A stretch of DNA of 64,000 nt from IMG/VR virus record IMGVR_UViG_3300021963_007405, one strand, 5' to 3'. The notes under the pieces are model-generated. The model saw nothing but the letters and a program-made list of their open reading frames with translations, was not told the origin of the DNA and made no database searches. The DNA is from an uncultured virus (IMG/VR IMGVR_UViG_3300021963_007405) (taxonomy: Duplodnaviria > Heunggongvirae > Uroviricota > Caudoviricetes). Made by a program: the position numbers and the translations under genes. Positions 1 through 64,000 of this stretch are shown here, one piece after another (the stretch's first letter is position 1; each line of letters starts with the position of its first letter).

Positions 1-123
1 CCAATCGCCGAGACAAAGGTTTATGTCTGCCGATTCGTGCTGAATAATCTTATTGAACTTCTCAATGTTATTGTGAAGATCAGAAAGTATTACTATTTTC
101 TTTTTGTGACTATCGAATGTCAT
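1..123 (-). CDS. Metallophosphoesterase, N-terminal part (runs off window edge; not in ORF track)
   Basis: Own translation MTFDSHKKKIVILSDLHNNIEKFNKIIQHESADINLCLGDW shows the calcineurin-like DxH and GD motifs. Confidence 0.8.
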   Translation of the reverse strand, partial: MTFDSHKKKIVILSDLHNNIEKFNKIIQHESADINLCLGDW

Positions 124-475
124 TTTTTAAATACGTCTTAAAAGGATCGGTTGTTGGTTTACTAATTACAATACTAGTATTGGATTCGTTTCCCTTGACA
201 TCTAACCAACTAATTTTGAAGTCACCGTTTTCATTTCCTGCCATTTGTAATTGTCTTTCCCCAACTTGAAAGATAAGGCTAGGTACGACCAATGGAATAT
301 TTGGACATGAAGTTCCTAATCCAAGATTAGCATTTGCATCAAGAGTTAAAGGATAAGATTCTACTTTTGTTTGTGGCTTTTCTTCTGCTTTGAGAAGAGA
401 AGGCGCAGCAACTGCTGTTAAAACGCCACCGAATATAGATTTGAAGAATCCCTTACGAGTAAATTTCATACTCAT
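110..475 (-). CDS. Exported protein with Tat-like signal peptide
   Basis: TRKGFFK followed by a hydrophobic stretch and a signal peptidase-like site. Confidence 0.5.
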   Translation of the reverse strand: MSMKFTRKGFFKSIFGGVLTAVAAPSLLKAEEKPQTKVESYPLTLDANANLGLGTSCPNIPLVVPSLIFQVGERQLQMAGNENGDFKISWLDVKGNESNTSIVISKPTTDPFKTYLKNDIR

Positions 476-484
476 AATTATAGA

Positions 485-1063
485 CTATTCTTCATCGTTT
501 TCTGCAAATTTTTGATCTGGATGATAAATAAATTCTGGTCCATTATATCCATAGCCCGTATCGCCATGATCATGGTAATCATCAGGGGGTTCGCCATCGT
601 AATAAATTTCTTCAAGATATCTTTGATCTTTTTGATTCGTTCCGTATTGGATTGTAATCTTTTTAGGATCAAATTCTGTAACATTCTCCCAATAATAAAT
701 ATGGTTGAATTTCATATCATGGGACCACCAAATATTTACTTCGCCAACTTTATCTGGAGCTTGGGGAACATAATTGCAGCCGCCACCTTCTTCGAATTTA
801 AATTGACTCCAATCTGAGGTTGTAAAAATTGGTTCTTCTTGATTTCTAATATGGTTATCGCCTCCAAGATAAACGTCTATAGAATCGTAGCCGTGTTCAT
901 CAAAGTATGGACACGTTTCGTAAACTTCTCCTCCCCAATAACATTCATCGCTTTCAATGAATGATTCTTCAAATTGCTCTTGAGTTTGATCTTCAGTTGG
1001 ACCGGGAATAGTATCTTGACTATACTCAAAAGTTCCACGCATCCAGATTTTAATTTTTAACAT
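485..1063 (-). CDS. Hypothetical acidic protein
   Basis: 192 aa ORF tiling with its neighbours; D/E/Y-rich. Confidence 0.6.
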   Translation of the reverse strand: MLKIKIWMRGTFEYSQDTIPGPTEDQTQEQFEESFIESDECYWGGEVYETCPYFDEHGYDSIDVYLGGDNHIRNQEEPIFTTSDWSQFKFEEGGGCNYVPQAPDKVGEVNIWWSHDMKFNHIYYWENVTEFDPKKITIQYGTNQKDQRYLEEIYYDGEPPDDYHDHGDTGYGYNGPEFIYHPDQKFAENDEE

Positions 1064-1066
1064 AAA

Positions 1067-1483
1067 TTATTTATCGTAGTCTATTTTTCCAATGACGTTA
1101 ATACGAAAAGTATTAGTTACTTTTCCATCATTTGAACTGGTGACAATGTAGCTTTCTTCTATTGTACCGTCAAGGAAAAAGATTATTTTTGTTGCAGATG
1201 TTTCTATTATTTTTAAATCGTTAGTTATTGCGGCGAGTTCATCAGGATTTTCTATAGAGTTTATAGTATAATCTTCAGAAAAAGATAGCTCAGATTGTTT
1301 TTGATGATATGCTGCTTGATGACGTTTATTTATTAGAAAGGTTTTTAAATTCTCTCTAGCTTCCTCATATCTGTTAGCGTTAAAAGAATCAAAGTTAATA
1401 ACAAGAGCGGCGATCAATGATAATAATATCACTGTCGCCAATACTATCTCTATAAGAGTAAATCCTTTAGATTTACCAGTCAT
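1067..1483 (-). CDS. Type IV pilin / T2SS pseudopilin (FimT/GspH-like)
   Basis: Prepilin cleavage/methylation motif KG|FTLIE followed by a hydrophobic helix. Confidence 0.8.
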   Translation of the reverse strand: MTGKSKGFTLIEIVLATVILLSLIAALVINFDSFNANRYEEARENLKTFLINKRHQAAYHQKQSELSFSEDYTINSIENPDELAAITNDLKIIETSATKIIFFLDGTIEESYIVTSSNDGKVTNTFRINVIGKIDYDK

Positions 1484-1757
1484 TATGCTTTGGCTGTTTT
1501 TCTAATTCTTTTTCTCTTTCGATGGCTCGTTTTAGAATTGTACGCAATTCAGTCAAAGCTGTTTCATAAGAGTCGCAAGATATTTCTATATCATCAGTAA
1601 CATAACCATTATGAAAAACTCTGTATTCTGGTTGCTCGCCATAAGACCAGCGAGTTTCTATATACCAATGACAATCACGGTCTTTGTGATGATTGCCACT
1701 GATAAGCTCATACCATTCTTCGGTAAGTTTAACTATATCTTTTTGTACGTCAGTCAT
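1473..1757 (-). CDS. Hypothetical phage protein
   Basis: ORF overlaps both neighbours in an operon-like arrangement. Confidence 0.6.
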   Translation of the reverse strand: MTDVQKDIVKLTEEWYELISGNHHKDRDCHWYIETRWSYGEQPEYRVFHNGYVTDDIEISCDSYETALTELRTILKRAIEREKELEKQPKHNDW

Positions 1758-1971
1758 GGATGTTTATGCGTCGAATGTTAATTTCTTCATATAGAAGAGT
1801 GCGGATAGCTTCGATAGCTTCATCTGCTGTTTTAAAATCGTGTCCAAATTTATGATAGCTTCGCAGTCTATCTTCAAAATGACAAATAGCAGAAAACATA
1901 TCAATAGCTTGATTAGCCATCTCAAATCGTTTTTGATCTTCAGGTAGGTTGAATTCTAAGATTGCTTTCAT
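1750..1971 (-). CDS. Small phage protein (MKAILEFNLPED type)
   Basis: N-terminus typical of small phage ORFs; tiles with neighbours. Confidence 0.6.
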   Translation of the reverse strand: MKAILEFNLPEDQKRFEMANQAIDMFSAICHFEDRLRSYHKFGHDFKTADEAIEAIRTLLYEEINIRRINIHD

Positions 1972-1982
1972 AATTTTTAAAA

Positions 1983-2462
1983 TTACTCTTTAATTTTTAC
2001 AAATTTTACATATTCTATTGGGCATTCATAAAATTCTCTATCTCTTCCTTTGAAGCGGTCAGATTTAATAGTTTTTTTCCAAAATTTTTGATTTTTTGAA
2101 TAAGCTATAAAAGCGCAATCCATTTTTTCATTTAAAATAATATATGCATAAGGCTTAATTTTAGCTTTATCGTAAGTATGACAGACATCTATAATTAGAG
2201 TATCATAAGGAAAATCTTCCTTTGAAGTAAAAGTAAGTGATTTTCTTCTTTTTACTTCTATTCTTTGCATTATTTCCAAGTCTCCATCATCAGCAAATTC
2301 TGCCATATCTGATGATTTCGGCCTTTCAAATGTAGGTTTAATTACAACAGGAAAACCTTTTTTATTAAGCCATTCAGCCGCCACCATCACAGCATCTCTG
2401 CTTTCTCTAAGATCTTTTATAAAATTAGGATCTTTTTGATCGTAAATATCAAAGTTACTCAT
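1983..2462 (-). CDS. Putative PD-(D/E)XK nuclease-fold protein
   Basis: DDGDL...IEVKRR motif. Confidence 0.5.
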   Translation of the reverse strand: MSNFDIYDQKDPNFIKDLRESRDAVMVAAEWLNKKGFPVVIKPTFERPKSSDMAEFADDGDLEIMQRIEVKRRKSLTFTSKEDFPYDTLIIDVCHTYDKAKIKPYAYIILNEKMDCAFIAYSKNQKFWKKTIKSDRFKGRDREFYECPIEYVKFVKIKE

Positions 2463-3133
2463 TGTGTATTTTTATATTTTAAAAGTTGTTCACCGATATA
2501 TTTAGTATAGGCAGGTGGAATAGCTTCTGTCAATTCCCATCCTCGCTTAGGCCAATGCATATCCATAACCTTGCGCCAAACGTCGATTGAACCTTTGCGG
2601 CGACTCTTGCCAGTAACGCTCATGTCGCGATAATCAATACCATTCTCTTCGGCATATTTTTTAGAATATCCACGTTTAGCAATATTTTTTAATGGTGCAA
2701 CTGGAAAGTTACATTCAAAATATCTCGCTCGTTCGATTGGCATACCAAACATATAACCAGTTAATCTAAACGGTTCTATGAGATATTCTTTTGCACCGGC
2801 AACATTTTCAATAATATAATACTTTTTGGTCTCAATAAGTGCTTGACGAACTGGATGTATTAATTTTGGCGTGTCTTTGCCTTGAGAATAATGAACGTAA
2901 ATTGAATCAGGCTTTGTAGCTTTGCTGTACCCTTGGCAAGGGGGTGATGCATGAATAACATCAAAAGAATTAAGAAAATCTTTATCTTTCAAGATTTCAA
3001 TGACATCGCCCTTGATGAATTTAAAAGGATAACTAGGTTGATCTTTAATATCAACTCCAGTCACTTCAAATCCTGCACGGTGATAACCCATGCTTGCGCC
3101 ACCAGCGCAACAAAATAAATCAAGTAATTTCAT
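2459..3133 (-). CDS. DNA cytosine-C5 methyltransferase
   Basis: Motif I LDLFCCAGG, catalytic motif IV SPPCQ, motif VI ENV. Confidence 0.85.
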   Translation of the reverse strand: MKLLDLFCCAGGASMGYHRAGFEVTGVDIKDQPSYPFKFIKGDVIEILKDKDFLNSFDVIHASPPCQGYSKATKPDSIYVHYSQGKDTPKLIHPVRQALIETKKYYIIENVAGAKEYLIEPFRLTGYMFGMPIERARYFECNFPVAPLKNIAKRGYSKKYAEENGIDYRDMSVTGKSRRKGSIDVWRKVMDMHWPKRGWELTEAIPPAYTKYIGEQLLKYKNTQ

Positions 3134-3199
3134 AATTTTTGTAAAGGAAAGGTAAAAGTTGTATCTATTTTAGAAATTAACGTGTCAATTATTATAGAT

Positions 3200-3466
3200 A
3201 TGAAATATCTATTAACAATCATCGCGTTAACTCTCTCACTCAACGCCCAAGGTACACCAGAACATCCTCCCGGTCAAGGAGGAAATCATCGCAAACCCCC
3301 TGAAAAAATCAAAGAATTGCGCGAAGAAATGTTGAAAAAATACGATACAAATAAAGATGGAAAATTAGATAAAGAAGAAAGATCTAAAATTTCCTCTGAA
3401 GACCGTAAAAAGGTGGGTCCACCTCGCAGAGGACCAAAAGGTCCACCTCCTTCAAAGAAAGGCTAA
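3200..3466 (+). CDS. Secreted EF-hand protein
   Basis: Signal peptide MKYLLTIIALTLSLNA; EF-hand loop DTNKDGKLDKEE; ATG at 3200 preferred over GTG at 3182. Confidence 0.7.
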   Translation: MKYLLTIIALTLSLNAQGTPEHPPGQGGNHRKPPEKIKELREEMLKKYDTNKDGKLDKEERSKISSEDRKKVGPPRRGPKGPPPSKKG

Positions 3467-3467
3467 T

Positions 3468-3500
3468 AAAAACCCTCCAGTAATGGAGGGTTTGTTTTTT
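3468..3500. terminator. Bidirectional intrinsic terminator
   Basis: Stem AAACCCTCCA-gtaa-TGGAGGGTTT with A-run on the left and T-run on the right, between convergent genes. Confidence 0.8.
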
Positions 3501-3870
3501 ATTCACACTTTTTAAAACCCAGCAGTATTGCCGATTGTGTAGATAGTGTTTTGTACCATCCATGTTTTTCGCAAAGATATCCTTTGCCGCCAGTCACTTC
3601 GCAAGTTTTAGACGAAAGTTTTCCATATTTATCAATCATAGCGGAAGTTACTTCGTTGCCGCCGCTTGCATAAAATCGAAGTCCTGCAAACTTTTCTTTA
3701 ACTTGAAGTGCGACAACTTGTTCACAACCAGAATTATTAATTTCATGTTGTACGTCTTTGCAAAGATTAAAGATGATATCAAACCATCCATCGTCGCATT
3801 CAAAATAAAAATTCTCTTTAAAAATAGAGGGAAATCTATTAACGAGTTTTTCAGTATTTTTATCAGTCAT
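3499..3870 (-). CDS. Phage hypothetical protein
   Basis: ECDDGW...QVKEKFAGLRFY...CEVTG pattern that I recognise from large phages. Confidence 0.65.
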   Translation of the reverse strand: MTDKNTEKLVNRFPSIFKENFYFECDDGWFDIIFNLCKDVQHEINNSGCEQVVALQVKEKFAGLRFYASGGNEVTSAMIDKYGKLSSKTCEVTGGKGYLCEKHGWYKTLSTQSAILLGFKKCE

Positions 3871-4006
3871 GATTTCTATCGTTTTGGTTTAAATCGAAAG
3901 GGCTATCGTCTTGTTCTTCAATTTCTCCAAGGCAATCTACACAAACAGAACAATAATTAAGATCTTCTAAGAAAGCAGTTTTTTTGCCGCAGTAATCGCA
4001 GTTCAT
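3863..4006 (-). CDS. 47 aa zinc-finger-like protein (not in ORF track)
   Basis: MNCDYCGKK...YCSVCVDC with acidic tail; ATGA overlap with the upstream gene. Confidence 0.6.
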   Translation of the reverse strand: MNCDYCGKKTAFLEDLNYCSVCVDCLGEIEEQDDSPFDLNQNDRNHD

Positions 4007-4209
4007 TGATTTGCTAATTTAAAAATATCATCAAGAGTTTCTTTTACTCTAATACCATTGTTATTCCAACGAGTAATAATAATACTATGCTTCTTGCTAG
4101 GACTCGGTTCAATACTTACAACAGTGTCCATATTAAAAAGAATTGGCGTATATGCCATACTATTATCGTGATGCAAATCTAGTTGATGCAATTTTACAAA
4201 ATGAGCCAT
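4003..4209 (-). CDS. FlbD-like small protein
   Basis: FVKL...ILFNMDTVVSIE...VKETLDDI pattern; ATG at 4209 preferred. Confidence 0.5.
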   Translation of the reverse strand: MAHFVKLHQLDLHHDNSMAYTPILFNMDTVVSIEPSPSKKHSIIITRWNNNGIRVKETLDDIFKLANQ

Positions 4210-4256
4210 AAAATAAAAAAAGTGCGGTTTTAAGGATGACCGCAAACCTTGTTTGT

Positions 4257-4454
4257 TTAATTGCGACGGTAACTATCAGGAGCGCGAAACACTTCTTGTT
4301 CCTTATTAGCGTCACCCTCTACATAATAGATAACACCATTTACAGACTTAGCACATTGCATAGCCCAATCATACGCTTGCTTTTTTCCTAGCGCAAGATT
4401 ATAGGCTGACTGATATGTACCATCCTTGTCTCTAACGATATATCGTTTATTCAT
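4257..4454 (-). CDS. Hypothetical protein
   Basis: ORF tiling. Confidence 0.55.
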   Translation of the reverse strand: MNKRYIVRDKDGTYQSAYNLALGKKQAYDWAMQCAKSVNGVIYYVEGDANKEQEVFRAPDSYRRN

Positions 4455-4455
4455 T

Positions 4456-4716
4456 TTAGGAATTCTTAATTAGAATGTCGTGAATTAGATGGCGAGTCTT
4501 GTGATCAAGAATTCGACCTGTTTCATCCTTCGGAAGATCAGTGACAACCTTATCAAAATTAAGTCCAAGAACGGAACTCATACACTTAATCTTTCGGTAA
4601 ATACCAATCTCCTTATACTTTAGAATTGACCACAATGTGTCAACTTGTTCTGGAGTTGCCTTAGTGATGGCATTCAACAAGACAACTGGCTCTGTAACTG
4701 TAGCTGTTTCACTCAT
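4456..4716 (-). CDS. Hypothetical protein
   Basis: ORF tiling. Confidence 0.55.
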   Translation of the reverse strand: MSETATVTEPVVLLNAITKATPEQVDTLWSILKYKEIGIYRKIKCMSSVLGLNFDKVVTDLPKDETGRILDHKTRHLIHDILIKNS

Positions 4717-4725
4717 ATTATAATA

Positions 4726-5835
4726 TTACTGATCGTCAGACTTTTCACTGACTGTCACAATAGTTACAAGACTATTAGACAAAGCAATGTTATCGTCTTC
4801 ATGAACGGTAAATCCTAGATCCAAACAAATATCCTTGATTTCTTGACAAGTGATATGCGTTCCCTTTAGACGGGATTGAATGGACTTGAGGGTAGCAGGA
4901 GTTCCGCCTTCAACGCGACCCTCAACGTAATTCTTAATAGCTAGAATAGTAGCATCGCTATATCCATAGTCTTCATTGATATTGCAACCACAATCGTCGT
5001 CGCAATTATCATCGTCATCATCAACGCTGATTTCTTCATCAGTGTTGTAATATGGCTCATTAAGAGGAGCTTCTTCTTCTTTAATACGCTCGAAAGGAAC
5101 TTCTCCAATGACCTTGTATTTAGAAACACGAAGCTTCTGGAAATTGCAATCAGTAGGAACACTAACTGCATTAGAAGGATCGAACTCAACCATCATAAGA
5201 TGGCCGTCGTTACCAGCCCAATCCTTTGCATAATCATAGCTGCCAATGTGCAAGCCATGAGAACAATGATTGTCCTTATTATCATCAACGCTGTTACGAG
5301 CAACTTCAATAGTTTCGCCAATCTTATTGAGAATGCAACCATTTTTATTTACAGTACCAGTGATCACAACAGTATTAGTGTTGCCATGCTTTGAATAATA
5401 ATCAGCATCAACGCCTTTATATCCAATAACATTGCCAGTCTCAGTCAATGGCAAAGTCTTATAAGAAAGAAAAGTGTACAACTGATCGACACTGTTCTTG
5501 CTAGGATTGAACATAAGCTTCTCAATAAAATTGAGAATAGGTTGAGCGTCCTTAGCTCCTGAGCGCAAAAACTCAAGAAGCTTGTCAATTACAAAACCCT
5601 TCAGTTCGTAATTGCCGTAATAAACCTTCTCAGAAACAATCTTAATGCTGTTATGCGAGAAGTCTTCGATCTGCTTCTTGATATCAAGAAATCGACCAAT
5701 ACTGTCGTATTCTGCATTAAGCAGAGCGTTCTTCAATCCAGTATAATTGGGATTATCCGTATTCACCGTATACGGTTGACCTTCCCAAATGACCGTGATT
5801 GCGTTGCTGGTGACAATGTATGCTGGCTTGTTCAT
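4726..5835 (-). CDS. rIIB: RIIB-like protein
   Basis: NPS...QLYTFL, GYKGV, CSHGLH, VSVPTD..QKLRV motifs; directly downstream of rIIA. Confidence 0.85.
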   Translation of the reverse strand: MNKPAYIVTSNAITVIWEGQPYTVNTDNPNYTGLKNALLNAEYDSIGRFLDIKKQIEDFSHNSIKIVSEKVYYGNYELKGFVIDKLLEFLRSGAKDAQPILNFIEKLMFNPSKNSVDQLYTFLSYKTLPLTETGNVIGYKGVDADYYSKHGNTNTVVITGTVNKNGCILNKIGETIEVARNSVDDNKDNHCSHGLHIGSYDYAKDWAGNDGHLMMVEFDPSNAVSVPTDCNFQKLRVSKYKVIGEVPFERIKEEEAPLNEPYYNTDEEISVDDDDDNCDDDCGCNINEDYGYSDATILAIKNYVEGRVEGGTPATLKSIQSRLKGTHITCQEIKDICLDLGFTVHEDDNIALSNSLVTIVTVSEKSDDQ

Positions 5836-5864
5836 AATATTTTTTACACCTTAACTGTTCAACT

Positions 5865-5892
5865 ATGCTAACTCAAATTTTCGAAAAGTCAA
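5865..5892 (-). promoter_or_regulatory. Sigma70-type promoter
   Basis: TTGACT-N16-TAGCAT upstream of rIIB. Confidence 0.5.
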
Positions 5893-8065
5893 CCGAATTT
5901 TGCTGGTTGATGAAGGAAATGTATGCCTTAAATTCAACTTCATTTTTATTGCGATCAGTATGGTAAAGATCGGAGTGAATTTTAAGCATTGGATAATTTT
6001 TATAAATTTCTTCGGTTGCTTGTTTTAGATATTTTCCGCAGATAGAAACTGGAGTTTCATTGTCGTGAGACATATTAATTTTAAGAACTTCGAGTACATT
6101 CCGCCATTTTTTAATAAAATTAGCGAATTCAAGCATATTTGCTTTCTTAAGAAGTTCTGAACAAAAATTCAGTTTATAATCATATTTCTGACAAGTACTA
6201 ATATCTGCAACCATGACAGTAAAAGTCATAATATTATATGCGTCATCAGTCTTGCAAGAAATGTATTCAAGAATCAAAGACTTAATTTCATCAGAACAAG
6301 CATTCCATTTATCTTGGATATACTTAATAATATCAACGAAATCAGCGCGATTTTTAAATTTAACAGTTGCGGCTACATTATTTGATACTCCATAAACACT
6401 GATCTTAAACAATTTGGTTATATCGTCTAAAAAATGAGTATTGAGTTTATTCTTTTCGTAGTAAAATTGTGAATACTGATTAATAGGCTTTCCATCAGAG
6501 ATGGGAAAATAAAGCTTAGTAATAGAAGTATCGTTAATTTCTTGACCGAAAATAGTTGAACAGCGGAAAGCAGAACCTTCAACCTTATAAAAATAATTAG
6601 GAGTATATGAACTAGTAGAAGCTTTCTTGTTAGAAGGAAGCTTTACTGGAGTCAATTCACTAAGATTGCAGTAACCAGACTTAACAAGATCAAATCGATT
6701 AACCTCTTTAAACTTGTCAACACCATTAAGAGTAGCAGAACTAATGATTGATTGATCGTGAGCAATAACGACTACGTTTTTGTATTTTTTAACTAATTCG
6801 TAAACGCGAGGAACAACCTTGGTATTGTCTGGCAAATCGTGAAATACAATATAAGTATCTTTATCATTACCAATGGTATAACATTTGGAAATAGCTACAC
6901 GATCACCAGATACGCAATAATTTTTAGCATAAATAGGAATTCTATTAGTTTTATCATTCTCTTCATAACTAGCACGATTGAAATTCCAAGTAATAATTTT
7001 ATGACCTTTAAAAACAAAAACATCTTGATTTTGAAGTTGGTCAAAAGCATTTCGAGGAAACGTCTGGCTAATATCTTTATAGTAAGACATAGCATCACGC
7101 AAACAATCAAATTGCGCGATCTTGTTCTTGATAGAGTCAGTGAATTCTTTGCAGAAAGCTTGATAACGGGATTTCAAATAAGCTTTAGTAGTCTTGTTGT
7201 ACTCAAGTGTTTCGCGTGAGTGATGCAGCGAAACAGATCCAATATCAGCAATAAAAACAAGCTTATTAAGATACTTAGTCCATGCGTAATCATCGTCACT
7301 CTTGAAATCAACAAGTTCAGGATTGATAGGATAATAAATGCCGCCCATTACAATACCCTGCTCACCAACTGAATAATGATTATAACCATTAACAGATTTG
7401 CGAATTTGCCAATTAGTACCAGAAGCAACAATCTCAGGCTTTGCAATTTCAACTTGCAAATTCAAGAAGTGAGGCTGAACTTCAAAATTACTAAAGAATG
7501 AAGAAATTTCCTGATTGAACTTGTTGATATCGCCGCTCGAAACACCCACAGAAATACAAATACCATTTGCTTCCAAGGTAGGCTCACAAAATATCTCGTC
7601 AATCTTAGTGTCATTCTCTTCTGAGATATAAACACTATAAATAGACTTGATACCTTCATGATAAGAAGTAATGGTAAAACTATCTTTATAGGAAAGCGGA
7701 GCAAATCGACCAATGCCGAAACCGCCGATTGAAAGATCGGAACCACGCTTGGTAGACTTGCCAAACTTACTATACAGATTAAAAATCTGATCGCGACTCA
7801 AACCAGTTCCATAATCACGAACAAAAAAAGTCTGATCAAAAGTAGTTGGCGATTTGATGTCGATAGCTTGGACGGGAAAATCGTTCTCCAAGTTGGCATC
7901 GACAGCATTGGCATAAGTCTCACGAATGGTCGCGAGAATCGTATTTGAATAATTGTTTCGCAGAAGCGAGGAAATGTACCTCATGTCTTCAGCGTCAATC
8001 GTGCAGTTTACAGTGGGAAAATCGTGCGAAGTCGCAACGACCCGATCAGCAACAAGTATCTTCAT
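5873..8065 (-). CDS. rIIA: RIIA-like protein (GHKL ATPase N-domain)
   Basis: RETYANAVDA, VRDYGTGLS, STKR, GGFGIG; paired with rIIB. Confidence 0.85.
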   Translation of the reverse strand: MKILVADRVVATSHDFPTVNCTIDAEDMRYISSLLRNNYSNTILATIRETYANAVDANLENDFPVQAIDIKSPTTFDQTFFVRDYGTGLSRDQIFNLYSKFGKSTKRGSDLSIGGFGIGRFAPLSYKDSFTITSYHEGIKSIYSVYISEENDTKIDEIFCEPTLEANGICISVGVSSGDINKFNQEISSFFSNFEVQPHFLNLQVEIAKPEIVASGTNWQIRKSVNGYNHYSVGEQGIVMGGIYYPINPELVDFKSDDDYAWTKYLNKLVFIADIGSVSLHHSRETLEYNKTTKAYLKSRYQAFCKEFTDSIKNKIAQFDCLRDAMSYYKDISQTFPRNAFDQLQNQDVFVFKGHKIITWNFNRASYEENDKTNRIPIYAKNYCVSGDRVAISKCYTIGNDKDTYIVFHDLPDNTKVVPRVYELVKKYKNVVVIAHDQSIISSATLNGVDKFKEVNRFDLVKSGYCNLSELTPVKLPSNKKASTSSYTPNYFYKVEGSAFRCSTIFGQEINDTSITKLYFPISDGKPINQYSQFYYEKNKLNTHFLDDITKLFKISVYGVSNNVAATVKFKNRADFVDIIKYIQDKWNACSDEIKSLILEYISCKTDDAYNIMTFTVMVADISTCQKYDYKLNFCSELLKKANMLEFANFIKKWRNVLEVLKINMSHDNETPVSICGKYLKQATEEIYKNYPMLKIHSDLYHTDRNKNEVEFKAYISFINQQNSVDFSKI

Positions 8066-8073
8066 GCGGGGTG

Positions 8074-8101
8074 ATTATGGCAGGTTATTCCAAATCGTCA
8101 A
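8074..8101 (-). promoter_or_regulatory. Sigma70-type promoter, near-leaderless
   Basis: TTGACG-N16(..AACCTGC)-CATAAT, then 8 nt to the rIIA ATG. Confidence 0.65.
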
Positions 8102-8369
8102 GAGGTTCTTCAAAAAAATTTTCGAGGTATCCGCTACTCAATTCAAGATAAAATATATATGACATTTCATTTTCAAACATACTTACTTCACTTGATATGC
8201 TTTTAGCGCATTTATAGAATATTTCTGTGCTGTATTTTTCTACAGCTTCGCTTTCATCTGATAATGCGCGTATTACATCTAATACTAAAACTCGCAAATA
8301 GAAATCATTGTTATTTTGAACTTTGTCGTAAAAGTTCCTATCTACAACAATTGCAAATTTATGAGTCAT
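8085..8369 (-). CDS. Hypothetical protein
   Basis: ORF between the tRNA and rIIA. Confidence 0.5.
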   Translation of the reverse strand: MTHKFAIVVDRNFYDKVQNNNDFYLRVLVLDVIRALSDESEAVEKYSTEIFYKCAKSISSEVSMFENEMSYIFYLELSSGYLENFFEEPLDDLE

Positions 8370-8374
8370 GAAAG

Positions 8375-8448
8375 TGGAGCGGGTAGCGAGAATCGAACTC
8401 GCATTATCACTTTGGAAGAGTGAGACTTTACCATTAAGTTATACCCGC
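8375..8448 (-). tRNA. tRNA-Gly(TCC)
   Basis: GCGGGTA acceptor stem, anticodon arm TCACT-CTTCCAA-AGTGA, GTTCGATTC T-loop, encoded CCA. Confidence 0.93.
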
Positions 8449-8455
8449 TTTTAAA

Positions 8456-8755
8456 TTAAGGATTAACTACCTTCACTAAATTAACTACAGGCTTCAATCG
8501 CAACAAAGCTTTGCCACCATGCTTATCGTCATGTTGAATAACAAAACATTGTATAAAAACATTCTCTCCAATAAATCTTACGTCTATTAATTGTATACTA
8601 TGTTGTTTATTGTCTTCTGTCTTTAATGTAGCAAGCGGCGGCGAATTAATATCGATATCTTTATATAAAGATTCGATATCTACTGTTTGCCCAATATAGT
8701 TTTCCAAGAACTTTCCGCCATTATTGGTTCCGTCTATATTGAGTGTGAATTTCAT
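8456..8755 (-). CDS. Hypothetical protein
   Basis: ORF tiling. Confidence 0.55.
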   Translation of the reverse strand: MKFTLNIDGTNNGGKFLENYIGQTVDIESLYKDIDINSPPLATLKTEDNKQHSIQLIDVRFIGENVFIQCFVIQHDDKHGGKALLRLKPVVNLVKVVNP

Positions 8756-8925
8756 AGATCTACTTCTTCAGTAATATTCATCTTAGGATTGTTGAGAACT
8801 TGGCGAAGAATCTCAATAATCAATAGATCTTGCTTTGCTTGAGGCTTAAAGTTAGCTTCGTTCTTAAAAATTTCAGACAAATCTTCAAGATCTTTATCCC
8901 CGATTTTAATCGTAACGTGCTTCAT
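8752..8925 (-). CDS. 57 aa protein, possibly ribbon-helix-helix (not in ORF track)
   Basis: MKHVTIKIGDKDLEDLSEIFKNE...KQDLLIIEILRQVL; ATGA overlap with the next gene; has its own promoter. Confidence 0.6.
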   Translation of the reverse strand: MKHVTIKIGDKDLEDLSEIFKNEANFKPQAKQDLLIIEILRQVLNNPKMNITEEVDL

Positions 8926-8931
8926 GTATTA

Positions 8932-8959
8932 ATAATACAATCAGCCACAAAGTTTTCAA
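8932..8959 (-). promoter_or_regulatory. Sigma70-type leaderless promoter
   Basis: TTGAAA-N16-TATTAT, then 6 nt to ATG 8925. Confidence 0.55.
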
Positions 8960-9900
8960 TTAGGAAAACGCTTAATGAAATGAACAAAAGCTTTATCTTT
9001 GCCTTTGACTTCGATCTCCCAAGTAACATCCAATCCCATATCAGGAGGAGGAACAGTGAGATTCTTGGCGTGATTACGCTTTGTATCTTTCTCTGCTTCA
9101 GACCAATGAAAAACAGGGGGAACATCCCAAGTCTGAAAGAATTTCATAAAGTTCTTTTCGAATGGAACCACAGAACCATCTGGCAAAATACTAGGATTAG
9201 CAGTGTCATGCAGATTATCATAAGTCAATGGAAAATAAAATCCATAAACTTGTTTCATATAATTATGAAAATAATCATAAAGATTAAGACAGTTCCAAAA
9301 TCCTTTATCTTCGTTCTCTACAACGAGGCGATTACGAACGCCGATATCGCATCGAAAGAAATTACGCACAAACTTGTCTACGAATTTCTGAGCAGATTCA
9401 AAGTTAGACAAACTAGGATGAATATTGATCGGGCATAGATGCGATTGCGGCATCTTCATTTGATCAAGCACCCAAGCATGAAAATTAAGTTCAGCAATAG
9501 ATTTGTTGCAAATGTCATCTGAATCAGAACCAAGAACTACAAACTGATCAGGATGAATTGACATAGAAATATTGAGTTCGCGAGCAACACGACCGATTTC
9601 CATCAATTTCTGTTCCAAAATATTCCAATACGGAAGCAAGTCCACTTGGATTTTAAGAGTAGGATCGGTAATAAGCGGAAACAGCTTGCATGACAAACGG
9701 TAATGCTTGATACCAACTTCTTTGCAATGCTTAAGTGTTTCAATAGTTACAGTCAAATTGTGAGAAATGCGTCGAGATAATTCTTGAATTGATTCATCGC
9801 GACTTTTCTTCAAGAACTGAGTCCGAGTCATGGTCTTGAAGGCCAGATCAGGATTTTTATCGCGCAAAAGTTCTGAAATACAAACGAGTCCTAATTTCAT
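8956..9900 (-). CDS. uvsE: UV damage endonuclease
   Basis: KLGLVC, YRLS, HPDQF, ENED, DNLH, HWSE, EIEVKGKD motifs; ATG at 9900 fits the promoter. Confidence 0.9.
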   Translation of the reverse strand: MKLGLVCISELLRDKNPDLAFKTMTRTQFLKKSRDESIQELSRRISHNLTVTIETLKHCKEVGIKHYRLSCKLFPLITDPTLKIQVDLLPYWNILEQKLMEIGRVARELNISMSIHPDQFVVLGSDSDDICNKSIAELNFHAWVLDQMKMPQSHLCPINIHPSLSNFESAQKFVDKFVRNFFRCDIGVRNRLVVENEDKGFWNCLNLYDYFHNYMKQVYGFYFPLTYDNLHDTANPSILPDGSVVPFEKNFMKFFQTWDVPPVFHWSEAEKDTKRNHAKNLTVPPPDMGLDVTWEIEVKGKDKAFVHFIKRFPN

Positions 9901-9907
9901 CGTGGTG

Positions 9908-9935
9908 ACAATAGCAGGTTTTTGGAGAATGTCAA
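9908..9935 (-). promoter_or_regulatory. Sigma70-type leaderless promoter
   Basis: TTGACA-N16(..AAAAACCTGC)-TATTGT, then 7 nt to ATG. Confidence 0.65.
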
Positions 9936-9940
9936 GGCAC

Positions 9941-9966
9941 AAAAAAGCCCCCATTTCTGGGGGCTT
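9941..9966 (-). terminator. Intrinsic terminator
   Basis: AAGCCCCCA-GAAA-TGGGGGCTT followed by a T-run. Confidence 0.85.
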
Positions 9967-9973
9967 CGCTTAC

Positions 9974-10300
9974 TTACATCGGAATTCCATCGTCATCGGA
10001 ATCAACGCTTGCTGGTTGAGGCGTTCTCTTTGGAGGAGCAGAAGCCTTAGCCTTCGGCGCAGGAGCGGAATCAACATTATCTTGCTCATTTGAAAGATAA
10101 ATAATAAAGTCTGGAGACTTCTCATTATTCTTTGTCTTGTTAGAGAACATGATTACACGTTGCTTAACCTTATTTCCGAGTTCATCGGAAACAATGTATC
10201 CGGTACAATAAGAACTCTTTCCATTGGCAGCAGCCTTCTTCCAAAGCGCACCAACTTCACGATTCTTCCACTCTGACTGCTTATCTGTATTATTACTCAT
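9974..10300 (-). CDS. DUF736-like protein with SSB-type acidic tail
   Basis: EVGALWKK...NEKSPDF; C-terminus DSDDDGIPM. Confidence 0.55.
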   Translation of the reverse strand: MSNNTDKQSEWKNREVGALWKKAAANGKSSYCTGYIVSDELGNKVKQRVIMFSNKTKNNEKSPDFIIYLSNEQDNVDSAPAPKAKASAPPKRTPQPASVDSDDDGIPM

Positions 10301-10401
10301 ATTTTTTATTGTGATGTATAACTAAAACGAACGAAGTGAACATTATTATTAATAGTAGCACTAATTTTAATTTTCATGTTCGCAATTATTTACGCGGGAT
10401 G

Positions 10402-10429
10402 ACTTTAGCAGGTTTTTCGAGGCCGTCAA
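10402..10429 (-). promoter_or_regulatory. Sigma70-type promoter
   Basis: TTGACG-N16(..AAAAACCTGC)-TAAAGT. Confidence 0.6.
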
Positions 10430-10437
10430 GAGATTTT

Positions 10438-10626
10438 TCAAAAATTTCCAAGCTCGTCGATCATTTTCACCTCAAGAGTTAACCTATTTTTTAATGCCAT
10501 TAATTGTTTCAAATATTTAGCTCTTTGTTTCTCATTTTTTGCATTTGTTACTTTATAAATAATTTTGTCAACTTCTTTATTAAAAAATGCAGCAGAATCT
10601 TCTATGATTTGTTTATGATTCAACAT
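10438..10626 (-). CDS. Hypothetical protein
   Basis: ORF tiling. Confidence 0.5.
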   Translation of the reverse strand: MLNHKQIIEDSAAFFNKEVDKIIYKVTNAKNEKQRAKYLKQLMALKNRLTLEVKMIDELGNF

Positions 10627-11131
10627 AGAGGGAATTTAAAAAATCTTGATCCTTTTTGTTCCAGTACAAGATCTTTTTGATATTCTTATTATCCATTTGA
10701 ATGCAGTTTATTCCATAGAATTTAAAGATTTCTTGGTATTTTAAATCAGGTTGCTGATCTGAACCTTTTAAATATTGCTGAATAAAATATACGCTTTTTA
10801 TTTTTGAAGCAGCAATTGTTTTGGCGCAGTGAATGCATGGGCTATAAACCATGCAAGCGTAGTGAGCTTGTCGCGAAGAATATAAAATAGCATTAATTTC
10901 TGCATGATTAATTAAGCAAGACTTGGTTTCGCGATCTTTAAATATTGATTCTTTAGGTAAAAAACCGGGACCGAATCCATTGAATCCGGTTGAAACGGTT
11001 CTCCAATCTTCGTCAAATAAGGCAACGCCTACTTGAGTGTGTGGGTCTTCTGATCGGGATCTGGCTGATAAAGCTAGATAACAACCGTATTCAGGTTTAC
11101 TTAGTCTCGGTGTGTTCGGGCTGAAACTCAT
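10613..11131 (-). CDS. dCMP deaminase
   Basis: RSEDPHTQVG, GFNG, HAE, PCxxC zinc motifs. Confidence 0.9.
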   Translation of the reverse strand: MSFSPNTPRLSKPEYGCYLALSARSRSEDPHTQVGVALFDEDWRTVSTGFNGFGPGFLPKESIFKDRETKSCLINHAEINAILYSSRQAHYACMVYSPCIHCAKTIAASKIKSVYFIQQYLKGSDQQPDLKYQEIFKFYGINCIQMDNKNIKKILYWNKKDQDFLNSLYVES

Positions 11132-11756
11132 AATACATTAATTCTGCGTCTCCTGCGGTCCATTTGTGAGCTAGACCTTCACAAGAAAATTCTTTTGAGA
11201 ATGGTTTCCAAGTCTTTGATTCGGGTGGCAGTTTGCTTGAAATCCAAGCTCCACTATCTCTGAAAATTATTCTGTTGTTTGGTTGAGCGAACATTTGTCC
11301 TCCTTCACCCCAAAAAACATGAGCGCATTTATGTCCAGCAGCGATTTCAGAATAACCAAGACTATAATCATCTGAATTGCACCAGTCAATAGTAAAAAGA
11401 TATTTTGCAATGTGCATTTTTTTATCTTTTAAATAAATATATGCACTTCCATTTTTTAAATAATCAAATCTTTGAACTGTAAAATAATAACTGAAGCTGT
11501 CCCATAACTGAAGCCAGTCTAATGCATATTTGGTGCTGGGTTGTTCACTATTGGAAAGATAATGAATAGGCACTCTAGCAAATTGTGCGCCGTATTCGCT
11601 CATTACATTGAACATCAAACACCTTTTAGGAATAGATACAACTGAAAAAATTTCTACAGGAATAAATTTTTCAGATGTTCGCGGTATCTGATCGTGTAGA
11701 AAAGAAGTATCTAAATACCCTATTTGAACTGGTATATTTGTTGATAGGTAGCTCAT
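11097..11756 (-). CDS. Phage hypothetical protein
   Basis: MSYLSTNIP...QLWDSFS...YLFTIDW...HKCAH...AQPNNR pattern that I recognise from aquatic phages. Confidence 0.65.
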   Translation of the reverse strand: MSYLSTNIPVQIGYLDTSFLHDQIPRTSEKFIPVEIFSVVSIPKRCLMFNVMSEYGAQFARVPIHYLSNSEQPSTKYALDWLQLWDSFSYYFTVQRFDYLKNGSAYIYLKDKKMHIAKYLFTIDWCNSDDYSLGYSEIAAGHKCAHVFWGEGGQMFAQPNNRIIFRDSGAWISSKLPPESKTWKPFSKEFSCEGLAHKWTAGDAELMYYEFQPEHTETK

Positions 11757-11758
11757 AA

Positions 11759-12808
11759 TTACGGCTTTATTTGTAACGAACAGTTAATTTCATTTAAACT
11801 ATAATATTCTTTCTCGAATTCATTATTTAATTTAAGTGTGATAGGAAATTTATTTTTATCAAAATCAGATATTATAGAATAAACCCAATGGTAATGCGGA
11901 GTTGTATGAGTATATGTTTTTTTAAATTCTTTAAAATATATTTCATAATTTTTTATATCTATTTCTTCATTTAATCTATTCCAACTAAATAAAGCAAGTT
12001 CTCCGGTTTCAATGCCATTCCTTATTATTTTAGATAGTCCTCTGCAAACACCATTGCTTGAAGGAAGATCAAAGTTAATATCATTAACAATATGATTAAT
12101 TTTTGATTGCCTAAAAATTTCGTAAAAATGATTTTCTAAAATAATTTCATTTTCTGACAATTTATCAAATATAGCCATATATAATATTCTTTCAGCAATT
12201 TCAAAAAAATTTTCTCTATTTTTTTCTAAAAGATATCTTTTATAATCTTTTTCGTTATGTATAGATGGAAAATTCTCATTCCAAAAATTTAAATCAACCA
12301 TCCAAAAGTGGTAGGCTAAATTAGGTAATCCACTTGCATTTTTTGGATCATATATAAAACACGCTTTTCTGTCGTTTTTTAGAAATTCATCGATAATACT
12401 TTGCATTTTGACAACTTCGTCTTCATGAATTATAAAATCCCATTCTATTCTTATAAATTTTTTATATCCTAAATTTTTTGCGAATTCCGAAGATTTTTTT
12501 AAGTTAGAAATTACTGATAATCCATGTTTTTGATAACATCTATTATGATTTTCATATCGAATCATATCATTCTCTAAAAAAAATACAACTGATGGATATT
12601 TATCATAAGAGTCTGAAAATAATAAATTATCTTTAGAATATATAAAATAATCAAAATTCTTGATTAATTCATCTGGTACTTGATGATTTGATACAACAAG
12701 TATCGGTAAGTTCAGTTTTTTAATTGAAGCTAATGTTAATTTGAATACTTCAATTTTATATGTTGAATTTAAAAAAGCGTCAATGATTATTATTGCGTTT
12801 TTATCCAT
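11759..12808 (-). CDS. Glycosyltransferase-like hypothetical protein
   Basis: GT-A-like N-terminus and an ExD motif (IEWD). Confidence 0.4.
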   Translation of the reverse strand: MDKNAIIIIDAFLNSTYKIEVFKLTLASIKKLNLPILVVSNHQVPDELIKNFDYFIYSKDNLLFSDSYDKYPSVVFFLENDMIRYENHNRCYQKHGLSVISNLKKSSEFAKNLGYKKFIRIEWDFIIHEDEVVKMQSIIDEFLKNDRKACFIYDPKNASGLPNLAYHFWMVDLNFWNENFPSIHNEKDYKRYLLEKNRENFFEIAERILYMAIFDKLSENEIILENHFYEIFRQSKINHIVNDINFDLPSSNGVCRGLSKIIRNGIETGELALFSWNRLNEEIDIKNYEIYFKEFKKTYTHTTPHYHWVYSIISDFDKNKFPITLKLNNEFEKEYYSLNEINCSLQIKP

Positions 12809-12993
12809 TATTCTCCTTTTAAAAATGTTTCTTTTAATTCTGTAACAGCTTTTAACATACTGTCAAGAGTTGCTATTCTATTTGCGTAAAGATTTTCTGT
12901 CTTTATTTGTTCTTCTTTTATTAGCTTCTCTAACTCTTTGATTCTTTTTAAAGTTTTTGTAGGTTTAGTTCTTTCGAATTCAGAGATGTTCAT
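12808..12993 (-). CDS. Small coiled-coil protein
   Basis: ORF tiling. Confidence 0.5.
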   Translation of the reverse strand: MNISEFERTKPTKTLKRIKELEKLIKEEQIKTENLYANRIATLDSMLKAVTELKETFLKGE

Positions 12994-13583
12994 AGTTTTT
13001 TATATATAAAATACTTTTGCCATTCTTGTCTATTATTAATCGGCCTGTTTGGAAGAACAGGGATAGGCATTGGAACAGATTTTATATCGCGATTCTTGAT
13101 ATCAAAGAATGGATACATATCTTTCTTAATCTGATTACACCGCGCACAAGTGAGTGTGATGTTTTCAATTTCTTTGGTTCCACCTTTGGAGCGAGGGAAA
13201 ATATGTTCGACTGTCATGTCCTTTTTGTCAAACTTTTCGTGACAAATTTGGCAAGTATTATCGAAGATCATGCAGAGTTTCTGCAAACTTAGAGTGCGAG
13301 GCAGTCTTTTTCTCTTAGAGTAGAAAGACGCTTTGATAACGGCAGTAGTTGGCAGAAACCAAATTCTATCTTTAGAAGTCAAGAACGGCTGATCTTCATG
13401 AAAATTAATTCCTTGATTAGAAAACCATTGAAGATTATTATCTATAAGATTCTCGCTTGCATCAAAGCATTTAATATTATTCTTTATTAGATGCAAAAAT
13501 GTCGCTCTGCCTGTTAAAAAAGTATAAGGCATGAACGACGAATCTAAAAGTAAAGTGGTTATTTGATTAGAATAACTCGACAT
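12990..13583 (-). CDS. HNH endonuclease
   Basis: CQIC...TVEHIFPRSKGG...NITLTCARCN. Confidence 0.9.
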   Translation of the reverse strand: MSSYSNQITTLLLDSSFMPYTFLTGRATFLHLIKNNIKCFDASENLIDNNLQWFSNQGINFHEDQPFLTSKDRIWFLPTTAVIKASFYSKRKRLPRTLSLQKLCMIFDNTCQICHEKFDKKDMTVEHIFPRSKGGTKEIENITLTCARCNQIKKDMYPFFDIKNRDIKSVPMPIPVLPNRPINNRQEWQKYFIYKKL

Positions 13584-13589
13584 TGTTCG

Positions 13590-13617
13590 ACGATAACAGA
13601 AAAATATCGGATGTCAA
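13590..13617 (-). promoter_or_regulatory. Sigma70-type leaderless promoter
   Basis: TTGACA-N16-TATCGT, then 6 nt to ATG. Confidence 0.6.
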
Positions 13618-13618
13618 C

Positions 13619-13646
13619 AAAAAAACCGCCAACTTTCGTTGGCGGT
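13619..13646 (-). terminator. Intrinsic terminator
   Basis: ACCGCCAAC-GAAA-GTTGGCGGT followed by a T-run. Confidence 0.85.
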
Positions 13647-13671
13647 ATATTTGACTAAATATCGTTCACTA

Positions 13672-14376
13672 TTAGAAGTTCCAGCGAACACCAGCGACAG
13701 CAACGATGTCGCCGCTAAACTCTTGCGAAGCGAACTTGTACTTTGAAGCTGAGAAGTTGTTGTCATACCAACCGACTTCAGCATAAGGCTGCAAGTGGTT
13801 GAAGAAAGTGCGAGATACGCCGATCTTTGCCGCGACAACATCATAATCAGTGAACTTACCATACTCTATTGCTGGAGTAACAGTGACCCATCCAAATACA
13901 TCGGTTGGGCGTTCAACGCCAACGATATAACCAGATTGCTTTAGATTGAAGTCATGTGAACCACGAATATAAGGAGTTAGATATGGATTGACCAAAGCAA
14001 TCTTTGGGGCTAGTTCGATAGAATTACGACCACCAACAATTGAGCTTTGATGGCGTAGCAACTGTAGATCGCCACGAAGAGAAAACTTCTCGGTAATCTT
14101 TAGAGCCTTGCCTACACCTACATTCCAGTGAGATTCATCGATGCTGTTAGAATCAGGAAGAATAACACCACCGACATAACCATCTACGCCAAAATAAGTT
14201 GATCCAATATCAAAACCAGCGAAACCTTGTCCGCTAGTCTTGGCTAGACCATTTACGATGTAGTGGTTGTTGTAGCCAGCATTAATACTGGCGCGAACTG
14301 AAGACTCAGTATCCGCAGCAAAAACTGCGACTGAGGCTAGAATTGACACGATGAATAACTTAAATGATTTAATCAT
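13672..14376 (-). CDS. Outer-membrane beta-barrel protein (porin-like)
   Basis: Sec signal ending VFA, amphipathic beta-strands, C-terminal BAM signal VRWNF. Confidence 0.75.
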   Translation of the reverse strand: MIKSFKLFIVSILASVAVFAADTESSVRASINAGYNNHYIVNGLAKTSGQGFAGFDIGSTYFGVDGYVGGVILPDSNSIDESHWNVGVGKALKITEKFSLRGDLQLLRHQSSIVGGRNSIELAPKIALVNPYLTPYIRGSHDFNLKQSGYIVGVERPTDVFGWVTVTPAIEYGKFTDYDVVAAKIGVSRTFFNHLQPYAEVGWYDNNFSASKYKFASQEFSGDIVAVAGVRWNF

Positions 14377-14385
14377 AGGTATATA

Positions 14386-14413
14386 ATCTTACACAGATTC
14401 TGCGCCTTGTCAA
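14386..14413 (-). promoter_or_regulatory. Promoter (sigma70-type, also contains GTGTAA)
   Basis: TTGACA-N16-TAAGAT, then 9 nt to ATG. Confidence 0.6.
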
Positions 14414-15009
14414 CAAGTTTTTTCAGAGTCTTCTAGCTCTCTAATATTTATTAATTTACCGACATATTTACCATCTTCTTGTCTGACTGCTATACATTTT
14501 GCACTGAAAGATCTATTTTTACTATCTACAATTATTATTTCGTGTTCAAAGTTTCTTTTATTTTCTATTGCTATTTGCCAGCTTTCATTTATTTCTGTTC
14601 TAGTATTTTCGCAAAGAGCATTGATCCAATTATTGTTTTCTAAATCTTTAAATAATCTATCAGTCAAACGTATCATTGCGCTATTCGCCCAAGTAAAATT
14701 TCCGTTTTCATCTGTTTCAAATATCGGTTCTTCTCTATTATCTAATATCCATCTTTGTCGATAAAGAATTGTTTTAGTGGATAATTGAAGATCATTCATT
14801 TGATCTTTCAAGCTTTTACCGCCATTTGGTTTTAGTTCTTTAGAAATATGTGATATTTCATTTTTAAGAACCGCTATATCAGTAGTAATTGTTGTGAAAG
14901 GATGCAATTTTTTTAAAACATAAAACATATATCCGCAAAATGCTGTAATTACAACAATTGACGAGTTTATTTTATTTATAGTTTCAATAATTTCTTTTAG
15001 CGTATCCAT
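14410..15009 (-). CDS. Membrane-anchored PAS-domain protein
   Basis: N-terminal TM, coiled coil with ELKPNGGKSLKD, then PAS (PIFETDENGNFTWANSAM...W..A). Confidence 0.75.
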   Translation of the reverse strand: MDTLKEIIETINKINSSIVVITAFCGYMFYVLKKLHPFTTITTDIAVLKNEISHISKELKPNGGKSLKDQMNDLQLSTKTILYRQRWILDNREEPIFETDENGNFTWANSAMIRLTDRLFKDLENNNWINALCENTRTEINESWQIAIENKRNFEHEIIIVDSKNRSFSAKCIAVRQEDGKYVGKLINIRELEDSEKTC

Positions 15010-15018
15010 AATTTAATA

Positions 15019-16803
15019 TTATGATTTTACACCGTTTTCAACATTAGTAGAATCACTTTTTTTAACTCTTGAAGATGGAAAACTTTTATTTCCAAAATCA
15101 GAACTATATAAACTATATAATCTCATTACGACTCCATGTTTAACAATAACGTCGCCAAGATCTTCTACTAAAACATAATTAGGTCTATCATATTTAGCCA
15201 TAACGTCAGAGCTAACTAATAAATGATTGCTTTCACCTGCATCCATAACTCTTTGAGCATAATTAATTCCATCGCCGCTTATATTTAAGTTACCATTAAT
15301 ATCTTCTAATGGGCAAACATCGCCGCAGTGAACGCCCATTCTCATTTGTAAATCTTCTCTATTTTTTACAGCTTTTGCTACAGTAATGCCACAATTAATA
15401 GCGTCTTCAAGATAAGTAAAGAATCCAAGAATCATGCCATCGCCTGTTGGTAAAACAATTAATTTTTCAAGAGCGTTAGCGGTTTTAAATTGGATGGTTG
15501 ATTTAACTATTTCTCCCAAATCTTTAAATACTTTTCTTTGTTCATCAGTTGTTTTTTTACTGTATCCAACAATATCCATGAAAAATATATAGCCATCTTG
15601 TATTTTGTCCAATTCGAGACGACTAGATTTAACTTCGGCATCAATCGCCGCAACTTGATTTATTATTTTCTTAGGTGGTTTTGGAGCTTCAACTTTTTTA
15701 ATTTCTTCGACTTTCTTTTCTTCGACTGGCTTGTTTTTGCTTTTTAAAAATTCTTTCCAACTGATAGTTTTTTTGTCTTTTTTCTTTGGATCTTTTGCGA
15801 CTTCTTCTTCATGTATTTTTTTTAACTTAACTTCTTCTTCGTTTCTTTTATCAATGTAAGCTTGCATTTGTTTTTTAAATTCTTCGCTAATATGAATTGT
15901 AACGTCTTTGCCTCCACCTCCATTGTCGATTTTTTTCTTTCTTGCTGCTCCTTTTAATTGAAGCAGTGTTTGCATTTTAATGTTACCAGTTTTAAAAGCT
16001 AAATCTAAAGGAGCGATTTCACCTTTAAAGTCTGCACCATTAACATTAGCTCCTAGACAGATCAAAAATTCAACCATTTCAATATCATTAGCATTAACTG
16101 CATAATGAATTGGCATCCATCCATTTTTATCATCGCGACCATTTATGCGACCATCAATATCAAAATACTTTTGAACTCCTTCGAAGTCTCCTGTTTCAGC
16201 ACAAAAATGAATGCTTGAGCCACCAGAAGACTTTGCTCCTGCTTTAGTTAGTATTCTTACTATTTCTCCTCTATTGCCTAAAGCTAATACATCAATTGGA
16301 TTATTTTTACCTAAAAAGTCTTTAGAATTAACATCAGCACCTCTAAGTATTAAGTATTCAACTAAATGTTTTTGTCCATAATGAACTGCATAATGCATTG
16401 CAGTCCAACCTTTTGCAGCGTCAACTTCATTTAAAGTATGACCTTTATTCAACATTTCTTCTACTGAAATTATGTCGCCATTTTTAGCTGCCAAATGAAA
16501 GCTGCTTCCGCTGCCATATTTTGCACCACGTTTTTGAAGAATATCAACAATAGCTAAAAAACCTTTTTGTTCTGCAATATCAAGTGCTGTATTTTTACTT
16601 GTCCAATCCATCAAATTTATATCAGCACCATGATTTAATAATAATTCGACAATCTCTTTACTATTTTCTGACACGGCAACAATAAGAGGAGGATTTCCAG
16701 TATCTTCATCTCTTTCATTTATATTTACTTTATCTTTGACTATGCAATTATAAACATTATCGTATAAATTACGTCGGATATGAGTAAAAATATTTATTGC
16801 CAT
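15019..16803 (-). CDS. Ankyrin-repeat / class III nucleotidyl cyclase fusion
   Basis: About 8 ankyrin repeats (GWTAMHYAV, GADVN); cyclase motifs FMDIVGYS, TGDG, RMGVHCG, GDGINYAQRV. Confidence 0.9.
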   Translation of the reverse strand: MAINIFTHIRRNLYDNVYNCIVKDKVNINERDEDTGNPPLIVAVSENSKEIVELLLNHGADINLMDWTSKNTALDIAEQKGFLAIVDILQKRGAKYGSGSSFHLAAKNGDIISVEEMLNKGHTLNEVDAAKGWTAMHYAVHYGQKHLVEYLILRGADVNSKDFLGKNNPIDVLALGNRGEIVRILTKAGAKSSGGSSIHFCAETGDFEGVQKYFDIDGRINGRDDKNGWMPIHYAVNANDIEMVEFLICLGANVNGADFKGEIAPLDLAFKTGNIKMQTLLQLKGAARKKKIDNGGGGKDVTIHISEEFKKQMQAYIDKRNEEEVKLKKIHEEEVAKDPKKKDKKTISWKEFLKSKNKPVEEKKVEEIKKVEAPKPPKKIINQVAAIDAEVKSSRLELDKIQDGYIFFMDIVGYSKKTTDEQRKVFKDLGEIVKSTIQFKTANALEKLIVLPTGDGMILGFFTYLEDAINCGITVAKAVKNREDLQMRMGVHCGDVCPLEDINGNLNISGDGINYAQRVMDAGESNHLLVSSDVMAKYDRPNYVLVEDLGDVIVKHGVVMRLYSLYSSDFGNKSFPSSRVKKSDSTNVENGVKS

Positions 16804-17124
16804 TTATCGTTTTTTTCTTTTAGTTTTTTTTGATTTTGTTTTATGACCTACTTTCTCTAAAAACTTTTCGCTGACTATTTCTACTAATTTTAATCCTAAA
16901 AATCCTGCAATAAAAGCTATGCCATTTTGATGTTTAGTATTTGTTACGTTTAATGTATCAACTAGAACAGGAGTAAGGAAGTTGGCGGCTGACATTCCAC
17001 CGATTAAAGATAAAAATACAGATTTAATATCTGTTTTTTCGTTTTTGGTAGCCATTAATATAGCTCCAAATAAACCACTGATTAAAAATCCAATCTGGAT
17101 TCCCATTTTTTGAAGTTGGTCCAT
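16804..17124 (-). CDS. Holin-like 3-TM membrane protein
   Basis: 106 aa, three hydrophobic Gly-rich helices, highly basic C-terminal tail. Confidence 0.6.
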   Translation of the reverse strand: MDQLQKMGIQIGFLISGLFGAILMATKNEKTDIKSVFLSLIGGMSAANFLTPVLVDTLNVTNTKHQNGIAFIAGFLGLKLVEIVSEKFLEKVGHKTKSKKTKRKKR

Positions 17125-17127
17125 AAA

Positions 17128-17745
17128 TTATTTCTTTTTCTTTTTTATGGTTTTCTTTTTAATGGGTTGATTGTCGCTTTTAATTAAAAAAACTAATGAG
17201 ATAATAATCAAACATAAACTGTATAAATATATATTTAGTAGTTTTGTTTCATTATGAATTATTTTTTCTGAACTATTATTAATTAAATCTCTAAATTTTT
17301 CTTTGCTAAGATATATTCTCTTTTTATAATCTAAATATTTGTCACCAAAGAACGCTTTACTATCCATCTTTTCAAAAGCAGGCCCTTCTATTTCTTTTGC
17401 TAATTCATTGCTTATATCTAAACCAACTCTAAATTCTTTTAATTCCTCTTGAGTTAGTATTTTAGAAATAAAAACCTCGTTGTTGAAGTAATTTTCTCTT
17501 TCTTTTAAATGTACATTAAATTGCTCTAAGAATTTCTTATCTGCTGTAGCAGTATATGCAGCGCCAAGATATGTTAAATGATCTGTGGATCTTCTAAGGT
17601 AGAGAGTTATATCTCTACCAAATCTAAATCTTACAAATGCTTTTTCTATATCTTTTAGACTAGATAAAGCAAGCATAACAAGTATAGCAGTTGGCAAAAG
17701 CACTGCTAATAAGTATTTCTTTATATTTGAGACGACATTATTCAT
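17128..17745 (-). CDS. Stand-alone 2-TM periplasmic sensor-domain protein
   Basis: TM, helical domain (LRRSTDHLT..AYTATADKKFL...EEL..F...SNEL..IE..AF...FFGDKY), TM; resembles MCP/histidine-kinase ligand-binding domains. Confidence 0.55.
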   Translation of the reverse strand: MNNVVSNIKKYLLAVLLPTAILVMLALSSLKDIEKAFVRFRFGRDITLYLRRSTDHLTYLGAAYTATADKKFLEQFNVHLKERENYFNNEVFISKILTQEELKEFRVGLDISNELAKEIEGPAFEKMDSKAFFGDKYLDYKKRIYLSKEKFRDLINNSSEKIIHNETKLLNIYLYSLCLIIISLVFLIKSDNQPIKKKTIKKKKK

Positions 17746-18118
17746 TTTTCTTAAATCTACTAAGATCTAAATTAGCAAGTGGTTTTTCTATATTTAAAGA
17801 TGCGAGCCTTTCGTTTTGAACGACTAATTTGCTGCCGCCAAGAACTTTACCGTCAACTACGTCATAAATAAAAAATACAGTCTTGGTCAAACCGACTCTG
17901 ACAATTCTTCCCGGTTTTCCATCAACATACACTACATCATCTTCTTTATAGTCATTTCCAACAAACATAAATAAAGCGGCAGCAAATTTTTCAATGCTGG
18001 ATTTAAACATCAATGCTATTAATCCGATAATAAAAAGCCAAACATACTTTCCAGTAAGATCTTGGCCCGTAGATTCTAATACTTGTTGAGATATAATTTG
18101 TACGTTGTTTGTATCCAT
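17738..18118 (-). CDS. Truncated MscS-like membrane protein
   Basis: LMFKSSIEKFAAAL...YKEDDVVYVDGKPGRIVRVGLTKT matches the MscS TM3 plus middle beta domain. Confidence 0.55.
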   Translation of the reverse strand: MDTNNVQIISQQVLESTGQDLTGKYVWLFIIGLIALMFKSSIEKFAAALFMFVGNDYKEDDVVYVDGKPGRIVRVGLTKTVFFIYDVVDGKVLGGSKLVVQNERLASLNIEKPLANLDLSRFKKNE

Positions 18119-18121
18119 AAA

Positions 18122-19075
18122 TTATTTGATCCACTTTTGTTCTTTGAGTATGTCGTCTATTAAATCTTTTTCATCGCTATCCATTTCTTTATCGAAACGT
18201 TTTAATATTTCGGTTAATGGGTATATTTTATCTGGTGATTCTTTTTGTTTTTCTTTGAGTTCTTGAATAACGTCTACGATTTTAACAAGAGGAGATTTAA
18301 ATTGTTCCACTTTGTCGTGGGTGGCGAAATTGGCAAGTTCAAAAGCTTTAGGAGTAAGAGCTTTAAGAATAGATATCATTGCAGATCCCAACATATTAAA
18401 TATTGAGAATGCTGCGGCAGCGGCAGGATGAACTGTGGCAAGAAGACGAAGAATAACGAATACTACCACAAATACAATAATTGCAGTTAATGCGCTAATA
18501 AAGAACTTCTTTAACCCCCAAAATACTGCATTAAGACCAAACATTCCGCTCATTGAATCTAATACAGCTTTATTTTGATCAGCTTCTTTGGCGACTTCTT
18601 TGGCTTTGTCAGTTAGTTGCCAAAGTTGATCATCGTATTTTTGATTTAACTCTGCTTTTTCTTTCTGAAGTTTATTAATTATTTCATCGCGTTGAGAAAG
18701 CATTTCTTCGCCTTTCCTGCGTTCTTCGACTAAGGCGGAATTTAGTAAATCTACTGTAGCTTTAATTCTTTTTGTTTCGTCTATGTGAGGCGAACCTACA
18801 ATAGAAATGACTCTTTCGTTTAATTTTAAAGCTGTGTCTACTTGTACAGGAGCATTAGTAACTTGATTCAAAGAATGCTGAATACCGACAGAAAGACCAG
18901 AGGTTTGGATTCTCTTGCCTTTGTCGTTTTTTTCTATTTCTACTAAAGTAGTGTCTACTTTTTTCTCTTCTTTAGCGATAACTTTCTGATTATCATCTAG
19001 TTGTTTTGCTGGCTTGATTGTGGAAAAGCAACCAGTCAAAAATAAAAAGAGTAATAAAAGAATGGATTTTTTCAT
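18122..19075 (-). CDS. Lipoprotein with coiled coil and C-proximal TM segments (u-spanin-like topology)
   Basis: Lipobox LTG|C, long helical region, then hydrophobic helices in the C-terminal half. Confidence 0.55.
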   Translation of the reverse strand: MKKSILLLLFLFLTGCFSTIKPAKQLDDNQKVIAKEEKKVDTTLVEIEKNDKGKRIQTSGLSVGIQHSLNQVTNAPVQVDTALKLNERVISIVGSPHIDETKRIKATVDLLNSALVEERRKGEEMLSQRDEIINKLQKEKAELNQKYDDQLWQLTDKAKEVAKEADQNKAVLDSMSGMFGLNAVFWGLKKFFISALTAIIVFVVVFVILRLLATVHPAAAAAFSIFNMLGSAMISILKALTPKAFELANFATHDKVEQFKSPLVKIVDVIQELKEKQKESPDKIYPLTEILKRFDKEMDSDEKDLIDDILKEQKWIK

Positions 19076-19123
19076 TCATATATCTTTACACTAATTTGTT
19101 ATTATGTGTGTATTTTATAATAT

Positions 19124-19468
19124 ATGCTATTAGTGCCGTTTATTTTATTTATTTGGTTCGAGAGTGATATTATAATAACTTTAATAAATATTTTTAAGTT
19201 AGACAAAAAATTATTTATTGAAGAATATAAAAAAGAAAGACTTGAAATTTCTGAAAAACTACACTATTTGGATTTTCTGCACGTTAGGAAAGCTAGTTTT
19301 TTTACTAAATTAATAAGTTGTCCAATATGCTTGTGTTTTTGGTTAACTTTTATTCAATCTTTATTGAGATACGATAGTTTAAAGCTATGCATGTTTATGT
19401 TTGGATTTAATTATTTTATCAACTTGATAGTTTATTTATTAGTGAAAAAATTTTATGATAATAAATAA
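19124..19468 (+). CDS. DUF1360-like membrane protein
   Basis: LISCPICLCFW motif between hydrophobic segments. Confidence 0.5.
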   Translation: MLLVPFILFIWFESDIIITLINIFKLDKKLFIEEYKKERLEISEKLHYLDFLHVRKASFFTKLISCPICLCFWLTFIQSLLRYDSLKLCMFMFGFNYFINLIVYLLVKKFYDNK

Positions 19469-19736
19469 TTTTATAGAATTTGAACAATTAATTCGCGCTT
19501 TTCAGTTACAAAATACAGAAGAATTTTATAACTATTTTAATGGTTATCAAAATATATGTATTTGTAAGCCAGTGTTAAAACAACTATATTATGATAAATG
19601 CAATAAAAGTTATGTAAGATATTTATCTAATAATCAAGAACATATACGTTCTAAATTATTAGAAAATAATAAAGATTCTATATATAAATTTTTACAATCG
19701 GATTCTAAAGAAATTTTAACAATTCGTGCGCAATAA
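19455..19736 (+). CDS. Hypothetical protein
   Basis: Overlaps the preceding ORF. Confidence 0.45.
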   Translation: MIINNFIEFEQLIRAFQLQNTEEFYNYFNGYQNICICKPVLKQLYYDKCNKSYVRYLSNNQEHIRSKLLENNKDSIYKFLQSDSKEILTIRAQ

Positions 19737-19788
19737 TTATTATCTACTGATTTCTTCCCAATCTATAGAAGCGAATATATTTTTACAC

Positions 19789-20004
19789 TTACTTTCTTCG
19801 ATATACTGTATTTTCTTTAAGCACTTTATATTTCAAAAGCTTGTTTCCTTCAGCAATTTTTACATATTGATCATCATATAATAATATTAAATCATCTTTT
19901 TTAAAACTATCCCCAGTTTTAACTAGTGAATATTTTTTAATTTCTTTATCGGTGAGGATCGTTACATTGATTGCTCTATGTATATTTGAAGAATTATCGC
20001 TCAC
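19789..20004 (-). CDS. Hypothetical protein
   Basis: ORF tiling. Confidence 0.45.
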   Translation of the reverse strand: MSDNSSNIHRAINVTILTDKEIKKYSLVKTGDSFKKDDLILLYDDQYVKIAEGNKLLKYKVLKENTVYRRK

Positions 20005-20122
20005 TATTGGAGCCTTTCTTATTCTTTTTGTTTTTCTTACGGCCCCAATCTATCAAATCATGATTGTCTTTATATTGTTTACTAAAACAATTTCTTGGTT
20101 TGTCGCCTTTACCAGCACTCAT
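19994..20122 (-). CDS. 42 aa basic phage protein (not in ORF track)
   Basis: MSAGKGDKPRNCFSKQYKDNHDLIDWGRKK...; fills the gap and overlaps both neighbours. Confidence 0.6.
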   Translation of the reverse strand: MSAGKGDKPRNCFSKQYKDNHDLIDWGRKKNKKNKKGSNSER

Positions 20123-20312
20123 ATTGTTCTTTTAGTTGTATATTTGGCTTTAGATCCTTCATTATTGCAAGTCTTTCAGATTCATTGTAAACAGTCCAGT
20201 CTCTTATTTGTTGCCAAGTTCGACCGCAGCCTACACAATGATCGTTTATTAACTTGCATTTTCTAGTGCAAGGAGTTGATATTTTAACAGCAGTGACCTC
20301 GTTTGTTGTCAT
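20109..20312 (-). CDS. DUF1289-like Cys-rich protein
   Basis: TPCTRKC...CVGCGRT..QIRDW. Confidence 0.75.
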   Translation of the reverse strand: MTTNEVTAVKISTPCTRKCKLINDHCVGCGRTWQQIRDWTVYNESERLAIMKDLKPNIQLKEQYECW

Positions 20313-20478
20313 TGAGAGGTTTATACACTGATTTTTGTTCGCGGTATTTATATAATTCAGAATAAGCCTCTTGAACGTGCTTGTCTATATCTTTTACTAG
20401 ATAAGGAATATACTTATTAGAATCGACAGTTTTAATTGATTCTATTAGTTTAGATATGATAGATTGTACTTCTTGCAT
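20284..20478 (-). CDS. Hypothetical protein
   Basis: Start moved to ATG 20478 to avoid tRNA-Gln. Confidence 0.45.
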   Translation of the reverse strand: MQEVQSIISKLIESIKTVDSNKYIPYLVKDIDKHVQEAYSELYKYREQKSVYKPLNDNKRGHCC

Positions 20479-20485
20479 TATAAGT

Positions 20486-20559
20486 TGGTTGGGGATGATG
20501 GAATCGAACCACCACACAGAGCTTCAAAGGCTCCTGCACTACCATTATGCGAATCCCCA
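20486..20559 (-). tRNA. tRNA-Gln(TTG)
   Basis: TGGGGAT acceptor stem, anticodon arm GGAGC-CTTTGAA-GCTCT, GGTTCGATTCC, encoded CCA. Confidence 0.93.
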
Positions 20560-20565
20560 ATAAAT

Positions 20566-20656
20566 TGGCGGTGAGAGAAGGATTTGAACCTTCGGTACTC
20601 TTTTGGAGTACGGGGCTTTAGCAAAGCCCTGCATTAGACCACTCTGCCACCTCACC
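20566..20656 (-). tRNA. tRNA-Ser(GCT)
   Basis: Anticodon arm GGGCT-TTGCTAA-AGCCC, long variable arm GTACTC-CAAAA-GAGTAC, encoded CCA. Confidence 0.93.
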
Positions 20657-20927
20657 TTAGTTTTTCTGTTTCAAAACATCCATAACCAGCTTGGTTTTCG
20701 AATGTCAATAGTCCGCATCTTTTGCTTCTTTTATTTGTACAGACTCCGAAATCAACGTCTGCATCTCTATATTTCTGATTGTATAAAGGAATAAAATGCT
20801 TACAGCCACCGCTGCAATCGCTATAATTATAATCTGGATCGCTATGGCGACGTATTTTTCCTCCATAATCAGAATAATCTGTATCAAGAATCTTGCATAG
20901 ATCTAATAATTTAAGATCTCGCTTCAC
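20652..20927 (-). CDS. Cys-rich hypothetical protein
   Basis: CSGGCKHF...GVC...C...C. Confidence 0.5.
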   Translation of the reverse strand: MKRDLKLLDLCKILDTDYSDYGGKIRRHSDPDYNYSDCSGGCKHFIPLYNQKYRDADVDFGVCTNKRSKRCGLLTFENQAGYGCFETEKLR

Positions 20928-21205
20928 TTCTTTTTAGATTTCTTGACAGAATGAGTTGAAGTTCGTAGTCCGAAATTCAAATCAATCCACGCTGTTTCTA
21001 TCAATGCTTTATCTTTAGTGAGTTTCATCTTTTCGCGCATATATTTCATAGTCCAATTCTTCCACTTTTCATTGTCTTCTTCAGTACAAGAATACTTCGT
21101 AAGCCAATTTGGAGTTTGGTTGTCGCAGACATCTTCATATTTAAGATCTAAATTAGCTATCTTAAATTGTTTATCTAAAATCTTTTTAATATGCTTATCA
21201 TTCAT
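20924..21205 (-). CDS. Hypothetical protein
   Basis: ORF tiling with 4-nt overlaps. Confidence 0.55.
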   Translation of the reverse strand: MNDKHIKKILDKQFKIANLDLKYEDVCDNQTPNWLTKYSCTEEDNEKWKNWTMKYMREKMKLTKDKALIETAWIDLNFGLRTSTHSVKKSKKK

Positions 21206-21651
21206 ACGCCTGTTGATCCAAAGCCGCCAGCTTGTCTCAATGTATTATCTAAATTATCTACATTATTTAAAGTAGCAGTATAACAAGCTTCAAAAATAAT
21301 CTGAGCGATTCGATCACCTTTCTTAACAGTGAAATCGATATTCTTGTCTGTATTGTAAAGAATAACTCCAATATCTCCACGATAGTCAGAATCAATTACG
21401 CCAGCCAGAACATCAATTCCACTCTTGTAAGCTAGGCCAGAACGAGGAGCAATACGTCCATAATAACCGGGAGTAATCTCCATTGAAATATTTGTCTTAA
21501 TTAGCTTTCTTGAGCCGCAAACAACTAGCGCATCTTCCGCCGCATATAAATCATATCCAGCAGCAAAGTTTGTTCCTTGAGTAGGAATAATTGCGTTTTC
21601 TGAAAACTTCTTTACGTTAATTTGTAAAATTTCTCTATACATAATTATCAC
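21202..21651 (-). CDS. dut: Trimeric dUTPase
   Basis: AGYDL, PRSG, GVIDSDYRG, RIAQ, GGFGSTG motifs. Confidence 0.97.
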   Translation of the reverse strand: MIIMYREILQINVKKFSENAIIPTQGTNFAAGYDLYAAEDALVVCGSRKLIKTNISMEITPGYYGRIAPRSGLAYKSGIDVLAGVIDSDYRGDIGVILYNTDKNIDFTVKKGDRIAQIIFEACYTATLNNVDNLDNTLRQAGGFGSTGV

Positions 21652-22397
21652 TTATCTTTAAGAATTGACATTAAAATTCTAGCTTCTTTTGCTGGAATAT
21701 CATTATAATTAGTCCAAACTTTAGCTTCTGCATTTTTATAAACGCCTAGTTTCCAAGCGTTGCGAAGATAATCTTGAAACTCTTCAAAATTACTAAGTCC
21801 AGAATTCTTAGCAGTCTTTTCTAGCATTCCCTGAGAAGAAGGAAGCGCGACTTCATTGTCGTCTTCAAATACTGAAGGAGTTCCTTTCTTGGAAGCGTCA
21901 ATTTCATCGCTACCTACGATGTGTACGTTAAGGAAGTTTCTTACAGCCCTAACGAATGCACGATTAGCTGCAATCGTCTCCAAAAATTTGACAGCAAAAT
22001 CTGAAGTATTATTGACTGTAGCATTTGCGATATCTTCGTAGTAACTTTCATATTCTGATTCATAATTTGGAATCCAAGTTATGCCGCACTTAATAGATAC
22101 ATAAGAAGCTTCACACTTAACTACATCATATTTTACGCTTGTGTATCCTCGGAGTTTTGCAAGCTCTTTAATGCCAGCAAGCTTGATAAGAAGCTGGTTA
22201 TCAGCAAGACCTTCAATGGAAGTGGGCATCTGCTGCTTACGAGACTCAAACCATCCTCTATTCGGGAACAGATGCTCTGCCTTAACCATTGCTCGCCAGT
22301 TGATTGAGCCGTCTTCATTTGTTTTATAGTCTATGCCTTCAATTAAGCCCCATGCGTTACGCGACTGAGGCACTAGTAGTGGATTCTTCTCGCTCAT
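21648..22397 (-). CDS. Rad52/Sak-like single-strand annealing protein
   Basis: GIKELA...ETIAANRAFVRAVRNFLNV. Confidence 0.5.
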   Translation of the reverse strand: MSEKNPLLVPQSRNAWGLIEGIDYKTNEDGSINWRAMVKAEHLFPNRGWFESRKQQMPTSIEGLADNQLLIKLAGIKELAKLRGYTSVKYDVVKCEASYVSIKCGITWIPNYESEYESYYEDIANATVNNTSDFAVKFLETIAANRAFVRAVRNFLNVHIVGSDEIDASKKGTPSVFEDDNEVALPSSQGMLEKTAKNSGLSNFEEFQDYLRNAWKLGVYKNAEAKVWTNYNDIPAKEARILMSILKDK

Positions 22398-23550
22398 TGT
22401 AAATTTTAAAGAATTCTATTTCTTGTTCGAATTCTTTCGACAGAATAACAGACTCTTCAGAATTGTCAAGATGCTTGTTTGCGAAATAATTAGCTTTGCA
22501 AGAAAATTGTTTTCCTTTGGAAATTAAAATCTTTGAACTAATAAACTTAGAATTTTTAGAAAGATTAGTTAATTTATTTAAAGCTCCTTCGTTTTCAAAG
22601 TCTTGATGAACATCCCAATTTAAAAATTTGAATCTATATTCTTCTAGCTTATTTTTATCATCGCAGAAGATTTTTAATTTTAATCCTATAGATTTGCAGT
22701 GTTTTAAAAATTTTTCAGAAATGTTTTCAGATAACATTATAGTCATTAATAGAATATTATTTCTATAAGGAGCAACCATGTTTATATTGATATCTTTATC
22801 TGTGATAATATTTACTTTCCTATTACTTACCCAATAATTAAAAACAGATGAATTTAGATTCTTGATATAATCAAGTCTTAAATTTATTGATCTGTCTTTC
22901 ATAAAATTCGCATCAGAAATAAAATCAGGAACAATTTCTACAATTTTCTGATTAAAACTCTTGCCCAAATGAACTAATTCAAAACGCTCAAGATCATTAG
23001 ATATACCAAGAGAATCTAAAATATTTTTTGCTATAACGTATGGACTAATAAAATTAATTGTTTTTGGCGATTCGTTTAATCGTCCATAAGAAGGAAGATT
23101 GCCATCTCTATGTGATTCAAGGATGATTTGAGAATTCGTGTTCCAAACTGGTCTGGTATTGATCGGATTAAATAAAGAATATAAGCCAATTGATTTTGTA
23201 TTAAATACTGAAGCTATATGCAAACTATAGTTTTCATTTGAAATTAAAAGTCTAGCTTTAGATATCAAATAGTTTTCTTGTTTCTTATTAATAGTTATAA
23301 AACATTTATCACAAGCTAATTTTGCATTTTTATCAGTTGCTATTTGAAAGATATCAATATTAACTTCTTTTAAATAAGGTTTAATTAAATCAAGAACATC
23401 ATTAAAATAATCATATTCGCCATTTGCATTTTTACATCGCGTATCGATTATTATATAATTATCGTTTCTTATCGGAAGAAAATATCTATCAAGATAAGGC
23501 TGTGAAATTTTAACTCCACAATCCAAAGCCATTTTTTCAGTTAGATTCAT
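22357..23550 (-). CDS. Glycosyltransferase-like protein (GT9-like)
   Basis: LISKARLLIS...HIASVFNTKSIGLYS resembles the GT9 C-domain. Confidence 0.5.
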   Translation of the reverse strand: MNLTEKMALDCGVKISQPYLDRYFLPIRNDNYIIIDTRCKNANGEYDYFNDVLDLIKPYLKEVNIDIFQIATDKNAKLACDKCFITINKKQENYLISKARLLISNENYSLHIASVFNTKSIGLYSLFNPINTRPVWNTNSQIILESHRDGNLPSYGRLNESPKTINFISPYVIAKNILDSLGISNDLERFELVHLGKSFNQKIVEIVPDFISDANFMKDRSINLRLDYIKNLNSSVFNYWVSNRKVNIITDKDININMVAPYRNNILLMTIMLSENISEKFLKHCKSIGLKLKIFCDDKNKLEEYRFKFLNWDVHQDFENEGALNKLTNLSKNSKFISSKILISKGKQFSCKANYFANKHLDNSEESVILSKEFEQEIEFFKIYNEREESTTSASVA

Positions 23551-25432
23551 AAACGTTGTATTGTAACTTATCTTCGCCGTTTCTAAAATAATTATTATTT
23601 ACTGATAGATATGGAGCATAGACTATATCAAAATATTTAGTACTAGAACCTTTTCCTTCAAAAAATAAAGGATCATTCATTTTATCGAAATAATTAAGAA
23701 CTTTCTTCACATCTGGATGAGAATTTATAATATCAAAATACTCTGATTTAGTGAAAAAATAAATATCATGTTGTGGATATAATTTTTTAATTGATGATAT
23801 TAGTGATGTAGCAATAATTACTTCTTCAGCACCTTCTGGTTGAATAAAAGCTATTTTTTTAGTATTTTTATTATCATTCAGAGATTCAAGCATTTCAGAT
23901 AAAAATGTGTTTTGATTTTCATTCAACGCTATTTTTCTGAAATAGTTTAATATATCTGTTCTTTTTAAATCTGAATTTAATCTTTGCATCCAGTGTATTA
24001 CTCCAGCAGGGTCTTTACGCATTAAAATATTATTATATAATGATTCAACCCATTCTTTATCTTTTTGATTTTCGTCAATGTCGCAAAATGGATTGCATTT
24101 AATTTTTTTATTTTCAAATTGATATTCAACTTCTGGGAGACTGTCAAATAAATCTTCGAAATATTTACCAACAACTTCAATACTATAATTATCTATAACA
24201 AATTGTCTAGCTTGTTTGCCTAGTAATTTTTTAGTTTCTGATGGTAAATTATATACATGTTGCAAATAAGAAAAAATACTTGTTGGTAAAGTAGAAGCTT
24301 TAATAAATTGCGTTCCCGGTTCTCTGTATTCTGCCCATTCAAGAGGAAAGCCGCCACTCTCTTCAGTAGAACAGTCTTCACCACAACTATAATTAGTTAC
24401 AAGTGTTATCAATTCAGTAAGCTTTGCTTCTTGAATTGGTATTTCTTGTCCACCAGAGGTAAATGGATGACAATACACATCCATAAGATTATATATCTCA
24501 TTTAATTGCTGTTCATTTACTCCAGTTTTTACATTAGTTGTTTCGCAACTATTTTGAGCGCGACAATAATCGCAATTTATAGCATGTGTTGAAAATGATT
24601 TGATGTGATATGCATTACAATTTTTACAAACATAAGTGGTTAATATGTTTTTTGGATCAATTTCTTTTTCCTTCAATAATTTAAGAATATCCCAACCTTC
24701 ATTCCAATAAGTATGCAGAAGCAATTTAGCATTTGCATTTGGATTTGCTGCATAAAATAACTTAAATCCATCAAGTAAATTAGGAACTGATTTTCTTAAT
24801 TGATTTCTGAATACAAAACCAATAATAAATTCATTATCTAATTTAAAACGTGTACGAATCTTTTTTCTGTCTTCGTCGCTAAGTCTATAAAAAGAATTTG
24901 TATCTAGTGTACCATGTACTGTTTTTACATGAGTGTGTCCAAGCTTGTGCATCGCTTTTTCAGCAAATGATGCCCAAACTAAATAATGATTAACTTTTGG
25001 CGCAATAGAAACTGCGTCAGGAAGTATAGGAAGACTGTCAAGAGTGGTGTGAATAATGCAATGAACTTTATTCCACCACTCTTTGTCTTGAAAACCATTG
25101 AAAGCCCAAACGTCTTCTATTCCTAAATAAATATCGGGTTTTAATTCTTTTACTGCATGATCAATCATTTCTGCGCCATAACCAGCAGCATTTTTACGTC
25201 TTTCATCAATAGCAATTTCCTTATGAATCTCTGGATCTTCTGGCAAAGTGCCATAAGATTTCCAAGGAACAAATTTTAATTGTTCAGATTCCCAAGTATA
25301 TCCATTGCTTAGTTCAATAAGATCGTATTTGCCGGTCTTATGTAAATAAGATAATAGATTTTTTTTATGTTTACCAAATCCGGTAAACATTTTGCAAAAA
25401 TTGCTATGAATTAAAACCCGTTTTTTACGCAT
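23537..25432 (-). CDS. Glycosyltransferase (GT4-like, multi-domain)
   Basis: TGFG, RNQLRK, YNLMDVYCHPFTSGGQEIPIQEA. Confidence 0.75.
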   Translation of the reverse strand: MRKKRVLIHSNFCKMFTGFGKHKKNLLSYLHKTGKYDLIELSNGYTWESEQLKFVPWKSYGTLPEDPEIHKEIAIDERRKNAAGYGAEMIDHAVKELKPDIYLGIEDVWAFNGFQDKEWWNKVHCIIHTTLDSLPILPDAVSIAPKVNHYLVWASFAEKAMHKLGHTHVKTVHGTLDTNSFYRLSDEDRKKIRTRFKLDNEFIIGFVFRNQLRKSVPNLLDGFKLFYAANPNANAKLLLHTYWNEGWDILKLLKEKEIDPKNILTTYVCKNCNAYHIKSFSTHAINCDYCRAQNSCETTNVKTGVNEQQLNEIYNLMDVYCHPFTSGGQEIPIQEAKLTELITLVTNYSCGEDCSTEESGGFPLEWAEYREPGTQFIKASTLPTSIFSYLQHVYNLPSETKKLLGKQARQFVIDNYSIEVVGKYFEDLFDSLPEVEYQFENKKIKCNPFCDIDENQKDKEWVESLYNNILMRKDPAGVIHWMQRLNSDLKRTDILNYFRKIALNENQNTFLSEMLESLNDNKNTKKIAFIQPEGAEEVIIATSLISSIKKLYPQHDIYFFTKSEYFDIINSHPDVKKVLNYFDKMNDPLFFEGKGSSTKYFDIVYAPYLSVNNNYFRNGEDKLQYNVYESN

Positions 25433-26022
25433 TAGAAATCCATTTCTTCGGAATCAGCGGCAACTGGTTCTGGCTTCTTAGCCTTTGGAACGGCTTCTTG
25501 AGTAACAGCTTCTCGCTTTCCTGCTGGAGCTTGCTCGGTCTTTGCAGGTAGCTTTCGCGAATCATCAAGAATAGAATAAAACTTATTAATGAAAGCGATC
25601 AATCTTACGGCTTCTCCCGGCTCTAGTGGAACCTTAAAAGTGTCTGCTCCATTTCGAGTGAACGACAAGCCAAAAGCAGTATACTTAACAGCGTATTCGC
25701 CAGTTCCCTTAGTCTTTTCATAGGGAGCAAGCTTGATTTGAGTCTTGTTTGATTCGCTAGAATGAAAAGCAGAATAAGAAGTCTTCTGCTGAAACGCATT
25801 AATCATTTCTCCAAGTTCAAACTCGTTGAACTTAATAGCGATAGTCTTTGAAGGATTGTTACGACTTTCAGCAAATGAGCCTGTCTTAGTCTGATCATTC
25901 CAAGAGTGTTGAGCAATACAGTTTACATAAAACTGTGGCTCACTGCTTGGCTTTTGTGAGATTTGAAAACTGATAGCGCAACCCTGATTCTTAGGGTTTG
26001 GCTTATAGATCTGAAGATTCAT
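25432..26022 (-). CDS. Putative ssDNA-binding protein (Whirly/PC4-like) with acidic tail
   Basis: Duplicated beta-sheet/helix pattern; C-terminus DSEEMDF. Confidence 0.5.
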   Translation of the reverse strand: MNLQIYKPNPKNQGCAISFQISQKPSSEPQFYVNCIAQHSWNDQTKTGSFAESRNNPSKTIAIKFNEFELGEMINAFQQKTSYSAFHSSESNKTQIKLAPYEKTKGTGEYAVKYTAFGLSFTRNGADTFKVPLEPGEAVRLIAFINKFYSILDDSRKLPAKTEQAPAGKREAVTQEAVPKAKKPEPVAADSEEMDF

Positions 26023-26055
26023 ATATCGCAGGATATTATGAGTATCCTGCGATAT
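26023..26055. repeat. Perfect 13-bp inverted repeat abutting the start codon
   Basis: ATATCGCAGGATA-N7-TATCCTGCGATAT. Confidence 0.9.
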
Positions 26056-26066
26056 TTCTAATGAAA

Positions 26067-26294
26067 TTAATCGAAATAATAGAATAAACTTCTAGCAGTT
26101 CCACTTACAACTGGACTAGAAATTTTAATTGGATAAGCAGGATTCAAAGATTGATTTGCTCCTACAGTAACAGTTCCAAAATCTCCGCTAAATGAAGCTA
26201 AAGCAGAAACGATGTAAATATCTCTGTCACTTGTTGGGGTGATAGTTGTGCCAGTATTAAAATAACAAAATTCTATGTCTTGATTATTAGCCAT
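26067..26294 (-). CDS. Small beta-rich protein, possibly virion
   Basis: T/S/G-rich; preceded by GTGTAA. Confidence 0.5.
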   Translation of the reverse strand: MANNQDIEFCYFNTGTTITPTSDRDIYIVSALASFSGDFGTVTVGANQSLNPAYPIKISSPVVSGTARSLFYYFD

Positions 26295-26308
26295 ATATTT
26301 AATTACAC

Positions 26309-27457
26309 TTATTGACTAGCTTTTAGAAGAGCTTCTAGTTTACCATTTGGAGTTGTAATTCCACCAATAGCTGTAAAGATAGAAAGTCCTTCTTTTACTC
26401 CCTTATAAACACCTTGATGAACAGTGCTGTTAGTCTTCAAAGTTCTATTAAGTTGATTGAAAGCGTTGTCTAAATATTCTTGAGGAATATTATCTAGCGT
26501 CTTTTCATCACAAATAGCCACAGCAGCAGCGGTGCTACCAGTAGAAAGATCAAGCTCGCCGCAAAGAACATTTCTCTTGAGATTTTCGCGAACTGCTTTG
26601 CTGATTTCGGCTTCGTTGCTATGATTAGTAATGTTAGCTGCACCAAAAACCATAATACCAGAATCGAGAACAGTTCTAAAATCATTTGTATCAAATGTGC
26701 TATATTGACTATTCTTAGTAATAATATTATTAAATAAATGGAATAAAGAACAAATATTTGCGTTTGCTACTTGCCAAAACTTATTTACAGAGAGCTTTGG
26801 ATAAAGAGTATTAATTCTTTCATTATCAAGAATAATAAGAGGAGAAACAATCTTTTGCTCTACTAGTTCACAAGCTTCCTTTAGTGTCTCATAAGCATTT
26901 TGACTAACTTTCTTACCTTCAGAAAGCTTTGGCAAAGCGAGAATTAGACCAACATAAGGAGAACTTGCCTTTACAGTATTTTGATATTCCTTAACAGTCT
27001 TAACGAGTTCGGAGCAAACACCAGCACCAGTTCCACCACCAGCACCAACTGTTACAAAAATACGATCTATATCCGTACCAATTGAAGATTTAATAAAATC
27101 GACTACATCTTCTTTACTATTTAAGAAAGCTTGTTTAGCAAACTCTCTATTCTTTCCTGCTCCTTGCTGCTCGCCAAACTTCATTTTGTTTGGTACATTG
27201 ATAGTAGCAAGATCTTGATCAGCAGTATTAATTACACCAACGCGAGCATAACCAATTTGAGAGAATGTTTCAGCTAATTTGCCGCCACCTTGACCAGCAC
27301 CAATAAAGCCAAATTTAAAACCAACTGCATCTTTGTCCTTTGGTTCGGGTTTTTCTGATTGAGGAGGCTCAGGAATATCTGGCATCGCAAAATCAAACGT
27401 ATCGTTTGAAGCTGGAGGATTTGGATTCATACCGTAAATAGGATTATGATCGTTCAT
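26309..27457 (-). CDS. Tubulin/FtsZ-family GTPase
   Basis: GAGQGG, GGGTGAG tubulin signature, ILDN, T7-like DTNDF. Confidence 0.9.
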   Translation of the reverse strand: MNDHNPIYGMNPNPPASNDTFDFAMPDIPEPPQSEKPEPKDKDAVGFKFGFIGAGQGGGKLAETFSQIGYARVGVINTADQDLATINVPNKMKFGEQQGAGKNREFAKQAFLNSKEDVVDFIKSSIGTDIDRIFVTVGAGGGTGAGVCSELVKTVKEYQNTVKASSPYVGLILALPKLSEGKKVSQNAYETLKEACELVEQKIVSPLIILDNERINTLYPKLSVNKFWQVANANICSLFHLFNNIITKNSQYSTFDTNDFRTVLDSGIMVFGAANITNHSNEAEISKAVRENLKRNVLCGELDLSTGSTAAAVAICDEKTLDNIPQEYLDNAFNQLNRTLKTNSTVHQGVYKGVKEGLSIFTAIGGITTPNGKLEALLKASQ

Positions 27458-27460
27458 ATA

Positions 27461-27664
27461 TTATAGAATGTTTAAACTGTCGCCTTTGCGAACATCATCC
27501 CAACTAGTTTCGCCCTTGGATTTGTGACGAATCTTATATTGAGAATAACAAACAGCAGCGCGTTGCTTTTGATCCTTAAAATCTTTATTCATCATATCGT
27601 CACCCATGCAACGACTAACGAATTCTTGTTCTGTTTCTTTCTTAGATGGTTTAGGAAGTGGCAT
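27461..27664 (-). CDS. Small phage protein (EFVSRCM...AAVCYSQY type)
   Basis: Start at MPLPKP, 10 nt after GTGTAA. Confidence 0.65.
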
Positions 27665-27669
27665 ATAAA

Positions 27670-30075
27670 TTAAATTACACAAATATTGTTATCCTTAACA
27701 GAAATTTCCAAATTTAATTTTTTATCAGAATCAAGCATTTTTTCTGCAACTTGTGTTTGTAGCTCTCGCTGAATAGTTTTGATAACTTGTCGTGCGCCAA
27801 AGTTATTAAATTGTATTTTATCAAAAATAAAATTCGTTATTTCTGGAGAGTATTTTATATTAACATTTCTCTCTAATAGATCTGTCTTAAATAATTGTAA
27901 TTCTTTATCAATGATTAGTTTAATTTGTTCTTGCTCAAGAGCGTCAAAAATAACTACTTCATCAATGCGATTCAGTAGATCAGGTGGAAAATGCTTCTTA
28001 ATAGAAGAAAGCACATCAGATTTGCCAGCTTTCTGTTTTCCAAATCCTATAGCTGAATGATTAACAACTTCAGCACCAATATTTGTTGTCATAACAATCA
28101 TGGTGTTAGAAAAATCAACCATCTTTCCAGAAGAGTCTGTTATCTTTCCTTCTTCAAGGATTTGTAACAAAGAGTACAAAACATCTTGATCAGCCTTTTG
28201 AATTTCATCAAAAAGAATTAAAGAATATGGATTCTTTCTTACCTTTTCAGTTAATACTCCACCTTTATCAAATCCAATATAACCGGGACTAGATCCAACT
28301 AGTTTATTTACGGCGGTCTTGTCTGTGTATTCAGACATATCAATTGTTATAAAATTATTCTTATTAATGAATAATGTTTCAGCAATTATCTTTGCAGTCA
28401 TTGTCTTGCCAACACCCGTTGGTCCAGCATAAAGCATTGAACAAATGGGTTTATTTGGATTGCGGAAACCAGCTTTCGCTCTGATTAAAGATTTATATAT
28501 ATGTTCAATTTGATTATCTTGACCAAATACTTGTTCTTTTAGCTTAATTTTAAGCAATTTAACTTTATCAAAGTCTTGTAATTTCAAATCATCAATTGGA
28601 ATATTAGTTTTATCAGAGACGACTTCTAAAATATCGGTGTTTGTGACTTGATATCTATTGTTACGCCAATTAGTAATCATCTTTTTTGTAGACTCTTCAT
28701 ACTCAACCAACAACTCTTCTAAAGAAGAAATCTTTTTCTTCTCTATTGTTTGCTTATTAGAATCTACAAATTTACTGAGTTTCTTTTCTATCTTAAGCAT
28801 TTCAGGAGACTTTACAAAGTTCTTTAATTTAACTTTAGCTCCTACTTGATCAATAATGTCTAAAGCTTTGTCAGGAAATCTTCCTTCAATATATTTTTCA
28901 GCACTATTAATAATAAAATGAATAACATCGTCAGAAAAATCTATGACATGAAAATTTTCATATCCACTTTTAATATTCTTAATTAGATTAAAAGTTTGTT
29001 CTTTAGTGGGTTCTTCAATTTTAATAATCTGAAAACGCCTAGATAAAGCTGGGTCATCAGATATAGTCTTCTTGTATTCGTCGAAAGTGGTAGCACCAAT
29101 GCAGCTAATTTCTCCTCTAGCTAAATAAGGTTTTAGAATATTGGCGACATCATTTCCATTTTCTGGATTGCCAGCACCAATGATTGTATGAATTTCATCT
29201 ATAAATAGAACAATATATGGATCATCTGTGATTTCTTTTAGAAGATTTTTAATTTTCTCTTCAAATTCACCACGGAATTTGCATCCAGCAATCATCATTG
29301 GAATATCCAAACTATAGATTTGCTTTAAACTAAGCAGGTCAGACGCTTCACCTTTAACGATGGCTTGAGCTAAAGATTCGACTAAAGCGGTTTTACCTAC
29401 ACCAGCTTCGCCTACAATAAGTGGATTATTCTTATTCTTACGACAAAGAACTTCTGAGATCTTTTGAATCAGTTCTTTATTAAGATGTAGATTATTTATT
29501 TTACCATTAACAACTTGTATATTAAGATTATTAGCATAAGTATTTAAAACCTTATATTTCTTTATATCAAAAGTTTGTTTCGCTTCATTAGGACTGTTTA
29601 TTTCCTCCTCAACGCTTGGCAACATATCGTCATCTTCTAGTTTTTGCTCAACATAGTCCACGACTTTAACAAAATCATAATTATAATCAATCAAATAAAG
29701 TTCAAAAGTCTGATTAGGAACTTCAAATAAACTTAAAAATACATGTTCTAATCCAATGTATTTATGATCGAATTTGGAAGATATAGTTTTGGCGCATTTA
29801 AAAACATTAGTTACACCTTCAGATAATAAAGGCTTTAACGTAGCTTTCTTTTGTGCTGGAACATTAGCTTTTAGAAATACTATAGCACTATTCTTTATCT
29901 TTAAAGAATCTATGCCAAAATTTCCAAACGCTTCTTCTATTTGACTCTGCTTAAGATTCAAAAAACTTATAAATAAATGAAGATGCGTGATCTCTGTATG
30001 CTTGAGATCTACAGCTATTTTATAAGCTTCTTTGATTAGCTTTTGCGCTCTTGGTGTTAAATTTAAATTTTTCAT
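27670..30075 (-). CDS. ClpA/ClpC-family AAA+ chaperone
   Basis: Clp N repeats, [29 protein letters not shown], pore loop GYIG. Confidence 0.93.
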
Positions 30076-32624
30076 TCTATGTCAGACAACTTCATGTAGA
30101 TCTTGTCGTCCAAGATTCCGATGTTCTCTATCCATAGCACATCGTCACCCTTTCTGCCAGTGAAAACCACAATACTTTCCTTGTCTGGAATTTTAAGACC
30201 GTCTTCAAGATACTCTGTTAATCTTTGGTGTTTTCCACCATCTAAAAACATCGCACTTACGCTGCCAACTTCATCTTTCAATTGGAATCTATAGAATGTA
30301 GAATTAGACTTCTTAGTCTTACCCTTGTAAACATCATCTATCACTCCAACCATCTTTACTCTGTCTTCTTTAAAAACAGATTGAAATTCCATTGTATCTG
30401 TAAACGTACATTCAGATTGCTGAAAAATAGTCTTTAGTCGAATAGTTGGAGTATAACCTAAGAGCCTATTTTCAAAGACCCAATTAGCAAACTTCTCATG
30501 ATTCTTGTTTTGCTCGTAGATTTTTTTATACTCATCGTACTTTTTTCTAAAGGTGACTTTACGCTTTTCATTCATGAATGGTTTACCACTTTCATTGAGA
30601 GATTGAGCCTTGAAAGCGCATTCACTTACGATAGTTAAAATATCGTAGTCGTATTTAGGTCCAACACTGCAAGCGAATTTCTTTTCTTTATCAGTTAAAA
30701 TATTGAAGGTTTGAGCTTCAAGAACCAAACGTGATCGTCTGTGAGTATATGAACTTAGAGTTCCAGCTTGAATCAAAGAAGAAAGCAAACCGATATTAAT
30801 GCCAGCTTGTTTAGCGGCAATAAAAATATCAAACTTTGTTGGAGTGTTTGTTTCTCTGAAGCTTTGAAGGGCTTGTAATGTCTTTTCAGAAACGCCTTTA
30901 ATAGAATTTAATCCAAAACGAATATTACCATCTTCAATCTTAAAATCTAATGCAGACTTTGCTAGATCAGGAGGTAGAAGTTTGATATCAAAATATACTA
31001 GCTCTTTTGAAATCTTGTTAATTTCTTGATGTGAATCAGGCTCATATTTAGACAACTGAAGCAATGCCAAGAAAAATTCATGCGGATACTTGAATTTTAG
31101 ATAAGCAGTCCACGCAGCCAAAATAGCATAAGAGATAGAGTGAGATTTATTGAACGAATAGTTCGCTGAGTCTTCAGCTACTTTCCACAATACATCGCCA
31201 ATCGCAGGATCAAGATTCTGTTCAGATACTTTCTGACGAATCTTTCCTTGCCATGCTGGCATTTGATCTACCTTCTTTTTACCAACGATACGTCGCAACT
31301 GCTCCGACTCATCAAGAGTGAATCCCAAACGCACGGCCATCTTCATCAACTGCTCTTGATAAAGAGGAATACCACCAGTATATGAAAGCTCCTCTTTAAA
31401 GAAATCGTGAACAAGCTGGAATACTCCTGAAGCTGAATATGTAGCATACTGATCAGCGAAGTCCAATGCACCGGGACGAGCAATAGCAACTACCGCGCTA
31501 AGCTGTTCAAGAGACTTGGGCTTAACTTTACGGCATACCTTAAAGTTGGTTTCCGCTTCAATCTGGAATAGACCTTGTGGAGTACGAAGATTCTGAAAGC
31601 TTTCATAAATGAAAGGATCTTCTGGATCAATAGAAGTCATTTCAATATTCAGTCTCTTACAAACTTCGCTGACTACAGTCAAAGTTCTTAAGCCAAGAAC
31701 ATCGAACTTAACCATTAGTTCGGCTACATAATTCATATCATAGCCGCTAACTAAATCACCGTCAGAAGTCTTTTGAACTGGGCAAACTTCTTCGATCTTA
31801 TAATAAGAAATAGCAATACCAGAAGGATGAACGCCAGTATTCTTATTCAGCCCTTCAATCTTCTTAGCTATTTCAAATACGAATTTATTTTGATCAACCC
31901 AAGCTTTGAATTTATCATTAGCTTTATACGCTTCTTCTAAATCAAAAACCCGTCCAAATAGTTTGGGAATATTGTCGCTAACTTCATTAACATCTGTTTC
32001 AGATAAAGCACCAACAATCTTTCCGCACTCTTTAATACAAAGCTTACTAGAAAGAGTATTGAGAGTTAAGATCTTCGATGTTTTGCCTAGATGTTTTTGC
32101 TCAATATACTTAATTACTTCTGCGCGTCTGTCATAGCTGATATCGTTATCTACGTCAGGAAGAAGCGAGCCATCAAGATAAGTAATGTCGTCTTTAACGA
32201 TCTTCTTAGCGCGGGAACGACTGACGAAACGCTCAAAGAAGAGTTCGTATTTTATGGGATCAACTTTCGTAACACCCACAACAAACAGAACCAAAGAACC
32301 CGCAGCACTACCACGACCAGCACCAGTGGGAATATTATTCTCATGGCAGAAATTAAGAATATCCCAGTTGAGAAGTACATAATCAACGAAGTCAAGTTCT
32401 TTGAAGATATCCAACTCCATCTCCAAACGCTCTATATATTGATTATTGTTTAATCCCAAATTATTTAAACTGCGATAACAAAGCGTCTTTAGAAAAGTAA
32501 AATTGTCTGAAGAAATAGGAATCTTCAGCAAATCATAATATTTGCCTTCAATAGAGATTTGAGGCAAACGAACGCCGGGAAGCATAGCGTTGTCGTAAGG
32601 TTTAATATCTTGTAAAAAATTCAT
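30072..32624 (-). CDS. dnaE: DNA polymerase III alpha, catalytic core lacking PHP
   Basis: GRGSAAGS, PDVDND, KFDVLGL, FNKSHS. Confidence 0.93.
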   Translation of the reverse strand: MNFLQDIKPYDNAMLPGVRLPQISIEGKYYDLLKIPISSDNFTFLKTLCYRSLNNLGLNNNQYIERLEMELDIFKELDFVDYVLLNWDILNFCHENNIPTGAGRGSAAGSLVLFVVGVTKVDPIKYELFFERFVSRSRAKKIVKDDITYLDGSLLPDVDNDISYDRRAEVIKYIEQKHLGKTSKILTLNTLSSKLCIKECGKIVGALSETDVNEVSDNIPKLFGRVFDLEEAYKANDKFKAWVDQNKFVFEIAKKIEGLNKNTGVHPSGIAISYYKIEEVCPVQKTSDGDLVSGYDMNYVAELMVKFDVLGLRTLTVVSEVCKRLNIEMTSIDPEDPFIYESFQNLRTPQGLFQIEAETNFKVCRKVKPKSLEQLSAVVAIARPGALDFADQYATYSASGVFQLVHDFFKEELSYTGGIPLYQEQLMKMAVRLGFTLDESEQLRRIVGKKKVDQMPAWQGKIRQKVSEQNLDPAIGDVLWKVAEDSANYSFNKSHSISYAILAAWTAYLKFKYPHEFFLALLQLSKYEPDSHQEINKISKELVYFDIKLLPPDLAKSALDFKIEDGNIRFGLNSIKGVSEKTLQALQSFRETNTPTKFDIFIAAKQAGINIGLLSSLIQAGTLSSYTHRRSRLVLEAQTFNILTDKEKKFACSVGPKYDYDILTIVSECAFKAQSLNESGKPFMNEKRKVTFRKKYDEYKKIYEQNKNHEKFANWVFENRLLGYTPTIRLKTIFQQSECTFTDTMEFQSVFKEDRVKMVGVIDDVYKGKTKKSNSTFYRFQLKDEVGSVSAMFLDGGKHQRLTEYLEDGLKIPDKESIVVFTGRKGDDVLWIENIGILDDKIYMKLSDIE

Positions 32625-33250
32625 ATTTCAATTTGCCAAAGCTGCTTCTGAAAAATCTTAAAATTCATCTGAACGTCGTACATGGAATTGTGAAGCATAT
32701 TCTCATCGAAGTCAATCTTATATTCTTTCAACTGGGTTTTAATACTTGTCTTTAATCCCTTTTCGCGGAAATCATTTAATCTATACTGCCAAAAAGTAAA
32801 ATTAGAATCTCTTTGAGGTTTGAGATTCTTTTTAATAGCTTTAGCCATACAGTTTGTATCTATAATTCTCTTAACATAAGAGAAGTCGCTTTTTTTACCC
32901 ATTAGTCTTCTATATGTATTATGAACGTACACATCAAAGCCCAATAGATTTTGTCCAATAATAAGATACTCATCATTATAAATATAATCCTCAAAAGCCT
33001 CCAGAACTTCTTTTGGATCGGCGGCTAATGAATGATATTTACGCTCATCAAAATGAGTAACAAGCTTTGCGCCTTCCGAAAGCTTTAGATCAGGCCAATA
33101 GATATGATTGTCTACTTCTTTGATTATATTGCTACCTTTAGCGATAAGATAGCTTAATTGCCAAGGCTTGTTGCTATCATCAAGCAGATTTAGATGACAG
33201 GTTTCAAAATCGAAACAAATATATTTTTGTTCTTTATTAAATCGTAGCAT
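32621..33250 (-). CDS. DEDDh 3'-5' exonuclease (proofreading)
   Basis: DFET, GFD, HNSMYD. Confidence 0.85.
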   Translation of the reverse strand: MLRFNKEQKYICFDFETCHLNLLDDSNKPWQLSYLIAKGSNIIKEVDNHIYWPDLKLSEGAKLVTHFDERKYHSLAADPKEVLEAFEDYIYNDEYLIIGQNLLGFDVYVHNTYRRLMGKKSDFSYVKRIIDTNCMAKAIKKNLKPQRDSNFTFWQYRLNDFREKGLKTSIKTQLKEYKIDFDENMLHNSMYDVQMNFKIFQKQLWQIEI

Positions 33251-33995
33251 TTTCTTCCTTCCAAGCTTCGAAGCTAAATTTATCGCTGCAAAAATGAGGC
33301 AACTCTGGTTTTTCTAGTGAACGATCTTTGCCGAAAGATCGATTACAAATTATCTTGTATGCCATAAAAGCTTTGACATCGGATTTCTTATTGTAATAAA
33401 TACTGCGAACTTTAACCATTGGCATGTCATTATTAATGGAGAATTCTTTTACCTTCTCTTGAAGTATATAATCTAAAGCCAAAGCATTGTCTTCGTAAAA
33501 CAAAGTAGCTTTAGTGAAAGAAAGATCAGGAATAGCGTTTCCAAAAGACAGATTATTTATATAAATAAATGAATCATAAAATGGAATAGCGAGCTTGAGA
33601 GACGTTTCATTCCACAACTCCTTCAGGTCGCTATAACTTAGAAATCCAGAATTAGCACAAAAGGCTTTTGAATAGATTTTATTGAGTAGCTTGCACCCAA
33701 TATCATCCTTAGCAAATATAATTACTTTATGTTGACTGCCTTCATCTTCTGGAAGAGCAGAGTTTCTCATTGAAAGTCTTAGGCCAAATATTAATTGAAT
33801 ACCCATTTCTTTGCTGCGCTTGTACGCTTCAAAGAATCCAATCAAAGAGTCTTCGACTAAAATGATTTGTTTTAGACCGTTATCTTTCGCGATTTTAAAT
33901 ACGCTATCTGATCCTCCTTCAGTAACTTTTTTGGGATCATCTAAAGTTAGTATAGATTTTCCTATACTAAAGTGTGACTTGAACAATGGCAGCAT
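33237..33995 (-). CDS. Stand-alone PHP domain of Pol III alpha
   Basis: KSHFS...AKDNGL...GIQLIFG...IIFAKDDIG..LL resembles the DnaE N-terminus. Confidence 0.8.
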   Translation of the reverse strand: MLPLFKSHFSIGKSILTLDDPKKVTEGGSDSVFKIAKDNGLKQIILVEDSLIGFFEAYKRSKEMGIQLIFGLRLSMRNSALPEDEGSQHKVIIFAKDDIGCKLLNKIYSKAFCANSGFLSYSDLKELWNETSLKLAIPFYDSFIYINNLSFGNAIPDLSFTKATLFYEDNALALDYILQEKVKEFSINNDMPMVKVRSIYYNKKSDVKAFMAYKIICNRSFGKDRSLEKPELPHFCSDKFSFEAWKEENATI

Positions 33996-34004
33996 TCTCC
34001 ATAA

Positions 34005-34032
34005 ACCTTAGCAAGAACTTAGAACTTGTCAA
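34005..34032 (-). promoter_or_regulatory. Sigma70-type promoter
   Basis: TTGACA-N16-TAAGGT, then 9 nt to ATG. Confidence 0.55.
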
Positions 34033-35068
34033 GGTCGAAATCGTCTGTGTCTTCAACTGGTTTTGGTTTAAAACAAGGACATCCATCGTATTTATTTTTT
34101 ACTATCTTCTCTCCTTCTGCTAATTTGATTTTCTGCAACTCTTTTTTAGTAAAAGCTGATTTCTTAATCTTTTCATCTTTATCTACAATTGCATAATAAT
34201 CAAATCCAAATTTATAAGTGCAATACCACATTGGAGTGCCGTCTTTTTTGATTTGATTAGGTTGTTTAGCAAATCCACAAAGAAGTTTACCAGCAAAACT
34301 TCCATCTTTAGGCATACCTTGATTTGCTGCCATATTAGATATAGCCGTCTTTTCTGTAAAAGAATCGGCGTATTTTTGATAACCAGTCAGTTCATGCTCA
34401 AAGCCAAGAAGCTCGTACTTGTCTTTGGCTTCCATAGGCATAACTCCATCAGCATTTAAATCCTGTTTCAAGAACAAGAATTCCATTTTGATATCTTTGA
34501 GGTGAGGATAAAGCTTTCTAATAGCAAGAGTGTACATATAATCTTGTAGATTATCGGTAACTTCTTTGCCCTCGTATTTCTTTTTATTAGTCTTGAAGTC
34601 TCTAATTAATACAATTCCATGATCGCCATAAATAAAAAGCTTATCGATGAAACCTTTTATTTTGTAGCAGATGTCTTCTTCTTGAACTGTAATCTCAAAA
34701 TCTTTTTCTGAAATGACCTCTGTTGGGGTGCCGTATTTGTTGCCAAAAAAATCGTACATCAATCCGTTCAAAGCCATCGAACAAATGTTTTCTAAATCAG
34801 CTTCCATATTGAGATCTTTTCTCTTAATATGTTTATGAACCATTCTTTTAATAGCTTTAGATGCAAAGATGTTTTTCTTTTTTATGATTAAATCATAATG
34901 TTTCTTGTGCCGAGGAAGACCAAGACATTCAAGAATGATATGCACAGTATCACCAATCAAAGCTCCAGAATTAGTTTTATCTGGTAACTTCAATACATAT
35001 TTGCACCAATACTGCCAAGAGCAGGATTTTAGTGTCTTTATTTTACTGGCTGATAAAGTTTCCTTCAA
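34019..35068 (-). CDS. PD-(D/E)XK exonuclease (RecB/Cas4-like)
   Basis: LSAS..C, GxxxH, KGFID, DFKT, QxxxY. Confidence 0.85.
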   Translation of the reverse strand: MKETLSASKIKTLKSCSWQYWCKYVLKLPDKTNSGALIGDTVHIILECLGLPRHKKHYDLIIKKKNIFASKAIKRMVHKHIKRKDLNMEADLENICSMALNGLMYDFFGNKYGTPTEVISEKDFEITVQEEDICYKIKGFIDKLFIYGDHGIVLIRDFKTNKKKYEGKEVTDNLQDYMYTLAIRKLYPHLKDIKMEFLFLKQDLNADGVMPMEAKDKYELLGFEHELTGYQKYADSFTEKTAISNMAANQGMPKDGSFAGKLLCGFAKQPNQIKKDGTPMWYCTYKFGFDYYAIVDKDEKIKKSAFTKKELQKIKLAEGEKIVKNKYDGCPCFKPKPVEDTDDFDLDKF

Positions 35069-36144
35069 AGCTTTAGACTTTCTAAATAATTTTTAAGGAT
35101 AGAAATAGTTTTCTTATCCTTATCGTTATTATATACATAATCAATAATGTATTCTACTTGAGTTATTCTATCTCGCTTCTTATTCTCCCATCTTTCCATT
35201 GAAATACCTTTCTCTAACATTTCGCCAAAATCTTTGCAGATAGGAAGTTTAATCTTAACCTTATCGATATCAATATATTTAATAAGCTTAAGGAATATCT
35301 TTATAGCTGCTTGAAGTCCACGATTGTCAGTTTTATCAGCGTCATTGTTCGTAGAAACGACAACTTCGTCTACAGACAAAGACATTAAATAAGATAACTG
35401 TTTAGAACTTATTTCCAAACCAAATACTACAAGATGATTATAATATCCTTGTTGAGATAATGCGAGACTATCGCCAATACCTTCTACAAGAATGATTGAG
35501 CGTTTTTCTTCAATAGTCTTTTTAAATATATTATCATCTTCAGGTTGTAAATTAATTGGATATATCCAGTTGCCTTTTCTACCAATGTGTTTCCACTTTG
35601 GAGCAGGAGCGTTTGGTTTCCAAAGCAAATGTCTGCCGCTAATTCCAATCACTTTTTTGTTTTCATCAAATATTGGAAACACGAAACGACCATTCATTTT
35701 TCCAGACATTGAAAAACCAGATCGATAAATCTCCAGAATTTCAGAACTAATGCCTTTCTTATTATAAAAATCATAATGAGGAAGTAAGGTCTTTACTTCA
35801 TCGTGGTCGAAAAATTGATCTGATTCCATTTTAGGTGTTCTGATTGATTCTATACAAGGATCATTATTATTCTTAATTGAGTGCAAGATTTCTTCTATCT
35901 GAGAATCGTCTTTGCAAGAAAGTTCAAGAAGTCTTTTAAAAGGTTGATAAGAAGTGTTTGCTACGAAATCTTTCCAAATTCCAGTGTCTTTCCAAATTTG
36001 TAGAGCGGTTCTATTATCTCCATCACGATAAACAGCGTTACATTGCCAATACTTGCCACGATCTGAGAGTTGATACCCAAGATCGATTAAAGTTTTTTCA
36101 ATGAGTTCTGCTTGATTATTAATCGAGGTTAGGTACGTCGTCAT
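35065..36144 (-). CDS. dnaG: DnaG-type primase
   Basis: RFVFPI, SGR, TOPRIM VEG..D and NDAD. Confidence 0.85.
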   Translation of the reverse strand: MTTYLTSINNQAELIEKTLIDLGYQLSDRGKYWQCNAVYRDGDNRTALQIWKDTGIWKDFVANTSYQPFKRLLELSCKDDSQIEEILHSIKNNNDPCIESIRTPKMESDQFFDHDEVKTLLPHYDFYNKKGISSEILEIYRSGFSMSGKMNGRFVFPIFDENKKVIGISGRHLLWKPNAPAPKWKHIGRKGNWIYPINLQPEDDNIFKKTIEEKRSIILVEGIGDSLALSQQGYYNHLVVFGLEISSKQLSYLMSLSVDEVVVSTNNDADKTDNRGLQAAIKIFLKLIKYIDIDKVKIKLPICKDFGEMLEKGISMERWENKKRDRITQVEYIIDYVYNNDKDKKTISILKNYLESLKL

Positions 36145-37633
36145 CGTTATCTTTAGCTACAGTTGCGGTTGCGCTTAGAGAATCGACGATATCTCTATAA
36201 TCACCTTTTTCAGTGACACAGAAATTAGCAATTTCTAGGTTAATAAAATTCTTTTTAAGGCTTCCATCGGGAAGTTTTACTGGATTAATAGCTCCAGCAA
36301 TGTCTTTACCCAAATGACGAGCTTTAATATTAATCAATTTATGAGTGCCGTAACCAGCTTCATTCTGTAATTCATCAAATGTTTTCTGACGAAGAATAAA
36401 CATATGAGATGAAAACTGAGTGATTCGATCTGACAGGGAGACAATGCTTTCATCATCAGTTACGTTAGCCGCGCTCTTATTTGTTACAATACCTGCGCGA
36501 TTAGACTGAACTGAAGTCATCATTGAAATACATGGACCTTTGTCGCTCTTAATATCTCTTTGAATACAACGCTTATATTTATCGACCATTTCGCCAACAA
36601 GCTGCCATTCATTTTTGTTGCCGCTATTTTCGCTTGTTGTTTTAATATAATCGAAGCTGAAAATAAGAGGATTGCCTCGACCAATTTTTGAATAATAAAA
36701 ACGCTTCAATACGCTTATTTGAGCATCAACGCTCATTCCGCCAACATTATAATAATAAAGATGCTTGTATCTTTCTTTCAGAGATCGCCAAACCAATCTC
36801 ACGTTATCAACAACTTCTGGACCAGCTTTACGCCAGTTACCGCTTTCAAGAAGATACATTGGAACTTTAGATAAAGCAGCGCACTGTCTAAAGATTAGTT
36901 CTTCTTTACTCATTTCTCCATTATCAAAATGAAGAACTGGAACTTTATATTGCTCAGATACTTTAGTTGTAAAATCTAGACACAATTGAGTTTTACCTAC
37001 ACCAGAGCGAGCAACAATAACTGTAATATTTCCCGGTCTCAAAAGGGAACCATACATATCCTGAGTCTTCGGATAAGGACCGACAAATCCAAATTCAGTA
37101 ACTGGATTATTTCCGCGCTCTTCAATAAGAGCTTCCATTTCATCGAAAATATTCTCAGGCTGATCTGCTCCGGTTTCGTACAAATTAATTTGATCATTAT
37201 AAAGTTTATCAGCAGTTTCAATAATGACGTTGTAATCAGAAGATGGAGATATAGACTTCATCTTCTTGTTGATTTCTGCGCCACACATCGCGATTTCTCG
37301 ACGAATGGTGTATTTCTTTAATTCTTTAGCAACGCTAATTATAGATTCTGGAGAAAGCTTTTTGAGAGACAATGATTCAATATAATCCGACGGATTGATA
37401 TTGTCTTCAAAAGTTACTCCAAAATTCTTTACTCTTTGAGAGATAACTACATCGTCAATTTTTTCACCATTATCTATGGCTTGACGAAGTACGCAAAAAA
37501 TAGTTCTATTTATCTTGGAGCTTTCGCTCCAGAAATCTTTCTCAGTTATGAAAGACGCGACATCAGCGTATCTTTCTGGATATTTAATCAGTCCAGCAAG
37601 CAACTGAGTCTCTAAATCATACGAATAAATCAT
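36119..37633 (-). CDS. dnaB: Replicative helicase
   Basis: ARSGVGKT, EMS, DY, QSNR, KAR. Confidence 0.9.
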   Translation of the reverse strand: MIYSYDLETQLLAGLIKYPERYADVASFITEKDFWSESSKINRTIFCVLRQAIDNGEKIDDVVISQRVKNFGVTFEDNINPSDYIESLSLKKLSPESIISVAKELKKYTIRREIAMCGAEINKKMKSISPSSDYNVIIETADKLYNDQINLYETGADQPENIFDEMEALIEERGNNPVTEFGFVGPYPKTQDMYGSLLRPGNITVIVARSGVGKTQLCLDFTTKVSEQYKVPVLHFDNGEMSKEELIFRQCAALSKVPMYLLESGNWRKAGPEVVDNVRLVWRSLKERYKHLYYYNVGGMSVDAQISVLKRFYYSKIGRGNPLIFSFDYIKTTSENSGNKNEWQLVGEMVDKYKRCIQRDIKSDKGPCISMMTSVQSNRAGIVTNKSAANVTDDESIVSLSDRITQFSSHMFILRQKTFDELQNEAGYGTHKLINIKARHLGKDIAGAINPVKLPDGSLKKNFINLEIANFCVTEKGDYRDIVDSLSATATVAKDNDDDVPNLD

Positions 37634-37642
37634 TCCAACCGC

Positions 37643-37671
37643 ACGTTATCATGGCTCGTCGCTCATGTCAA
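37643..37671 (-). promoter_or_regulatory. Sigma70-type promoter
   Basis: TTGACA-N17-TAACGT, then 9 nt to the dnaB ATG. Confidence 0.55.
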
Positions 37672-37909
37672 TGGAATTTTGCTCGTTGTTGACTTCGTTT
37701 AAATATTTTTCCAAAGCTTTGACGAGTCCCATTTCTACGATTGGGTTGGCAACTTTCGTATAAATCATTGGACATCCACCTTGAGAGACGTAAGCGACTA
37801 TAAATCCTTTAGAGGATTCATCGGAACCAGTAAACTCATATAGCTTATTGAAATAATTTTCAGGAATTTTAAATTGTTTAAAACTCTCTGATTGTGAATC
37901 CTTCTTCAT
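37649..37909 (-). CDS. Hypothetical protein
   Basis: ORF tiling; preceded by GTGTAA. Confidence 0.55.
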   Translation of the reverse strand: MKKDSQSESFKQFKIPENYFNKLYEFTGSDESSKGFIVAYVSQGGCPMIYTKVANPIVEMGLVKALEKYLNEVNNEQNSIDMSDEP

Positions 37910-37910
37910 G

Positions 37911-38324
37911 TTATAATATTACACCTTGACTCTCGAAAAGGTCTTTATTTATTATATCATTTTCAAATATAGTTACAAGTGTTATCTCATTAAGTTCACA
38001 GAAACGTTCTTTTTTCTTATCTCTATTTAGCTGGTGAAGAAAATTCATTCTATTTTCGTGAAAGAATTTAACAAAACCAGTGTGCTGCCTACCTTGAACT
38101 TCTATTGCTATTTTTTTATTAGCATTATAAAAGTCCAAGGTAAGACGAGTTCCAACAATGGGAAATTCTTCAAACACAATATTGTGTTGCCAATAGCCTC
38201 GCAGAAATTTCTTAACTTCAGTTTGAAATTTACTGCGACTATCAGCTTTCCAATCGGTTAGATAGTTGCGAGCGTTTTTGCAACGTTTCTTTTTATTACT
38301 CAGAGATAGAAATTCCATCGCCAA
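37911..38324 (-). CDS. Vsr/DUF559-like endonuclease
   Basis: LDFY...IAIEVQGRQH...RDKKK...C. Confidence 0.75.
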   Translation of the reverse strand: MAMEFLSLSNKKKRCKNARNYLTDWKADSRSKFQTEVKKFLRGYWQHNIVFEEFPIVGTRLTLDFYNANKKIAIEVQGRQHTGFVKFFHENRMNFLHQLNRDKKKERFCELNEITLVTIFENDIINKDLFESQGVIL

Positions 38325-39465
38325 AATTTAGTAGGTTTTCGCTGATATACTTAAAGAAGAAATTCTTAAGTTTTTCATTGTCGTTGACAATTTGTTCAAA
38401 CTTAGCTGCTCCTTGAATTTGAGCAGGAAATTCTGTAAAGCCAGCTTCCTTTAAAGTATTAAGAAATTCTTCATCAAAACTAATCCAAGCACCTTTCTTG
38501 ATGGCGATTTCCCACATAGTTAGAAAATCAAAGATTTCTTTTTCTACCCAATTAGAAGTGCCATTCTTTCTTCCATATTTAATTGGATATCGAATAGTGC
38601 AGTTAGTTCTTTCATTTGGAGACTTCTTAACAACGATCTTCACAAAGTGTCCAAGATATGGATTCTTTTGCTCATCGTAAGAAGCATTAGGATCTTCAAG
38701 AATTAGATCGCCTTTAAAACGGGCATCGAATTCAAAAATCCAATTAGCAAAATGCAGCAAAGCATTACCACCTGTAGCAGTGGTTTGACGAATTGGAGCC
38801 TTGCTGTATGGATCAAGCTTGATGTCAGCGCGAACTTGAGAAATAAATACTGCAATATGCCCACGCTTTTGAAGTGCAATAGACATGCGCTTCATAAGAT
38901 CTGCTGCGATTACTGCGCCGCCAGCGACCTTTTGCGACTCTTCAAATGTTTTATCAAGATCTCCTTTTCTAATTAGACCGTCCACAGAATCTAACAGAAA
39001 GAAATACATCATCTTCTCGTCGTTCTTACCAACTAGTTCTCGCATTGCATCAAATACAGTTTCATGAATATTCGATTCAAAAACGAAACATGTACCTTCA
39101 ACCCAGTCTTCTTCATTAAATACGAACTTAACTCCAGAGCGAGTAATCATTTCATTACTCAATCGACCTTCAGCTTTGATATAAAAGCCTTTACGCTTCT
39201 TAGGTTGATCTAAAAAGTTTTTCATGAATTGAAGAGCGCAACTTGTTTTGCCTCCTTCATTGATTCCGCAGAATCGATGTAATCCGGTTCCGATACCACC
39301 AGCTAGAAAGTAATCAAGCAGAAGACTGCCGCTTGAAACCTTGTAGTCTATAGTTGGTTCATAATTATAATGAGACTCTTTGTTGTTCTTCAAGAAACTC
39401 TTTAGTTGGTCTTGAGACGTAGTGATTTTGCCGCTATCTACTTCTTCTTTATTCTTTTTACTCAT
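38296..39465 (-). CDS. recA: RecA/UvsX-like recombinase
   Basis: SSGSLLLD, GxxxGGKTS, LDSV, ISQVR, TGGNAL. Confidence 0.88.
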   Translation of the reverse strand: MSKKNKEEVDSGKITTSQDQLKSFLKNNKESHYNYEPTIDYKVSSGSLLLDYFLAGGIGTGLHRFCGINEGGKTSCALQFMKNFLDQPKKRKGFYIKAEGRLSNEMITRSGVKFVFNEEDWVEGTCFVFESNIHETVFDAMRELVGKNDEKMMYFFLLDSVDGLIRKGDLDKTFEESQKVAGGAVIAADLMKRMSIALQKRGHIAVFISQVRADIKLDPYSKAPIRQTTATGGNALLHFANWIFEFDARFKGDLILEDPNASYDEQKNPYLGHFVKIVVKKSPNERTNCTIRYPIKYGRKNGTSNWVEKEIFDFLTMWEIAIKKGAWISFDEEFLNTLKEAGFTEFPAQIQGAAKFEQIVNDNEKLKNFFFKYISENLLNFGDGISISE

Positions 39466-39809
39466 TTTAGAAAGTCTTTAATTGTTTTTGGTTTTACTGC
39501 TATATTATAGTCTTGTCCAGCCTTTTCGCCAATGTTTATTTCAACATTTTTGTATTGAGGTTCGTAGTGAAAATCGCGATATTTTTTTTCAATATCTTTC
39601 ATATCCATAGCGATATGAATAGCTAAAGAGTTGACTTGTTGAAAAGAACTTTTAAGCCAAAAATCTTCACTTGGAAATTTCTGAAGAATTCTTTTTAGTA
39701 AAGTATATTCTTTAGTCATGAATTCTTTACTTGGTTTAACAGGTCTAAAAACTAATTTAAAAAGAATTTCTTTTTTATTCAGTTTTTTAGTTGTTTTGTT
39801 CTTTGCCAC
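39462..39809 (-). CDS. Hypothetical protein
   Basis: GTG start 6 nt after a -10 box. Confidence 0.55.
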   Translation of the reverse strand: MAKNKTTKKLNKKEILFKLVFRPVKPSKEFMTKEYTLLKRILQKFPSEDFWLKSSFQQVNSLAIHIAMDMKDIEKKYRDFHYEPQYKNVEINIGEKAGQDYNIAVKPKTIKDFLK

Positions 39810-39815
39810 ACCGTG

Positions 39816-39844
39816 ATAGTGGCATGAAAAACTTCATAAGTCAA
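39816..39844 (-). promoter_or_regulatory. Sigma70-type leaderless promoter
   Basis: TTGACT-N17-CACTAT, then 6 nt to GTG. Confidence 0.5.
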
Positions 39845-39848
39845 CAGC

Positions 39849-39875
39849 AAAAAACCGTCAGTTTCCTGACGGTTT
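39849..39875 (-). terminator. Intrinsic terminator
   Basis: AAACCGTCAG-GAAA-CTGACGGTTT followed by a T-run. Confidence 0.85.
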
Positions 39876-39893
39876 CTTTTAATTTATTATTTA

Positions 39894-40424
39894 TTAAGCT
39901 TTTGGATCGAAGCCAGCACTTTGAAGATCAGGATTTTTAGGAGCAGATTTTTCTTGCTCTGCTTTTAGCTTTTCATCTATCTTCAAACCTTCGATGGCTG
40001 CATCTGGGGTAATGTTTCCTGATGGAGCGGCGGGAGTTTCTGGAAAAACGGCTAACTGAGCGGCTTCAGACTTTTCAGATTCTGGAGATTCACCAGCTTC
40101 TTTCTTACCTTCGTCATTCAAATTACCCTTCTTTTGCATTCTCTTTAAAATAGCTTTTTGAAGGGCTGGAGGAAGAGTCTTTTGTTTCTCTGTAAGTTGA
40201 CCGGCCATTTCATTGAGCATTGGGCGATTCTTCATGTACGACATTCCGCACATATACTTAGCATCGCTTGTACTCATGCCAGCGGTGTTGGTTAAAGATT
40301 CATCTTTGAGCATACATTCGCTCATGTATTCGCTGTGCATTTCCATTTCATCTTCTTCTATCATGCTTGAAAGTGAAACTTCAGCGACGAAATTTTTATT
40401 ATCGAATTTTAGATTAGATTTCAT
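39894..40424 (-). CDS. Putative virion/head-internal protein
   Basis: EYMSECM..C module and LTEKQKTLPPALQKAIL motif. Confidence 0.45.
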   Translation of the reverse strand: MKSNLKFDNKNFVAEVSLSSMIEEDEMEMHSEYMSECMLKDESLTNTAGMSTSDAKYMCGMSYMKNRPMLNEMAGQLTEKQKTLPPALQKAILKRMQKKGNLNDEGKKEAGESPESEKSEAAQLAVFPETPAAPSGNITPDAAIEGLKIDEKLKAEQEKSAPKNPDLQSAGFDPKA

Positions 40425-40425
40425 A

Positions 40426-41298
40426 TTATTTGTTACCTTCTAGGATTTTAATTTGGTTTATTGTTTTTGTTAAAATATCACCCTTTTTGAAATTAGCTCC
40501 TTCGTTAATGACTTCATAAGCAACTACTTTGCCCATATCATTTGGGAGATCTTTAATTTCTTTAATAAAGCCTTCGCTGTTGTAGTGTTTACAAGAAGCG
40601 TTAATATTTAATACGCGCATACCAGCTTCCATTTCATTCTCAACTTCCATTTCTTTTTCGTCTTCTTTTTGAGAATAAACAAGATAGTTGTATACAGCGA
40701 AAAGATAATCTTCCATCAATGTGATTTTGCTTTGAACCCAAGGTTCAATTTCTTCAGTCATAGATGGATTGGCGCGAAGCTTTTCAAGAAGATCTTTAGA
40801 ATTATCTGCTATGTAAGCCAATTGAGCCATAGCCATTTCAGCAGCTTCTTCGTTTCCTTCTTCAGACTCGTTCTCAATTTCTTCAGTAATTTCTTGAGCT
40901 TGAGATAAATGTGGAGCTATTTTAAGAAGATCAGCTTCTTCCCAAAGAGTGATGCCGTCCCATTGATGAACAACGTCATCTATAGATCCTTTTGTAGTAT
41001 AATCGGTAACTGATTTTTTAGATTCCCACATTTTGCAGGACCAATATTTAGCTTTCCAACGAGGGCCGGGATTAGTGTCGCATTGATGGCGAGCGCGAAA
41101 ACTCTTTCTACGGGCTGGATCGTCGCGCTTAATCTCCATATTTGGATCACCGAAGTTCACCTTTACGACATTGCCTTTTTCATTTTTAACGTAAACAGAA
41201 AACTTCTTAGGCCCTTTTGAGGTTCTGAAAGGCTTGTTTAAAGCTTTCTTGTCTTTTGCGGCGCGAATCTCGTTGCTAAAATTTACCGATATATTCAT
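40426..41298 (-). CDS. Modular putative head-internal protein
   Basis: KKFSVYVK...FGDPNM...RKSFRARHQC...YWSC module plus MAMAQL...WVQSKIT module, both familiar from T4-like aquatic phages. Confidence 0.55.
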   Translation of the reverse strand: MNISVNFSNEIRAAKDKKALNKPFRTSKGPKKFSVYVKNEKGNVVKVNFGDPNMEIKRDDPARRKSFRARHQCDTNPGPRWKAKYWSCKMWESKKSVTDYTTKGSIDDVVHQWDGITLWEEADLLKIAPHLSQAQEITEEIENESEEGNEEAAEMAMAQLAYIADNSKDLLEKLRANPSMTEEIEPWVQSKITLMEDYLFAVYNYLVYSQKEDEKEMEVENEMEAGMRVLNINASCKHYNSEGFIKEIKDLPNDMGKVVAYEVINEGANFKKGDILTKTINQIKILEGNK

Positions 41299-41302
41299 TG
41301 TT

Positions 41303-41668
41303 TTACTTTAAAGTTAATAGATATTTGGTTTTATTTACAGATCCAAGCATTTCATCTCTAAGATTTAAAAGATCTGTATCTTTTCTTGAATCAAGCATAG
41401 TGGGAAGTTCATCAATTAAATAAGCTGCTATTTGATTCATGAAATCCATTGGAGATAGAGTGGCATAATTTTGAAGAGCTAGGCTAAAATTGTTTTGCGC
41501 TACTATTCTACCGTATTTGCCCATGAATATTTCTACGAATTCGTCAATATGCCCAGAAAGATCTCCATATAAACCATCTAAAGTTTTATGCTCAGAGTAA
41601 GATGTCGTTTGCCAATGTAATATTTTTACTTGGTTTTGAAACGTTAATAGTTTGGAAACGATATTCAT
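41303..41668 (-). CDS. Ferritin/Dps-like four-helix-bundle protein
   Basis: HWQT..YSEHK.L...ID.FVE...GR; YLLTL. Confidence 0.7.
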   Translation of the reverse strand: MNIVSKLLTFQNQVKILHWQTTSYSEHKTLDGLYGDLSGHIDEFVEIFMGKYGRIVAQNNFSLALQNYATLSPMDFMNQIAAYLIDELPTMLDSRKDTDLLNLRDEMLGSVNKTKYLLTLK

Positions 41669-41669
41669 T

Positions 41670-41810
41670 TTAATCGAATAGTTCTTCTCTGTAATTTAAA
41701 TTTTGTTCATCTTCATTTACACCAAATTCTTTTAAATCAGAAAAAGCTTGAACAAATTCTTCTTCGTCAAAATCATCGTAATGATATATATCTACTATCT
41801 TATCATTCAT
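41670..41810 (-). CDS. 46 aa acidic protein (not in ORF track)
   Basis: MNDKIVDIYHYDDFDEEEFVQAFSDLKEFGVNEDEQNLNYREELFD; exactly fills the gap between neighbours. Confidence 0.6.
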   Translation of the reverse strand: MNDKIVDIYHYDDFDEEEFVQAFSDLKEFGVNEDEQNLNYREELFD

Positions 41811-41814
41811 ATTA

Positions 41815-42285
41815 TTAGTTAGCTATATCTTGATCTGCGCGACGATAAGCATCTTTGACTTTACCTCCGCTTTGCATTCTTAAAAATGTATTCACTCTCG
41901 CTAAAGCCCAAGCCGCTCTTGATTTACCGGGACGATGACTTGAACTAAAAGCTCCTAAACCTCTTCTATAAACTTTTTTTAATTGGCTGAGTGTAACTTT
42001 TTTAGAATATTTTGCATTATGATTTTTAACTTTTTCTTTTAAAGTGTTTGTTACTTTTTCACTGAAAGTGATCTCAGCTTGACTAATTAATTGTTTATCA
42101 TCTTTTCTTTTTAGAACTTCTTTAGCTCTTTCTTTAGCTTCTGGAGTTGTTCCAGCAGATCCAGGTTCGTTTATATTTGAACCTTTCTTTTTCTCTTCTG
42201 GTTTAGCTGGAGTTTGAGCAGAGCTTTTAGGCCCTTGTCTTTTCTTCGCAGCTATTTCTTGGCTAAAATCTAGTACTAAATTCAT
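41815..42285 (-). CDS. Basic putative virion protein
   Basis: LKKVYRRGLGAF..SHRPG...WALARVN module. Confidence 0.6.
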   Translation of the reverse strand: MNLVLDFSQEIAAKKRQGPKSSAQTPAKPEEKKKGSNINEPGSAGTTPEAKERAKEVLKRKDDKQLISQAEITFSEKVTNTLKEKVKNHNAKYSKKVTLSQLKKVYRRGLGAFSSSHRPGKSRAAWALARVNTFLRMQSGGKVKDAYRRADQDIAN

Positions 42286-42317
42286 ATCATTTATTACACA
42301 AGATAATTAAGTGTTAG

Positions 42318-42350
42318 AAAAAAGAAAGCCGCTTTTTAGGGCGGCTTTCT
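42318..42350 (-). terminator. Intrinsic terminator
   Basis: AGAAAGCCGC-N8-GCGGCTTTCT followed by a T-run. Confidence 0.8.
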
Positions 42351-42367
42351 CGTTGTTGTGTTTTATA

Positions 42368-42508
42368 TTACTTCTTCTTACCGCCGCTTGGCTTTGCTGG
42401 CGCGGCTGGCTTGCTTGCTGGCTTTGCGGCCTTGGCTGAAGCGGTAACTACCTTAGCGGCAGTCTTTGAAGTGTTCTTTACTGTAGTCTTAGCTGTAGTC
42501 TTGCTCAT
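42368..42508 (-). CDS. 46 aa Lys/Ala/Pro-rich histone H1-like protein (not in ORF track)
   Basis: MSKTTAKTTVKNTSKTAAKVVTASAKAAKPASKPAAPAKPSGGKKK; promoter-like signal upstream and terminator downstream. Confidence 0.75.
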   Translation of the reverse strand: MSKTTAKTTVKNTSKTAAKVVTASAKAAKPASKPAAPAKPSGGKKK

Positions 42509-42556
42509 ATTTGTATATGTGATTTATGTTATATTTGTGAAAATGTTTTTCAACTT

Positions 42557-44539
42557 TTATCTGATTGGACACGCACCGCCAGCGCATTCAGCCATGTCTA
42601 GCATTTCTGAACTGTTGGTTGTGATGTTTGTAAGAGGTTTAACTTTAGCATTAGCTGCTAGATAAGCTGTCTGATCAATTTCTTGATATGGAGCTTGCTT
42701 GAAGCCGTGATCCTTAAATAGAAGGAAGCTAACGCTCTTGATATTATGTTCGTAATTATCCTTTAGCCAAATCTTGAGAGATTCAAGTTCTTCTGGCTTA
42801 TAATAAGCAGTTACAGAAACAGCGTTGTCTGACCAGATGGTTTGTAGTTTCTTAACCATATCAAGCTGCTTGATAACATCCATATCCTTTGTAAGGATAG
42901 ATCCTTCGGGGGTCTTGCATGGGAAATAAACAACAACAGTATCGCGATTTTCTGTTCCATCGAAATTCACAAGGAATTCTACATGATATCCCATATCTTT
43001 GCAGGTTTGAACCAAAGCGTCAGAACTGGACATACGAACTGTACGCATATAATACTGACTGAAGGCAGGATGAACACCGGGAGTAGCTCCACCAAGTAGA
43101 CTTAATGTTCCGCTTGGTTTAATAGTCGTGAGCTTGATGCTTTCAGACCAGCCACGATGCTTGCTCCAAGACTTGTCAAAATTGCGTAGAGCAACATAGC
43201 AATCGTCAAGCCAATCAAGCTTATCAAGAGACTGGCACACACCAGTAACGCCAAGACCAAGGCGCATATTCTTGTGAACGATGCGATTAGTCTCTTCATG
43301 AATGAATGGAAGAGCAGCGATAGCTTTTTGAGTCTTATAAAGAAGTTTTGCACAGTCAATTAGTTCCTCTTTTGAGGTAATGTTGTTTAGATATAGCTCT
43401 GAAAGATTGCAGCATTCATAATTTGAAAGACTGATCTCAGCGCATGGGTTGGTCATTTCGCAATTATCAGTATCAGTTGGATATAGAAGATTTTGTGAGA
43501 TAGGTCCATCTTTAATGCGGCCAAACTTTTGAGAAAGAGGAAGGTTAAAGAATCCATAAGGCTCGCCATTTGCATAACCAGAATCCTTATTAATTTCGTA
43601 ACCATTCTTCCAGATCTCTTCAAGAACATGATCATAACTATCTGCATAGATAGTATTATTGCTCATGGCTCGCCAGTTGGGAACGTTACCAGAACCCCAA
43701 TTCTTAGCGCGAAGATAAAGAATGTCGTCTGGATCGCCTAGTGCAATTTCTGCGCTACGACGTACATTACCAGCGACAACAACGCTGCCAATAATATTGC
43801 AGATGTCCAACACATCAATTGAGCGAAGCTTTTTGCCTTCGCGAGCTTGGAAGATCTTTGTGATCTTATCGATTCCGTCAATAAGGATTTGTGGGCCACT
43901 AGCTTTTCCGCCAAAGCCCTTGATTGGCTCGCCGTAACCTCTGATGAGAATAGTCGAGTACGAAAACGACTTACCTGTAACGTAAAAAGCATCCAGAACT
44001 TTAGAAAGTAAATTAACCCAACCTTCGCGTTTATCTGGCACAATATAATCAGCGTCTTTAGTTGCTTCATGAATAACTGTTACACTTTTCTTGATCTTTG
44101 GAAGCTCATGCACATCTTCGCGACGAATGCTGTAACCAACGCCGCCACCAAGCATAAGATTCTCAAAAAGGAAAAGAAAAGCCTTTGGTTCACGCATTGC
44201 TGTAGCCCAGCAATTAAGAAGAGAGTTAGCTCCAAAACGATCTACTGTCGAAGTGCCAAGCTGCCAAAGCATTCGGCCAGCAAAATTACACTTCAAATTA
44301 AAAACGTAATCATAAATACGTTCTGCTTCTTCTGGAGTATATTGTGCGCCAATCTTTTGTGCGCCATTAATACAACGTTCTACGGTTTCATTCCACTCTT
44401 CAGTAGTTCCATCTTCTTTTAGACGAGCATACGTTCTCTTGTATACTATATATCCAAGTCCATTAAAACCCCAGTTGGGTTGCTTGTTTTTATATTTGGC
44501 GAGAAAAGATGGCGAAAGAATATTTAAATTATCACTCAT
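42557..44539 (-). CDS. nrdJ: Class II (B12-dependent) ribonucleotide reductase, monomeric type
   Basis: LNCW, NPCAEI, KPSGT, C-terminal CAGGACP. Confidence 0.92.
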   Translation of the reverse strand: MSDNLNILSPSFLAKYKNKQPNWGFNGLGYIVYKRTYARLKEDGTTEEWNETVERCINGAQKIGAQYTPEEAERIYDYVFNLKCNFAGRMLWQLGTSTVDRFGANSLLNCWATAMREPKAFLFLFENLMLGGGVGYSIRREDVHELPKIKKSVTVIHEATKDADYIVPDKREGWVNLLSKVLDAFYVTGKSFSYSTILIRGYGEPIKGFGGKASGPQILIDGIDKITKIFQAREGKKLRSIDVLDICNIIGSVVVAGNVRRSAEIALGDPDDILYLRAKNWGSGNVPNWRAMSNNTIYADSYDHVLEEIWKNGYEINKDSGYANGEPYGFFNLPLSQKFGRIKDGPISQNLLYPTDTDNCEMTNPCAEISLSNYECCNLSELYLNNITSKEELIDCAKLLYKTQKAIAALPFIHEETNRIVHKNMRLGLGVTGVCQSLDKLDWLDDCYVALRNFDKSWSKHRGWSESIKLTTIKPSGTLSLLGGATPGVHPAFSQYYMRTVRMSSSDALVQTCKDMGYHVEFLVNFDGTENRDTVVVYFPCKTPEGSILTKDMDVIKQLDMVKKLQTIWSDNAVSVTAYYKPEELESLKIWLKDNYEHNIKSVSFLLFKDHGFKQAPYQEIDQTAYLAANAKVKPLTNITTNSSEMLDMAECAGGACPIR

Positions 44540-44557
44540 GGTAAAGAGTATTATACA

Positions 44558-45613
44558 CTAGATTTTAAAATTATCTATGTCATACTTTACCATACGTTCT
44601 ACAAGGTTGTCAAACGAAATTTTTGGATTCCAGTCTAATTCTTCTCTTGCTGGAGTTGAGTCGCCAAATAAAAGATCAACTTCAGCAGGTCTGTAAAATT
44701 TAGGATTAATTTTAATTAAAACTGATGATTGAGGTTCATTTTTAATAGCATATTCAGTAGATACGCTCATTTGTTCCTCTTGTCCATGTCCATGCCAAAT
44801 GCCTTGTATACCAGAGCTATGAAAAGATTTATTAATAAATTCTCTAATTGTATGCGTTTCGTTGCTCGAAAGAACATAGTCTTTAGGTGATTTTTGGTTC
44901 ATGATTTTCCAAACTCCTTCAACGAAATCTTCAGAATCAGACCAGTCTCTTTTTGCATCTAAATTTCCAAGCTCAATTGGAGCAAATGGTTTATTATTTT
45001 TAATGGCGTGATAAATGCGAGCCACGCCTTTAGTAATTTTTCTTGTAACAAATTCTTCTCCGCGTTTAGTTCCTTCATGATTAAAAAGAATGCAATGTAC
45101 AGCGTATAAATTATAAGATTCACGATAAACCTTAACAAGATGACGAGCGGCAGCTTTGCTCGCACCGTATGGGCTTCTAGGTCTTACGGGATGATGAATG
45201 TCTTGTGGGGTATACTGTACATCTCCGAATTCTTCACTAGATCCAGCAGAATAAAAACGACATTTAGGCTGAAATCTACGAATAGCTTCTAGACATCTCG
45301 CTACACCATTGGCATTCACATCAAAAGTTTGAAGAGGAATTTCCCAACTGCATCCAACAAAACTTTGAGCAGCAAAATTAATAAAATAATCAGGCTGAAT
45401 ATCTCTCACCAGATTATCTAGACTAACGCTATCAGCCAAATCTCCATAAACCAATTGAAATCTTTCATTATTAATAAAAGATCTACAATTAACAAAATTA
45501 GGATTCGATGTGCGCCGAATCATGCCAAAAATCTTAGCTTCAGTATTCTTTAGAAGATACTCGACCATGTTTGCACCATCTTGACCTAATATGCCAGTTA
45601 CTATTACTTTCAT
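44558..45613 (-). CDS. gmd: GDP-mannose 4,6-dehydratase
   Basis: TGILGQDG, AQSFV, SPYGASK, FNHE, FVTRKI. Confidence 0.95.
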   Translation of the reverse strand: MKVIVTGILGQDGANMVEYLLKNTEAKIFGMIRRTSNPNFVNCRSFINNERFQLVYGDLADSVSLDNLVRDIQPDYFINFAAQSFVGCSWEIPLQTFDVNANGVARCLEAIRRFQPKCRFYSAGSSEEFGDVQYTPQDIHHPVRPRSPYGASKAAARHLVKVYRESYNLYAVHCILFNHEGTKRGEEFVTRKITKGVARIYHAIKNNKPFAPIELGNLDAKRDWSDSEDFVEGVWKIMNQKSPKDYVLSSNETHTIREFINKSFHSSGIQGIWHGHGQEEQMSVSTEYAIKNEPQSSVLIKINPKFYRPAEVDLLFGDSTPAREELDWNPKISFDNLVERMVKYDIDNFKI

Positions 45614-46563
45614 AGCTTTAATTTATCTTGATTATTTAAATACCAATTATAAGTATCTTTTAATCCATCTTCTAATTTTATTTTTGCAACATAGCCGAGC
45701 TTTTTTAATCTATTACAATCTAATAGTTTTCGCATTGTTCCGTCTGGCTTTGATAAATCAAATTTAATAGATCCTTCATATCCAACTGTAACTGCAATTT
45801 TTTCAGCTAATTCGTAGATAGTCGTTTCAAAGCCACTTCCAACATTTATTTGAGAAATATTTTGAGAATATAAATCTTTTGCTTCTAAATTATTAATTAA
45901 GTGTAAACACGCATCTGCCATATCATCAACATGCATAAATTCTCTTTTAGCTTTACCGGTACCCCAAATTTCTACAACTGGATCATCGTTTATTTTTGCT
46001 AAATGAAAACGATGTAATAAACCTGGCAAAACATGTGAATTCATTGGATGAAAATTATCATTTGGGCCATATAAATTTGTTGGCATTACAGAAATAAAAT
46101 TACATCCATATTGTTTATAATAGCTTTCGCACATTTTAATTCCTGCTATTTTGGCAATTGCATATGGTTCGTTTGTATATTCTAAAGGAGAAGTTAATAA
46201 ATATTCTTCTTTAATAGGTTGTTCAGCAAATTTAGGATAAATGCAAGAACTGCCTAAAAATAAAAGTTTTTTTACTCCAGATAGATAACAAGAATGAATT
46301 ATATTATTTTGTATTTGTAAATTTTGATATATGAAATCGGCTCTTTTAGTATTATTGGAGTGAATTCCTCCGACTTTTGCAGCGCAATCAATAACAAGAT
46401 CAAAAGAGTATTCTTTGAATAAATCTAAACATTTTTGTTGATTTGTGAGATCAATTTTGTTTTTTGTAAAAGTATAAATTACATCTTTCTCGTTTCTTTC
46501 GATAAGTTTTTTTAAAATGGCTTGTCCGACCATCCCTTTATGACCTGCTAGAAAAATTTTCAT
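45610..46563 (-). CDS. fcl: GDP-L-fucose synthase
   Basis: GHKGMVG, AAKVGGI, LGSSCIYP, YAIAK. Confidence 0.95.
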   Translation of the reverse strand: MKIFLAGHKGMVGQAILKKLIERNEKDVIYTFTKNKIDLTNQQKCLDLFKEYSFDLVIDCAAKVGGIHSNNTKRADFIYQNLQIQNNIIHSCYLSGVKKLLFLGSSCIYPKFAEQPIKEEYLLTSPLEYTNEPYAIAKIAGIKMCESYYKQYGCNFISVMPTNLYGPNDNFHPMNSHVLPGLLHRFHLAKINDDPVVEIWGTGKAKREFMHVDDMADACLHLINNLEAKDLYSQNISQINVGSGFETTIYELAEKIAVTVGYEGSIKFDLSKPDGTMRKLLDCNRLKKLGYVAKIKLEDGLKDTYNWYLNNQDKLKL

Positions 46564-46577
46564 ATACGTTATTTATT

Positions 46578-47348
46578 TTAACACCAATTGGGTTTCATGT
46601 CTGTTAGTTTAGAATAAGTTTCATTTATATTAATTTTTCCATAGTTAAAATTAATATTGAATGGAGATAAATTTTTAACATCTAAAAGATCCGCATTGTC
46701 ATCTAAAAATTTAATATAATTACTGTTCATTGGAAAATAATAAACTTTATTATCTGCATCAATATCAACAAAAAAAACATTATAATTATTTTGAATAGTG
46801 ATTTTTTTATATTTAAGGTAAGAGCAAAAAAATGCTACTTCAGCTCTTGTTCTTATATCGATTCCCTCATAAATGAAATCATTGTTTAGTAAAGAATTTA
46901 TTAAAGTCGTATAAATGCCTCTCATTGTTTCTTTTGTTCCACAAATTATAGAATCAGATAAATGATAAGGCATTGTTGGGTTAATTGTTAAGTTATCACA
47001 AATAAATTTATCTTTATCATTAGTTAAAATTTTATTTATTATATACTTTAAATTTGAAAAACAATGATTGCTTCTAATTTTAATACAATATTTACCATCT
47101 GCTAATTTTAATCCTTCGTTAACAGAGCGAGCATGCCGAAACATGTTTTGATAATTATATATTTCATCGATGGTTTCAGAATCAAAAAGGCATATTTTAT
47201 CATAAAAAGAAATGTTTTTCGCTATATCGCTTGTATATTTTTTATCTGTAGATAAAATTATTTCTCCATATTTTTTGCAATCTTCTATCATTTCAAGATG
47301 TTCGGTTCTATATGGACCATGAAATATAAATGAAAATTGTTTATTCAT
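46578..47348 (-). CDS. WavE-like glycan biosynthesis protein
   Basis: HGP, IILST, N..R..S...GL, KIRS. Confidence 0.45.
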   Translation of the reverse strand: MNKQFSFIFHGPYRTEHLEMIEDCKKYGEIILSTDKKYTSDIAKNISFYDKICLFDSETIDEIYNYQNMFRHARSVNEGLKLADGKYCIKIRSNHCFSNLKYIINKILTNDKDKFICDNLTINPTMPYHLSDSIICGTKETMRGIYTTLINSLLNNDFIYEGIDIRTRAEVAFFCSYLKYKKITIQNNYNVFFVDIDADNKVYYFPMNSNYIKFLDDNADLLDVKNLSPFNINFNYGKININETYSKLTDMKPNWC

Positions 47349-47787
47349 AATTTTTATATCTTAGCACATAATCACTACAGATTCCGTAGCATTTATCAAG
47401 TTCTCCAACATAGCCCAATTCTGGCAAAACACAAATACTGTTTGGATATAAAATTTTATTTGGATAAGTCCATATATATTTTTTGCTTGTTAATATCCAG
47501 TCTTCGTTTGTGTGCCAAAATACATTAAAATAGTAATTTTTATCATTAAGTAATTTATAAAATGCTTCGCCATTTTTAGCGTGTAACCAGAATCGAGAAT
47601 CAAATAAAAAATTATATTTTATTTCGTATGTAGGGTTATCATGACCTAAATACCATTTATTATTGACAAACCAAATATCGATTTCAACATCATAACCCGT
47701 TTCAATAGCTTCGTTTATATAATTAGGCGAGTTTTCTTTATCTAGTCGTGGACCGTCAATATTTCCTCTATGTGATATAAGATTCAT
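47341..47787 (-). CDS. GDPD/PI-PLC-like phosphodiesterase
   Basis: ISHRGN, EN, DVEIDIW, LGHD, HAKN. Confidence 0.7.
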   Translation of the reverse strand: MNLISHRGNIDGPRLDKENSPNYINEAIETGYDVEIDIWFVNNKWYLGHDNPTYEIKYNFLFDSRFWLHAKNGEAFYKLLNDKNYYFNVFWHTNEDWILTSKKYIWTYPNKILYPNSICVLPELGYVGELDKCYGICSDYVLRYKNYE

Positions 47788-47792
47788 TATTT

Positions 47793-48629
47793 TTAATTAC
47801 GATCTACATGAAGTTTTATAAAAACATTTTCCATATCTGATTCTTGTATTTCAGTTTTAATCCACATTGGATTATATTCAACAAATAATTTTGTAAATAA
47901 TTCTTGATCTATATTATTTTGGTCTTCAATAAAACTGCTATTTAATGATGAATGTTTTATTACTTTTAATTCAATTTTGTTTGTTACTAATAAATAATAA
48001 CAATATACAATATAGTCAAAATCAAACCAACTTATTTCATGTTTAATTTTTTCATAATTAATGTATTCCAAAAACTTTAGATAAAGCTCTTTATTGTAAA
48101 TACATATATTATTAAACCAAAAATACAATTTAAAATTATGAGTCAAATGAGATAATGTTTTTTGATCTGATTCTTTAAAAAATTTAACACAGCTTATTAT
48201 TATATTCTTTATATAATTACTTGATTCGTCTTTTATAAAATTTGCATGTATTTTTTTATTATTTAAATATTGATGGAATAATAAATTATAGTCAACTTTT
48301 TTAATAAACAAACAATCAACATCAATTACTGCAACATTTTGGTTATCTGTATTTTTATATATATAATTTAATCCAAACCATTTTTTAAGAGTGATAATTC
48401 CTTTTAAAAAAGGGTCATATTCATCTGTATATATTATTGATCTATATTTAATATTTTTATCGTTATAAATTTTATTAAATGTATCAAAGTGTTCTTGGTT
48501 TGAAAATACTAAGTATATATTGCAGTCATTAAATAAATCATTATATGTTTTGACTAAATTGTAACCATACTCAAATTTATCAATATGAATTGGAGCTAAA
48601 AAACAAGACTTGTTTATTGATTCATTCAT
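47793..48629 (-). CDS. Putative glycosyltransferase
   Basis: DxD motif (IDVD); glycan-locus context. Confidence 0.4.
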   Translation of the reverse strand: MNESINKSCFLAPIHIDKFEYGYNLVKTYNDLFNDCNIYLVFSNQEHFDTFNKIYNDKNIKYRSIIYTDEYDPFLKGIITLKKWFGLNYIYKNTDNQNVAVIDVDCLFIKKVDYNLLFHQYLNNKKIHANFIKDESSNYIKNIIISCVKFFKESDQKTLSHLTHNFKLYFWFNNICIYNKELYLKFLEYINYEKIKHEISWFDFDYIVYCYYLLVTNKIELKVIKHSSLNSSFIEDQNNIDQELFTKLFVEYNPMWIKTEIQESDMENVFIKLHVDRN

Positions 48630-48695
48630 GGTCTGTGTATTTATTATTTATTTAGTTTTGTTTTCTTTTGATTTATTTAATCTTTTGCGTTTACT

Positions 48696-49040
48696 TCATG
48701 CGGTATCGATTTCATCATCTATATGTTTATCATTTATAGTTGATGGAATTTTTATAACAATCATTTCGCAATTTTCAAGAAAAATAGGTTTTATAGATTC
48801 GTTTTTTTCAATTACAAAAATTTTTCCTTCTTCTATAATTACATTGTTTATTTTCATTTTGCCGCGAATCAAATAATTTATTTCATCGCTTTTTTTATGA
48901 TGATGTTTCGGCCAAAACTCATCTTTGTTATGGGTCTTATAAGAAATTTCAAATAAATCAGTTTTTATTACAGAAGGTTCAAAATTACCTATGAACCAAC
49001 CACCTTTTTCAAGAAACTTTTTTGAATCAAAAATTTTCAT
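48696..49040 (-). CDS. Cupin protein
   Basis: GWFIGNF, HHHK..E motif. Confidence 0.7.
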   Translation of the reverse strand: MKIFDSKKFLEKGGWFIGNFEPSVIKTDLFEISYKTHNKDEFWPKHHHKKSDEINYLIRGKMKINNVIIEEGKIFVIEKNESIKPIFLENCEMIVIKIPSTINDKHIDDEIDTA

Positions 49041-49041
49041 T

Positions 49042-50052
49042 TCAACCTTGAACTTGTTTATTTATCCATTCAAAAGTTTTCTCTAGTCCAACTTTCAGTG
49101 GCTGAGATACTTCCCAGCCGATTTTTTGTCTGTAAAGTCTATTATCAGAATTACGACCTTTTACACCTAGAGGGCATTTGTGACCATATTTTTTGAAAAA
49201 TTCTTCACCATATAGATTTTTAATTTTTATATTTTTATTAGCAATTTGAATAGCCATTTCAGCTAGTTGATTGATTGTGACTTTCTCTTCAGATCCAATA
49301 TTTACTGGACCTGAAAAACTATCTTGCCTCATGAACTTTAAAACAGCTTCTATACATTCATCAATATAAAGAAAACTTCTTGTTTGTTGACCGTCTCCCC
49401 ATACTTCTATTTCTCCACCATTTGGAGTTTCAGAAGCCTTTCTGCACATAGCTGCTGGAGCCTTTTCTCTGCCGCCTTTCCATGTTCCATGAGGACCAAA
49501 TACATTGTGAAATCTAGCTACTCTAACTTTAATTCCATAATTCCTTTCAAAAGCCAAAAACAATCTTTCGCTAAATAACTTTTCCCATCCATATTCACTA
49601 TCTGGATTTGCTGGATAAGCAGAAGATTCTTCACAATTTGGATTATCAGGATCTAATTGATTATGTTCTGGATACATGCAAGCAGAAGAAGAATAAAATA
49701 ATCTACCAATTTTTTGTTCTACAGCTTCTTTAGCAACGTTTAAATTTATTAATGCAGAGTTATGCATAACATCTGCATCATGATTTCCAGTGAAAATATA
49801 TAAGGCTCCACCCATGTCGGCAGCAAGTTGATACACCTCATCAAATGTTCTAGAATCGTGACTCATTACTTTCTTAACAAAACTAGGATCTCTTAGATCT
49901 CCTTTGTAAAATTCATGGCAAATAATAGAATGATCAAGATATTCATGATTTTTGATATCAGCTATTCTTACAAAATTGCCATCCTCTTTTAGTTTCTTTG
50001 CTAAGTTACCACCAATAAAACCGCCACCTCCTAAAACTAAAATATTTTTCAT
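49042..50052 (-). CDS. GDP-mannose 3,5-epimerase-like SDR
   Basis: GGGGFIG, LAADMGG, SSACMYP, YGWEK, KAPAAMCRK. Confidence 0.88.
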   Translation of the reverse strand: MKNILVLGGGGFIGGNLAKKLKEDGNFVRIADIKNHEYLDHSIICHEFYKGDLRDPSFVKKVMSHDSRTFDEVYQLAADMGGALYIFTGNHDADVMHNSALINLNVAKEAVEQKIGRLFYSSSACMYPEHNQLDPDNPNCEESSAYPANPDSEYGWEKLFSERLFLAFERNYGIKVRVARFHNVFGPHGTWKGGREKAPAAMCRKASETPNGGEIEVWGDGQQTRSFLYIDECIEAVLKFMRQDSFSGPVNIGSEEKVTINQLAEMAIQIANKNIKIKNLYGEEFFKKYGHKCPLGVKGRNSDNRLYRQKIGWEVSQPLKVGLEKTFEWINKQVQG

Positions 50053-50089
50053 TTGTAATAATATTTTATTATTTTATGAATTCAATAGA

Positions 50090-50899
50090 TTATTTTGATT
50101 TCAATTTCAAATCTATCAGCCAATGCCAGCCTAGAATTTTTTGCAAACCTTCGAATATTTTTGATGGCATTATTTTAAAAATAAATTTCTTATTGTATTT
50201 GTATTTTGTATAGTCGCTAATTATATAAGGAAATATGTGATCTTTTTTTATAGAACAAATTTTATAGTCTGCAAACATATTTATTAAATCTTTTTTAAAA
50301 TAAGTTTTAGCGACAGGGCAATTAAGTTGAGCTTCTGCAAAATATCGTATTGTTTTATTATAGTTAAAGCCAAATTTATATCCGTTTTTTAAGAAAAACT
50401 CTAAAGCTTTCCATGAGAATTTGCTATAAAGCATGATTTTGACAATTCCATCTGGTTTTAATACTTCTTTGATTTGTTCTATTATCTTTTCAGTATTTTC
50501 GGCGTGGTGAATAACACCGAATGAATAAATTAAATCAAATTTCTTATTTCCTATTAAATTATTTAGTTCTTCTGCATTACCACAAATAAAAGTTGCATTT
50601 AAATTAAATGCTTTAAATCGTTTTTTTGTTATTTCTAAAGACTTGTCGGATAGCTCTATAATAGTTAAATTAGCCCCATTTCTTGCAAAATTTATTGAAT
50701 CAGTTCCTATTCCGCATCCTATTTCTAAAACATCTTTATTTTTCCATTTTTTAAATTCAGCAAATTTTGGTATATGAGATTCAACTTTATATTTTCTTTC
50801 TTCTACTTCGTTGAAATATTCAATAGTGCCTATTTCTTTTTGAGAGTGTCTGATGTTGCAGGGGCGAGCGTTCCAAAATTTTTTTATTTCTTGGTTCAT
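50090..50899 (-). CDS. SAM-dependent methyltransferase
   Basis: LEIGCGIG, FDLIYSFGVIHH. Confidence 0.85.
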   Translation of the reverse strand: MNQEIKKFWNARPCNIRHSQKEIGTIEYFNEVEERKYKVESHIPKFAEFKKWKNKDVLEIGCGIGTDSINFARNGANLTIIELSDKSLEITKKRFKAFNLNATFICGNAEELNNLIGNKKFDLIYSFGVIHHAENTEKIIEQIKEVLKPDGIVKIMLYSKFSWKALEFFLKNGYKFGFNYNKTIRYFAEAQLNCPVAKTYFKKDLINMFADYKICSIKKDHIFPYIISDYTKYKYNKKFIFKIMPSKIFEGLQKILGWHWLIDLKLKSK

Positions 50900-50902
50900 A
50901 TT

Positions 50903-51706
50903 TTAAATAATATACTTTTTATAAATTAGTCCATAAATATCTTTTTCAAAATAAGGATAAAATATAAAATTATTTGTTACTGTAGATTTAATGTTTTTAT
51001 TTATTATAGAGAAATTTCTAGGTTCTGGATTAAATCCCCATTTATATTGATATATTTTTTCGCTAATAGAATCATATTGTTCTGATTTTTTATGATTAAC
51101 ATTTTTTATCTCATCTCTTGGAACAAATGTAATACATGATTCTTGCGAATTCCATTGTTTATCTCCAGCGTAATCACCTAAATCATTAATTGAGCTTTTG
51201 TCTGGATTATAAATACAAGCTCTTGTAAAATAATCGTATTCGTGATATCCAATATTGCAAAATCTTTCATCCCAAAGACCTATGTTTTTAATGCCTTCTG
51301 ATGTATAAGCGCAAAAAGCGTCTCCATTGCCACAAGAATAAAAAGTATATTTATTCATAATTTTTTCTAGCGTTTCGAACCAGTTATGCTTCCATTCTAT
51401 GTCGTCTTGGCAATGAATCAAAATATCACAATCAGGACTGTTTAAATTTTTAAATCCATTAATTATAGCTTGGTTCCAATTTCTTGCTAAATGACCAGTG
51501 GAAAAATCAGGTCTTAAAACATTATGCAAAACACTAACTTTATTTTTGAATTTTTCATTAATATTAAAATTTGAATGATTATTAATGATATTTACTTCAC
51601 AGTTTATATTTTCTTTTTTAAAATACTGGCTATTAAATAAACTGTTTAAATTATGATTTAAATGTTTTTCTCCATCGAAAGTAACTATGTATATTTTAAG
51701 TTTCAT
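50903..51706 (-). CDS. Glycosyltransferase (GT2-like)
   Basis: WN..I, QDD, IGLWDERF. Confidence 0.65.
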   Translation of the reverse strand: MKLKIYIVTFDGEKHLNHNLNSLFNSQYFKKENINCEVNIINNHSNFNINEKFKNKVSVLHNVLRPDFSTGHLARNWNQAIINGFKNLNSPDCDILIHCQDDIEWKHNWFETLEKIMNKYTFYSCGNGDAFCAYTSEGIKNIGLWDERFCNIGYHEYDYFTRACIYNPDKSSINDLGDYAGDKQWNSQESCITFVPRDEIKNVNHKKSEQYDSISEKIYQYKWGFNPEPRNFSIINKNIKSTVTNNFIFYPYFEKDIYGLIYKKYII

Positions 51707-53085
51707 TTGCCTGTTTTGCTATAATTTTCTAAGAAAAAATTAAGATCTTCAGGAGTTCCTAGACCCCACATTTTTTGAATATCGAAAATTTTTATCTTTT
51801 TATTATCTTTTATAGCTTCATTAAAAACTGGACAAATATAGAATTCGTTGTTAACTCTTATATTTTTTGAAATCATTTGTTCAGAATATTTGACAAAATC
51901 AGAACCGTGTTTCCAAAAATAAACTCCAACGGTCGCTATGTCTGAAATAGGATTCTTTTCAGCAACTTCATTGGCTAATCCAAATTTATCAACTTTAACA
52001 AAACTCCATTTTGGATGGGTAGACTTAAAAGTTACTATACCACCATCACAATCGGTTTCATTCATTTTATAAAAAAATTCATTTGAATTCCATTCTATAA
52101 ATTGATCAGAATTTGCAAAAAATAAAGGATTCGCGTTATTTATAAAATCTTTAGCAAGAAGCGCGGTGCATGCTGCGCCTTCTGTTATCCCATCAACATC
52201 TATTATGGTACAGTTTGGTGTAATTAAGTTTAATAAAGTATCTAAATTATATTTGCTTCTATGTTTTTTTTGAACAATGTAAATAAAGTTTGCATCTATA
52301 TTTATATTTTCTGTAACAACTTGAATCATTGGTTTTCCATTAACATCTATTAATGGTTTTGGAAATGTATATCCAGCCTTCTCAAATCTAGAGCCAGCGC
52401 CAGCCATTGGAATTAAAACATTTAATTTATTATCTTTCCATTTAGGAATTTTTGAATCTATTTTCATGTTTATGTTTTGTATTTTATTCATTATGTTATC
52501 ATAAGTTACGTCGTCAACATTTTTAACTCTTAATACGTTTTTTGTGCTTCTGTACGCTGCTAATAAACCATTTGGTGAATCTTCTACTATTAAAGTGTCT
52601 TCTGGTAGACAATTAAGTTTAGCTATGGCTTGCCAGTATATTTCTGGATGAGGTTTGCTATTAACTACATCTTCATTAGATAATATCAAATCCATGTATT
52701 CAATAACTCCTATTTTAGAAAGCATCATAAAAATAGATTTTCTAATAGAATTAGAGCAGCATGCAATTTTATAATTATCTCCTTTTAATTTTTTGAATAA
52801 AGAAACTAATTTTTCATTTTTTTGTAAATTTGAAATTTTTTCAGTTGTTAATTTTTGTTTCAAATTCCATATGTCATTGTGCAACTTAACATTTAATTGT
52901 TTGTTTAATGTTAGTAATTCTAGTTTTTGATTTGTTTTTAATCCTTCATATGTGGATAAATGTTCAGATTCATTTATGGCATATTCTGAACCAGCTATAA
53001 CTTCTATAGCAGTATTTAAAGTTTCATAGTGTATGAATTTTGCATCAACTAAAACGCCGTCCAGATCAAAAATGATTAGTTTCAT
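51703..53085 (-). CDS. HAD phosphatase / sugar nucleotidyltransferase fusion
   Basis: FDLDGVL...KP.P...EDS; then IPMAGAGSRF...PKPLI. Confidence 0.85.
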   Translation of the reverse strand: MKLIIFDLDGVLVDAKFIHYETLNTAIEVIAGSEYAINESEHLSTYEGLKTNQKLELLTLNKQLNVKLHNDIWNLKQKLTTEKISNLQKNEKLVSLFKKLKGDNYKIACCSNSIRKSIFMMLSKIGVIEYMDLILSNEDVVNSKPHPEIYWQAIAKLNCLPEDTLIVEDSPNGLLAAYRSTKNVLRVKNVDDVTYDNIMNKIQNINMKIDSKIPKWKDNKLNVLIPMAGAGSRFEKAGYTFPKPLIDVNGKPMIQVVTENINIDANFIYIVQKKHRSKYNLDTLLNLITPNCTIIDVDGITEGAACTALLAKDFINNANPLFFANSDQFIEWNSNEFFYKMNETDCDGGIVTFKSTHPKWSFVKVDKFGLANEVAEKNPISDIATVGVYFWKHGSDFVKYSEQMISKNIRVNNEFYICPVFNEAIKDNKKIKIFDIQKMWGLGTPEDLNFFLENYSKTGK

Positions 53086-53086
53086 A

Positions 53087-53851
53087 TTAATTAGTTTTTA
53101 TTATTCTGTGCATTATATCCATATAATAATCAATCATTTTAACTTGAATTTTATGTTTATATTTTACATTATAGCCAATATAGCATTCACAAAATACATT
53201 TGGAAAGATTAAATCATGTATTTTTTCAAACTCTAAAAATAAATCAGATGTTTTATCAATTGATTTAGAGTTGCCTATTATAAAAATATCTGACAAACTT
53301 CCGTAAGTTTCTTTATTTTTTAACGAATAAGAGGTATTTTGTCTATGATTTTGATAAAAAAAAGGAACGTATATTGTGTTGTCATCAAGCTCAAGATTTT
53401 TTAATAAGTCAATACTTAGTGCATTCTTATAAAGTAAATCCAGCCTAGTTCTAATCACAATATCGTATATAAAATTATTTTCTATTTCATGTTGTTTTTT
53501 TAATTCATTGGCTTCATTTATTCCATAAAATAAACTAGCTACTTGAGTTTGAATGGCTTCAGGAATCGAAGTTAAATGATTAAATTCTGAAAATTCTCTA
53601 GGATGTTCGAATTTATATTTTTTGGGTTTTATGCTTTCTATTATTATTTTATCTGTTTCTGGAGTCCATCTTCCAACATTGTTCTGTTGATTGTGCTGTG
53701 TAGAGCTAAATGGTTTGTTATCGCATTCTTTTGAGTACCAAGAATGAATAAAAACATCAGCATTTAAAGGCTTGATCAAATTTTCTAAGCACTCCTTTGT
53801 TGAAATTGAAAGCCCTCTAGGTTGCCCACTAATGCACAGAGCAATTTTCAT
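53087..53851 (-). CDS. Glycan-locus protein (putative transferase)
   Basis: KIALCISGQPR...DVFIHSW...YD.VIRTRLD. Confidence 0.55.
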   Translation of the reverse strand: MKIALCISGQPRGLSISTKECLENLIKPLNADVFIHSWYSKECDNKPFSSTQHNQQNNVGRWTPETDKIIIESIKPKKYKFEHPREFSEFNHLTSIPEAIQTQVASLFYGINEANELKKQHEIENNFIYDIVIRTRLDLLYKNALSIDLLKNLELDDNTIYVPFFYQNHRQNTSYSLKNKETYGSLSDIFIIGNSKSIDKTSDLFLEFEKIHDLIFPNVFCECYIGYNVKYKHKIQVKMIDYYMDIMHRIIKTN

Positions 53852-54612
53852 AAATTATTTTTTTTAAAAATAGGTATTGGAAGCATTTTATGTTGATTTT
53901 TTTTATTAAATCTATGATATATATTATAAACTTCTTTCTGTCTTTCTGTAAATTTATGTGATTTATTTGTACTCATGGCCCATTCTAATTCTTCATAACT
54001 GGCTCCGATTTGATTTTCATCAGTTCTATCTTCCTCCCATAAACCATCTGTTGGAATAGCGTTTACAATATAATTTGGAACCCCAAGAATGTGAGCCATT
54101 GTTTTAACTTCAGTTTTTGTTAAATCTGCAATTGGAGATATATCTACACCGCCATCTCCATATTTAGTAAAAAATCCAATACCAAAATCTTCGATTTTAT
54201 TTCCAGTTCCAACTACTATTCCATTATATTGTGATGCTATTTGATATAAACACACCATTCTTAATCTGCTACGAGTGTTAGCGTTGCCAAGAGGATTAGA
54301 AAATGCTTGTAACGTATTTTTAAAAATATCAGCAATAGAAGTTAAATCTTGTTCTATGAAGGTAACATTTGAATATTTTTCTGTTAACCATTTGCAATGA
54401 TTTGTAGCTCTTTCTAATTGATCTATTTTTTGATGTATTGGCATGCTTATCACATAAGTTGGTAATTTTGTTTTAGCGCATAATGTGCTTACAAGACCAC
54501 TGTCAACTCCACCGCTAACACCAACAATCAAACTTGTTATATTATTATTTAAGCAATAATTTTTTAACCATTCAACTATTTGGTCTGATGTTGTAGATAA
54601 ATTTGTTTCCAT
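53848..54612 (-). CDS. nadE: NH3-dependent NAD+ synthetase
   Basis: GVSGGVDS, N..SRLRM, GTGN..E, FFTKYGDG, PTDGLW, TDE. Confidence 0.93.
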   Translation of the reverse strand: METNLSTTSDQIVEWLKNYCLNNNITSLIVGVSGGVDSGLVSTLCAKTKLPTYVISMPIHQKIDQLERATNHCKWLTEKYSNVTFIEQDLTSIADIFKNTLQAFSNPLGNANTRSRLRMVCLYQIASQYNGIVVGTGNKIEDFGIGFFTKYGDGGVDISPIADLTKTEVKTMAHILGVPNYIVNAIPTDGLWEEDRTDENQIGASYEELEWAMSTNKSHKFTERQKEVYNIYHRFNKKNQHKMLPIPIFKKNNL

Positions 54613-55690
54613 AAATTTCTTTTAGTTTATTAATTATTTTTTCTCTTTCTTGAATTTCTACTTTATATCCTCTTTCGGTTAATTCTAAAGCAAACTTTAA
54701 TTGTTGCGATTCTTCTAGTATTGAAGATTCGGGTTTATAGGTAATCGAATTAAATATAATTGTTTTATCTTTAGAATTTTTAAGATTAAAATCATTTACT
54801 TGATATAAAAGATGAGACTTGTTACTTTGATCTGTTGCATAACTGATATGAGGATAAATACCGTTTTCTTCACAAAATAATCCAAATGCACGATTGTCTC
54901 TAGGAAAACAAGGCCCACCAAAACCAAATCCATATTTTAAGTATTTATTTCCTATTCTCGAATCTGAACCAATAGCTTTTAGAATTTTATCGGGATTGCA
55001 ATTAACTTTTTTAGCTATGTCTCCAACCATGTTAGCATAGCTTATTTTTGTAGTTAAAAAGCAATTCAAAGCTATTTTCATAATTTCAGCTTCTGTCGTA
55101 TTCATCTTATGAAAACTTGGTTTATTAATACAAATTTTAGAATAAATTTCTGATAACAAAATATAAATTTCTTCAGATTCGCATCCAACTAAAACCATGT
55201 CTGGATTAGTCTGGTCTTTCATTATAGTGCCTTGAGCTATAAATTCAGGATTATAGCAAACTTCATAATTAAATTTTTTGATTCTTTCTTGCAAATCTGA
55301 ACAATACTGAGGCATTGTTGTGCAATTAATAATTAAGTATTTCTTATTTTTTTGAAATCCGCGTTTTATTATTTGTTCTATAACTTTTTCTATTTGAGAA
55401 TGATCGTATTTACCAGATGGTAAACTTGGGGTTGCTACAGTAATGAAAATTATTTTGTTTTTCAAAATTTCATCTATGTCATCAGTAGCAATAAAATTTT
55501 TTGATTTTTGTAGATATTCTTCTACAAAAGGCTCATCAGAGTATAGTTGTTTGTTGTTAATTTTATTAATATAATTTTTATCAATGTCACAGCCTATTAC
55601 ATTATAGCCGTTCTTTTCTAAATTTAGAGCTAGGCAAATTCCAAGTTTGCCAATGCCTATTATAGAAATATTGTTAGTTAAATTGTTCAT
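54572..55690 (-). CDS. UDP-glucose/GDP-mannose dehydrogenase family protein
   Basis: GIGKLG, NPEF, AE..K...N, GFGGPCFPRD. Confidence 0.9.
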   Translation of the reverse strand: MNNLTNNISIIGIGKLGICLALNLEKNGYNVIGCDIDKNYINKINNKQLYSDEPFVEEYLQKSKNFIATDDIDEILKNKIIFITVATPSLPSGKYDHSQIEKVIEQIIKRGFQKNKKYLIINCTTMPQYCSDLQERIKKFNYEVCYNPEFIAQGTIMKDQTNPDMVLVGCESEEIYILLSEIYSKICINKPSFHKMNTTEAEIMKIALNCFLTTKISYANMVGDIAKKVNCNPDKILKAIGSDSRIGNKYLKYGFGFGGPCFPRDNRAFGLFCEENGIYPHISYATDQSNKSHLLYQVNDFNLKNSKDKTIIFNSITYKPESSILEESQQLKFALELTERGYKVEIQEREKIINKLKEIYGNKFIYNIRPNS

Positions 55691-56523
55691 TATAATAAGG
55701 TCCAGTTAGGAAAAAATAAATCTTTACATTCTATTTTTAAATGTGGATAGAAATTGTATGGCGCTATACATCTTTGATTTTTATTTAAATACGCACCCCA
55801 TAAACTATACGTCGATAAAAAAGAAATGATATTATAGTCACAAAGAGTCATGCAACAAAAAGTTTCTATATCGTTTAAATCGATATCGTAAATAATTCTT
55901 TTGTCATTGAAATTGTTCCTGCACCATTCAATATCTTTTTTGTTATCTTCAAAACGCGATCCTCCCGTGAATAATAGAATTGTGCATTCTTTGGGTATGG
56001 TCTCTAAAGCTTTAGAATAGTATTGATACAATAAAGATTTTTGCGAAAAATCATTCGTAAATATATCTAAATCTGGATTTGTTCCATCAGAGCCGTCTCC
56101 CCTTCTTACATGTAAAGATATTGTTGGTTTATTAAATTGTTTTAAATATTGAAGAACTTTATTTTTAAGTTCATCTTTTAGCTCTAGTTCTTTTCTAATT
56201 TCATCTATGTATTTTATAAAATATTTAGTGTTTTGAAAAAACCCGTGATAGTTTGTATCGTTTTCTATTTGAAATACATTTTCATCGTATTCCATATGAT
56301 TTTTTTCAACATAAGTAAAGTCAAAACTTTTATCTAAATAATTTATAGAAGGTAGTTTGAAATTATTTAATAAACATTTTTGGTTATGCCAGTTTCTGTT
56401 GAAAAAATCAGTTGGTAGAATAATTTGATTATTAGTTTTTAAAGAAACAGATTTCAATAAAGCGTATTGAAAAAGTTGGTTCCCTAATCTTCCATAATTT
56501 CCAAGCTGTTGAAATGTTATCAT
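55690..56523 (-). CDS. Alpha-1,2-fucosyltransferase (GT11)
   Basis: GRLGNQLFQYA, HVRRGD, STYSLWGAYL. Confidence 0.88.
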   Translation of the reverse strand: MITFQQLGNYGRLGNQLFQYALLKSVSLKTNNQIILPTDFFNRNWHNQKCLLNNFKLPSINYLDKSFDFTYVEKNHMEYDENVFQIENDTNYHGFFQNTKYFIKYIDEIRKELELKDELKNKVLQYLKQFNKPTISLHVRRGDGSDGTNPDLDIFTNDFSQKSLLYQYYSKALETIPKECTILLFTGGSRFEDNKKDIEWCRNNFNDKRIIYDIDLNDIETFCCMTLCDYNIISFLSTYSLWGAYLNKNQRCIAPYNFYPHLKIECKDLFFPNWTLL

Positions 56524-56525
56524 TA

Positions 56526-57554
56526 TTAGAAGTCTAAATATATATTATGTAAATTATATTTTTTATTCCAGTTGGGGTAGAACTTTTTGATTTTATTTAA
56601 ATCAGAAATGTACCAGATATGGTCGCCAGTTCTATTTTTATCAATTGCATTATATTTTAATTTTTTATTATATATTTTTTCTAAATCTATAATAGCTTCT
56701 AAAACTGAAACGCTGTTTTCTCGTCCTCCTCCGAGATTAAAAATTTCTCCGAATAAGGAGGGACCGTTTATAACTGTATTTATAAAAGACCAAACATCAT
56801 AGGAATGTATATTGTCTCTAACCTGTTTGCCTTTATATCCATAAATATTATATTCGATTTCATTTTTAACGCATTTAGATAAATACGATAGAAAGCCATG
56901 TAATTCAGCTCCTTTATGGTTTCCTCCAGTTAGGCATCCGCATCTAAGAACACAGGTTTTTAGTTTAAAATTATTACCATATTCTTGTACAATTAAATCG
57001 GAATATAATTTATTAACCCCAAAAATACTATGAGTGCAATTATCTATATTGAATTGTTCATCTATGCCATTAATATATTTTCCATTATGTTCGTATCTAT
57101 ATTCTTCTTCAATTAATTGTATTTTATTTGGATTATCTCCATATACTTTATTAGTAGACATGTATATGAAAAAGGCATTTGGAGCGTATTTTTTAAATGC
57201 TTCTAAAATTTTAAGTGTTGCATATGAATTAATTTCAAAATCTAGTTTTGGATCTTTATACGACCAATCATGAGAAGGTTGAGCGGCGCAATGTACAATT
57301 GCAGAAATATCTGAGTTGTATAAATTAAATATTTCATTTATTTGTTCTGTGTTACAAATGTCAATCCATTCATGCCGATAATTAGTAAATTGTTTTAAAT
57401 ATGCGAGAGTAGTTTCAACTGAGCAAGTGTTACCAAAAAATTTTTTTCTGCTATCGTTATCTATTCCAATAACATTGTATCCTATTTTTAAAAATTCTTC
57501 AGCGCATTTAGATCCTATTAGACCTAGCGATCCTGTTATTAGAATGGTCTTCAT
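56526..57554 (-). CDS. CDP-paratose 2-epimerase-like SDR
   Basis: AAQPSHD, STNKVYG, GKQVRD. Confidence 0.8.
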   Translation of the reverse strand: MKTILITGSLGLIGSKCAEEFLKIGYNVIGIDNDSRKKFFGNTCSVETTLAYLKQFTNYRHEWIDICNTEQINEIFNLYNSDISAIVHCAAQPSHDWSYKDPKLDFEINSYATLKILEAFKKYAPNAFFIYMSTNKVYGDNPNKIQLIEEEYRYEHNGKYINGIDEQFNIDNCTHSIFGVNKLYSDLIVQEYGNNFKLKTCVLRCGCLTGGNHKGAELHGFLSYLSKCVKNEIEYNIYGYKGKQVRDNIHSYDVWSFINTVINGPSLFGEIFNLGGGRENSVSVLEAIIDLEKIYNKKLKYNAIDKNRTGDHIWYISDLNKIKKFYPNWNKKYNLHNIYLDF

Positions 57555-58177
57555 ATAGTTTTATTAATATAAATTTCGTCGCAGCCTAAATCTGTTATCT
57601 TTTCAAAACCGTTTGTAGTTAATAAATTATATATTAAATTTTCTCCATAGTTGTTTTCAACAGAAATGGCTTTAATTTTTATTTTATTAAAATCAATTGT
57701 TTTTAAAATAGCTAATTCAGCTCCTTCAGTGTCTAAGCTTAAGTAATCTATATAGTTAATGTTATATTTTTTAATCAATTCTACCATTGACATTGTTTGT
57801 ATTTTATTTATTTCAACTGACTTTCCATAAGTCAATAGATCGTTAAAAATTCTATTAAGATGTTGCGGCTTTTGTTCGCATAGTAAACCACTTAACCCTT
57901 TAATATATCCATCACACTCTAAAAAATCATATGTTCCACATTTGTCATAAATAGCGATATTTTCAACATGGCATTTTCTATGTTTTTTTATGTTTTCATA
58001 TTCTTTGAATCTAGGTTCAATAAGAATTCCATTCCATCCATTCTGTTCAAAAAAATATGTGTTATTTTGATTTATAGGTTCAGATCCTCCTATATCAACA
58101 AAGAAGCCATTTTTTTTATTAAAAAAAACGTTTTCGTTTAAATATTTATCTTGATGATATTGACTATTATAATTCAT
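57551..58177 (-). CDS. FkbM-family methyltransferase
   Basis: SQ..QD, FFVDIG, WNGILIEP, LSLDTEGAE. Confidence 0.85.
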   Translation of the reverse strand: MNYNSQYHQDKYLNENVFFNKKNGFFVDIGGSEPINQNNTYFFEQNGWNGILIEPRFKEYENIKKHRKCHVENIAIYDKCGTYDFLECDGYIKGLSGLLCEQKPQHLNRIFNDLLTYGKSVEINKIQTMSMVELIKKYNINYIDYLSLDTEGAELAILKTIDFNKIKIKAISVENNYGENLIYNLLTTNGFEKITDLGCDEIYINKTI

Positions 58178-58997
58178 TTAAATAATTATCTTTTATATAT
58201 TTCCAAGGATATAAATAAGACTCAGCTAGTTTGTAGTTTTGATGTATAGCGTCTAATCTTTCAAGATAGAATTTTTCGTCTGCTTTAGATACGATTTCTT
58301 CAAGTTCTTCTAAAGTATTAAAAATTAATACACCGTCTTTATTAAAATATCTTAGTATTTCTGGATCTCCTTTGTAAATAGGAATAGTTCCTGTTCTAAA
58401 ACAATCTAGTATTTTTTCAGTAAAATATCCTGGCTCATAGCAGTTTTCTACAGCTACAGAATATCTGTAATCTTTATGCCATTTCATTTTAGGTTCAACT
58501 GGATCACCATATTTATAACCGTCTAATAAATGTTTTACTTTTAAAAAGCATTGATGCCTAAAAGAATGTCCTTCAGTCCAAACTTTAGAAGAACAAACCA
58601 TTCCAACATTTTTAGATTTTTCGTAAATTGCATGTTCATTTAAGGGAATGAAATATGCACCCCAAGGATACCAAAAACAATTTTCGATTTCGCTGCAAAC
58701 TTTTTTATGATGTGAAAATATCTTTTTAAATGTTTGTTTGTTGGAATAAGCTAGTTCATAAATATTTGGGTTTATTACTTTTGGCTCTATTATCCAAAGA
58801 TAAATGTTTTTATTTTGCAGGATATTAAGATATTGCAAAGCAGCTCTATCAGAAATAATTAAAGTTTCATATTTATTTATATCGTTAAGATTTAAAATAT
58901 GTCTATACCCATAGTTCAAATTTAAAAGTTTAGCTTCTTCAAAAAAACTAATTTTATTTTGAATACATTCAAAATCTAAGAGAGGAATTTCTTTCAT
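58167..58997 (-). CDS. GT10-like (alpha-1,3-fucosyltransferase-type) glycosyltransferase
   Basis: YRYSVAVEN...YFTEKI.DCF..GTIPIY.G. Confidence 0.8.
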   Translation of the reverse strand: MKEIPLLDFECIQNKISFFEEAKLLNLNYGYRHILNLNDINKYETLIISDRAALQYLNILQNKNIYLWIIEPKVINPNIYELAYSNKQTFKKIFSHHKKVCSEIENCFWYPWGAYFIPLNEHAIYEKSKNVGMVCSSKVWTEGHSFRHQCFLKVKHLLDGYKYGDPVEPKMKWHKDYRYSVAVENCYEPGYFTEKILDCFRTGTIPIYKGDPEILRYFNKDGVLIFNTLEELEEIVSKADEKFYLERLDAIHQNYKLAESYLYPWKYIKDNYLNEL

Positions 58998-59692
58998 TTT
59001 ATTTGATTTTTAAAAAATGTAAAATTTTGCATCATCCATTGCGTATAATCAAGAGTCGTGTTTTCAATATTGGAATAACTTGGTTTTTGAAAACATAATA
59101 AATCGGAAGTAATAAAGCAGTTGTTTTTATTTTGAAAGTCTTTAGCCAAAAAAACATCTATTGCTTCATAGTTATTAATTAAATCAATATACCAATGTGT
59201 TTTATTTGAGAAAGAATCTTTTATTTTTAATGCTCCGTTTTTGGATACGGCTATGCTGTGTGTTGTGTGGGCGCAATTTAATTTATATAAATTATTTGTA
59301 AATTTATGTATAGGTTGTATTCCATAAAAATTACCAACAGTACCTCCAAGATATAATAAGTCCCAGTTATTTGGCAATTCGTTAAAGCTTTGAGTTAGTT
59401 TAATATTTAAAATATCTTTTTCATCAGTAAAGTAAAAATCATCTTCTAAGATTAGAAATTGATTAAGATTTTCTTGAATAGCTTTTTCTATAGTTTTTGC
59501 ATATGATAAACAGCATCCTATTTGTCCTTTTCTTTTTGGATTTATTTGTTCTTGTATTTTGACAGCATCTATTCTTTCGTAATTGGTGATGTTGTATTTT
59601 TCAAAATTAAGAAGGCATTCTTGCCATCTGTCCGTTCTTTCTTCTAAGTTTATACAAAAAATTTTATCAAATTTATTAAATATATTTTCCAT
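58994..59692 (-). CDS. GT25 glycosyltransferase
   Basis: INL..R.DR, GC..S, LILEDD. Confidence 0.8.
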   Translation of the reverse strand: MENIFNKFDKIFCINLEERTDRWQECLLNFEKYNITNYERIDAVKIQEQINPKRKGQIGCCLSYAKTIEKAIQENLNQFLILEDDFYFTDEKDILNIKLTQSFNELPNNWDLLYLGGTVGNFYGIQPIHKFTNNLYKLNCAHTTHSIAVSKNGALKIKDSFSNKTHWYIDLINNYEAIDVFLAKDFQNKNNCFITSDLLCFQKPSYSNIENTTLDYTQWMMQNFTFFKNQIK

Positions 59693-59695
59693 AAT

Positions 59696-60322
59696 TTATT
59701 GTTTCAGATATAAAGCGTCTCCCCATATAACACCTTCCCAGTTAGTTAAAATTCTATCAAATCCATATGTTGATAAAAAATCATCTATTTCATTAACATG
59801 ACAGCATTTATCGTAAACTTTATCTTTATTTACTTCACATAGTATATAATCTATTTGTTTTAGAGTTTTTCCAGCTCCTTTTAAAACTTCTAGTTCGTAT
59901 CCTTGAACATCTAAACATAAAAAATTATATCTAATTTCTTTTAATTTTTCATTTATTTGTAAAAAATCATCTAGCGTTGTCATTTCAACTTCTATTTTTG
60001 AATGAAATTTTATATGAGGGTATTTAACTAAATGCAATTTTGGCTCTAAAATTGAACTGGACATTCCTTCATTCGCTGTTTCAACATTCATCAAAATTTT
60101 TTTATTTTCATTACCTAATGCTAAATTATAAATTTTAGCTTTATCTGAACATTTTTTATTCAAGATTTCAAATGAAAATGGAACAGGTTCGAAACATAAT
60201 ATATTTGATACGTTATTTGCGTAAATATCTTCAATTACAGATCCGTGATGCGCTCCTGCTTGAATTGCGCCTTTTATATTTAGTTTATAATTTTTAATTA
60301 GATTTGATAAGTTAAATAACAT
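59696..60322 (-). CDS. FkbM-family methyltransferase
   Basis: GAHHG, FEP, LDVQGYELEVLKG. Confidence 0.85.
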   Translation of the reverse strand: MLFNLSNLIKNYKLNIKGAIQAGAHHGSVIEDIYANNVSNILCFEPVPFSFEILNKKCSDKAKIYNLALGNENKKILMNVETANEGMSSSILEPKLHLVKYPHIKFHSKIEVEMTTLDDFLQINEKLKEIRYNFLCLDVQGYELEVLKGAGKTLKQIDYILCEVNKDKVYDKCCHVNEIDDFLSTYGFDRILTNWEGVIWGDALYLKQ

Positions 60323-60323
60323 T

Positions 60324-61013
60324 TTATTTATATGTGTTTTTCACTTTTTTAATTTCATAATCTAATAAATCTTTATCTCTATTGCTGATTGAATCGCCAC
60401 GTTCATAAAAACATCCAATGCATTGTTCTATTTGTTGAAAATTATATCCGTTTTTAGACATTCTGGCAACCATTTCATAATCACCTGCTGTTATATAAGA
60501 TTCATCGAAATAACCTATTTCTTCAAAAACTTTTTTCTTAATCAAAGGAAATGGTCCGCATAGATATTCGTACATTAAAAGAGCATGATTGTATTTAGGC
60601 CATTTTGCATATAAAGAAAAATTGTAAATATCTCTAGTTTTAACAAGACCAAAAGGACCAAAAATAATATCCGCTTCAGGATCTTTTATTATCCATTTTT
60701 CATAAGTTTCCAAGGCATAATCAAATAGCATATCATCAGTATTATAATTCATAATATAGTCTGTGGAAGCAGCTTTAATAGCAATATTCCATGCAGTATA
60801 TAAACCTATTCTGCTTTCAGATTCTATAATTTTAGTATTTATTCCATTTCTAAATTTAAAATTTTTTATAACGCTCAATGAATTATCTGTAGAGCAAGCA
60901 TCAACAAAAATTATATCAAAATCTTTAGCAGTCTGAGTGTTGACATAATTTAAATATTCATTTATCCATAGATCGGAATTATAATTTGAACATATAATAG
61001 ATATTTTGTTCAT
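60324..61013 (-). CDS. GT2 glycosyltransferase
   Basis: VDACSTD, WN, NTDD, GDYE. Confidence 0.85.
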   Translation of the reverse strand: MNKISIICSNYNSDLWINEYLNYVNTQTAKDFDIIFVDACSTDNSLSVIKNFKFRNGINTKIIESESRIGLYTAWNIAIKAASTDYIMNYNTDDMLFDYALETYEKWIIKDPEADIIFGPFGLVKTRDIYNFSLYAKWPKYNHALLMYEYLCGPFPLIKKKVFEEIGYFDESYITAGDYEMVARMSKNGYNFQQIEQCIGCFYERGDSISNRDKDLLDYEIKKVKNTYK

Positions 61014-61873
61014 ATCTTATTCCAAAAATCAACTGAAGCATTTTTGCAATTTTCTTTAAATTTTTCTATTCCATATTTTTCGATATCATGAACGCATCCA
61101 ATTTGAGATTGTTTGCTTGTCATGATAGTCATTCCGCAAAAAATAGCTTCGGCTACAGATCTACAGAAAGGCTCTCTTAGATTCGGTTCGTAATAAAGAG
61201 TCTTGTATTTATTATAAACTTGAGGCATTTGTTTGTATTTAATCAAGCCAAGATATTCAATATTTGGAATATTAGTGCTTAGAAAATTATAAGTTTGATA
61301 ATCGCTCCATCCAGCAACAGCGTATTTTGTATTTGGATTTCTTAACGCTAATTCAAAGAAATTACTTGTACCCTTCAATGGATGCATATATCCAACATAC
61401 AAAATCTTATCTTCACGTTTATGACCATAATCGTAAAACTTATCCGCTTCAATTGGATCAGGAACGATTTCTACATTCTTAAAAATATCTCCATATAGTT
61501 GTTTAAAGAACCAAAAATGATAATCAGTTAAGAAAAATGTCTTCTTACAAAATGAGAATAGTTTTATTCTATTTTCTTGATCTAAATAATCATTTGAATC
61601 GTGTTCGATTCGAACGTGATACTTATGCTTAGCTATCTCGTCTAAAATCCAAGAATGCTTTTGGAAAACAGCGCAAACGTTTGAAGTAACTAGTATATCA
61701 TAATCATGTATATTAATATGTTTTCCAAAGGTTTCATGATTTACTTTTAGAATATTAAAGCCAAGTAACTTGCCTTGATCTATTATTATCTTATCGCTTC
61801 TTTGTGCGCCACCTGGAGCCTGATCTAAATCATAGTCAGCCAACCATAGTATTTTTTGATTGACATTTATCAT
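61010..61873 (-). CDS. GT4 glycosyltransferase
   Basis: GGAQ, KG, EPFCRSVAEA. Confidence 0.8.
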   Translation of the reverse strand: MINVNQKILWLADYDLDQAPGGAQRSDKIIIDQGKLLGFNILKVNHETFGKHINIHDYDILVTSNVCAVFQKHSWILDEIAKHKYHVRIEHDSNDYLDQENRIKLFSFCKKTFFLTDYHFWFFKQLYGDIFKNVEIVPDPIEADKFYDYGHKREDKILYVGYMHPLKGTSNFFELALRNPNTKYAVAGWSDYQTYNFLSTNIPNIEYLGLIKYKQMPQVYNKYKTLYYEPNLREPFCRSVAEAIFCGMTIMTSKQSQIGCVHDIEKYGIEKFKENCKNASVDFWNKI

Positions 61874-61887
61874 TTAAAGAATATACT
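61860..61887 (+). promoter_or_regulatory. Sigma70-type leaderless promoter
   Basis: TTGACA-N16-TATACT, then 6 nt to ATG 61894. Confidence 0.65.
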
Positions 61888-61888
61888 A

Positions 61889-61917
61889 ATCTTATGATTA
61901 GAAGCGTAGAAAGTCAA
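61889..61917 (-). promoter_or_regulatory. Sigma70-type promoter for the glycan operon
   Basis: TTGACT-N17-TAAGAT. Confidence 0.55.
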
Positions 61918-62199
61918 GAGCATTTTTATTTAGTAACATGTGCAGACTTAGAATGTATGATTATGGCAAATTCGCCTGAAGAAGCTTCATGCCTCGGATT
62001 AAAAAACATTCTTAATAAAAAAGGTCAAGCTACCAATCTGTCTTTCATAACCAGTGTTGATTTCATAAATAAAAAAGAAAATGAAACATTTGTTTTTTAT
62101 ACATCAAGTATTTTAAACGATCTTGGTCATTTTAAATTGGCAAAAGATTTGGAGTCTTTGAGTGATTTTTTCCTTGACAAAGGAGAAAATTCTCATTAA
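61894..62199 (+). CDS. Hypothetical protein
   Basis: First gene after the strand switch. Confidence 0.55.
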   Translation: MIRSVESQEHFYLVTCADLECMIMANSPEEASCLGLKNILNKKGQATNLSFITSVDFINKKENETFVFYTSSILNDLGHFKLAKDLESLSDFFLDKGENSH

Positions 62200-62202
62200 A
62201 CT
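62174..62202 (+). promoter_or_regulatory. Sigma70-type promoter
   Basis: TTGACA-N17-TAAACT. Confidence 0.55.
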
Positions 62203-62333
62203 CTGGAGCGAAGCGAAAGAGTTTAATTCATCTTACGAAAATCATACGCAATATCTAAGTCTAAATCTTAATAAAAACAAGGTTAACCTTAACAAATCGG
62301 TAAGGTATACCTAAGAGAGCGAAACCTAAGAGA

Positions 62334-62963
62334 ATGAACAAGACACATAAATTTTTAATACGAAGAAGGAAAAAAGTGATATTTAAAGAACTGCCATTAA
62401 TATTCGGTATAGGTGGAGTTGCAAGATGTGGAAAAGACACTCTTGGAAAACATCTAATAAATAAGTTAAATAAGTCTGGTTTTCCAGCATTGAATATATC
62501 ATTCGCCACTGAATTAAAAAAAGATCTTGATCCTTTCTTAAAAGAAAAATTAAATATCTCAGCTTTTACAGACAAAAATTCTGAAAAAGAGATTATTCGC
62601 CCAATGCTTGTCTGCTGGGGAACTGATACTTGTAGAAAAATTGATCCTGATTATTGGATAAAGAAGATTGAAAAACAAGTTAAGTCCTCAATTAATAATA
62701 AAATCATCGTTGTCATAACTGATGTACGTTATGAAAATGAAGTTAAATGGATTAAAGATAACGGCGGCTTTATGATACACCTAAGCAGAATGGGGCAAAA
62801 ACCTTCTAATTTTCAAGAAAGATTAAACGATCCTATTGTAAAACGTAACTCTGATCATATAATTAGATGGAAAACGTTTACTGATGAAAAAGAAACTTGC
62901 AATTATCACTTGAGCAAGTTATTCTATGAAAAAGGATGGTCAACATATGGAGATTTTAAGTGA
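62334..62963 (+). CDS. Deoxynucleoside monophosphate kinase
   Basis: P-loop GVARCGKDT, SFA..LK, R..L..WGT, DVRYENE. Confidence 0.88.
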   Translation: MNKTHKFLIRRRKKVIFKELPLIFGIGGVARCGKDTLGKHLINKLNKSGFPALNISFATELKKDLDPFLKEKLNISAFTDKNSEKEIIRPMLVCWGTDTCRKIDPDYWIKKIEKQVKSSINNKIIVVITDVRYENEVKWIKDNGGFMIHLSRMGQKPSNFQERLNDPIVKRNSDHIIRWKTFTDEKETCNYHLSKLFYEKGWSTYGDFK

Positions 62964-63552
62964 TTTAGATTTAATCAAAAACATCAAAAGAAAAAAGAAA
63001 GTAGATGAATGTCTACAAGAACTTATTGACAGGCACTCAGGAATTTATTTGGATATAGTAAATTCTTTTCTTAGAAACTGCAATAACGACTCTTTAAGAG
63101 ATGAGATTATAAATGATAAAGAGTACGCTATATATAATTCAGTTCTCAAATACGACGAGAATAGGGGTACAAAGTTTTCTACGTTTTTAGGAAATGAAGC
63201 GAAATGGATGTGTTTAAACGCTTCTAACAAGAATAAAAAGTACGTCGAATTGAATGACAATACTTATGATTTTGAGTGCATAAAAGACAACTACGAACAC
63301 ACTGTAGTAAACTTTCAAGATCAAGTTCTTAAAGAGTTCAATGAAGAAATCTCAAAGCATCCAGACAAGCGAATACAAAAAATATTCTCAATGCGCTATT
63401 CAGGAAATAAGAAGCTAACCCCTTGGCGCAAAATCAGCAAATCAATGAATCTGAGTATTCAAGGATGTATAAATATACATAACGCAGCTTTAAATTCTAT
63501 CTCAAAAAATATAAGATCCAAATATGAAATTATTAGTCAACGCTCCAATTAA
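62947..63552 (+). CDS. Phage sigma70-family sigma factor
   Basis: Region 2 (KYDENRGTKFSTF) and region 4 HTH (IFSMRY...WRKISKSMNLS). Confidence 0.8.
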   Translation: MEILSDLDLIKNIKRKKKVDECLQELIDRHSGIYLDIVNSFLRNCNNDSLRDEIINDKEYAIYNSVLKYDENRGTKFSTFLGNEAKWMCLNASNKNKKYVELNDNTYDFECIKDNYEHTVVNFQDQVLKEFNEEISKHPDKRIQKIFSMRYSGNKKLTPWRKISKSMNLSIQGCINIHNAALNSISKNIRSKYEIISQRSN

Positions 63553-64000
63553 CGCATTATCTTTTGGTAATGTTTCTATAAATATTCTTCGTGAATTGTA
63601 TAAGAAGAATATAGATTTGATCTTTTTTCCTATTGGAGATAAAGCTGAACTAGAAGCTTACGATAAGATCGATGCAGATTTTATTAAATATCTTCAATCT
63701 GCCACCAACAGTAGATATGAAAAAATTGACAGAAACACTCCTTCTTTAAAGTTATGGCATATCTTTGGAAGCGAAACTAGGTACGCTAAAAATCAATCTC
63801 TATTCACTTTTCATGAAGTATCTGAAGTTACGGCGATTGAAAAAAATCTATTAAGTCTACAAGACAGAGTATTTGTAAGTTCAAATTATACAAAAAACAT
63901 TTTTGAATTGAATGGAATTCAAAATGTTACTTATGTTCCATTAGGTTTTGATAATGATTTTCATGTAACCAATAGAATTTATCTTCAAGATAAAATTCAT
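63524..64000 (+). CDS. Glycosyltransferase (GT4-like), partial
   Basis: MKLLVNAPINALSFGNVS...FTFHE...VFVSS...VPLGFD; open to the window edge. Confidence 0.65.
   Translation, partial: MKLLVNAPINALSFGNVSINILRELYKKNIDLIFFPIGDKAELEAYDKIDADFIKYLQSATNSRYEKIDRNTPSLKLWHIFGSETRYAKNQSLFTFHEVSEVTAIEKNLLSLQDRVFVSSNYTKNIFELNGIQNVTYVPLGFDNDFHVTNRIYLQDKIH

Follow-up and report, generated by a model that had tools for sequence, protein, structure and literature searches.

Positions 14410-19075 of the window, the whole stretch of 64,000 nucleotides analyzed here, hold six tightly packed minus-strand genes, and the question they raise is whether their products form one membrane complex coupling periplasmic, redox or tension cues to the timing of lysis, as the original prediction held, or belong to separate modules. 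The six co-directional ORFs are as predicted, but the run does not end with them, since a seventh gene on the same strand belongs to it as well. In gene order, these are:

18122..19075, minus strand: conserved envelope lipoprotein (317 aa, lipobox LTGC), the anchor of the island
17738..18118, minus strand: mini-MscS (126 aa), a single TM helix with a small beta domain after it
17128..17745, minus strand: 2-TM protein (205 aa) with a periplasmic four-helix-bundle (CHASE3-like) domain, neighbor of the holin
16804..17124, minus strand: 3-TM holin-family protein (106 aa) with a basic C-terminal tail; phrog_2359 "holin", 4.6e-13
15019..16803, minus strand: soluble protein (594 aa) made up of ankyrin repeats, a Lys-rich linker and, at the C-terminus, a class III nucleotide cyclase domain
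14410..15009, minus strand: TM-anchored PAS protein (199 aa), swappable cargo; PAS_9, 1.3e-7
13672..14376, minus strand: secreted barrel-like protein, the seventh gene, with a signal-peptide-like N-terminus and weak barrel-family matches

In gene order, the first two of the six ORFs lie 3 nt apart, the second and third overlap by 8 nt, and the remaining junctions are gaps of 3, 0 and 9 nt. Tight same-strand packing is normal throughout this phage, so the packing of the six genes is not by itself beyond chance. A single GTGTAA motif had been described ahead of the run, which proved incorrect, as three such motifs occur in the cluster, 10-17 nt upstream of their respective start codons, and the run is closed by a hairpin:

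19086..19091, minus strand: GTGTAA upstream signal 1, 10 nt before the lipoprotein start
15027..15032, minus strand: GTGTAA upstream signal 2, within the last cyclase codons, 17 nt before the PAS start
14389..14394, minus strand: GTGTAA upstream signal 3, 12 nt before the start of the barrel-like gene
13625..13646, minus strand: intrinsic-terminator-like hairpin closing the run (9 pairs, 6 of them G-C, then a T run)

GTGTAA stands 8-17 nt upstream of the ATG in 8 of 80 minus-strand ORFs; 2000 random placements gave 0.54 on average and 4 at most. The motif ahead of the lipoprotein gene is kept in 7 of the 15 relatives read, and in two of these it comes straight after a terminator hairpin. The hairpin at 13646-13625 is the sole strong terminator of the run; an RNA-library contig ending nearby, at 13617, gives a weak hint only. 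That the lipoprotein, PAS and barrel-like genes each have an upstream signal of their own argues for separate modules.

The lipoprotein is composed of the lipobox, a periplasmic domain of ~160 aa, two TM segments (191-209 and 219-237) and a conserved C-terminal domain of 80 aa. It is strongly conserved (66-88% identity), with Cys16 and the segment MSGMFGLNAV.WG.KKF invariant in 12 sequences, was found in all three relatives' records searched (G001, G004 and G005, two of them CheckV-complete), and was matched in 123 IMG/VR stretches. No family could be assigned to it, as Pfam and PHROGs gave weak matches only, including one to the spanin phrog_3268 (E = 0.041), and an Atlas search returned only unnamed viral clusters.

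The 126-aa protein encoded next matched the Pfam MS_channel_2nd model under its cut-off (E = 0.021), and a profile search of PDB sequences gave no match. Its structural model, with helices at 11-39 and 41-53 followed by four strands, is poor (pLDDT 57.9); the top 10 Foldseek rows obtained with it were all MscS or MSL10 channels (E from 2.5e-3 to 7.6e-3). The model, in which a kink parts two helices ahead of the small beta domain, weakly resembles MscS mechanosensitive channels in their pore helix and beta domain; unlike these channels, the putative channel protein has neither outer TM helices nor a C-terminal cage.

In the 2-TM protein, TM segments 12-30 and 170-188 flank a helical domain of ~140 aa, and the model of the protein has a pLDDT of 83.6. 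Its best VIA-align match was the HK9 sensor domain 3va9_A, which we take to be a CHASE3 domain (rmsd 2.3, 120 of 127 residues aligned), with a Z of 13.6, a value within reach of helical bundles through their common architecture. Periplasmic sensor domains, from kinases or chemoreceptors, took all of ranks 1-9, and the matches to CHASE3/four-helix-bundle sensors, which share the order TM, bundle, TM (3va9 HK9, 4k0d, Tsr, NarX), spanned Z values of 13.6-9.5. The nearest named Atlas cluster was likewise CHASE3 (score 0.96, 170 features); the Pfam CHASE3 model gave no match at E<=0.1, and no family was found in Pfam, PHROGs, NCBIfam or PADLOC. Unlike kinase and chemoreceptor sensors, the protein has neither HAMP nor a kinase, cyclase or methyl-accepting output; in their place is just a basic tail of 15 residues. 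Most invariant columns in an alignment of 16 sequences fall in the periplasmic bundle.

The neighboring holin-family protein resembles class I (3-TM) holins, PHROG 2359 and holin superfamily III (lambda S, LydA) in size, TM count and basic C-terminal tail. All 70 remote relatives examined also matched phrog_2359, with sporadic weak matches to Pfam families of holin superfamily III in 5 of the 70; the Met1...Lys6-Met7 arrangement of the window protein is not conserved. In loci of other phage lineages, an endolysin or amidase lies at most 2 ORFs from a member of this family in 4 of the 6 scanned. Unlike lysis-cassette holins, the window holin adjoins no endolysin, none being recognized near it or anywhere in the relatives searched.

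Domain searches of the 594-aa product detected ankyrin repeats (Pfam, 1e-34) and Guanylate_cyc at 25.4 bits (cut-off 21.9), and its cyclase domain matched the structures 3mr7 (9e-6), Ma1120 (4wp9) and Rv1900c/LipJ (1ybt). As in these soluble class III cyclases, the catalytic domain is full, with metal aspartates and an Asn/Arg pair (D410, D455, N514 and R518, all invariant); unlike them, it is fused to ankyrin repeats. The base-specifying positions, Leu451 and Asn507, are shared with an uncharacterized cellular subfamily at 43-46% identity; the catalytic and base-specifying roles of all six residues are presumed here from what is usual in the family. The PAS protein scores 32.3 bits with PAS_9 (cut-off 27) and has one TM segment (14-32). 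For the seventh gene, matches to OMP_b-brl (E = 4e-4, under the cut-off) and to the OmpO porin (0.041) suggest that its product may be an outer-membrane beta-barrel.

The ORF listing and domain searches bear out the coordinates and, largely, the protein types given for the six minus-strand ORFs in the original prediction. Three TM segments and the phrog_2359 match support the family assignment of a 3-TM holin-like protein; TM segments, bundle model and sensor-domain fold matches agree with a periplasmic sensor lacking an output domain; ankyrin and Guanylate_cyc matches above cut-off confirm the ankyrin/class III cyclase; the TM-PAS protein holds on its PAS_9 score and single TM segment; and the MscS fragment stands on a weak Pfam match and the MscS-family Foldseek rows.

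To follow these genes across relatives, the lipoprotein-anchored loci among the best 80 of the 123 matches were used where at least 3.5 kb lay downstream, which left 67; the contigs so counted include many near-duplicates and come from one collection, seeded by the window's own genes, and dereplication at 97% lipoprotein nucleotide identity reduced them to 23 lineages. Mini-MscS and cyclase without the other pair were present in 52 loci (11 lineages), 2-TM protein and holin without the other two in 6 (4 lineages), and all four in 1 (1 lineage); 7 loci (6 lineages) had neither module and 1 (1 lineage) had mini-MscS only. Mini-MscS follows the lipoprotein gene in 54 of the 67 loci. PAS genes are rare, in 2 of the 67 and in 5 of 76 cyclase-seeded loci. 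The holin pair was found in 2 of these 76, the same contigs that carry a cyclase among the 10 holin-seeded loci (2/10), all of which have the 2-TM gene upstream; in every locus with the holin, this gene is intact and directly upstream. Other cargo occupying this same site includes genes for a porin-like protein, for an HD-domain protein (NCBIfam, 2.5e-11) and for a TM-sensor cyclase of 479 aa (Guanylate_cyc, 5.8e-27), found together in 16 loci and standing behind lipoprotein/mini-MscS or the ankyrin cyclase in all 9 with the upstream side visible. The sensor of this TM-sensor cyclase is not homologous to the window 2-TM protein (hhalign probability 0.2%). The relative G001 (296 kb, CheckV 100%) carries the cyclase, with lipoprotein and mini-MscS 15 kb off, and no holin homolog in it matched at E<=0.01; since holins are often replaced by unrelated ones, this absence is weak evidence.

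Comparison of nucleotide sequences placed the borders of one cassette exactly:

16806..17747, minus strand: boundaries of the 2-TM and holin cassette, an insertion/deletion of 942 nt whose ends fall exactly on gene borders

Contig L001 lacks the cassette (17749-16810 is missing) and joins mini-MscS straight to the cyclase; the stretch is 88.9% identical to L077, which has neither mini-MscS nor cyclase. From the cyclase downstream (16805-12806), the window is 96.7% identical to L001, and for its lipoprotein and mini-MscS genes the identity to the same contig is 83-84%. A contig from the public RNA-library run X20 connects 16805 to 17748, skipping 942 nt, and thus contains the cassette-less junction. 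By nucleotide identity, the window cluster is a recombinant of at least three ancestries. Its five-gene order is nevertheless no one-off accident and could be selected, as it is collinear in the complete relative G004 (76% nucleotide identity) and partly visible in a third contig (L014/L078).

Our preferred reading, to which we give a probability of about 0.6, is that this part of an uncultured water phage of large size (about 175 kb) is a hypervariable accessory island, in which lipoprotein-anchored, swappable cassettes form separate modules. These would be gained and lost independently behind the lipoprotein gene, at gene borders, and the window holds a rare mix of them: mini-MscS, 2-TM protein with class-I-like holin, ankyrin-cyclase, TM-PAS and barrel-like protein. 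The six-gene complex relaying its cues to the holin through the cyclase or by direct binding was proposed from six co-directional genes with gaps of at most 9 nt, and it gains from the recurrence of the five-gene order in G004 and from domain types that are normally fused in bacterial sensor cyclases, a fused TM-sensor cyclase indeed occupying this site in one relative. The fused sensor, however, is unrelated to the 2-TM protein, the PAS gene has its own upstream signal besides being rare, and 52 of 67 loci, as well as one complete genome, have the cyclase but no holin. The gene set, on whose co-conservation the idea was to be judged, is not co-conserved, with holin pair and cyclase together in 1 of 67 loci and 1 of 23 lineages, and the cluster is a recent recombinant; the proposal is accordingly unsupported, and we regard it as very improbable. 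A literature search for a similar phage architecture found nothing alike.

Two other readings keep some of the genes together. The island could carry host-takeover or superinfection-exclusion genes remodeling the envelope, with the holin pair non-lytic (e.g. causing a membrane leak or phage exclusion). Its variable cargo is indeed rich in envelope proteins (lipoprotein, barrel-like and small TM proteins), its surroundings are not structural, Mom-like and HNH genes lie beside it, no endolysin is near and complete relatives do without the holin, but substitution weakens this last point for G001, PADLOC gave no defense family for any membrane protein, and distant members of the holin family sit within ordinary lysis cassettes, so that we consider this unlikely. 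We find it quite unlikely that the lipoprotein is a spanin-like bridge and that mini-MscS and the holin pair stand in for each other as the module making the inner-membrane lesion in one lysis cassette, with the cyclases as unrelated insertions. Each of these modules does come right behind the lipoprotein, seldom with the other, yet this near-exclusivity is not significant (~2.8 joint lineages expected against 1 seen), and six lineages have neither. We know of no mini-MscS that acts as a holin. A unimolecular spanin is defined in PMC6139136 by a lipoylation signal at the N-terminus together with an anchor in the inner membrane, and the lipoprotein, having both like T1 gp11, could bridge the two membranes; unlike such spanins, it has 317 aa rather than about 130, its TM segments precede the conserved 80-aa domain instead of being C-terminal, and its sole spanin-family similarity is the PHROG match at E = 0.041.

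Within the accessory island, the holin-family protein is probably a holin and the 2-TM protein its dedicated regulator, facing the periplasm, as suggested by the constant upstream position of the 2-TM gene and by distant family members beside endolysins; this family context is the only basis for a lysis role. The predicted control of the holin by a sensor thus survives in reduced form, because the two genes are never found apart, and what is not supported is the coupling of all six genes to lysis. Phage P1 has an adjacent holin/antiholin pair, LydA/LydB, and the functional model taken here is lysis inhibition in T4, with holin T and RI, its antiholin in the periplasm. In T4, according to PMC8385771 and PMC11413866, RI binds holin T and, it is believed, senses signals in the periplasm. 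Like T in this pair, the window holin is kept with a second membrane protein exposing a conserved domain to the periplasm; unlike RI or LydB, this partner is a four-helix bundle of the chemoreceptor/kinase type and has no sequence or family link to them in PHROGs or Pfam. The two proteins might be functionally analogous to a holin/antiholin pair, in which the holin would make the inner-membrane lesion, the conserved bundle would read a periplasmic condition, and the 2-TM protein would tune lesion timing by contacting the holin in the membrane, where contact would have to be since the 3-TM holin is almost without a periplasmic domain. The cyclase would make a cytoplasmic cyclic nucleotide with a separate role of its own, probably exerted on a receptor of the host, as the relatives searched encode no cNMP-binding domain; no evidence requires its coupling to lysis.

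The island is surrounded by nucleotide-metabolism and replication genes, and beside it lie an HNH gene and, in most relatives, a Mom-like gene (Pfam, 1.8e-44).

All six ORFs named in the original prediction are present on the minus strand, separated by 0-9 nt or overlapping by 8 nt. Their tight packing was borne out, and the run does not stop at six genes, as a seventh follows before the only strong terminator closes it. The cluster had also been placed behind a single GTGTAA, which proved to be wrong: three copies are present, before the lipoprotein gene, the PAS gene and the gene that follows the six.

14410-19075, minus strand: six ORFs, encoding a lipoprotein, a mini-MscS, a 2-TM sensor-like protein, a holin-family protein, an ankyrin protein with a class III cyclase domain, and a TM-PAS protein
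16806-17747: 942-nt cassette carrying the 2-TM and holin genes
13672-14376: seventh gene of the run, a barrel-like secreted protein
13646-13625: terminator
5844, 14389, 15027, 19086, 26303, 27675, 37919 and 42294, minus strand: GTGTAA upstream signals

Overall enrichment of GTGTAA was not detected in the window (21 found vs 23 expected). A copy precedes the ATG by 8-17 nt in 8 of 80 minus-strand ORFs (0.54 by chance), and the motif probably serves these phages as a promoter or start signal. Separately, we observed that in relatives GTGTAA is located directly after terminator hairpins and before the lipoprotein gene, its place being taken in other relatives by an AT-rich TATTTATA-like motif.

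The original prediction implied that the six genes would be inherited together, and synteny in the relatives spoke against it. Among 76 loci found by seeding with the cyclase, two carried the sensor-like and holin pair between the mini-MscS and cyclase genes and five carried the PAS gene; among 10 loci seeded with the holin, the cyclase was found in only 2, located on the same two contigs as the pair-bearing loci of the cyclase search. The census was then anchored on the lipoprotein gene, found in all related records that were searched, as a guard against seeding bias. It comprised the best 80 of 123 loci, 67 of them with at least 3.5 kb downstream, and both modules occurred together in a single one of these 67. 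In addition, the complete 296-kb genome G001 (a related IMG/VR record) carries the cyclase, with the lipoprotein and mini-MscS genes 15 kb off, and no holin homologue was found in it.

Gene arrangements in the lipoprotein-anchored census, as loci (of 67) and as lineages after dereplication at 97% lipoprotein identity (of 23)
Arrangement; loci; lineages
Lipoprotein, mini-MscS and cyclase, no holin; 52; 11
Lipoprotein, 2-TM and holin, no mini-MscS or cyclase; 6; 4
Window-type, in the complete genome G004; 1; 1
Neither module; 7; 6
Mini-MscS alone; 1; 1

Window 16805-12806, which covers the cyclase, PAS, barrel-like and HNH genes, is 96.7% identical across 4 kb to L001, a locus of a relative, and the lipoprotein and mini-MscS genes are merely 83-84% identical to the same locus. 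The 942 nt with the 2-TM and holin genes are absent from L001, with breakpoints exactly at the gene borders, and are 88.9% identical to L077, a locus that lacks the mini-MscS, cyclase and PAS genes. Judged from these identities and breakpoints, the window is a recombinant. A contig from an RNA library joins position 16805 to 17748, implying that the cassette-less form exists in nature; the RNA-library runs are represented by contigs, and these may derive from DNA. On the other hand, the five-gene order is collinear in G004 at 76% nucleotide identity, in a genome otherwise diverged and rearranged, and recurs on a third contig (L014/L078), which argues against a purely accidental combination. 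The upstream edge of the island was altered as well:

19124-19736, plus strand: two ORFs, of 114 aa (a multi-TM protein) and 93 aa, standing in place of a 436-aa gene

The 436-aa gene precedes the lipoprotein gene in both L001 and L077, and its replacement is a further recombination point. As the set is not co-conserved and the window cluster is recombinant, the proposed six-gene mechanism leading from sensing to lysis is unsupported. What looks like a striking "system" in one genome can thus be put together by recombination from independent cassettes.

The association that did persist was that of the 2-TM and holin genes. The 2-TM gene was located directly upstream of the holin gene in 10/10 holin-seeded loci, in 7/7 loci of the lipoprotein census and in the window, and was intact in the holin-bearing loci checked. 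Its 205-aa product has a TM segment at each end and an all-helical middle, for which a confident model was obtained (pLDDT 83.6). The best fold match of the model was 3va9 (Z 13.6, rmsd 2.3, 120 aligned residues), a level of Z that helical bundles can reach through common architecture, and ranks 1-9 were all periplasmic sensor domains of kinases or chemoreceptors. Foldseek returned nothing at E<=0.001, with 4k0d at a probability of 0.99, and the nearest named Atlas cluster, a language-model neighbour, was CHASE3 (score 0.96, 170 shared features), with no Pfam match at E<=0.1. The chain stops 17 residues past TM2 and so has no cytoplasmic output domain, and most invariant columns fall in the periplasmic bundle. 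No PHROGs, Pfam or NCBIfam family was matched at the thresholds used, so the protein shows no homology to a known antiholin family.

The holin-family protein (106 aa) has TM segments at 7-25, 36-54 and 68-86 and a basic tail, KTKSKKTKRKKR, and matches phrog_2359 "holin" at 4.6e-13. Its family is small and phage-typical, with 175 cluster representatives at E<=0.001. Remote relatives from among these matched phrog_2359 in 70/70 cases, a few of them matched other holin PHROGs, and the Pfam holin models (superfamily III) were matched weakly by 5/70. A scan of other lineages covered 39 ORFs from 6 of the 13 loci that two distant family members had retrieved, the remaining 7 being near-duplicates; an endolysin or amidase was found within 2 ORFs of the holin-family member in 4 of the 6, which by context makes this a lysis-cassette holin family. 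Two further annotations were discarded: a dual-start motif, as Met7 is Leu in 3/16 sequences, and YeaQ/YmgE, the JGI name for a few relatives, for which neither the holin-family protein nor its 70 relatives gave a Pfam match.

No endolysin family was found among the window ORFs scanned with Pfam and PHROGs, nor in G004 among 126 ORFs of 90-420 aa (Pfam, 1e-6) or among 82 of these (PHROGs, 1e-8). Searches of the related genome records G001-G005 for Phage_lysozyme, SLT, Amidase_2 and Peptidase_M15_4 gave nothing usable, the one sub-threshold Amidase_2 match being interrupted by four stops. With no endolysin recognised in the lineage, the endolysin adjacency that is a feature of the holin class is not seen locally, and the lysin of these phages may belong to a type not yet described or be contained in a large protein.

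The constant position of the 2-TM gene upstream of the holin gene, the conservation of the periplasmic bundle and the family context of the holin lead us to interpret the two proteins as a holin and its own membrane partner, which would bind the holin and present a sensor-type domain on the periplasmic side. Such a pair would work like known holin/antiholin pairs, although the 2-TM protein lies outside any known antiholin family, and it is reasonable to regard the two-gene module as a new variant of holin regulation. A bolder proposal, to which we would give roughly one chance in five, is that the CHASE3-like protein represents a novel type of antiholin, a chemoreceptor-type ligand sensor cut down to its input module that gates a class-I holin inside the membrane, so that an environmental or superinfection signal would time lysis. 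The result would be an analogue of T4 lysis inhibition, with a sensor domain of bacterial type as its building block. Where the cyclase shares the transcription unit, as in a few rare lineages, control of lysis would be co-expressed with a phage-made cyclic nucleotide. To our knowledge, only in the T-even phages has signal-dependent timing of lysis been worked out in detail; ICP1 and N4 are reportedly further cases. If the proposal is true, a holin co-inherited with a chemoreceptor-type sensor would represent a second, structurally different route of sensing before lysis. A survey of the open-access literature revealed no comparable phage system, including among phage cyclases, antiholin sensors and MscS proteins found with a holin, and zero papers combining CHASE3 with a phage holin; a term search of PMC7824862 gave no relevant mention.

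The rest of the island, beyond the sensor-like/holin module, is a mosaic accessory island. Its lipoprotein resembles the unimolecular spanins, as defined in PMC6139136, in having an N-terminal lipoylation signal (lipobox LTGC, invariant Cys), but differs from them in that its two TM segments (191-237) are not the last element, a conserved 80-aa domain lying behind them. The mini-MscS (126 aa) has a single TM helix and a small beta domain, and lacks the outer TM helices and the C-terminal vestibule. Its relation to MscS is suggested by three lines, each of them weak: a Pfam match (E=0.021, 15.3 bits) under the cut-off of 20.2, a poor model (pLDDT 57.9) of two helices followed by four strands, and Foldseek searches with that same poor model, in which MscS or MSL10 channels filled the top 10/10 rows at E 2.5e-3 or weaker. 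A profile search against PDB sequences found nothing for it. The 199-aa TM-anchored protein matches PAS_9 (32.3 vs a gathering score of 27) and PAS (27.2 vs 22.6), with no match among PDB sequences at E<=0.1.

The 594-aa protein combines ankyrin repeats with a complete class III cyclase domain (25.4 bits vs a Pfam gathering score of 21.9; 3mr7 at 9e-6). Residues D410, D455, N514 and R518 are invariant, and we take them to be the two metal aspartates and the Asn/Arg pair of the family. The canonical specificity pairs, Lys/Asp for adenine or Glu/Cys for guanine, are absent, the two positions being Leu451 and Asn507, a Leu/Asn combination common to cellular relatives (43-46% identity). Assignment to Pycsar (PycC plus effector) was rejected, as PADLOC matched the ankyrin part only and no adjacent cNMP-binding effector was found. 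A cNMP_binding domain was found in 0/5 relatives' records, in a search whose control matched in 11/14 genomes, so that a receptor would be host-encoded or unrecognised.

The site behind the lipoprotein gene carries additional cargo in the relatives, comprising a 70-aa gene after the cyclase, a gene for a 73-aa protein with a coiled coil and a TM segment after the holin, and an Ala/Gly-rich 307-aa gene. A Mom-like gene (Pfam 1.8e-44; L020:10026-10799 and most relatives) follows the cyclase cassette in 42 of the 80 lipoprotein-anchored loci, and no Mom-family gene is found at the corresponding place in the window. A third cassette was detected in 16 loci, where it encodes a porin-like secreted protein, a 479-aa TM-sensor/canonical class III cyclase (P0361; Guanylate_cyc 5.8e-27) and an HD-domain protein of the NCBIfam Npun_R2479 family (2.5e-11); PDB matches of the HD-like gene (F92) were discarded as spurious repeat proteins.

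L119:7344-10204 (= G001, about 272.8-275.6 kb): third cassette, also in L182-L195, L052 and L054
L085:2652-3047 in G004, minus strand: cREC_REC gene (PF20274, "cyclic-phosphate processing receiver", 2.2e-19), also in L080, L083, L084 and L086

The third cassette lies behind the lipoprotein/mini-MscS genes or the ankyrin cyclase in 9/9 loci whose upstream side is visible, the other 7 ending there, and in some phages it stands in tandem with the ankyrin cyclase, giving two cyclases. The sensor of P0361 is unrelated to the 2-TM protein of the window, and the cyclase domain of P0361 shows no more than a distant relationship to that of the ankyrin protein. Its occurrence at the same site implies that the site attracts cyclic-nucleotide genes repeatedly and independently of any holin. 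The insertion site is interesting in itself: in an abundant group of uncultured phages from lakes and estuaries, two unrelated kinds of class III cyclase have repeatedly come to lie there next to envelope proteins. Separately, several relatives, cyclase-less ones included, carry the cREC_REC gene at a distance of a few kb from the island, and the window lacks it (tblastn E>8).

The window belongs to a large phage of low GC content (about 25-40%), with related IMG/VR records reaching 174.5 kb and 296 kb (CheckV 100% for each). It also encodes RIIA/RIIB-like proteins, a DnaE-type polymerase, a primase, a helicase, a UvsX-like recombinase, a ribonucleotide reductase, a dUTPase, a Lon-like protease and three tRNAs. 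The polymerase is <30% identical to any GenBank phage sequence, from which we conclude that the lineage is uncultured. Against GenBank phages, the island region gave no match by blastn, the holin and 2-TM protein none by tblastn, and the ankyrin cyclase matched via its ankyrin repeats only. Near-identical DNA was found in public runs labelled marine, estuary or freshwater metagenome (20 rows, 13 studies). Other features of the window are the following:

1067-1483, minus strand: 138-aa protein with a prokaryotic N-terminal methylation (type IV pilin-like) motif (Pfam N_methyl 7.2e-5)
4726-8065, minus strand: RIIA-like (730 aa, 3e-88) and RIIB-like (369 aa, 3.8e-60) proteins
26309-27457, minus strand: tubulin/FtsZ-family protein, TubZ/PhuZ-like (Tubulin 1e-11, TubZ-like C-terminal domain)
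44558-62000, minus strand: long run of sugar-nucleotide epimerase and glycosyltransferase-like genes (25-29% GC)

The RIIA/RIIB-like genes, which PHROGs labels "lysis inhibitor", are about 7 kb from the island. The tubulin-family gene is of the sort found in phages that build a tubulin spindle. The run at 44558-62000 is a large island for surface sugars or DNA modification, and its GC content is below that found elsewhere in the window.

Follow-up and report, generated by a model that had tools for sequence, protein, structure and literature searches.

A phage gene joining ankyrin repeats to a class III cyclase-homology domain with the Leu/Asn signature of a large cellular subfamily

Introduction

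Class III cyclases include several compact, soluble bacterial enzymes with solved catalytic domains, namely the cyclase-homology domain (CHD) of Rv1900c/LipJ (1ybt, 1ybu) and Rv1264 (1y10, 1y11), both from Mycobacterium tuberculosis, Ma1120 (4wp9, 5d0e) from Mycobacterium avium and 3mr7 from Ruegeria pomeroyi. Some cyclases are active without the canonical pair of specificity residues and still make mainly cAMP: Rv1900c, which carries Asn/His instead of the Lys/Asp couple, is nevertheless an adenylyl cyclase, and Rv0386 (Gln/Asn) also belongs here. In work by Castro et al. from 2005, Rv0386 was reportedly found to be an adenylyl cyclase with a guanylyl side activity. As for phages, they degrade or sequester host cyclic-nucleotide signals, while the targets proposed for the ankyrin proteins of Wolbachia phage WO and for the 'ankyphage' proteins of sponge symbionts are eukaryotic.

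Rv0386 is also mentioned second-hand, with a loosely worded attribution, in a section of a bioRxiv preprint (10.1101/2024.03.06.583649). According to parts of two further sources, the cyclases PycC and PucC rely on class III catalysis with base pockets that have been remodeled (PMC11224242; 10.64898/2026.08.12.744502) and that are shaped by the bulky residues F60/K104/F109 in AnPycC (PMC11224242) and by Tyr50/Asp94/Arg97 in BcPycC (10.64898/2026.08.12.744502).

Here a gene for an ankyrin-repeat protein ending in a class III CHD (Ank-CHD) is described from a 64,000-nucleotide stretch of DNA of an uncultured virus (IMG/VR IMGVR_UViG_3300021963_007405), referred to as the window. Its phage setting is evident from a split DnaE, RNR, dUTPase, a holin and three tRNAs. 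In word and exact-phrase searches of the open-access literature, neither a class III cyclase of a phage nor the Leu/Asn subfamily defined below was the subject of any paper, and a survey of 224 jumbo-phage genomes never mentions cNMP cyclases or ankyrin.

Architecture of the Ank-CHD Protein

The open reading frame occupies exactly 15019..16803 of the minus strand and encodes 594 aa, arranged from the N to the C terminus as nine ankyrin repeats, a charged linker and the CHD (Table 1). The repeats are recognized by Pfam (Ank_2, E 1.4e-34; Ank, E 2.2e-33; Ank families overall, E 1e-22 to 1e-34), and in the full-length AF2 model they appear as nine helix pairs over residues 5-283, in the tandem 33-residue helix-turn-helix arrangement typical of the fold. 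In the linker, the same model places disordered segments at residues 290-306 and 362-388 and a long helix at 307-337; this is the least conserved part of the gene, with dN/dS up to 0.18 and few invariant columns between the viral clades.

The CHD scores 25.4 bits against the Pfam family Guanylate_cyc (PF00211; cut-off 21.9, E 1.3e-5), in a match that spans only profile positions 93-180 of 183, i.e., the C-terminal half. Sequence matches in the PDB are 3mr7, Ma1120 and Rv1900c, the best with an E of 1e-5, and the same search found no member of the Leu/Asn subfamily with a solved structure. The AF2 model of the domain (pLDDT 91.6) resembles class III cyclases, with a Foldseek E of 1.8e-12 and TM up to 0.82 (Rv1900c), and with VIA Z scores of 17-20 over about 155-170 residues to Rv1264, Ma1120, Rv1900c and guanylate cyclases.

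Table 1. Positions of the Ank-CHD gene, its domains and key residues, and the adjoining genes in the window.
Feature	Positions	Strand	Basis
Ank-CHD gene, 594 codons + TAA stop	15019..16803	(-)	ORF list
Ankyrin-repeat domain, residues 5-285, nine helix-pair repeats	15949..16791	(-)	Pfam, AF2
Lys/Glu-rich linker, residues 286-399	15607..15948	(-)	AF2 secondary structure and pLDDT
Class III CHD, residues 400-580	15064..15606	(-)	PF00211, PDB sequence matches, AF2, Foldseek, VIA
Asp410, first metal-binding Asp (FMDIVGYS), codon GAT	15574..15576	(-)	D in 115/115 close, 154/156 distant domains
Leu451, adenine-binding Lys position, four residues before Asp455, codon TTA	15451..15453	(-)	3mr7 alignment
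Asp455, second metal-binding Asp (LPTGDGM), codon GAT	15439..15441	(-)	D in 115/115 close, 154/156 distant domains
Asn507, Asp/Thr specificity position, seven residues before Asn514, codon AAT	15283..15285	(-)	3mr7 alignment
Asn514 and Arg518 (NYAQR), transition-state-stabilizing pair, codons AAT, AGA	15250..15264	(-)	Residue counts
Holin-like gene (16804-17124) and 205-aa membrane protein (17128-17745)	16804..17745	(-)	PHROG holin phrog_2359, E 4.6e-13
126-aa membrane protein, weak MscS beta-domain likeness	17738..18118	(-)	Pfam MS_channel_2nd, E 0.021, below cut-off
317-aa predicted lipoprotein, C-terminal hydrophobic segments	18122..19075	(-)	Lipobox-like N-terminus from sequence

Catalytic and Specificity Residues

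The residues were assigned by aligning the protein, position by position, with the solved cyclase 3mr7 in HMMER; their frequencies come from 271 rows of homologous domains (115 close, 156 distant). The motifs MDIVG, TGDG, NISG and NYAQR start at residues 409, 453, 507 and 514, respectively. An initial annotation of the window had stated that both metal-binding Asp residues and the NxAxR motif are intact, and the alignment places D410, D455, N514 and R518 on the corresponding catalytic positions; Asn514 is kept in 115/115 close and 153/156 distant domains and Arg518 in 115/115 and 156/156. The replacement of the Lys of KxxGD and of the Asp/Thr residue, also noted there, is equally borne out: L-P-T-G-D lies under K-T-T-G-D of 3mr7, and N-I-S-G-D-G-I-N-Y-A-Q-R under D-I-F-G-D-A-V-N-V-A-A-R, so that Lys to Leu451 and Asp to Asn507 are real substitutions at both canonical specificity positions. 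The six residues (D/L/D/N/N/R) are retained in all 36 unique viral domains of a second clade (clade B, see below).

Neither canonical purine-specifying pair is present (Lys with Asp/Thr for ATP; Glu with a Cys/Ser-type residue for GTP), Leu451 and Asn507 being found instead. Such a pair defines the choice of substrate and not the membership of class III cyclases; with the two metal-binding Asp residues, the Asn/Arg pair and the modeled fold intact, the enzyme looks catalytically competent. Both specificity residues are non-canonical, and the earlier view that sequence alone does not reveal the product is likewise supported. What did not hold is the implication that the odd residues are special to the phage enzyme. 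In fact, the column of Leu451 has L in 115/115 close and 131/156 distant domains (I in 19 more), and that of Asn507 has N in 115/115 and 149/156; both residues are present in 36/36 clade-B viral domains. This near-invariance marks them as a signature that the phage enzyme shares by descent with a huge subfamily of cellular proteins, and the odd residues alone are no evidence of new chemistry.

The Cellular Leu/Asn Subfamily

Across the aligned homologues, the Leu/Asn combination (LPTGDGM ... N[VI]AGxGINxAQR) is a near-invariant hallmark of a very large cellular CHD subfamily. At E<=1e-3 it spans 5437 representative clusters, of which 519 are still reached at E<=1e-30. The phage CHD shares the hallmark motifs and all invariant columns of the subfamily alignment, and matches 149 listed representatives besides its own cluster with E values of 1e-45 to 1e-36 and 38-48% identity. 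More than 632 loci were found in species genomes, the best 79 of which are mostly from Verrucomicrobiota and Acidobacteriota, where the CHD genes occur as tandem paralogues. Word searches of the open-access literature found no assayed member.

The cellular CHD is N-terminal in 87/102 domain rows, with TPR, kinase or STAND modules usually coming after it, and repeat-type partner domains are the rule, with TPR present in 26 of 37 proteins. The architectures include CHD+TPR, kinase+CHD+TPR, CHD+WD40 and CHD+STAND. Immune-type partners are also found among the relatives, i.e., NB-ARC+TPR (P0243), MalT-like TPR, Ser/Thr kinases, a pPIWI-associated nuclease (P0131) and, in one protein (L106), TIR_2 together with AAA_35. 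STAND modules are thus present in some cellular relatives (P0243, L106), and Pfam detects none in the phage protein.

Viral Family, Selection and Genomic Setting

The clade of the window (clade A) counts 79 IMG/VR loci and clade B 10 and 41 loci in two IMG/VR searches; overall, the viral Ank-CHD family extends to well over 100 IMG/VR loci on contigs of up to 296 kb. The same architecture is found at 66-95% identity in 115 close homologues (P0001-P0115). Viral rows separate from 69 non-viral rows with an SH-aLRT of 100 and, as judged from these rows, the viral genes are monophyletic with two deep clades. A recent capture from a host was rejected on the basis of this monophyly and of the nearest cellular domains, which are 38-48% identical among the listed matches. 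In a collection of cultured phages there was no relative of the cyclase, and only WO ankyrins were matched, at 29% identity over the repeat region.

Purifying selection is strong throughout the gene. In comparisons with seven relatives, dN/dS was 0.04-0.10 for the whole gene and 0.00-0.09 for the CHD; for the ankyrin domain it was 0.03-0.08 in six of the seven pairs, the remaining one (L012) having a saturated dS.

The neighbors of the gene in the window include a holin-like gene, a TM-PAS protein and an OMP-like barrel. Among the 79 clade-A loci, linkage was found for the predicted lipoprotein in 67, the 126-aa mini-MscS-like protein in 70, the cyclase in 76, TM-PAS in 5 and the barrel in 11. 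A five-gene sensing operon was therefore discarded, given that wide linkage is limited to the first three genes. The lipoprotein, which has no Pfam family at cut-off, is the first gene of this conserved trio, and the mini-MscS-like gene is the usual immediate upstream neighbor of Ank-CHD; in clade B, a homologue of the latter lies in the flank of 18/36 unique genes, at variable distance and strand. In the window, the holin-like gene and the gene for the 205-aa protein sit between the mini-MscS-like gene and the cyclase. Because both occur in only one of the 79 related loci (L010), they are considered an insertion outside the conserved unit, and a role of the cyclase in a lysis cassette, suggested by the upstream holin-like gene, was rejected on the same count.

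No cNMP-binding domain (PF00027) was detected in the 72 ORFs of the window, other types of receptor being possible, nor in four related phage records, two of which are rated 100% complete and two about half complete. A second cyclase, with canonical Lys/Thr, is encoded in one 296-kb relative (L206) and is absent from three of the four related records. No phage record has a DnaE more than 29% identical to that of the window and no cultured relative was found, for the cyclase either, which gives no pointer to a host. A promoter scan was uninformative (28 sites vs. 27.3 expected). Most likely, the protein is cytoplasmic and encoded by an accessory gene that is conserved within a lineage of large, uncultured aquatic phages, found in lake and marine metagenomes.

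Proposed Function and Alternative Explanations

The reading that we favor, and consider reasonably probable, is that of a homodimeric cyclase whose 3',5'-cNMP acts on host receptors and whose ankyrin domain binds a conserved partner. Like other class III cyclases, the CHD would pair head to tail with a second copy of itself, creating two interfacial active sites, and would convert an NTP into a 3',5'-cyclic NMP and pyrophosphate during infection. As to the product, cAMP would be the best guess, possibly with side activity on other NTPs, because the nearest folds are the solved compact bacterial CHDs and because cyclases without the Lys/Asp couple still make mainly cAMP; as Leu in the place of Lys leaves no obvious hydrogen-bond partner for the purine, cAMP is only a guess. 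The ankyrin domain would bind a conserved host or phage protein, thereby localizing or switching the cyclase, and the messenger would reprogram host physiology during infection through host receptors. Ankyrin repeats acting as the activation input, as previously suggested, would be at least in keeping with a subfamily that pairs its CHD with repeat-type binding domains.

A different reading comes from the cellular relatives. The gene may be a phage-borne conflict module, derived from the clade of cyclases found in bacteria as fusions with STAND/TPR immune sensors, in which the ankyrin domain would sense a competitor or host protein and the cyclase would emit an alarm nucleotide, serving superinfection exclusion or interfering with the cyclase-based defense of the host by pre-empting, jamming or mimicking it. 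The immune-type partners listed above and the tandem paralogy in Verrucomicrobiota and Acidobacteriota agree with this; such architectures point towards conflict systems rather than housekeeping signaling, and count against the reading we favor. Moreover, part of a preprint describes an 'immune clade 1', which may or may not include the present subfamily, whose cNMP cyclases are joined to STAND modules of the NACHT and AP-ATPase types (10.64898/2026.08.12.744502), and a section of another paper places cNMP cyclases among the effectors used by conflict systems (Kaur et al., 2020, PMC7159879). Most of the cellular relatives, however, are plain CHD+TPR proteins (26/37), equally typical of ordinary signaling, and a search of the window and of four related phage records revealed neither an effector nor a cNMP receptor. 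Furthermore, an arms-race sensor would be expected to diversify, whereas the ankyrin domain evolves under purifying selection, and an abortive-infection signal would normally hurt the phage. On the whole, a conflict module seems unlikely. We are also quite doubtful of a related conjecture, namely that the Leu/Asn pocket marks a subfamily making a messenger other than cAMP/cGMP, or one used by STAND/TPR-linked bacterial immune sensors, and that large aquatic phages acquired such an immune-type cyclase in a single event, joined it to ankyrin repeats and have long kept it to emit or jam that signal in infection, as a second-messenger synthase of their own in the conflict with the host.

The loss of both base-contacting residues has also been taken into account in two other ways. 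The initial annotation had drawn an analogy with Pycsar, in which the enzyme would be a pyrimidine cyclase (product cCMP or cUMP) or would act as a decoy against this type of immunity, and a passage of one source reports that Asn reads uracil in other proteins (PycTIR, some CD-NTases) (PMC11224242). This analogy found no support: neither the 72 ORFs of the window nor four related phage records showed an adjacent cNMP-binding TM or TIR effector, and the nearest solved folds among the matches listed by Foldseek and VIA belong to adenylyl and guanylyl cyclases. PycC is missing from these listed matches, an absence that by itself proves nothing. A scan at E<=1 with PADLOC, which we take to include PycC models, returned no PycC model and two ankyrin models as its sole matches. 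With neither a model match nor an effector, membership of PycC was rejected, and Pycsar-type activity or a decoy is highly improbable. The other possibility is that the CHD is not a cyclase in vivo, being a nucleotide-binding or scaffolding pseudo-enzyme, or dependent on a heterodimer, with the main function carried by the ankyrin domain. Inactive cNMP cyclase domains do occur in conflict systems according to a section of Kaur et al. (2020, PMC7159879), and the canonical cyclase of the 296-kb relative L206 could be seen in the same light, but three of the four related records have no such second enzyme. The invariance of the four catalytic residues in 115/115 close and 36/36 clade-B viral homologues, nearly matched in the cellular subfamily, and the low dN/dS of the CHD make a pseudo-enzyme rather improbable.

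If the protein is the cyclase that we favor, a widespread and strongly conserved phage gene apparently synthesizing a cyclic-nucleotide signal would represent the opposite strategy to the degradation or sequestration of such signals. The phage gene, whose protein is compact and soluble, also gives access to the very large Leu/Asn subfamily, with its 519 representative clusters at E<=1e-30; the product of this subfamily, once known, would serve to annotate CHD-TPR, kinase and STAND proteins of bacteria by the thousand.

Comparison with Known Systems

Ankyrin repeats encoded by phages are shared with the WO ankyrins and the 'ankyphage' proteins, but those have no cyclase domain, and nothing here suggests a eukaryotic target. 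With PycC of Pycsar (pyrimidine) and PucC of Pucsar (cGMP), the Ank-CHD protein has in common the class III catalytic machinery; it differs in matching no PycC model, in lacking a cNMP-binding partner effector and in being phage-borne rather than located in a defense island.

The compact bacterial class III cyclases are closer in fold (VIA Z 19-20, rmsd 2.2-2.5 A over 156-166 residues; Foldseek TM 0.81-0.82) and have the same metal-binding Asp pair and Asn/Arg pair. Identity to them is only 22-25%, and the phage domain is set apart by being phage-encoded, by its fusion to nine ankyrin repeats and, with respect to 3mr7 and Ma1120, by Leu/Asn in the place of Lys/Asp. Rv0386 of M. tuberculosis, likened here by description, also has Asn at the Asp position and has lost the Lys, but carries Gln rather than Leu at the latter and is a cellular multi-domain regulator (CHD, ATPase and LuxR-type HTH).

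The nearest relatives are the members of the cellular Leu/Asn subfamily, to which the phage domain is 38-48% identical over its whole length, with all hallmark residues including Leu451 and Asn507, and which likewise pair the CHD with a repeat-type protein-binding module. In the phage protein, by contrast, the order is reversed, with the CHD at the C terminus, ankyrin repeats take the place of TPR, and the viral genes form a clade of their own.

Catalytic and specificity residues of the Ank-CHD protein

The Ank-CHD gene is an open reading frame of 594 codons, whose product carries ankyrin repeats at about residues 20-290 (Ank_2, E 1.4e-34, Pfam scan of the 594-aa protein) and a C-terminal cyclase-homology domain (CHD) recognized by Guanylate_cyc PF00211 at 25.4 bits (cut-off 21.9 bits), the match spanning just the latter half of the profile. 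The initial annotation had described the metal-binding Asp residues and the NxAxR motif as kept and, in fact, D410, D455, N514 and R518 are all retained. It had also reported the loss of the adenine-selecting Lys and an Asn at the Asp/Thr position, which is borne out by a HMMER alignment to the solved cyclase 3mr7, where the query LPTGD lies under KTTGD and NISGDGINYAQR under DIFGDAVNVAAR. This places Leu451 at the adenine-binding Lys position, four residues ahead of the second metal Asp, and Asn507 at the Asp/Thr position, seven residues ahead of the transition-state Asn.

Coordinates of the features discussed (nucleotides of the window or of the named locus; residues of the Ank-CHD protein; codons of the four motifs were checked)
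Feature	Position	Strand	Remarks
C-5 cytosine methylase fragment-like ORF (224 aa, first 114 profile positions matched); HATPase_c_3 protein (730 aa)	2459-8065	-	adjoining tRNA-Gly, 8375-8448
Terminator-like hairpin	13646-13625		
OMP-like barrel	13672-14376	-	11/79 clade-A loci
TM-PAS	14410-15009	-	5/79 clade-A loci; PAS_9 E 1.3e-7
Ank-CHD gene	15019..16803	-	>50% coverage in 76/79 clade-A loci
Holin-like gene and 205-aa membrane protein	16804-17745	-	1/79 related loci (L010); PHROG holin E 4.6e-13
126-aa membrane protein	17738-18118		70/79 clade-A loci
317-aa lipoprotein	18122-19075		67/79 clade-A loci
HNH			8/79 clade-A loci
Promoter-like site	19197-19169		
Tubulin/FtsZ-family protein (382 aa); ClpB-type double AAA+ chaperone (801 aa); DnaE split into PHP, exonuclease and polymerase genes	26309-33995	-	
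Sugar-nucleotide and glycan genes	44558-61873	-	block of about 17 kb
Conserved 70-aa ORF overlapping the Ank-CHD stop codon	L012, 10612-10824	+	also L010, L056, L070
Canonical class III cyclase (479-aa membrane protein)	L206, 628-2067	+	in G001, a related phage record of 295,831 bp
CHD fused to TIR_2 and AAA_35 ATPase	L106, 3941-6040	+	Armatimonadota MAG
MDIVG	residue 409		
TGDG	residue 453		
NISG	residue 507		
NYAQR	residue 514		
Nine ankyrin helix pairs	residues 5-283		full-length model
Disordered stretch	residues 290-306		full-length model
Long Lys/Glu-rich helix	residues 307-337		full-length model
Second disordered stretch	residues 362-388		full-length model
CHD	from about residue 400		full-length model

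The AlphaFold2 model of the CHD (residues 388-594, input alignment with 24 short homologues) reached a mean pLDDT of 91.6 and a pTM of 0.86, while the full-length model had a pLDDT of 79. Class III cyclases were the sole Foldseek matches of the CHD model, led by 3et6_B (E 1.8e-12) and Rv1900c (target-normalised TM 0.82) and followed by Ma1120, rhodopsin guanylyl cyclases and mammalian AC. VIA-align gave Z 17-20 and rmsd 2.2-2.6 A against Rv1264, Ma1120, Rv1900c and several guanylate cyclases, all of which are effectively equal as neighbors. No close sequence was found in the PDB, the top match having an E of 1e-5.

The Leu/Asn subfamily

When the CHD by itself was run with HMMER against all 1.84 billion cluster representatives, 5437 proteins passed E<=1e-3, 2044 passed E<=1e-10 and 519 passed E<=1e-30. 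Domains aligned to the query were counted in a close set (P0001-P0115, 115 rows) and a distant set (P0116-P0269, 156 rows). Leu occupies the Lys position in 115/115 close and 131/156 distant rows (Ile in 19 of the latter), and Asn the Asp/Thr position in 115/115 and 149/156. The catalytic residues are present in every close row and, in the distant set, in 154/156 (D410), 154/156 (D455), 153/156 (N514) and 156/156 (R518) rows, the consensus being DIVGYS ... LPTGDGM ... N[VI]AGxGINxAQR. Since the Leu/Asn pair is frequent in both sets, the alignments identify it as an inherited signature of a very large CHD family and not as a phage invention. Word searches of the open-access literature, which cannot prove absence, found no paper on cyclases of the Leu/Asn type.

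In most of 30 representatives scanned, the CHD is joined to TPR or MalT-like TPR; other partners are an N-terminal Ser/Thr kinase, WD40/PD40 propellers, NB-ARC (P0243) and a pPIWI-associated nuclease domain (P0131). More than 632 CHD loci were found in species genomes, the best 79 of which belong mostly to Verrucomicrobiota (Chthoniobacterales, Udaeobacter) and Acidobacteriota MAGs at 38-45% identity, with a few other phyla, e.g., Armatimonadota. Within these 79 the CHD is N-terminal in 87/102 domain rows, the median protein length is 781 aa and tandem paralogues are frequent. A Pfam scan covered 37 of the 68 listed CHD proteins with lengths of 300 aa or more (the first 40 were taken, and three of these were dropped because they ran off a locus end) and found TPR in 26, PD40 in one, kinase in one and TIR_2 with AAA_35 in one, an immune-looking architecture; eight had no domain besides the cyclase at E<=1e-8.

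The viral Ank-CHD family

Searched with the CHD, IMG/VR yielded 79 loci (78-100% identity), the longest contig being 295,831 bp, and 115 proteins with the same Ank-CHD architecture (66-95% identity) were among the matches listed by a word-indexed protein search; these form clade A. More distant Ank-CHD proteins, P0125 and P0130 (about 45% CHD identity), are viral too, with 10 and 41 partly overlapping IMG/VR loci, and the D/L/D/N/N/R set is kept in each of the 36 unique sequences that these contain (clade B). A quick IQ-TREE tree (LG+G4) was built from 93 CHD rows: the window, eight clade-A proteins chosen by hand from the 115, the 36 clade-B sequences thinned to every third, P0125, P0130 and the first 70 other representatives, among which "cellular" means "not known to be viral". 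In this unrooted tree, for which a careful search would have been more reliable, a branch with SH-aLRT 100 separates the viral rows from the others; the sole extra row on their side is P0139, a 187-aa fragment labeled cellular and evidently a clade-B piece. Moreover, both clades have invariant columns of the ankyrin region in common, so that the fusion itself is old.

Nei-Gojobori dN/dS values between the window gene and seven relatives (L001, L003, L004, L010, L011, L012 and L056), with dS saturated in the more distant pairs, were 0.04-0.10 for the whole gene, 0.03-0.08 for the ankyrin part (one value not computable), 0.02-0.18 for the linker and 0.00-0.09 for the CHD. The ankyrin domain thus shows conservation rather than diversification, pointing to a binding partner that is itself conserved.

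Gene neighborhood and phage context

The minus-strand run containing the cyclase is bracketed by a promoter-like site and a terminator-like hairpin; promoter-like sites are no commoner in the window than in shuffles. The holin-like gene and its 205-aa companion, which separate the cyclase from the mini-MscS-like gene, look like a two-gene insertion, as they occur in only one of 79 loci. The 126-aa protein shows weak likeness to the MscS beta domain (E 0.021); for 18/36 unique clade-B genes a homologue is found no more than 6 kb away, with distance and strand varying, and its linkage with the cyclase could be mere synteny among related phages. The genes downstream of the cyclase are swappable. 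There, the window has the TM-PAS gene in the place of the 70-aa ORF, and a protein that has a signal peptide, a weak resemblance to OMP beta-barrels and the terminal residues ...RWNF. The 70-aa ORF has no Pfam match, and its overlap with the Ank-CHD stop codon makes translational coupling possible.

In at least one relative the Ank-CHD enzyme is accompanied by a second cyclase: G001 also encodes a canonical class III enzyme with an N-terminal membrane/sensor region (PF00211, E 5.8e-27) and a Lys/Thr pair (KFIGD and TVTGDPVNLASR), flanked by an OMP-like ORF and a 258-aa ORF without Pfam match.

The window looks like a part of a large phage, with nearly all genes on one strand. The gene survey covered 72 of 88 ORFs with 90 aa or more, 15 shadow or open-ended ones being excluded and the cyclase scanned separately. 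The genes include a split DnaE-type polymerase (best cultured-phage match only 29% identical), DnaB, a RecA-like protein, class II RNR, dUTPase, dCMP deaminase, UvdE and HNH. ClpB, a tubulin homologue, three tRNAs, a holin-like gene and a long sugar-biosynthesis block are also present. The latter (GC 0.25-0.30 vs. 0.30-0.40 in the rest) contains GDP-mannose dehydratase, epimerases, UDP-glucose dehydrogenase, glycosyltransferases of families 2, 11 and 25, FkbM methyltransferases, NAD synthase and a HAD-nucleotidyltransferase.

Functional interpretation

The reading that we consider rather probable is that of an active class III cyclase: the protein would work as a homodimer making 3',5'-cNMP in the infected cell, the ankyrin domain would tether it to a conserved partner or let that partner switch it, and the product would act on host receptors. 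A cNMP_binding domain was found in none of the 72 window ORFs and in none of four related phage records, two of them CheckV 100% complete (295,831 and 174,551 bp).

In a 2026 preprint (10.64898/2026.08.12.744502), cNMP cyclases that carry fused STAND modules of the NACHT and AP-ATPase types make up an "immune clade 1", and Kaur et al. (2020; PMC7159879) include cNMP cyclases in their list of conflict-system effector domains. A conflict-system role, derived from such STAND-linked immune cyclases, seems unlikely for the phage protein. Slightly more doubtful is a pseudo-enzyme or a heterodimer subunit, a reading to be set beside the complete set of catalytic residues; a Pycsar-type pyrimidine cyclase or decoy is quite improbable.

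Phrase searches of the open-access literature, which cannot prove absence, found no publication on a phage-encoded cyclase of this kind, and "cNMP" and "ankyrin" are absent from the text of a 224-genome jumbo-phage survey. For the favored active cyclase, cAMP would be the likeliest product solely by analogy with compact bacterial CHDs, Rv0386 and Rv1900c being precedents for this product. Within this known enzyme class, the phage-borne, ankyrin-fused proteins make up a monophyletic branch of the Leu/Asn subfamily that would be new.
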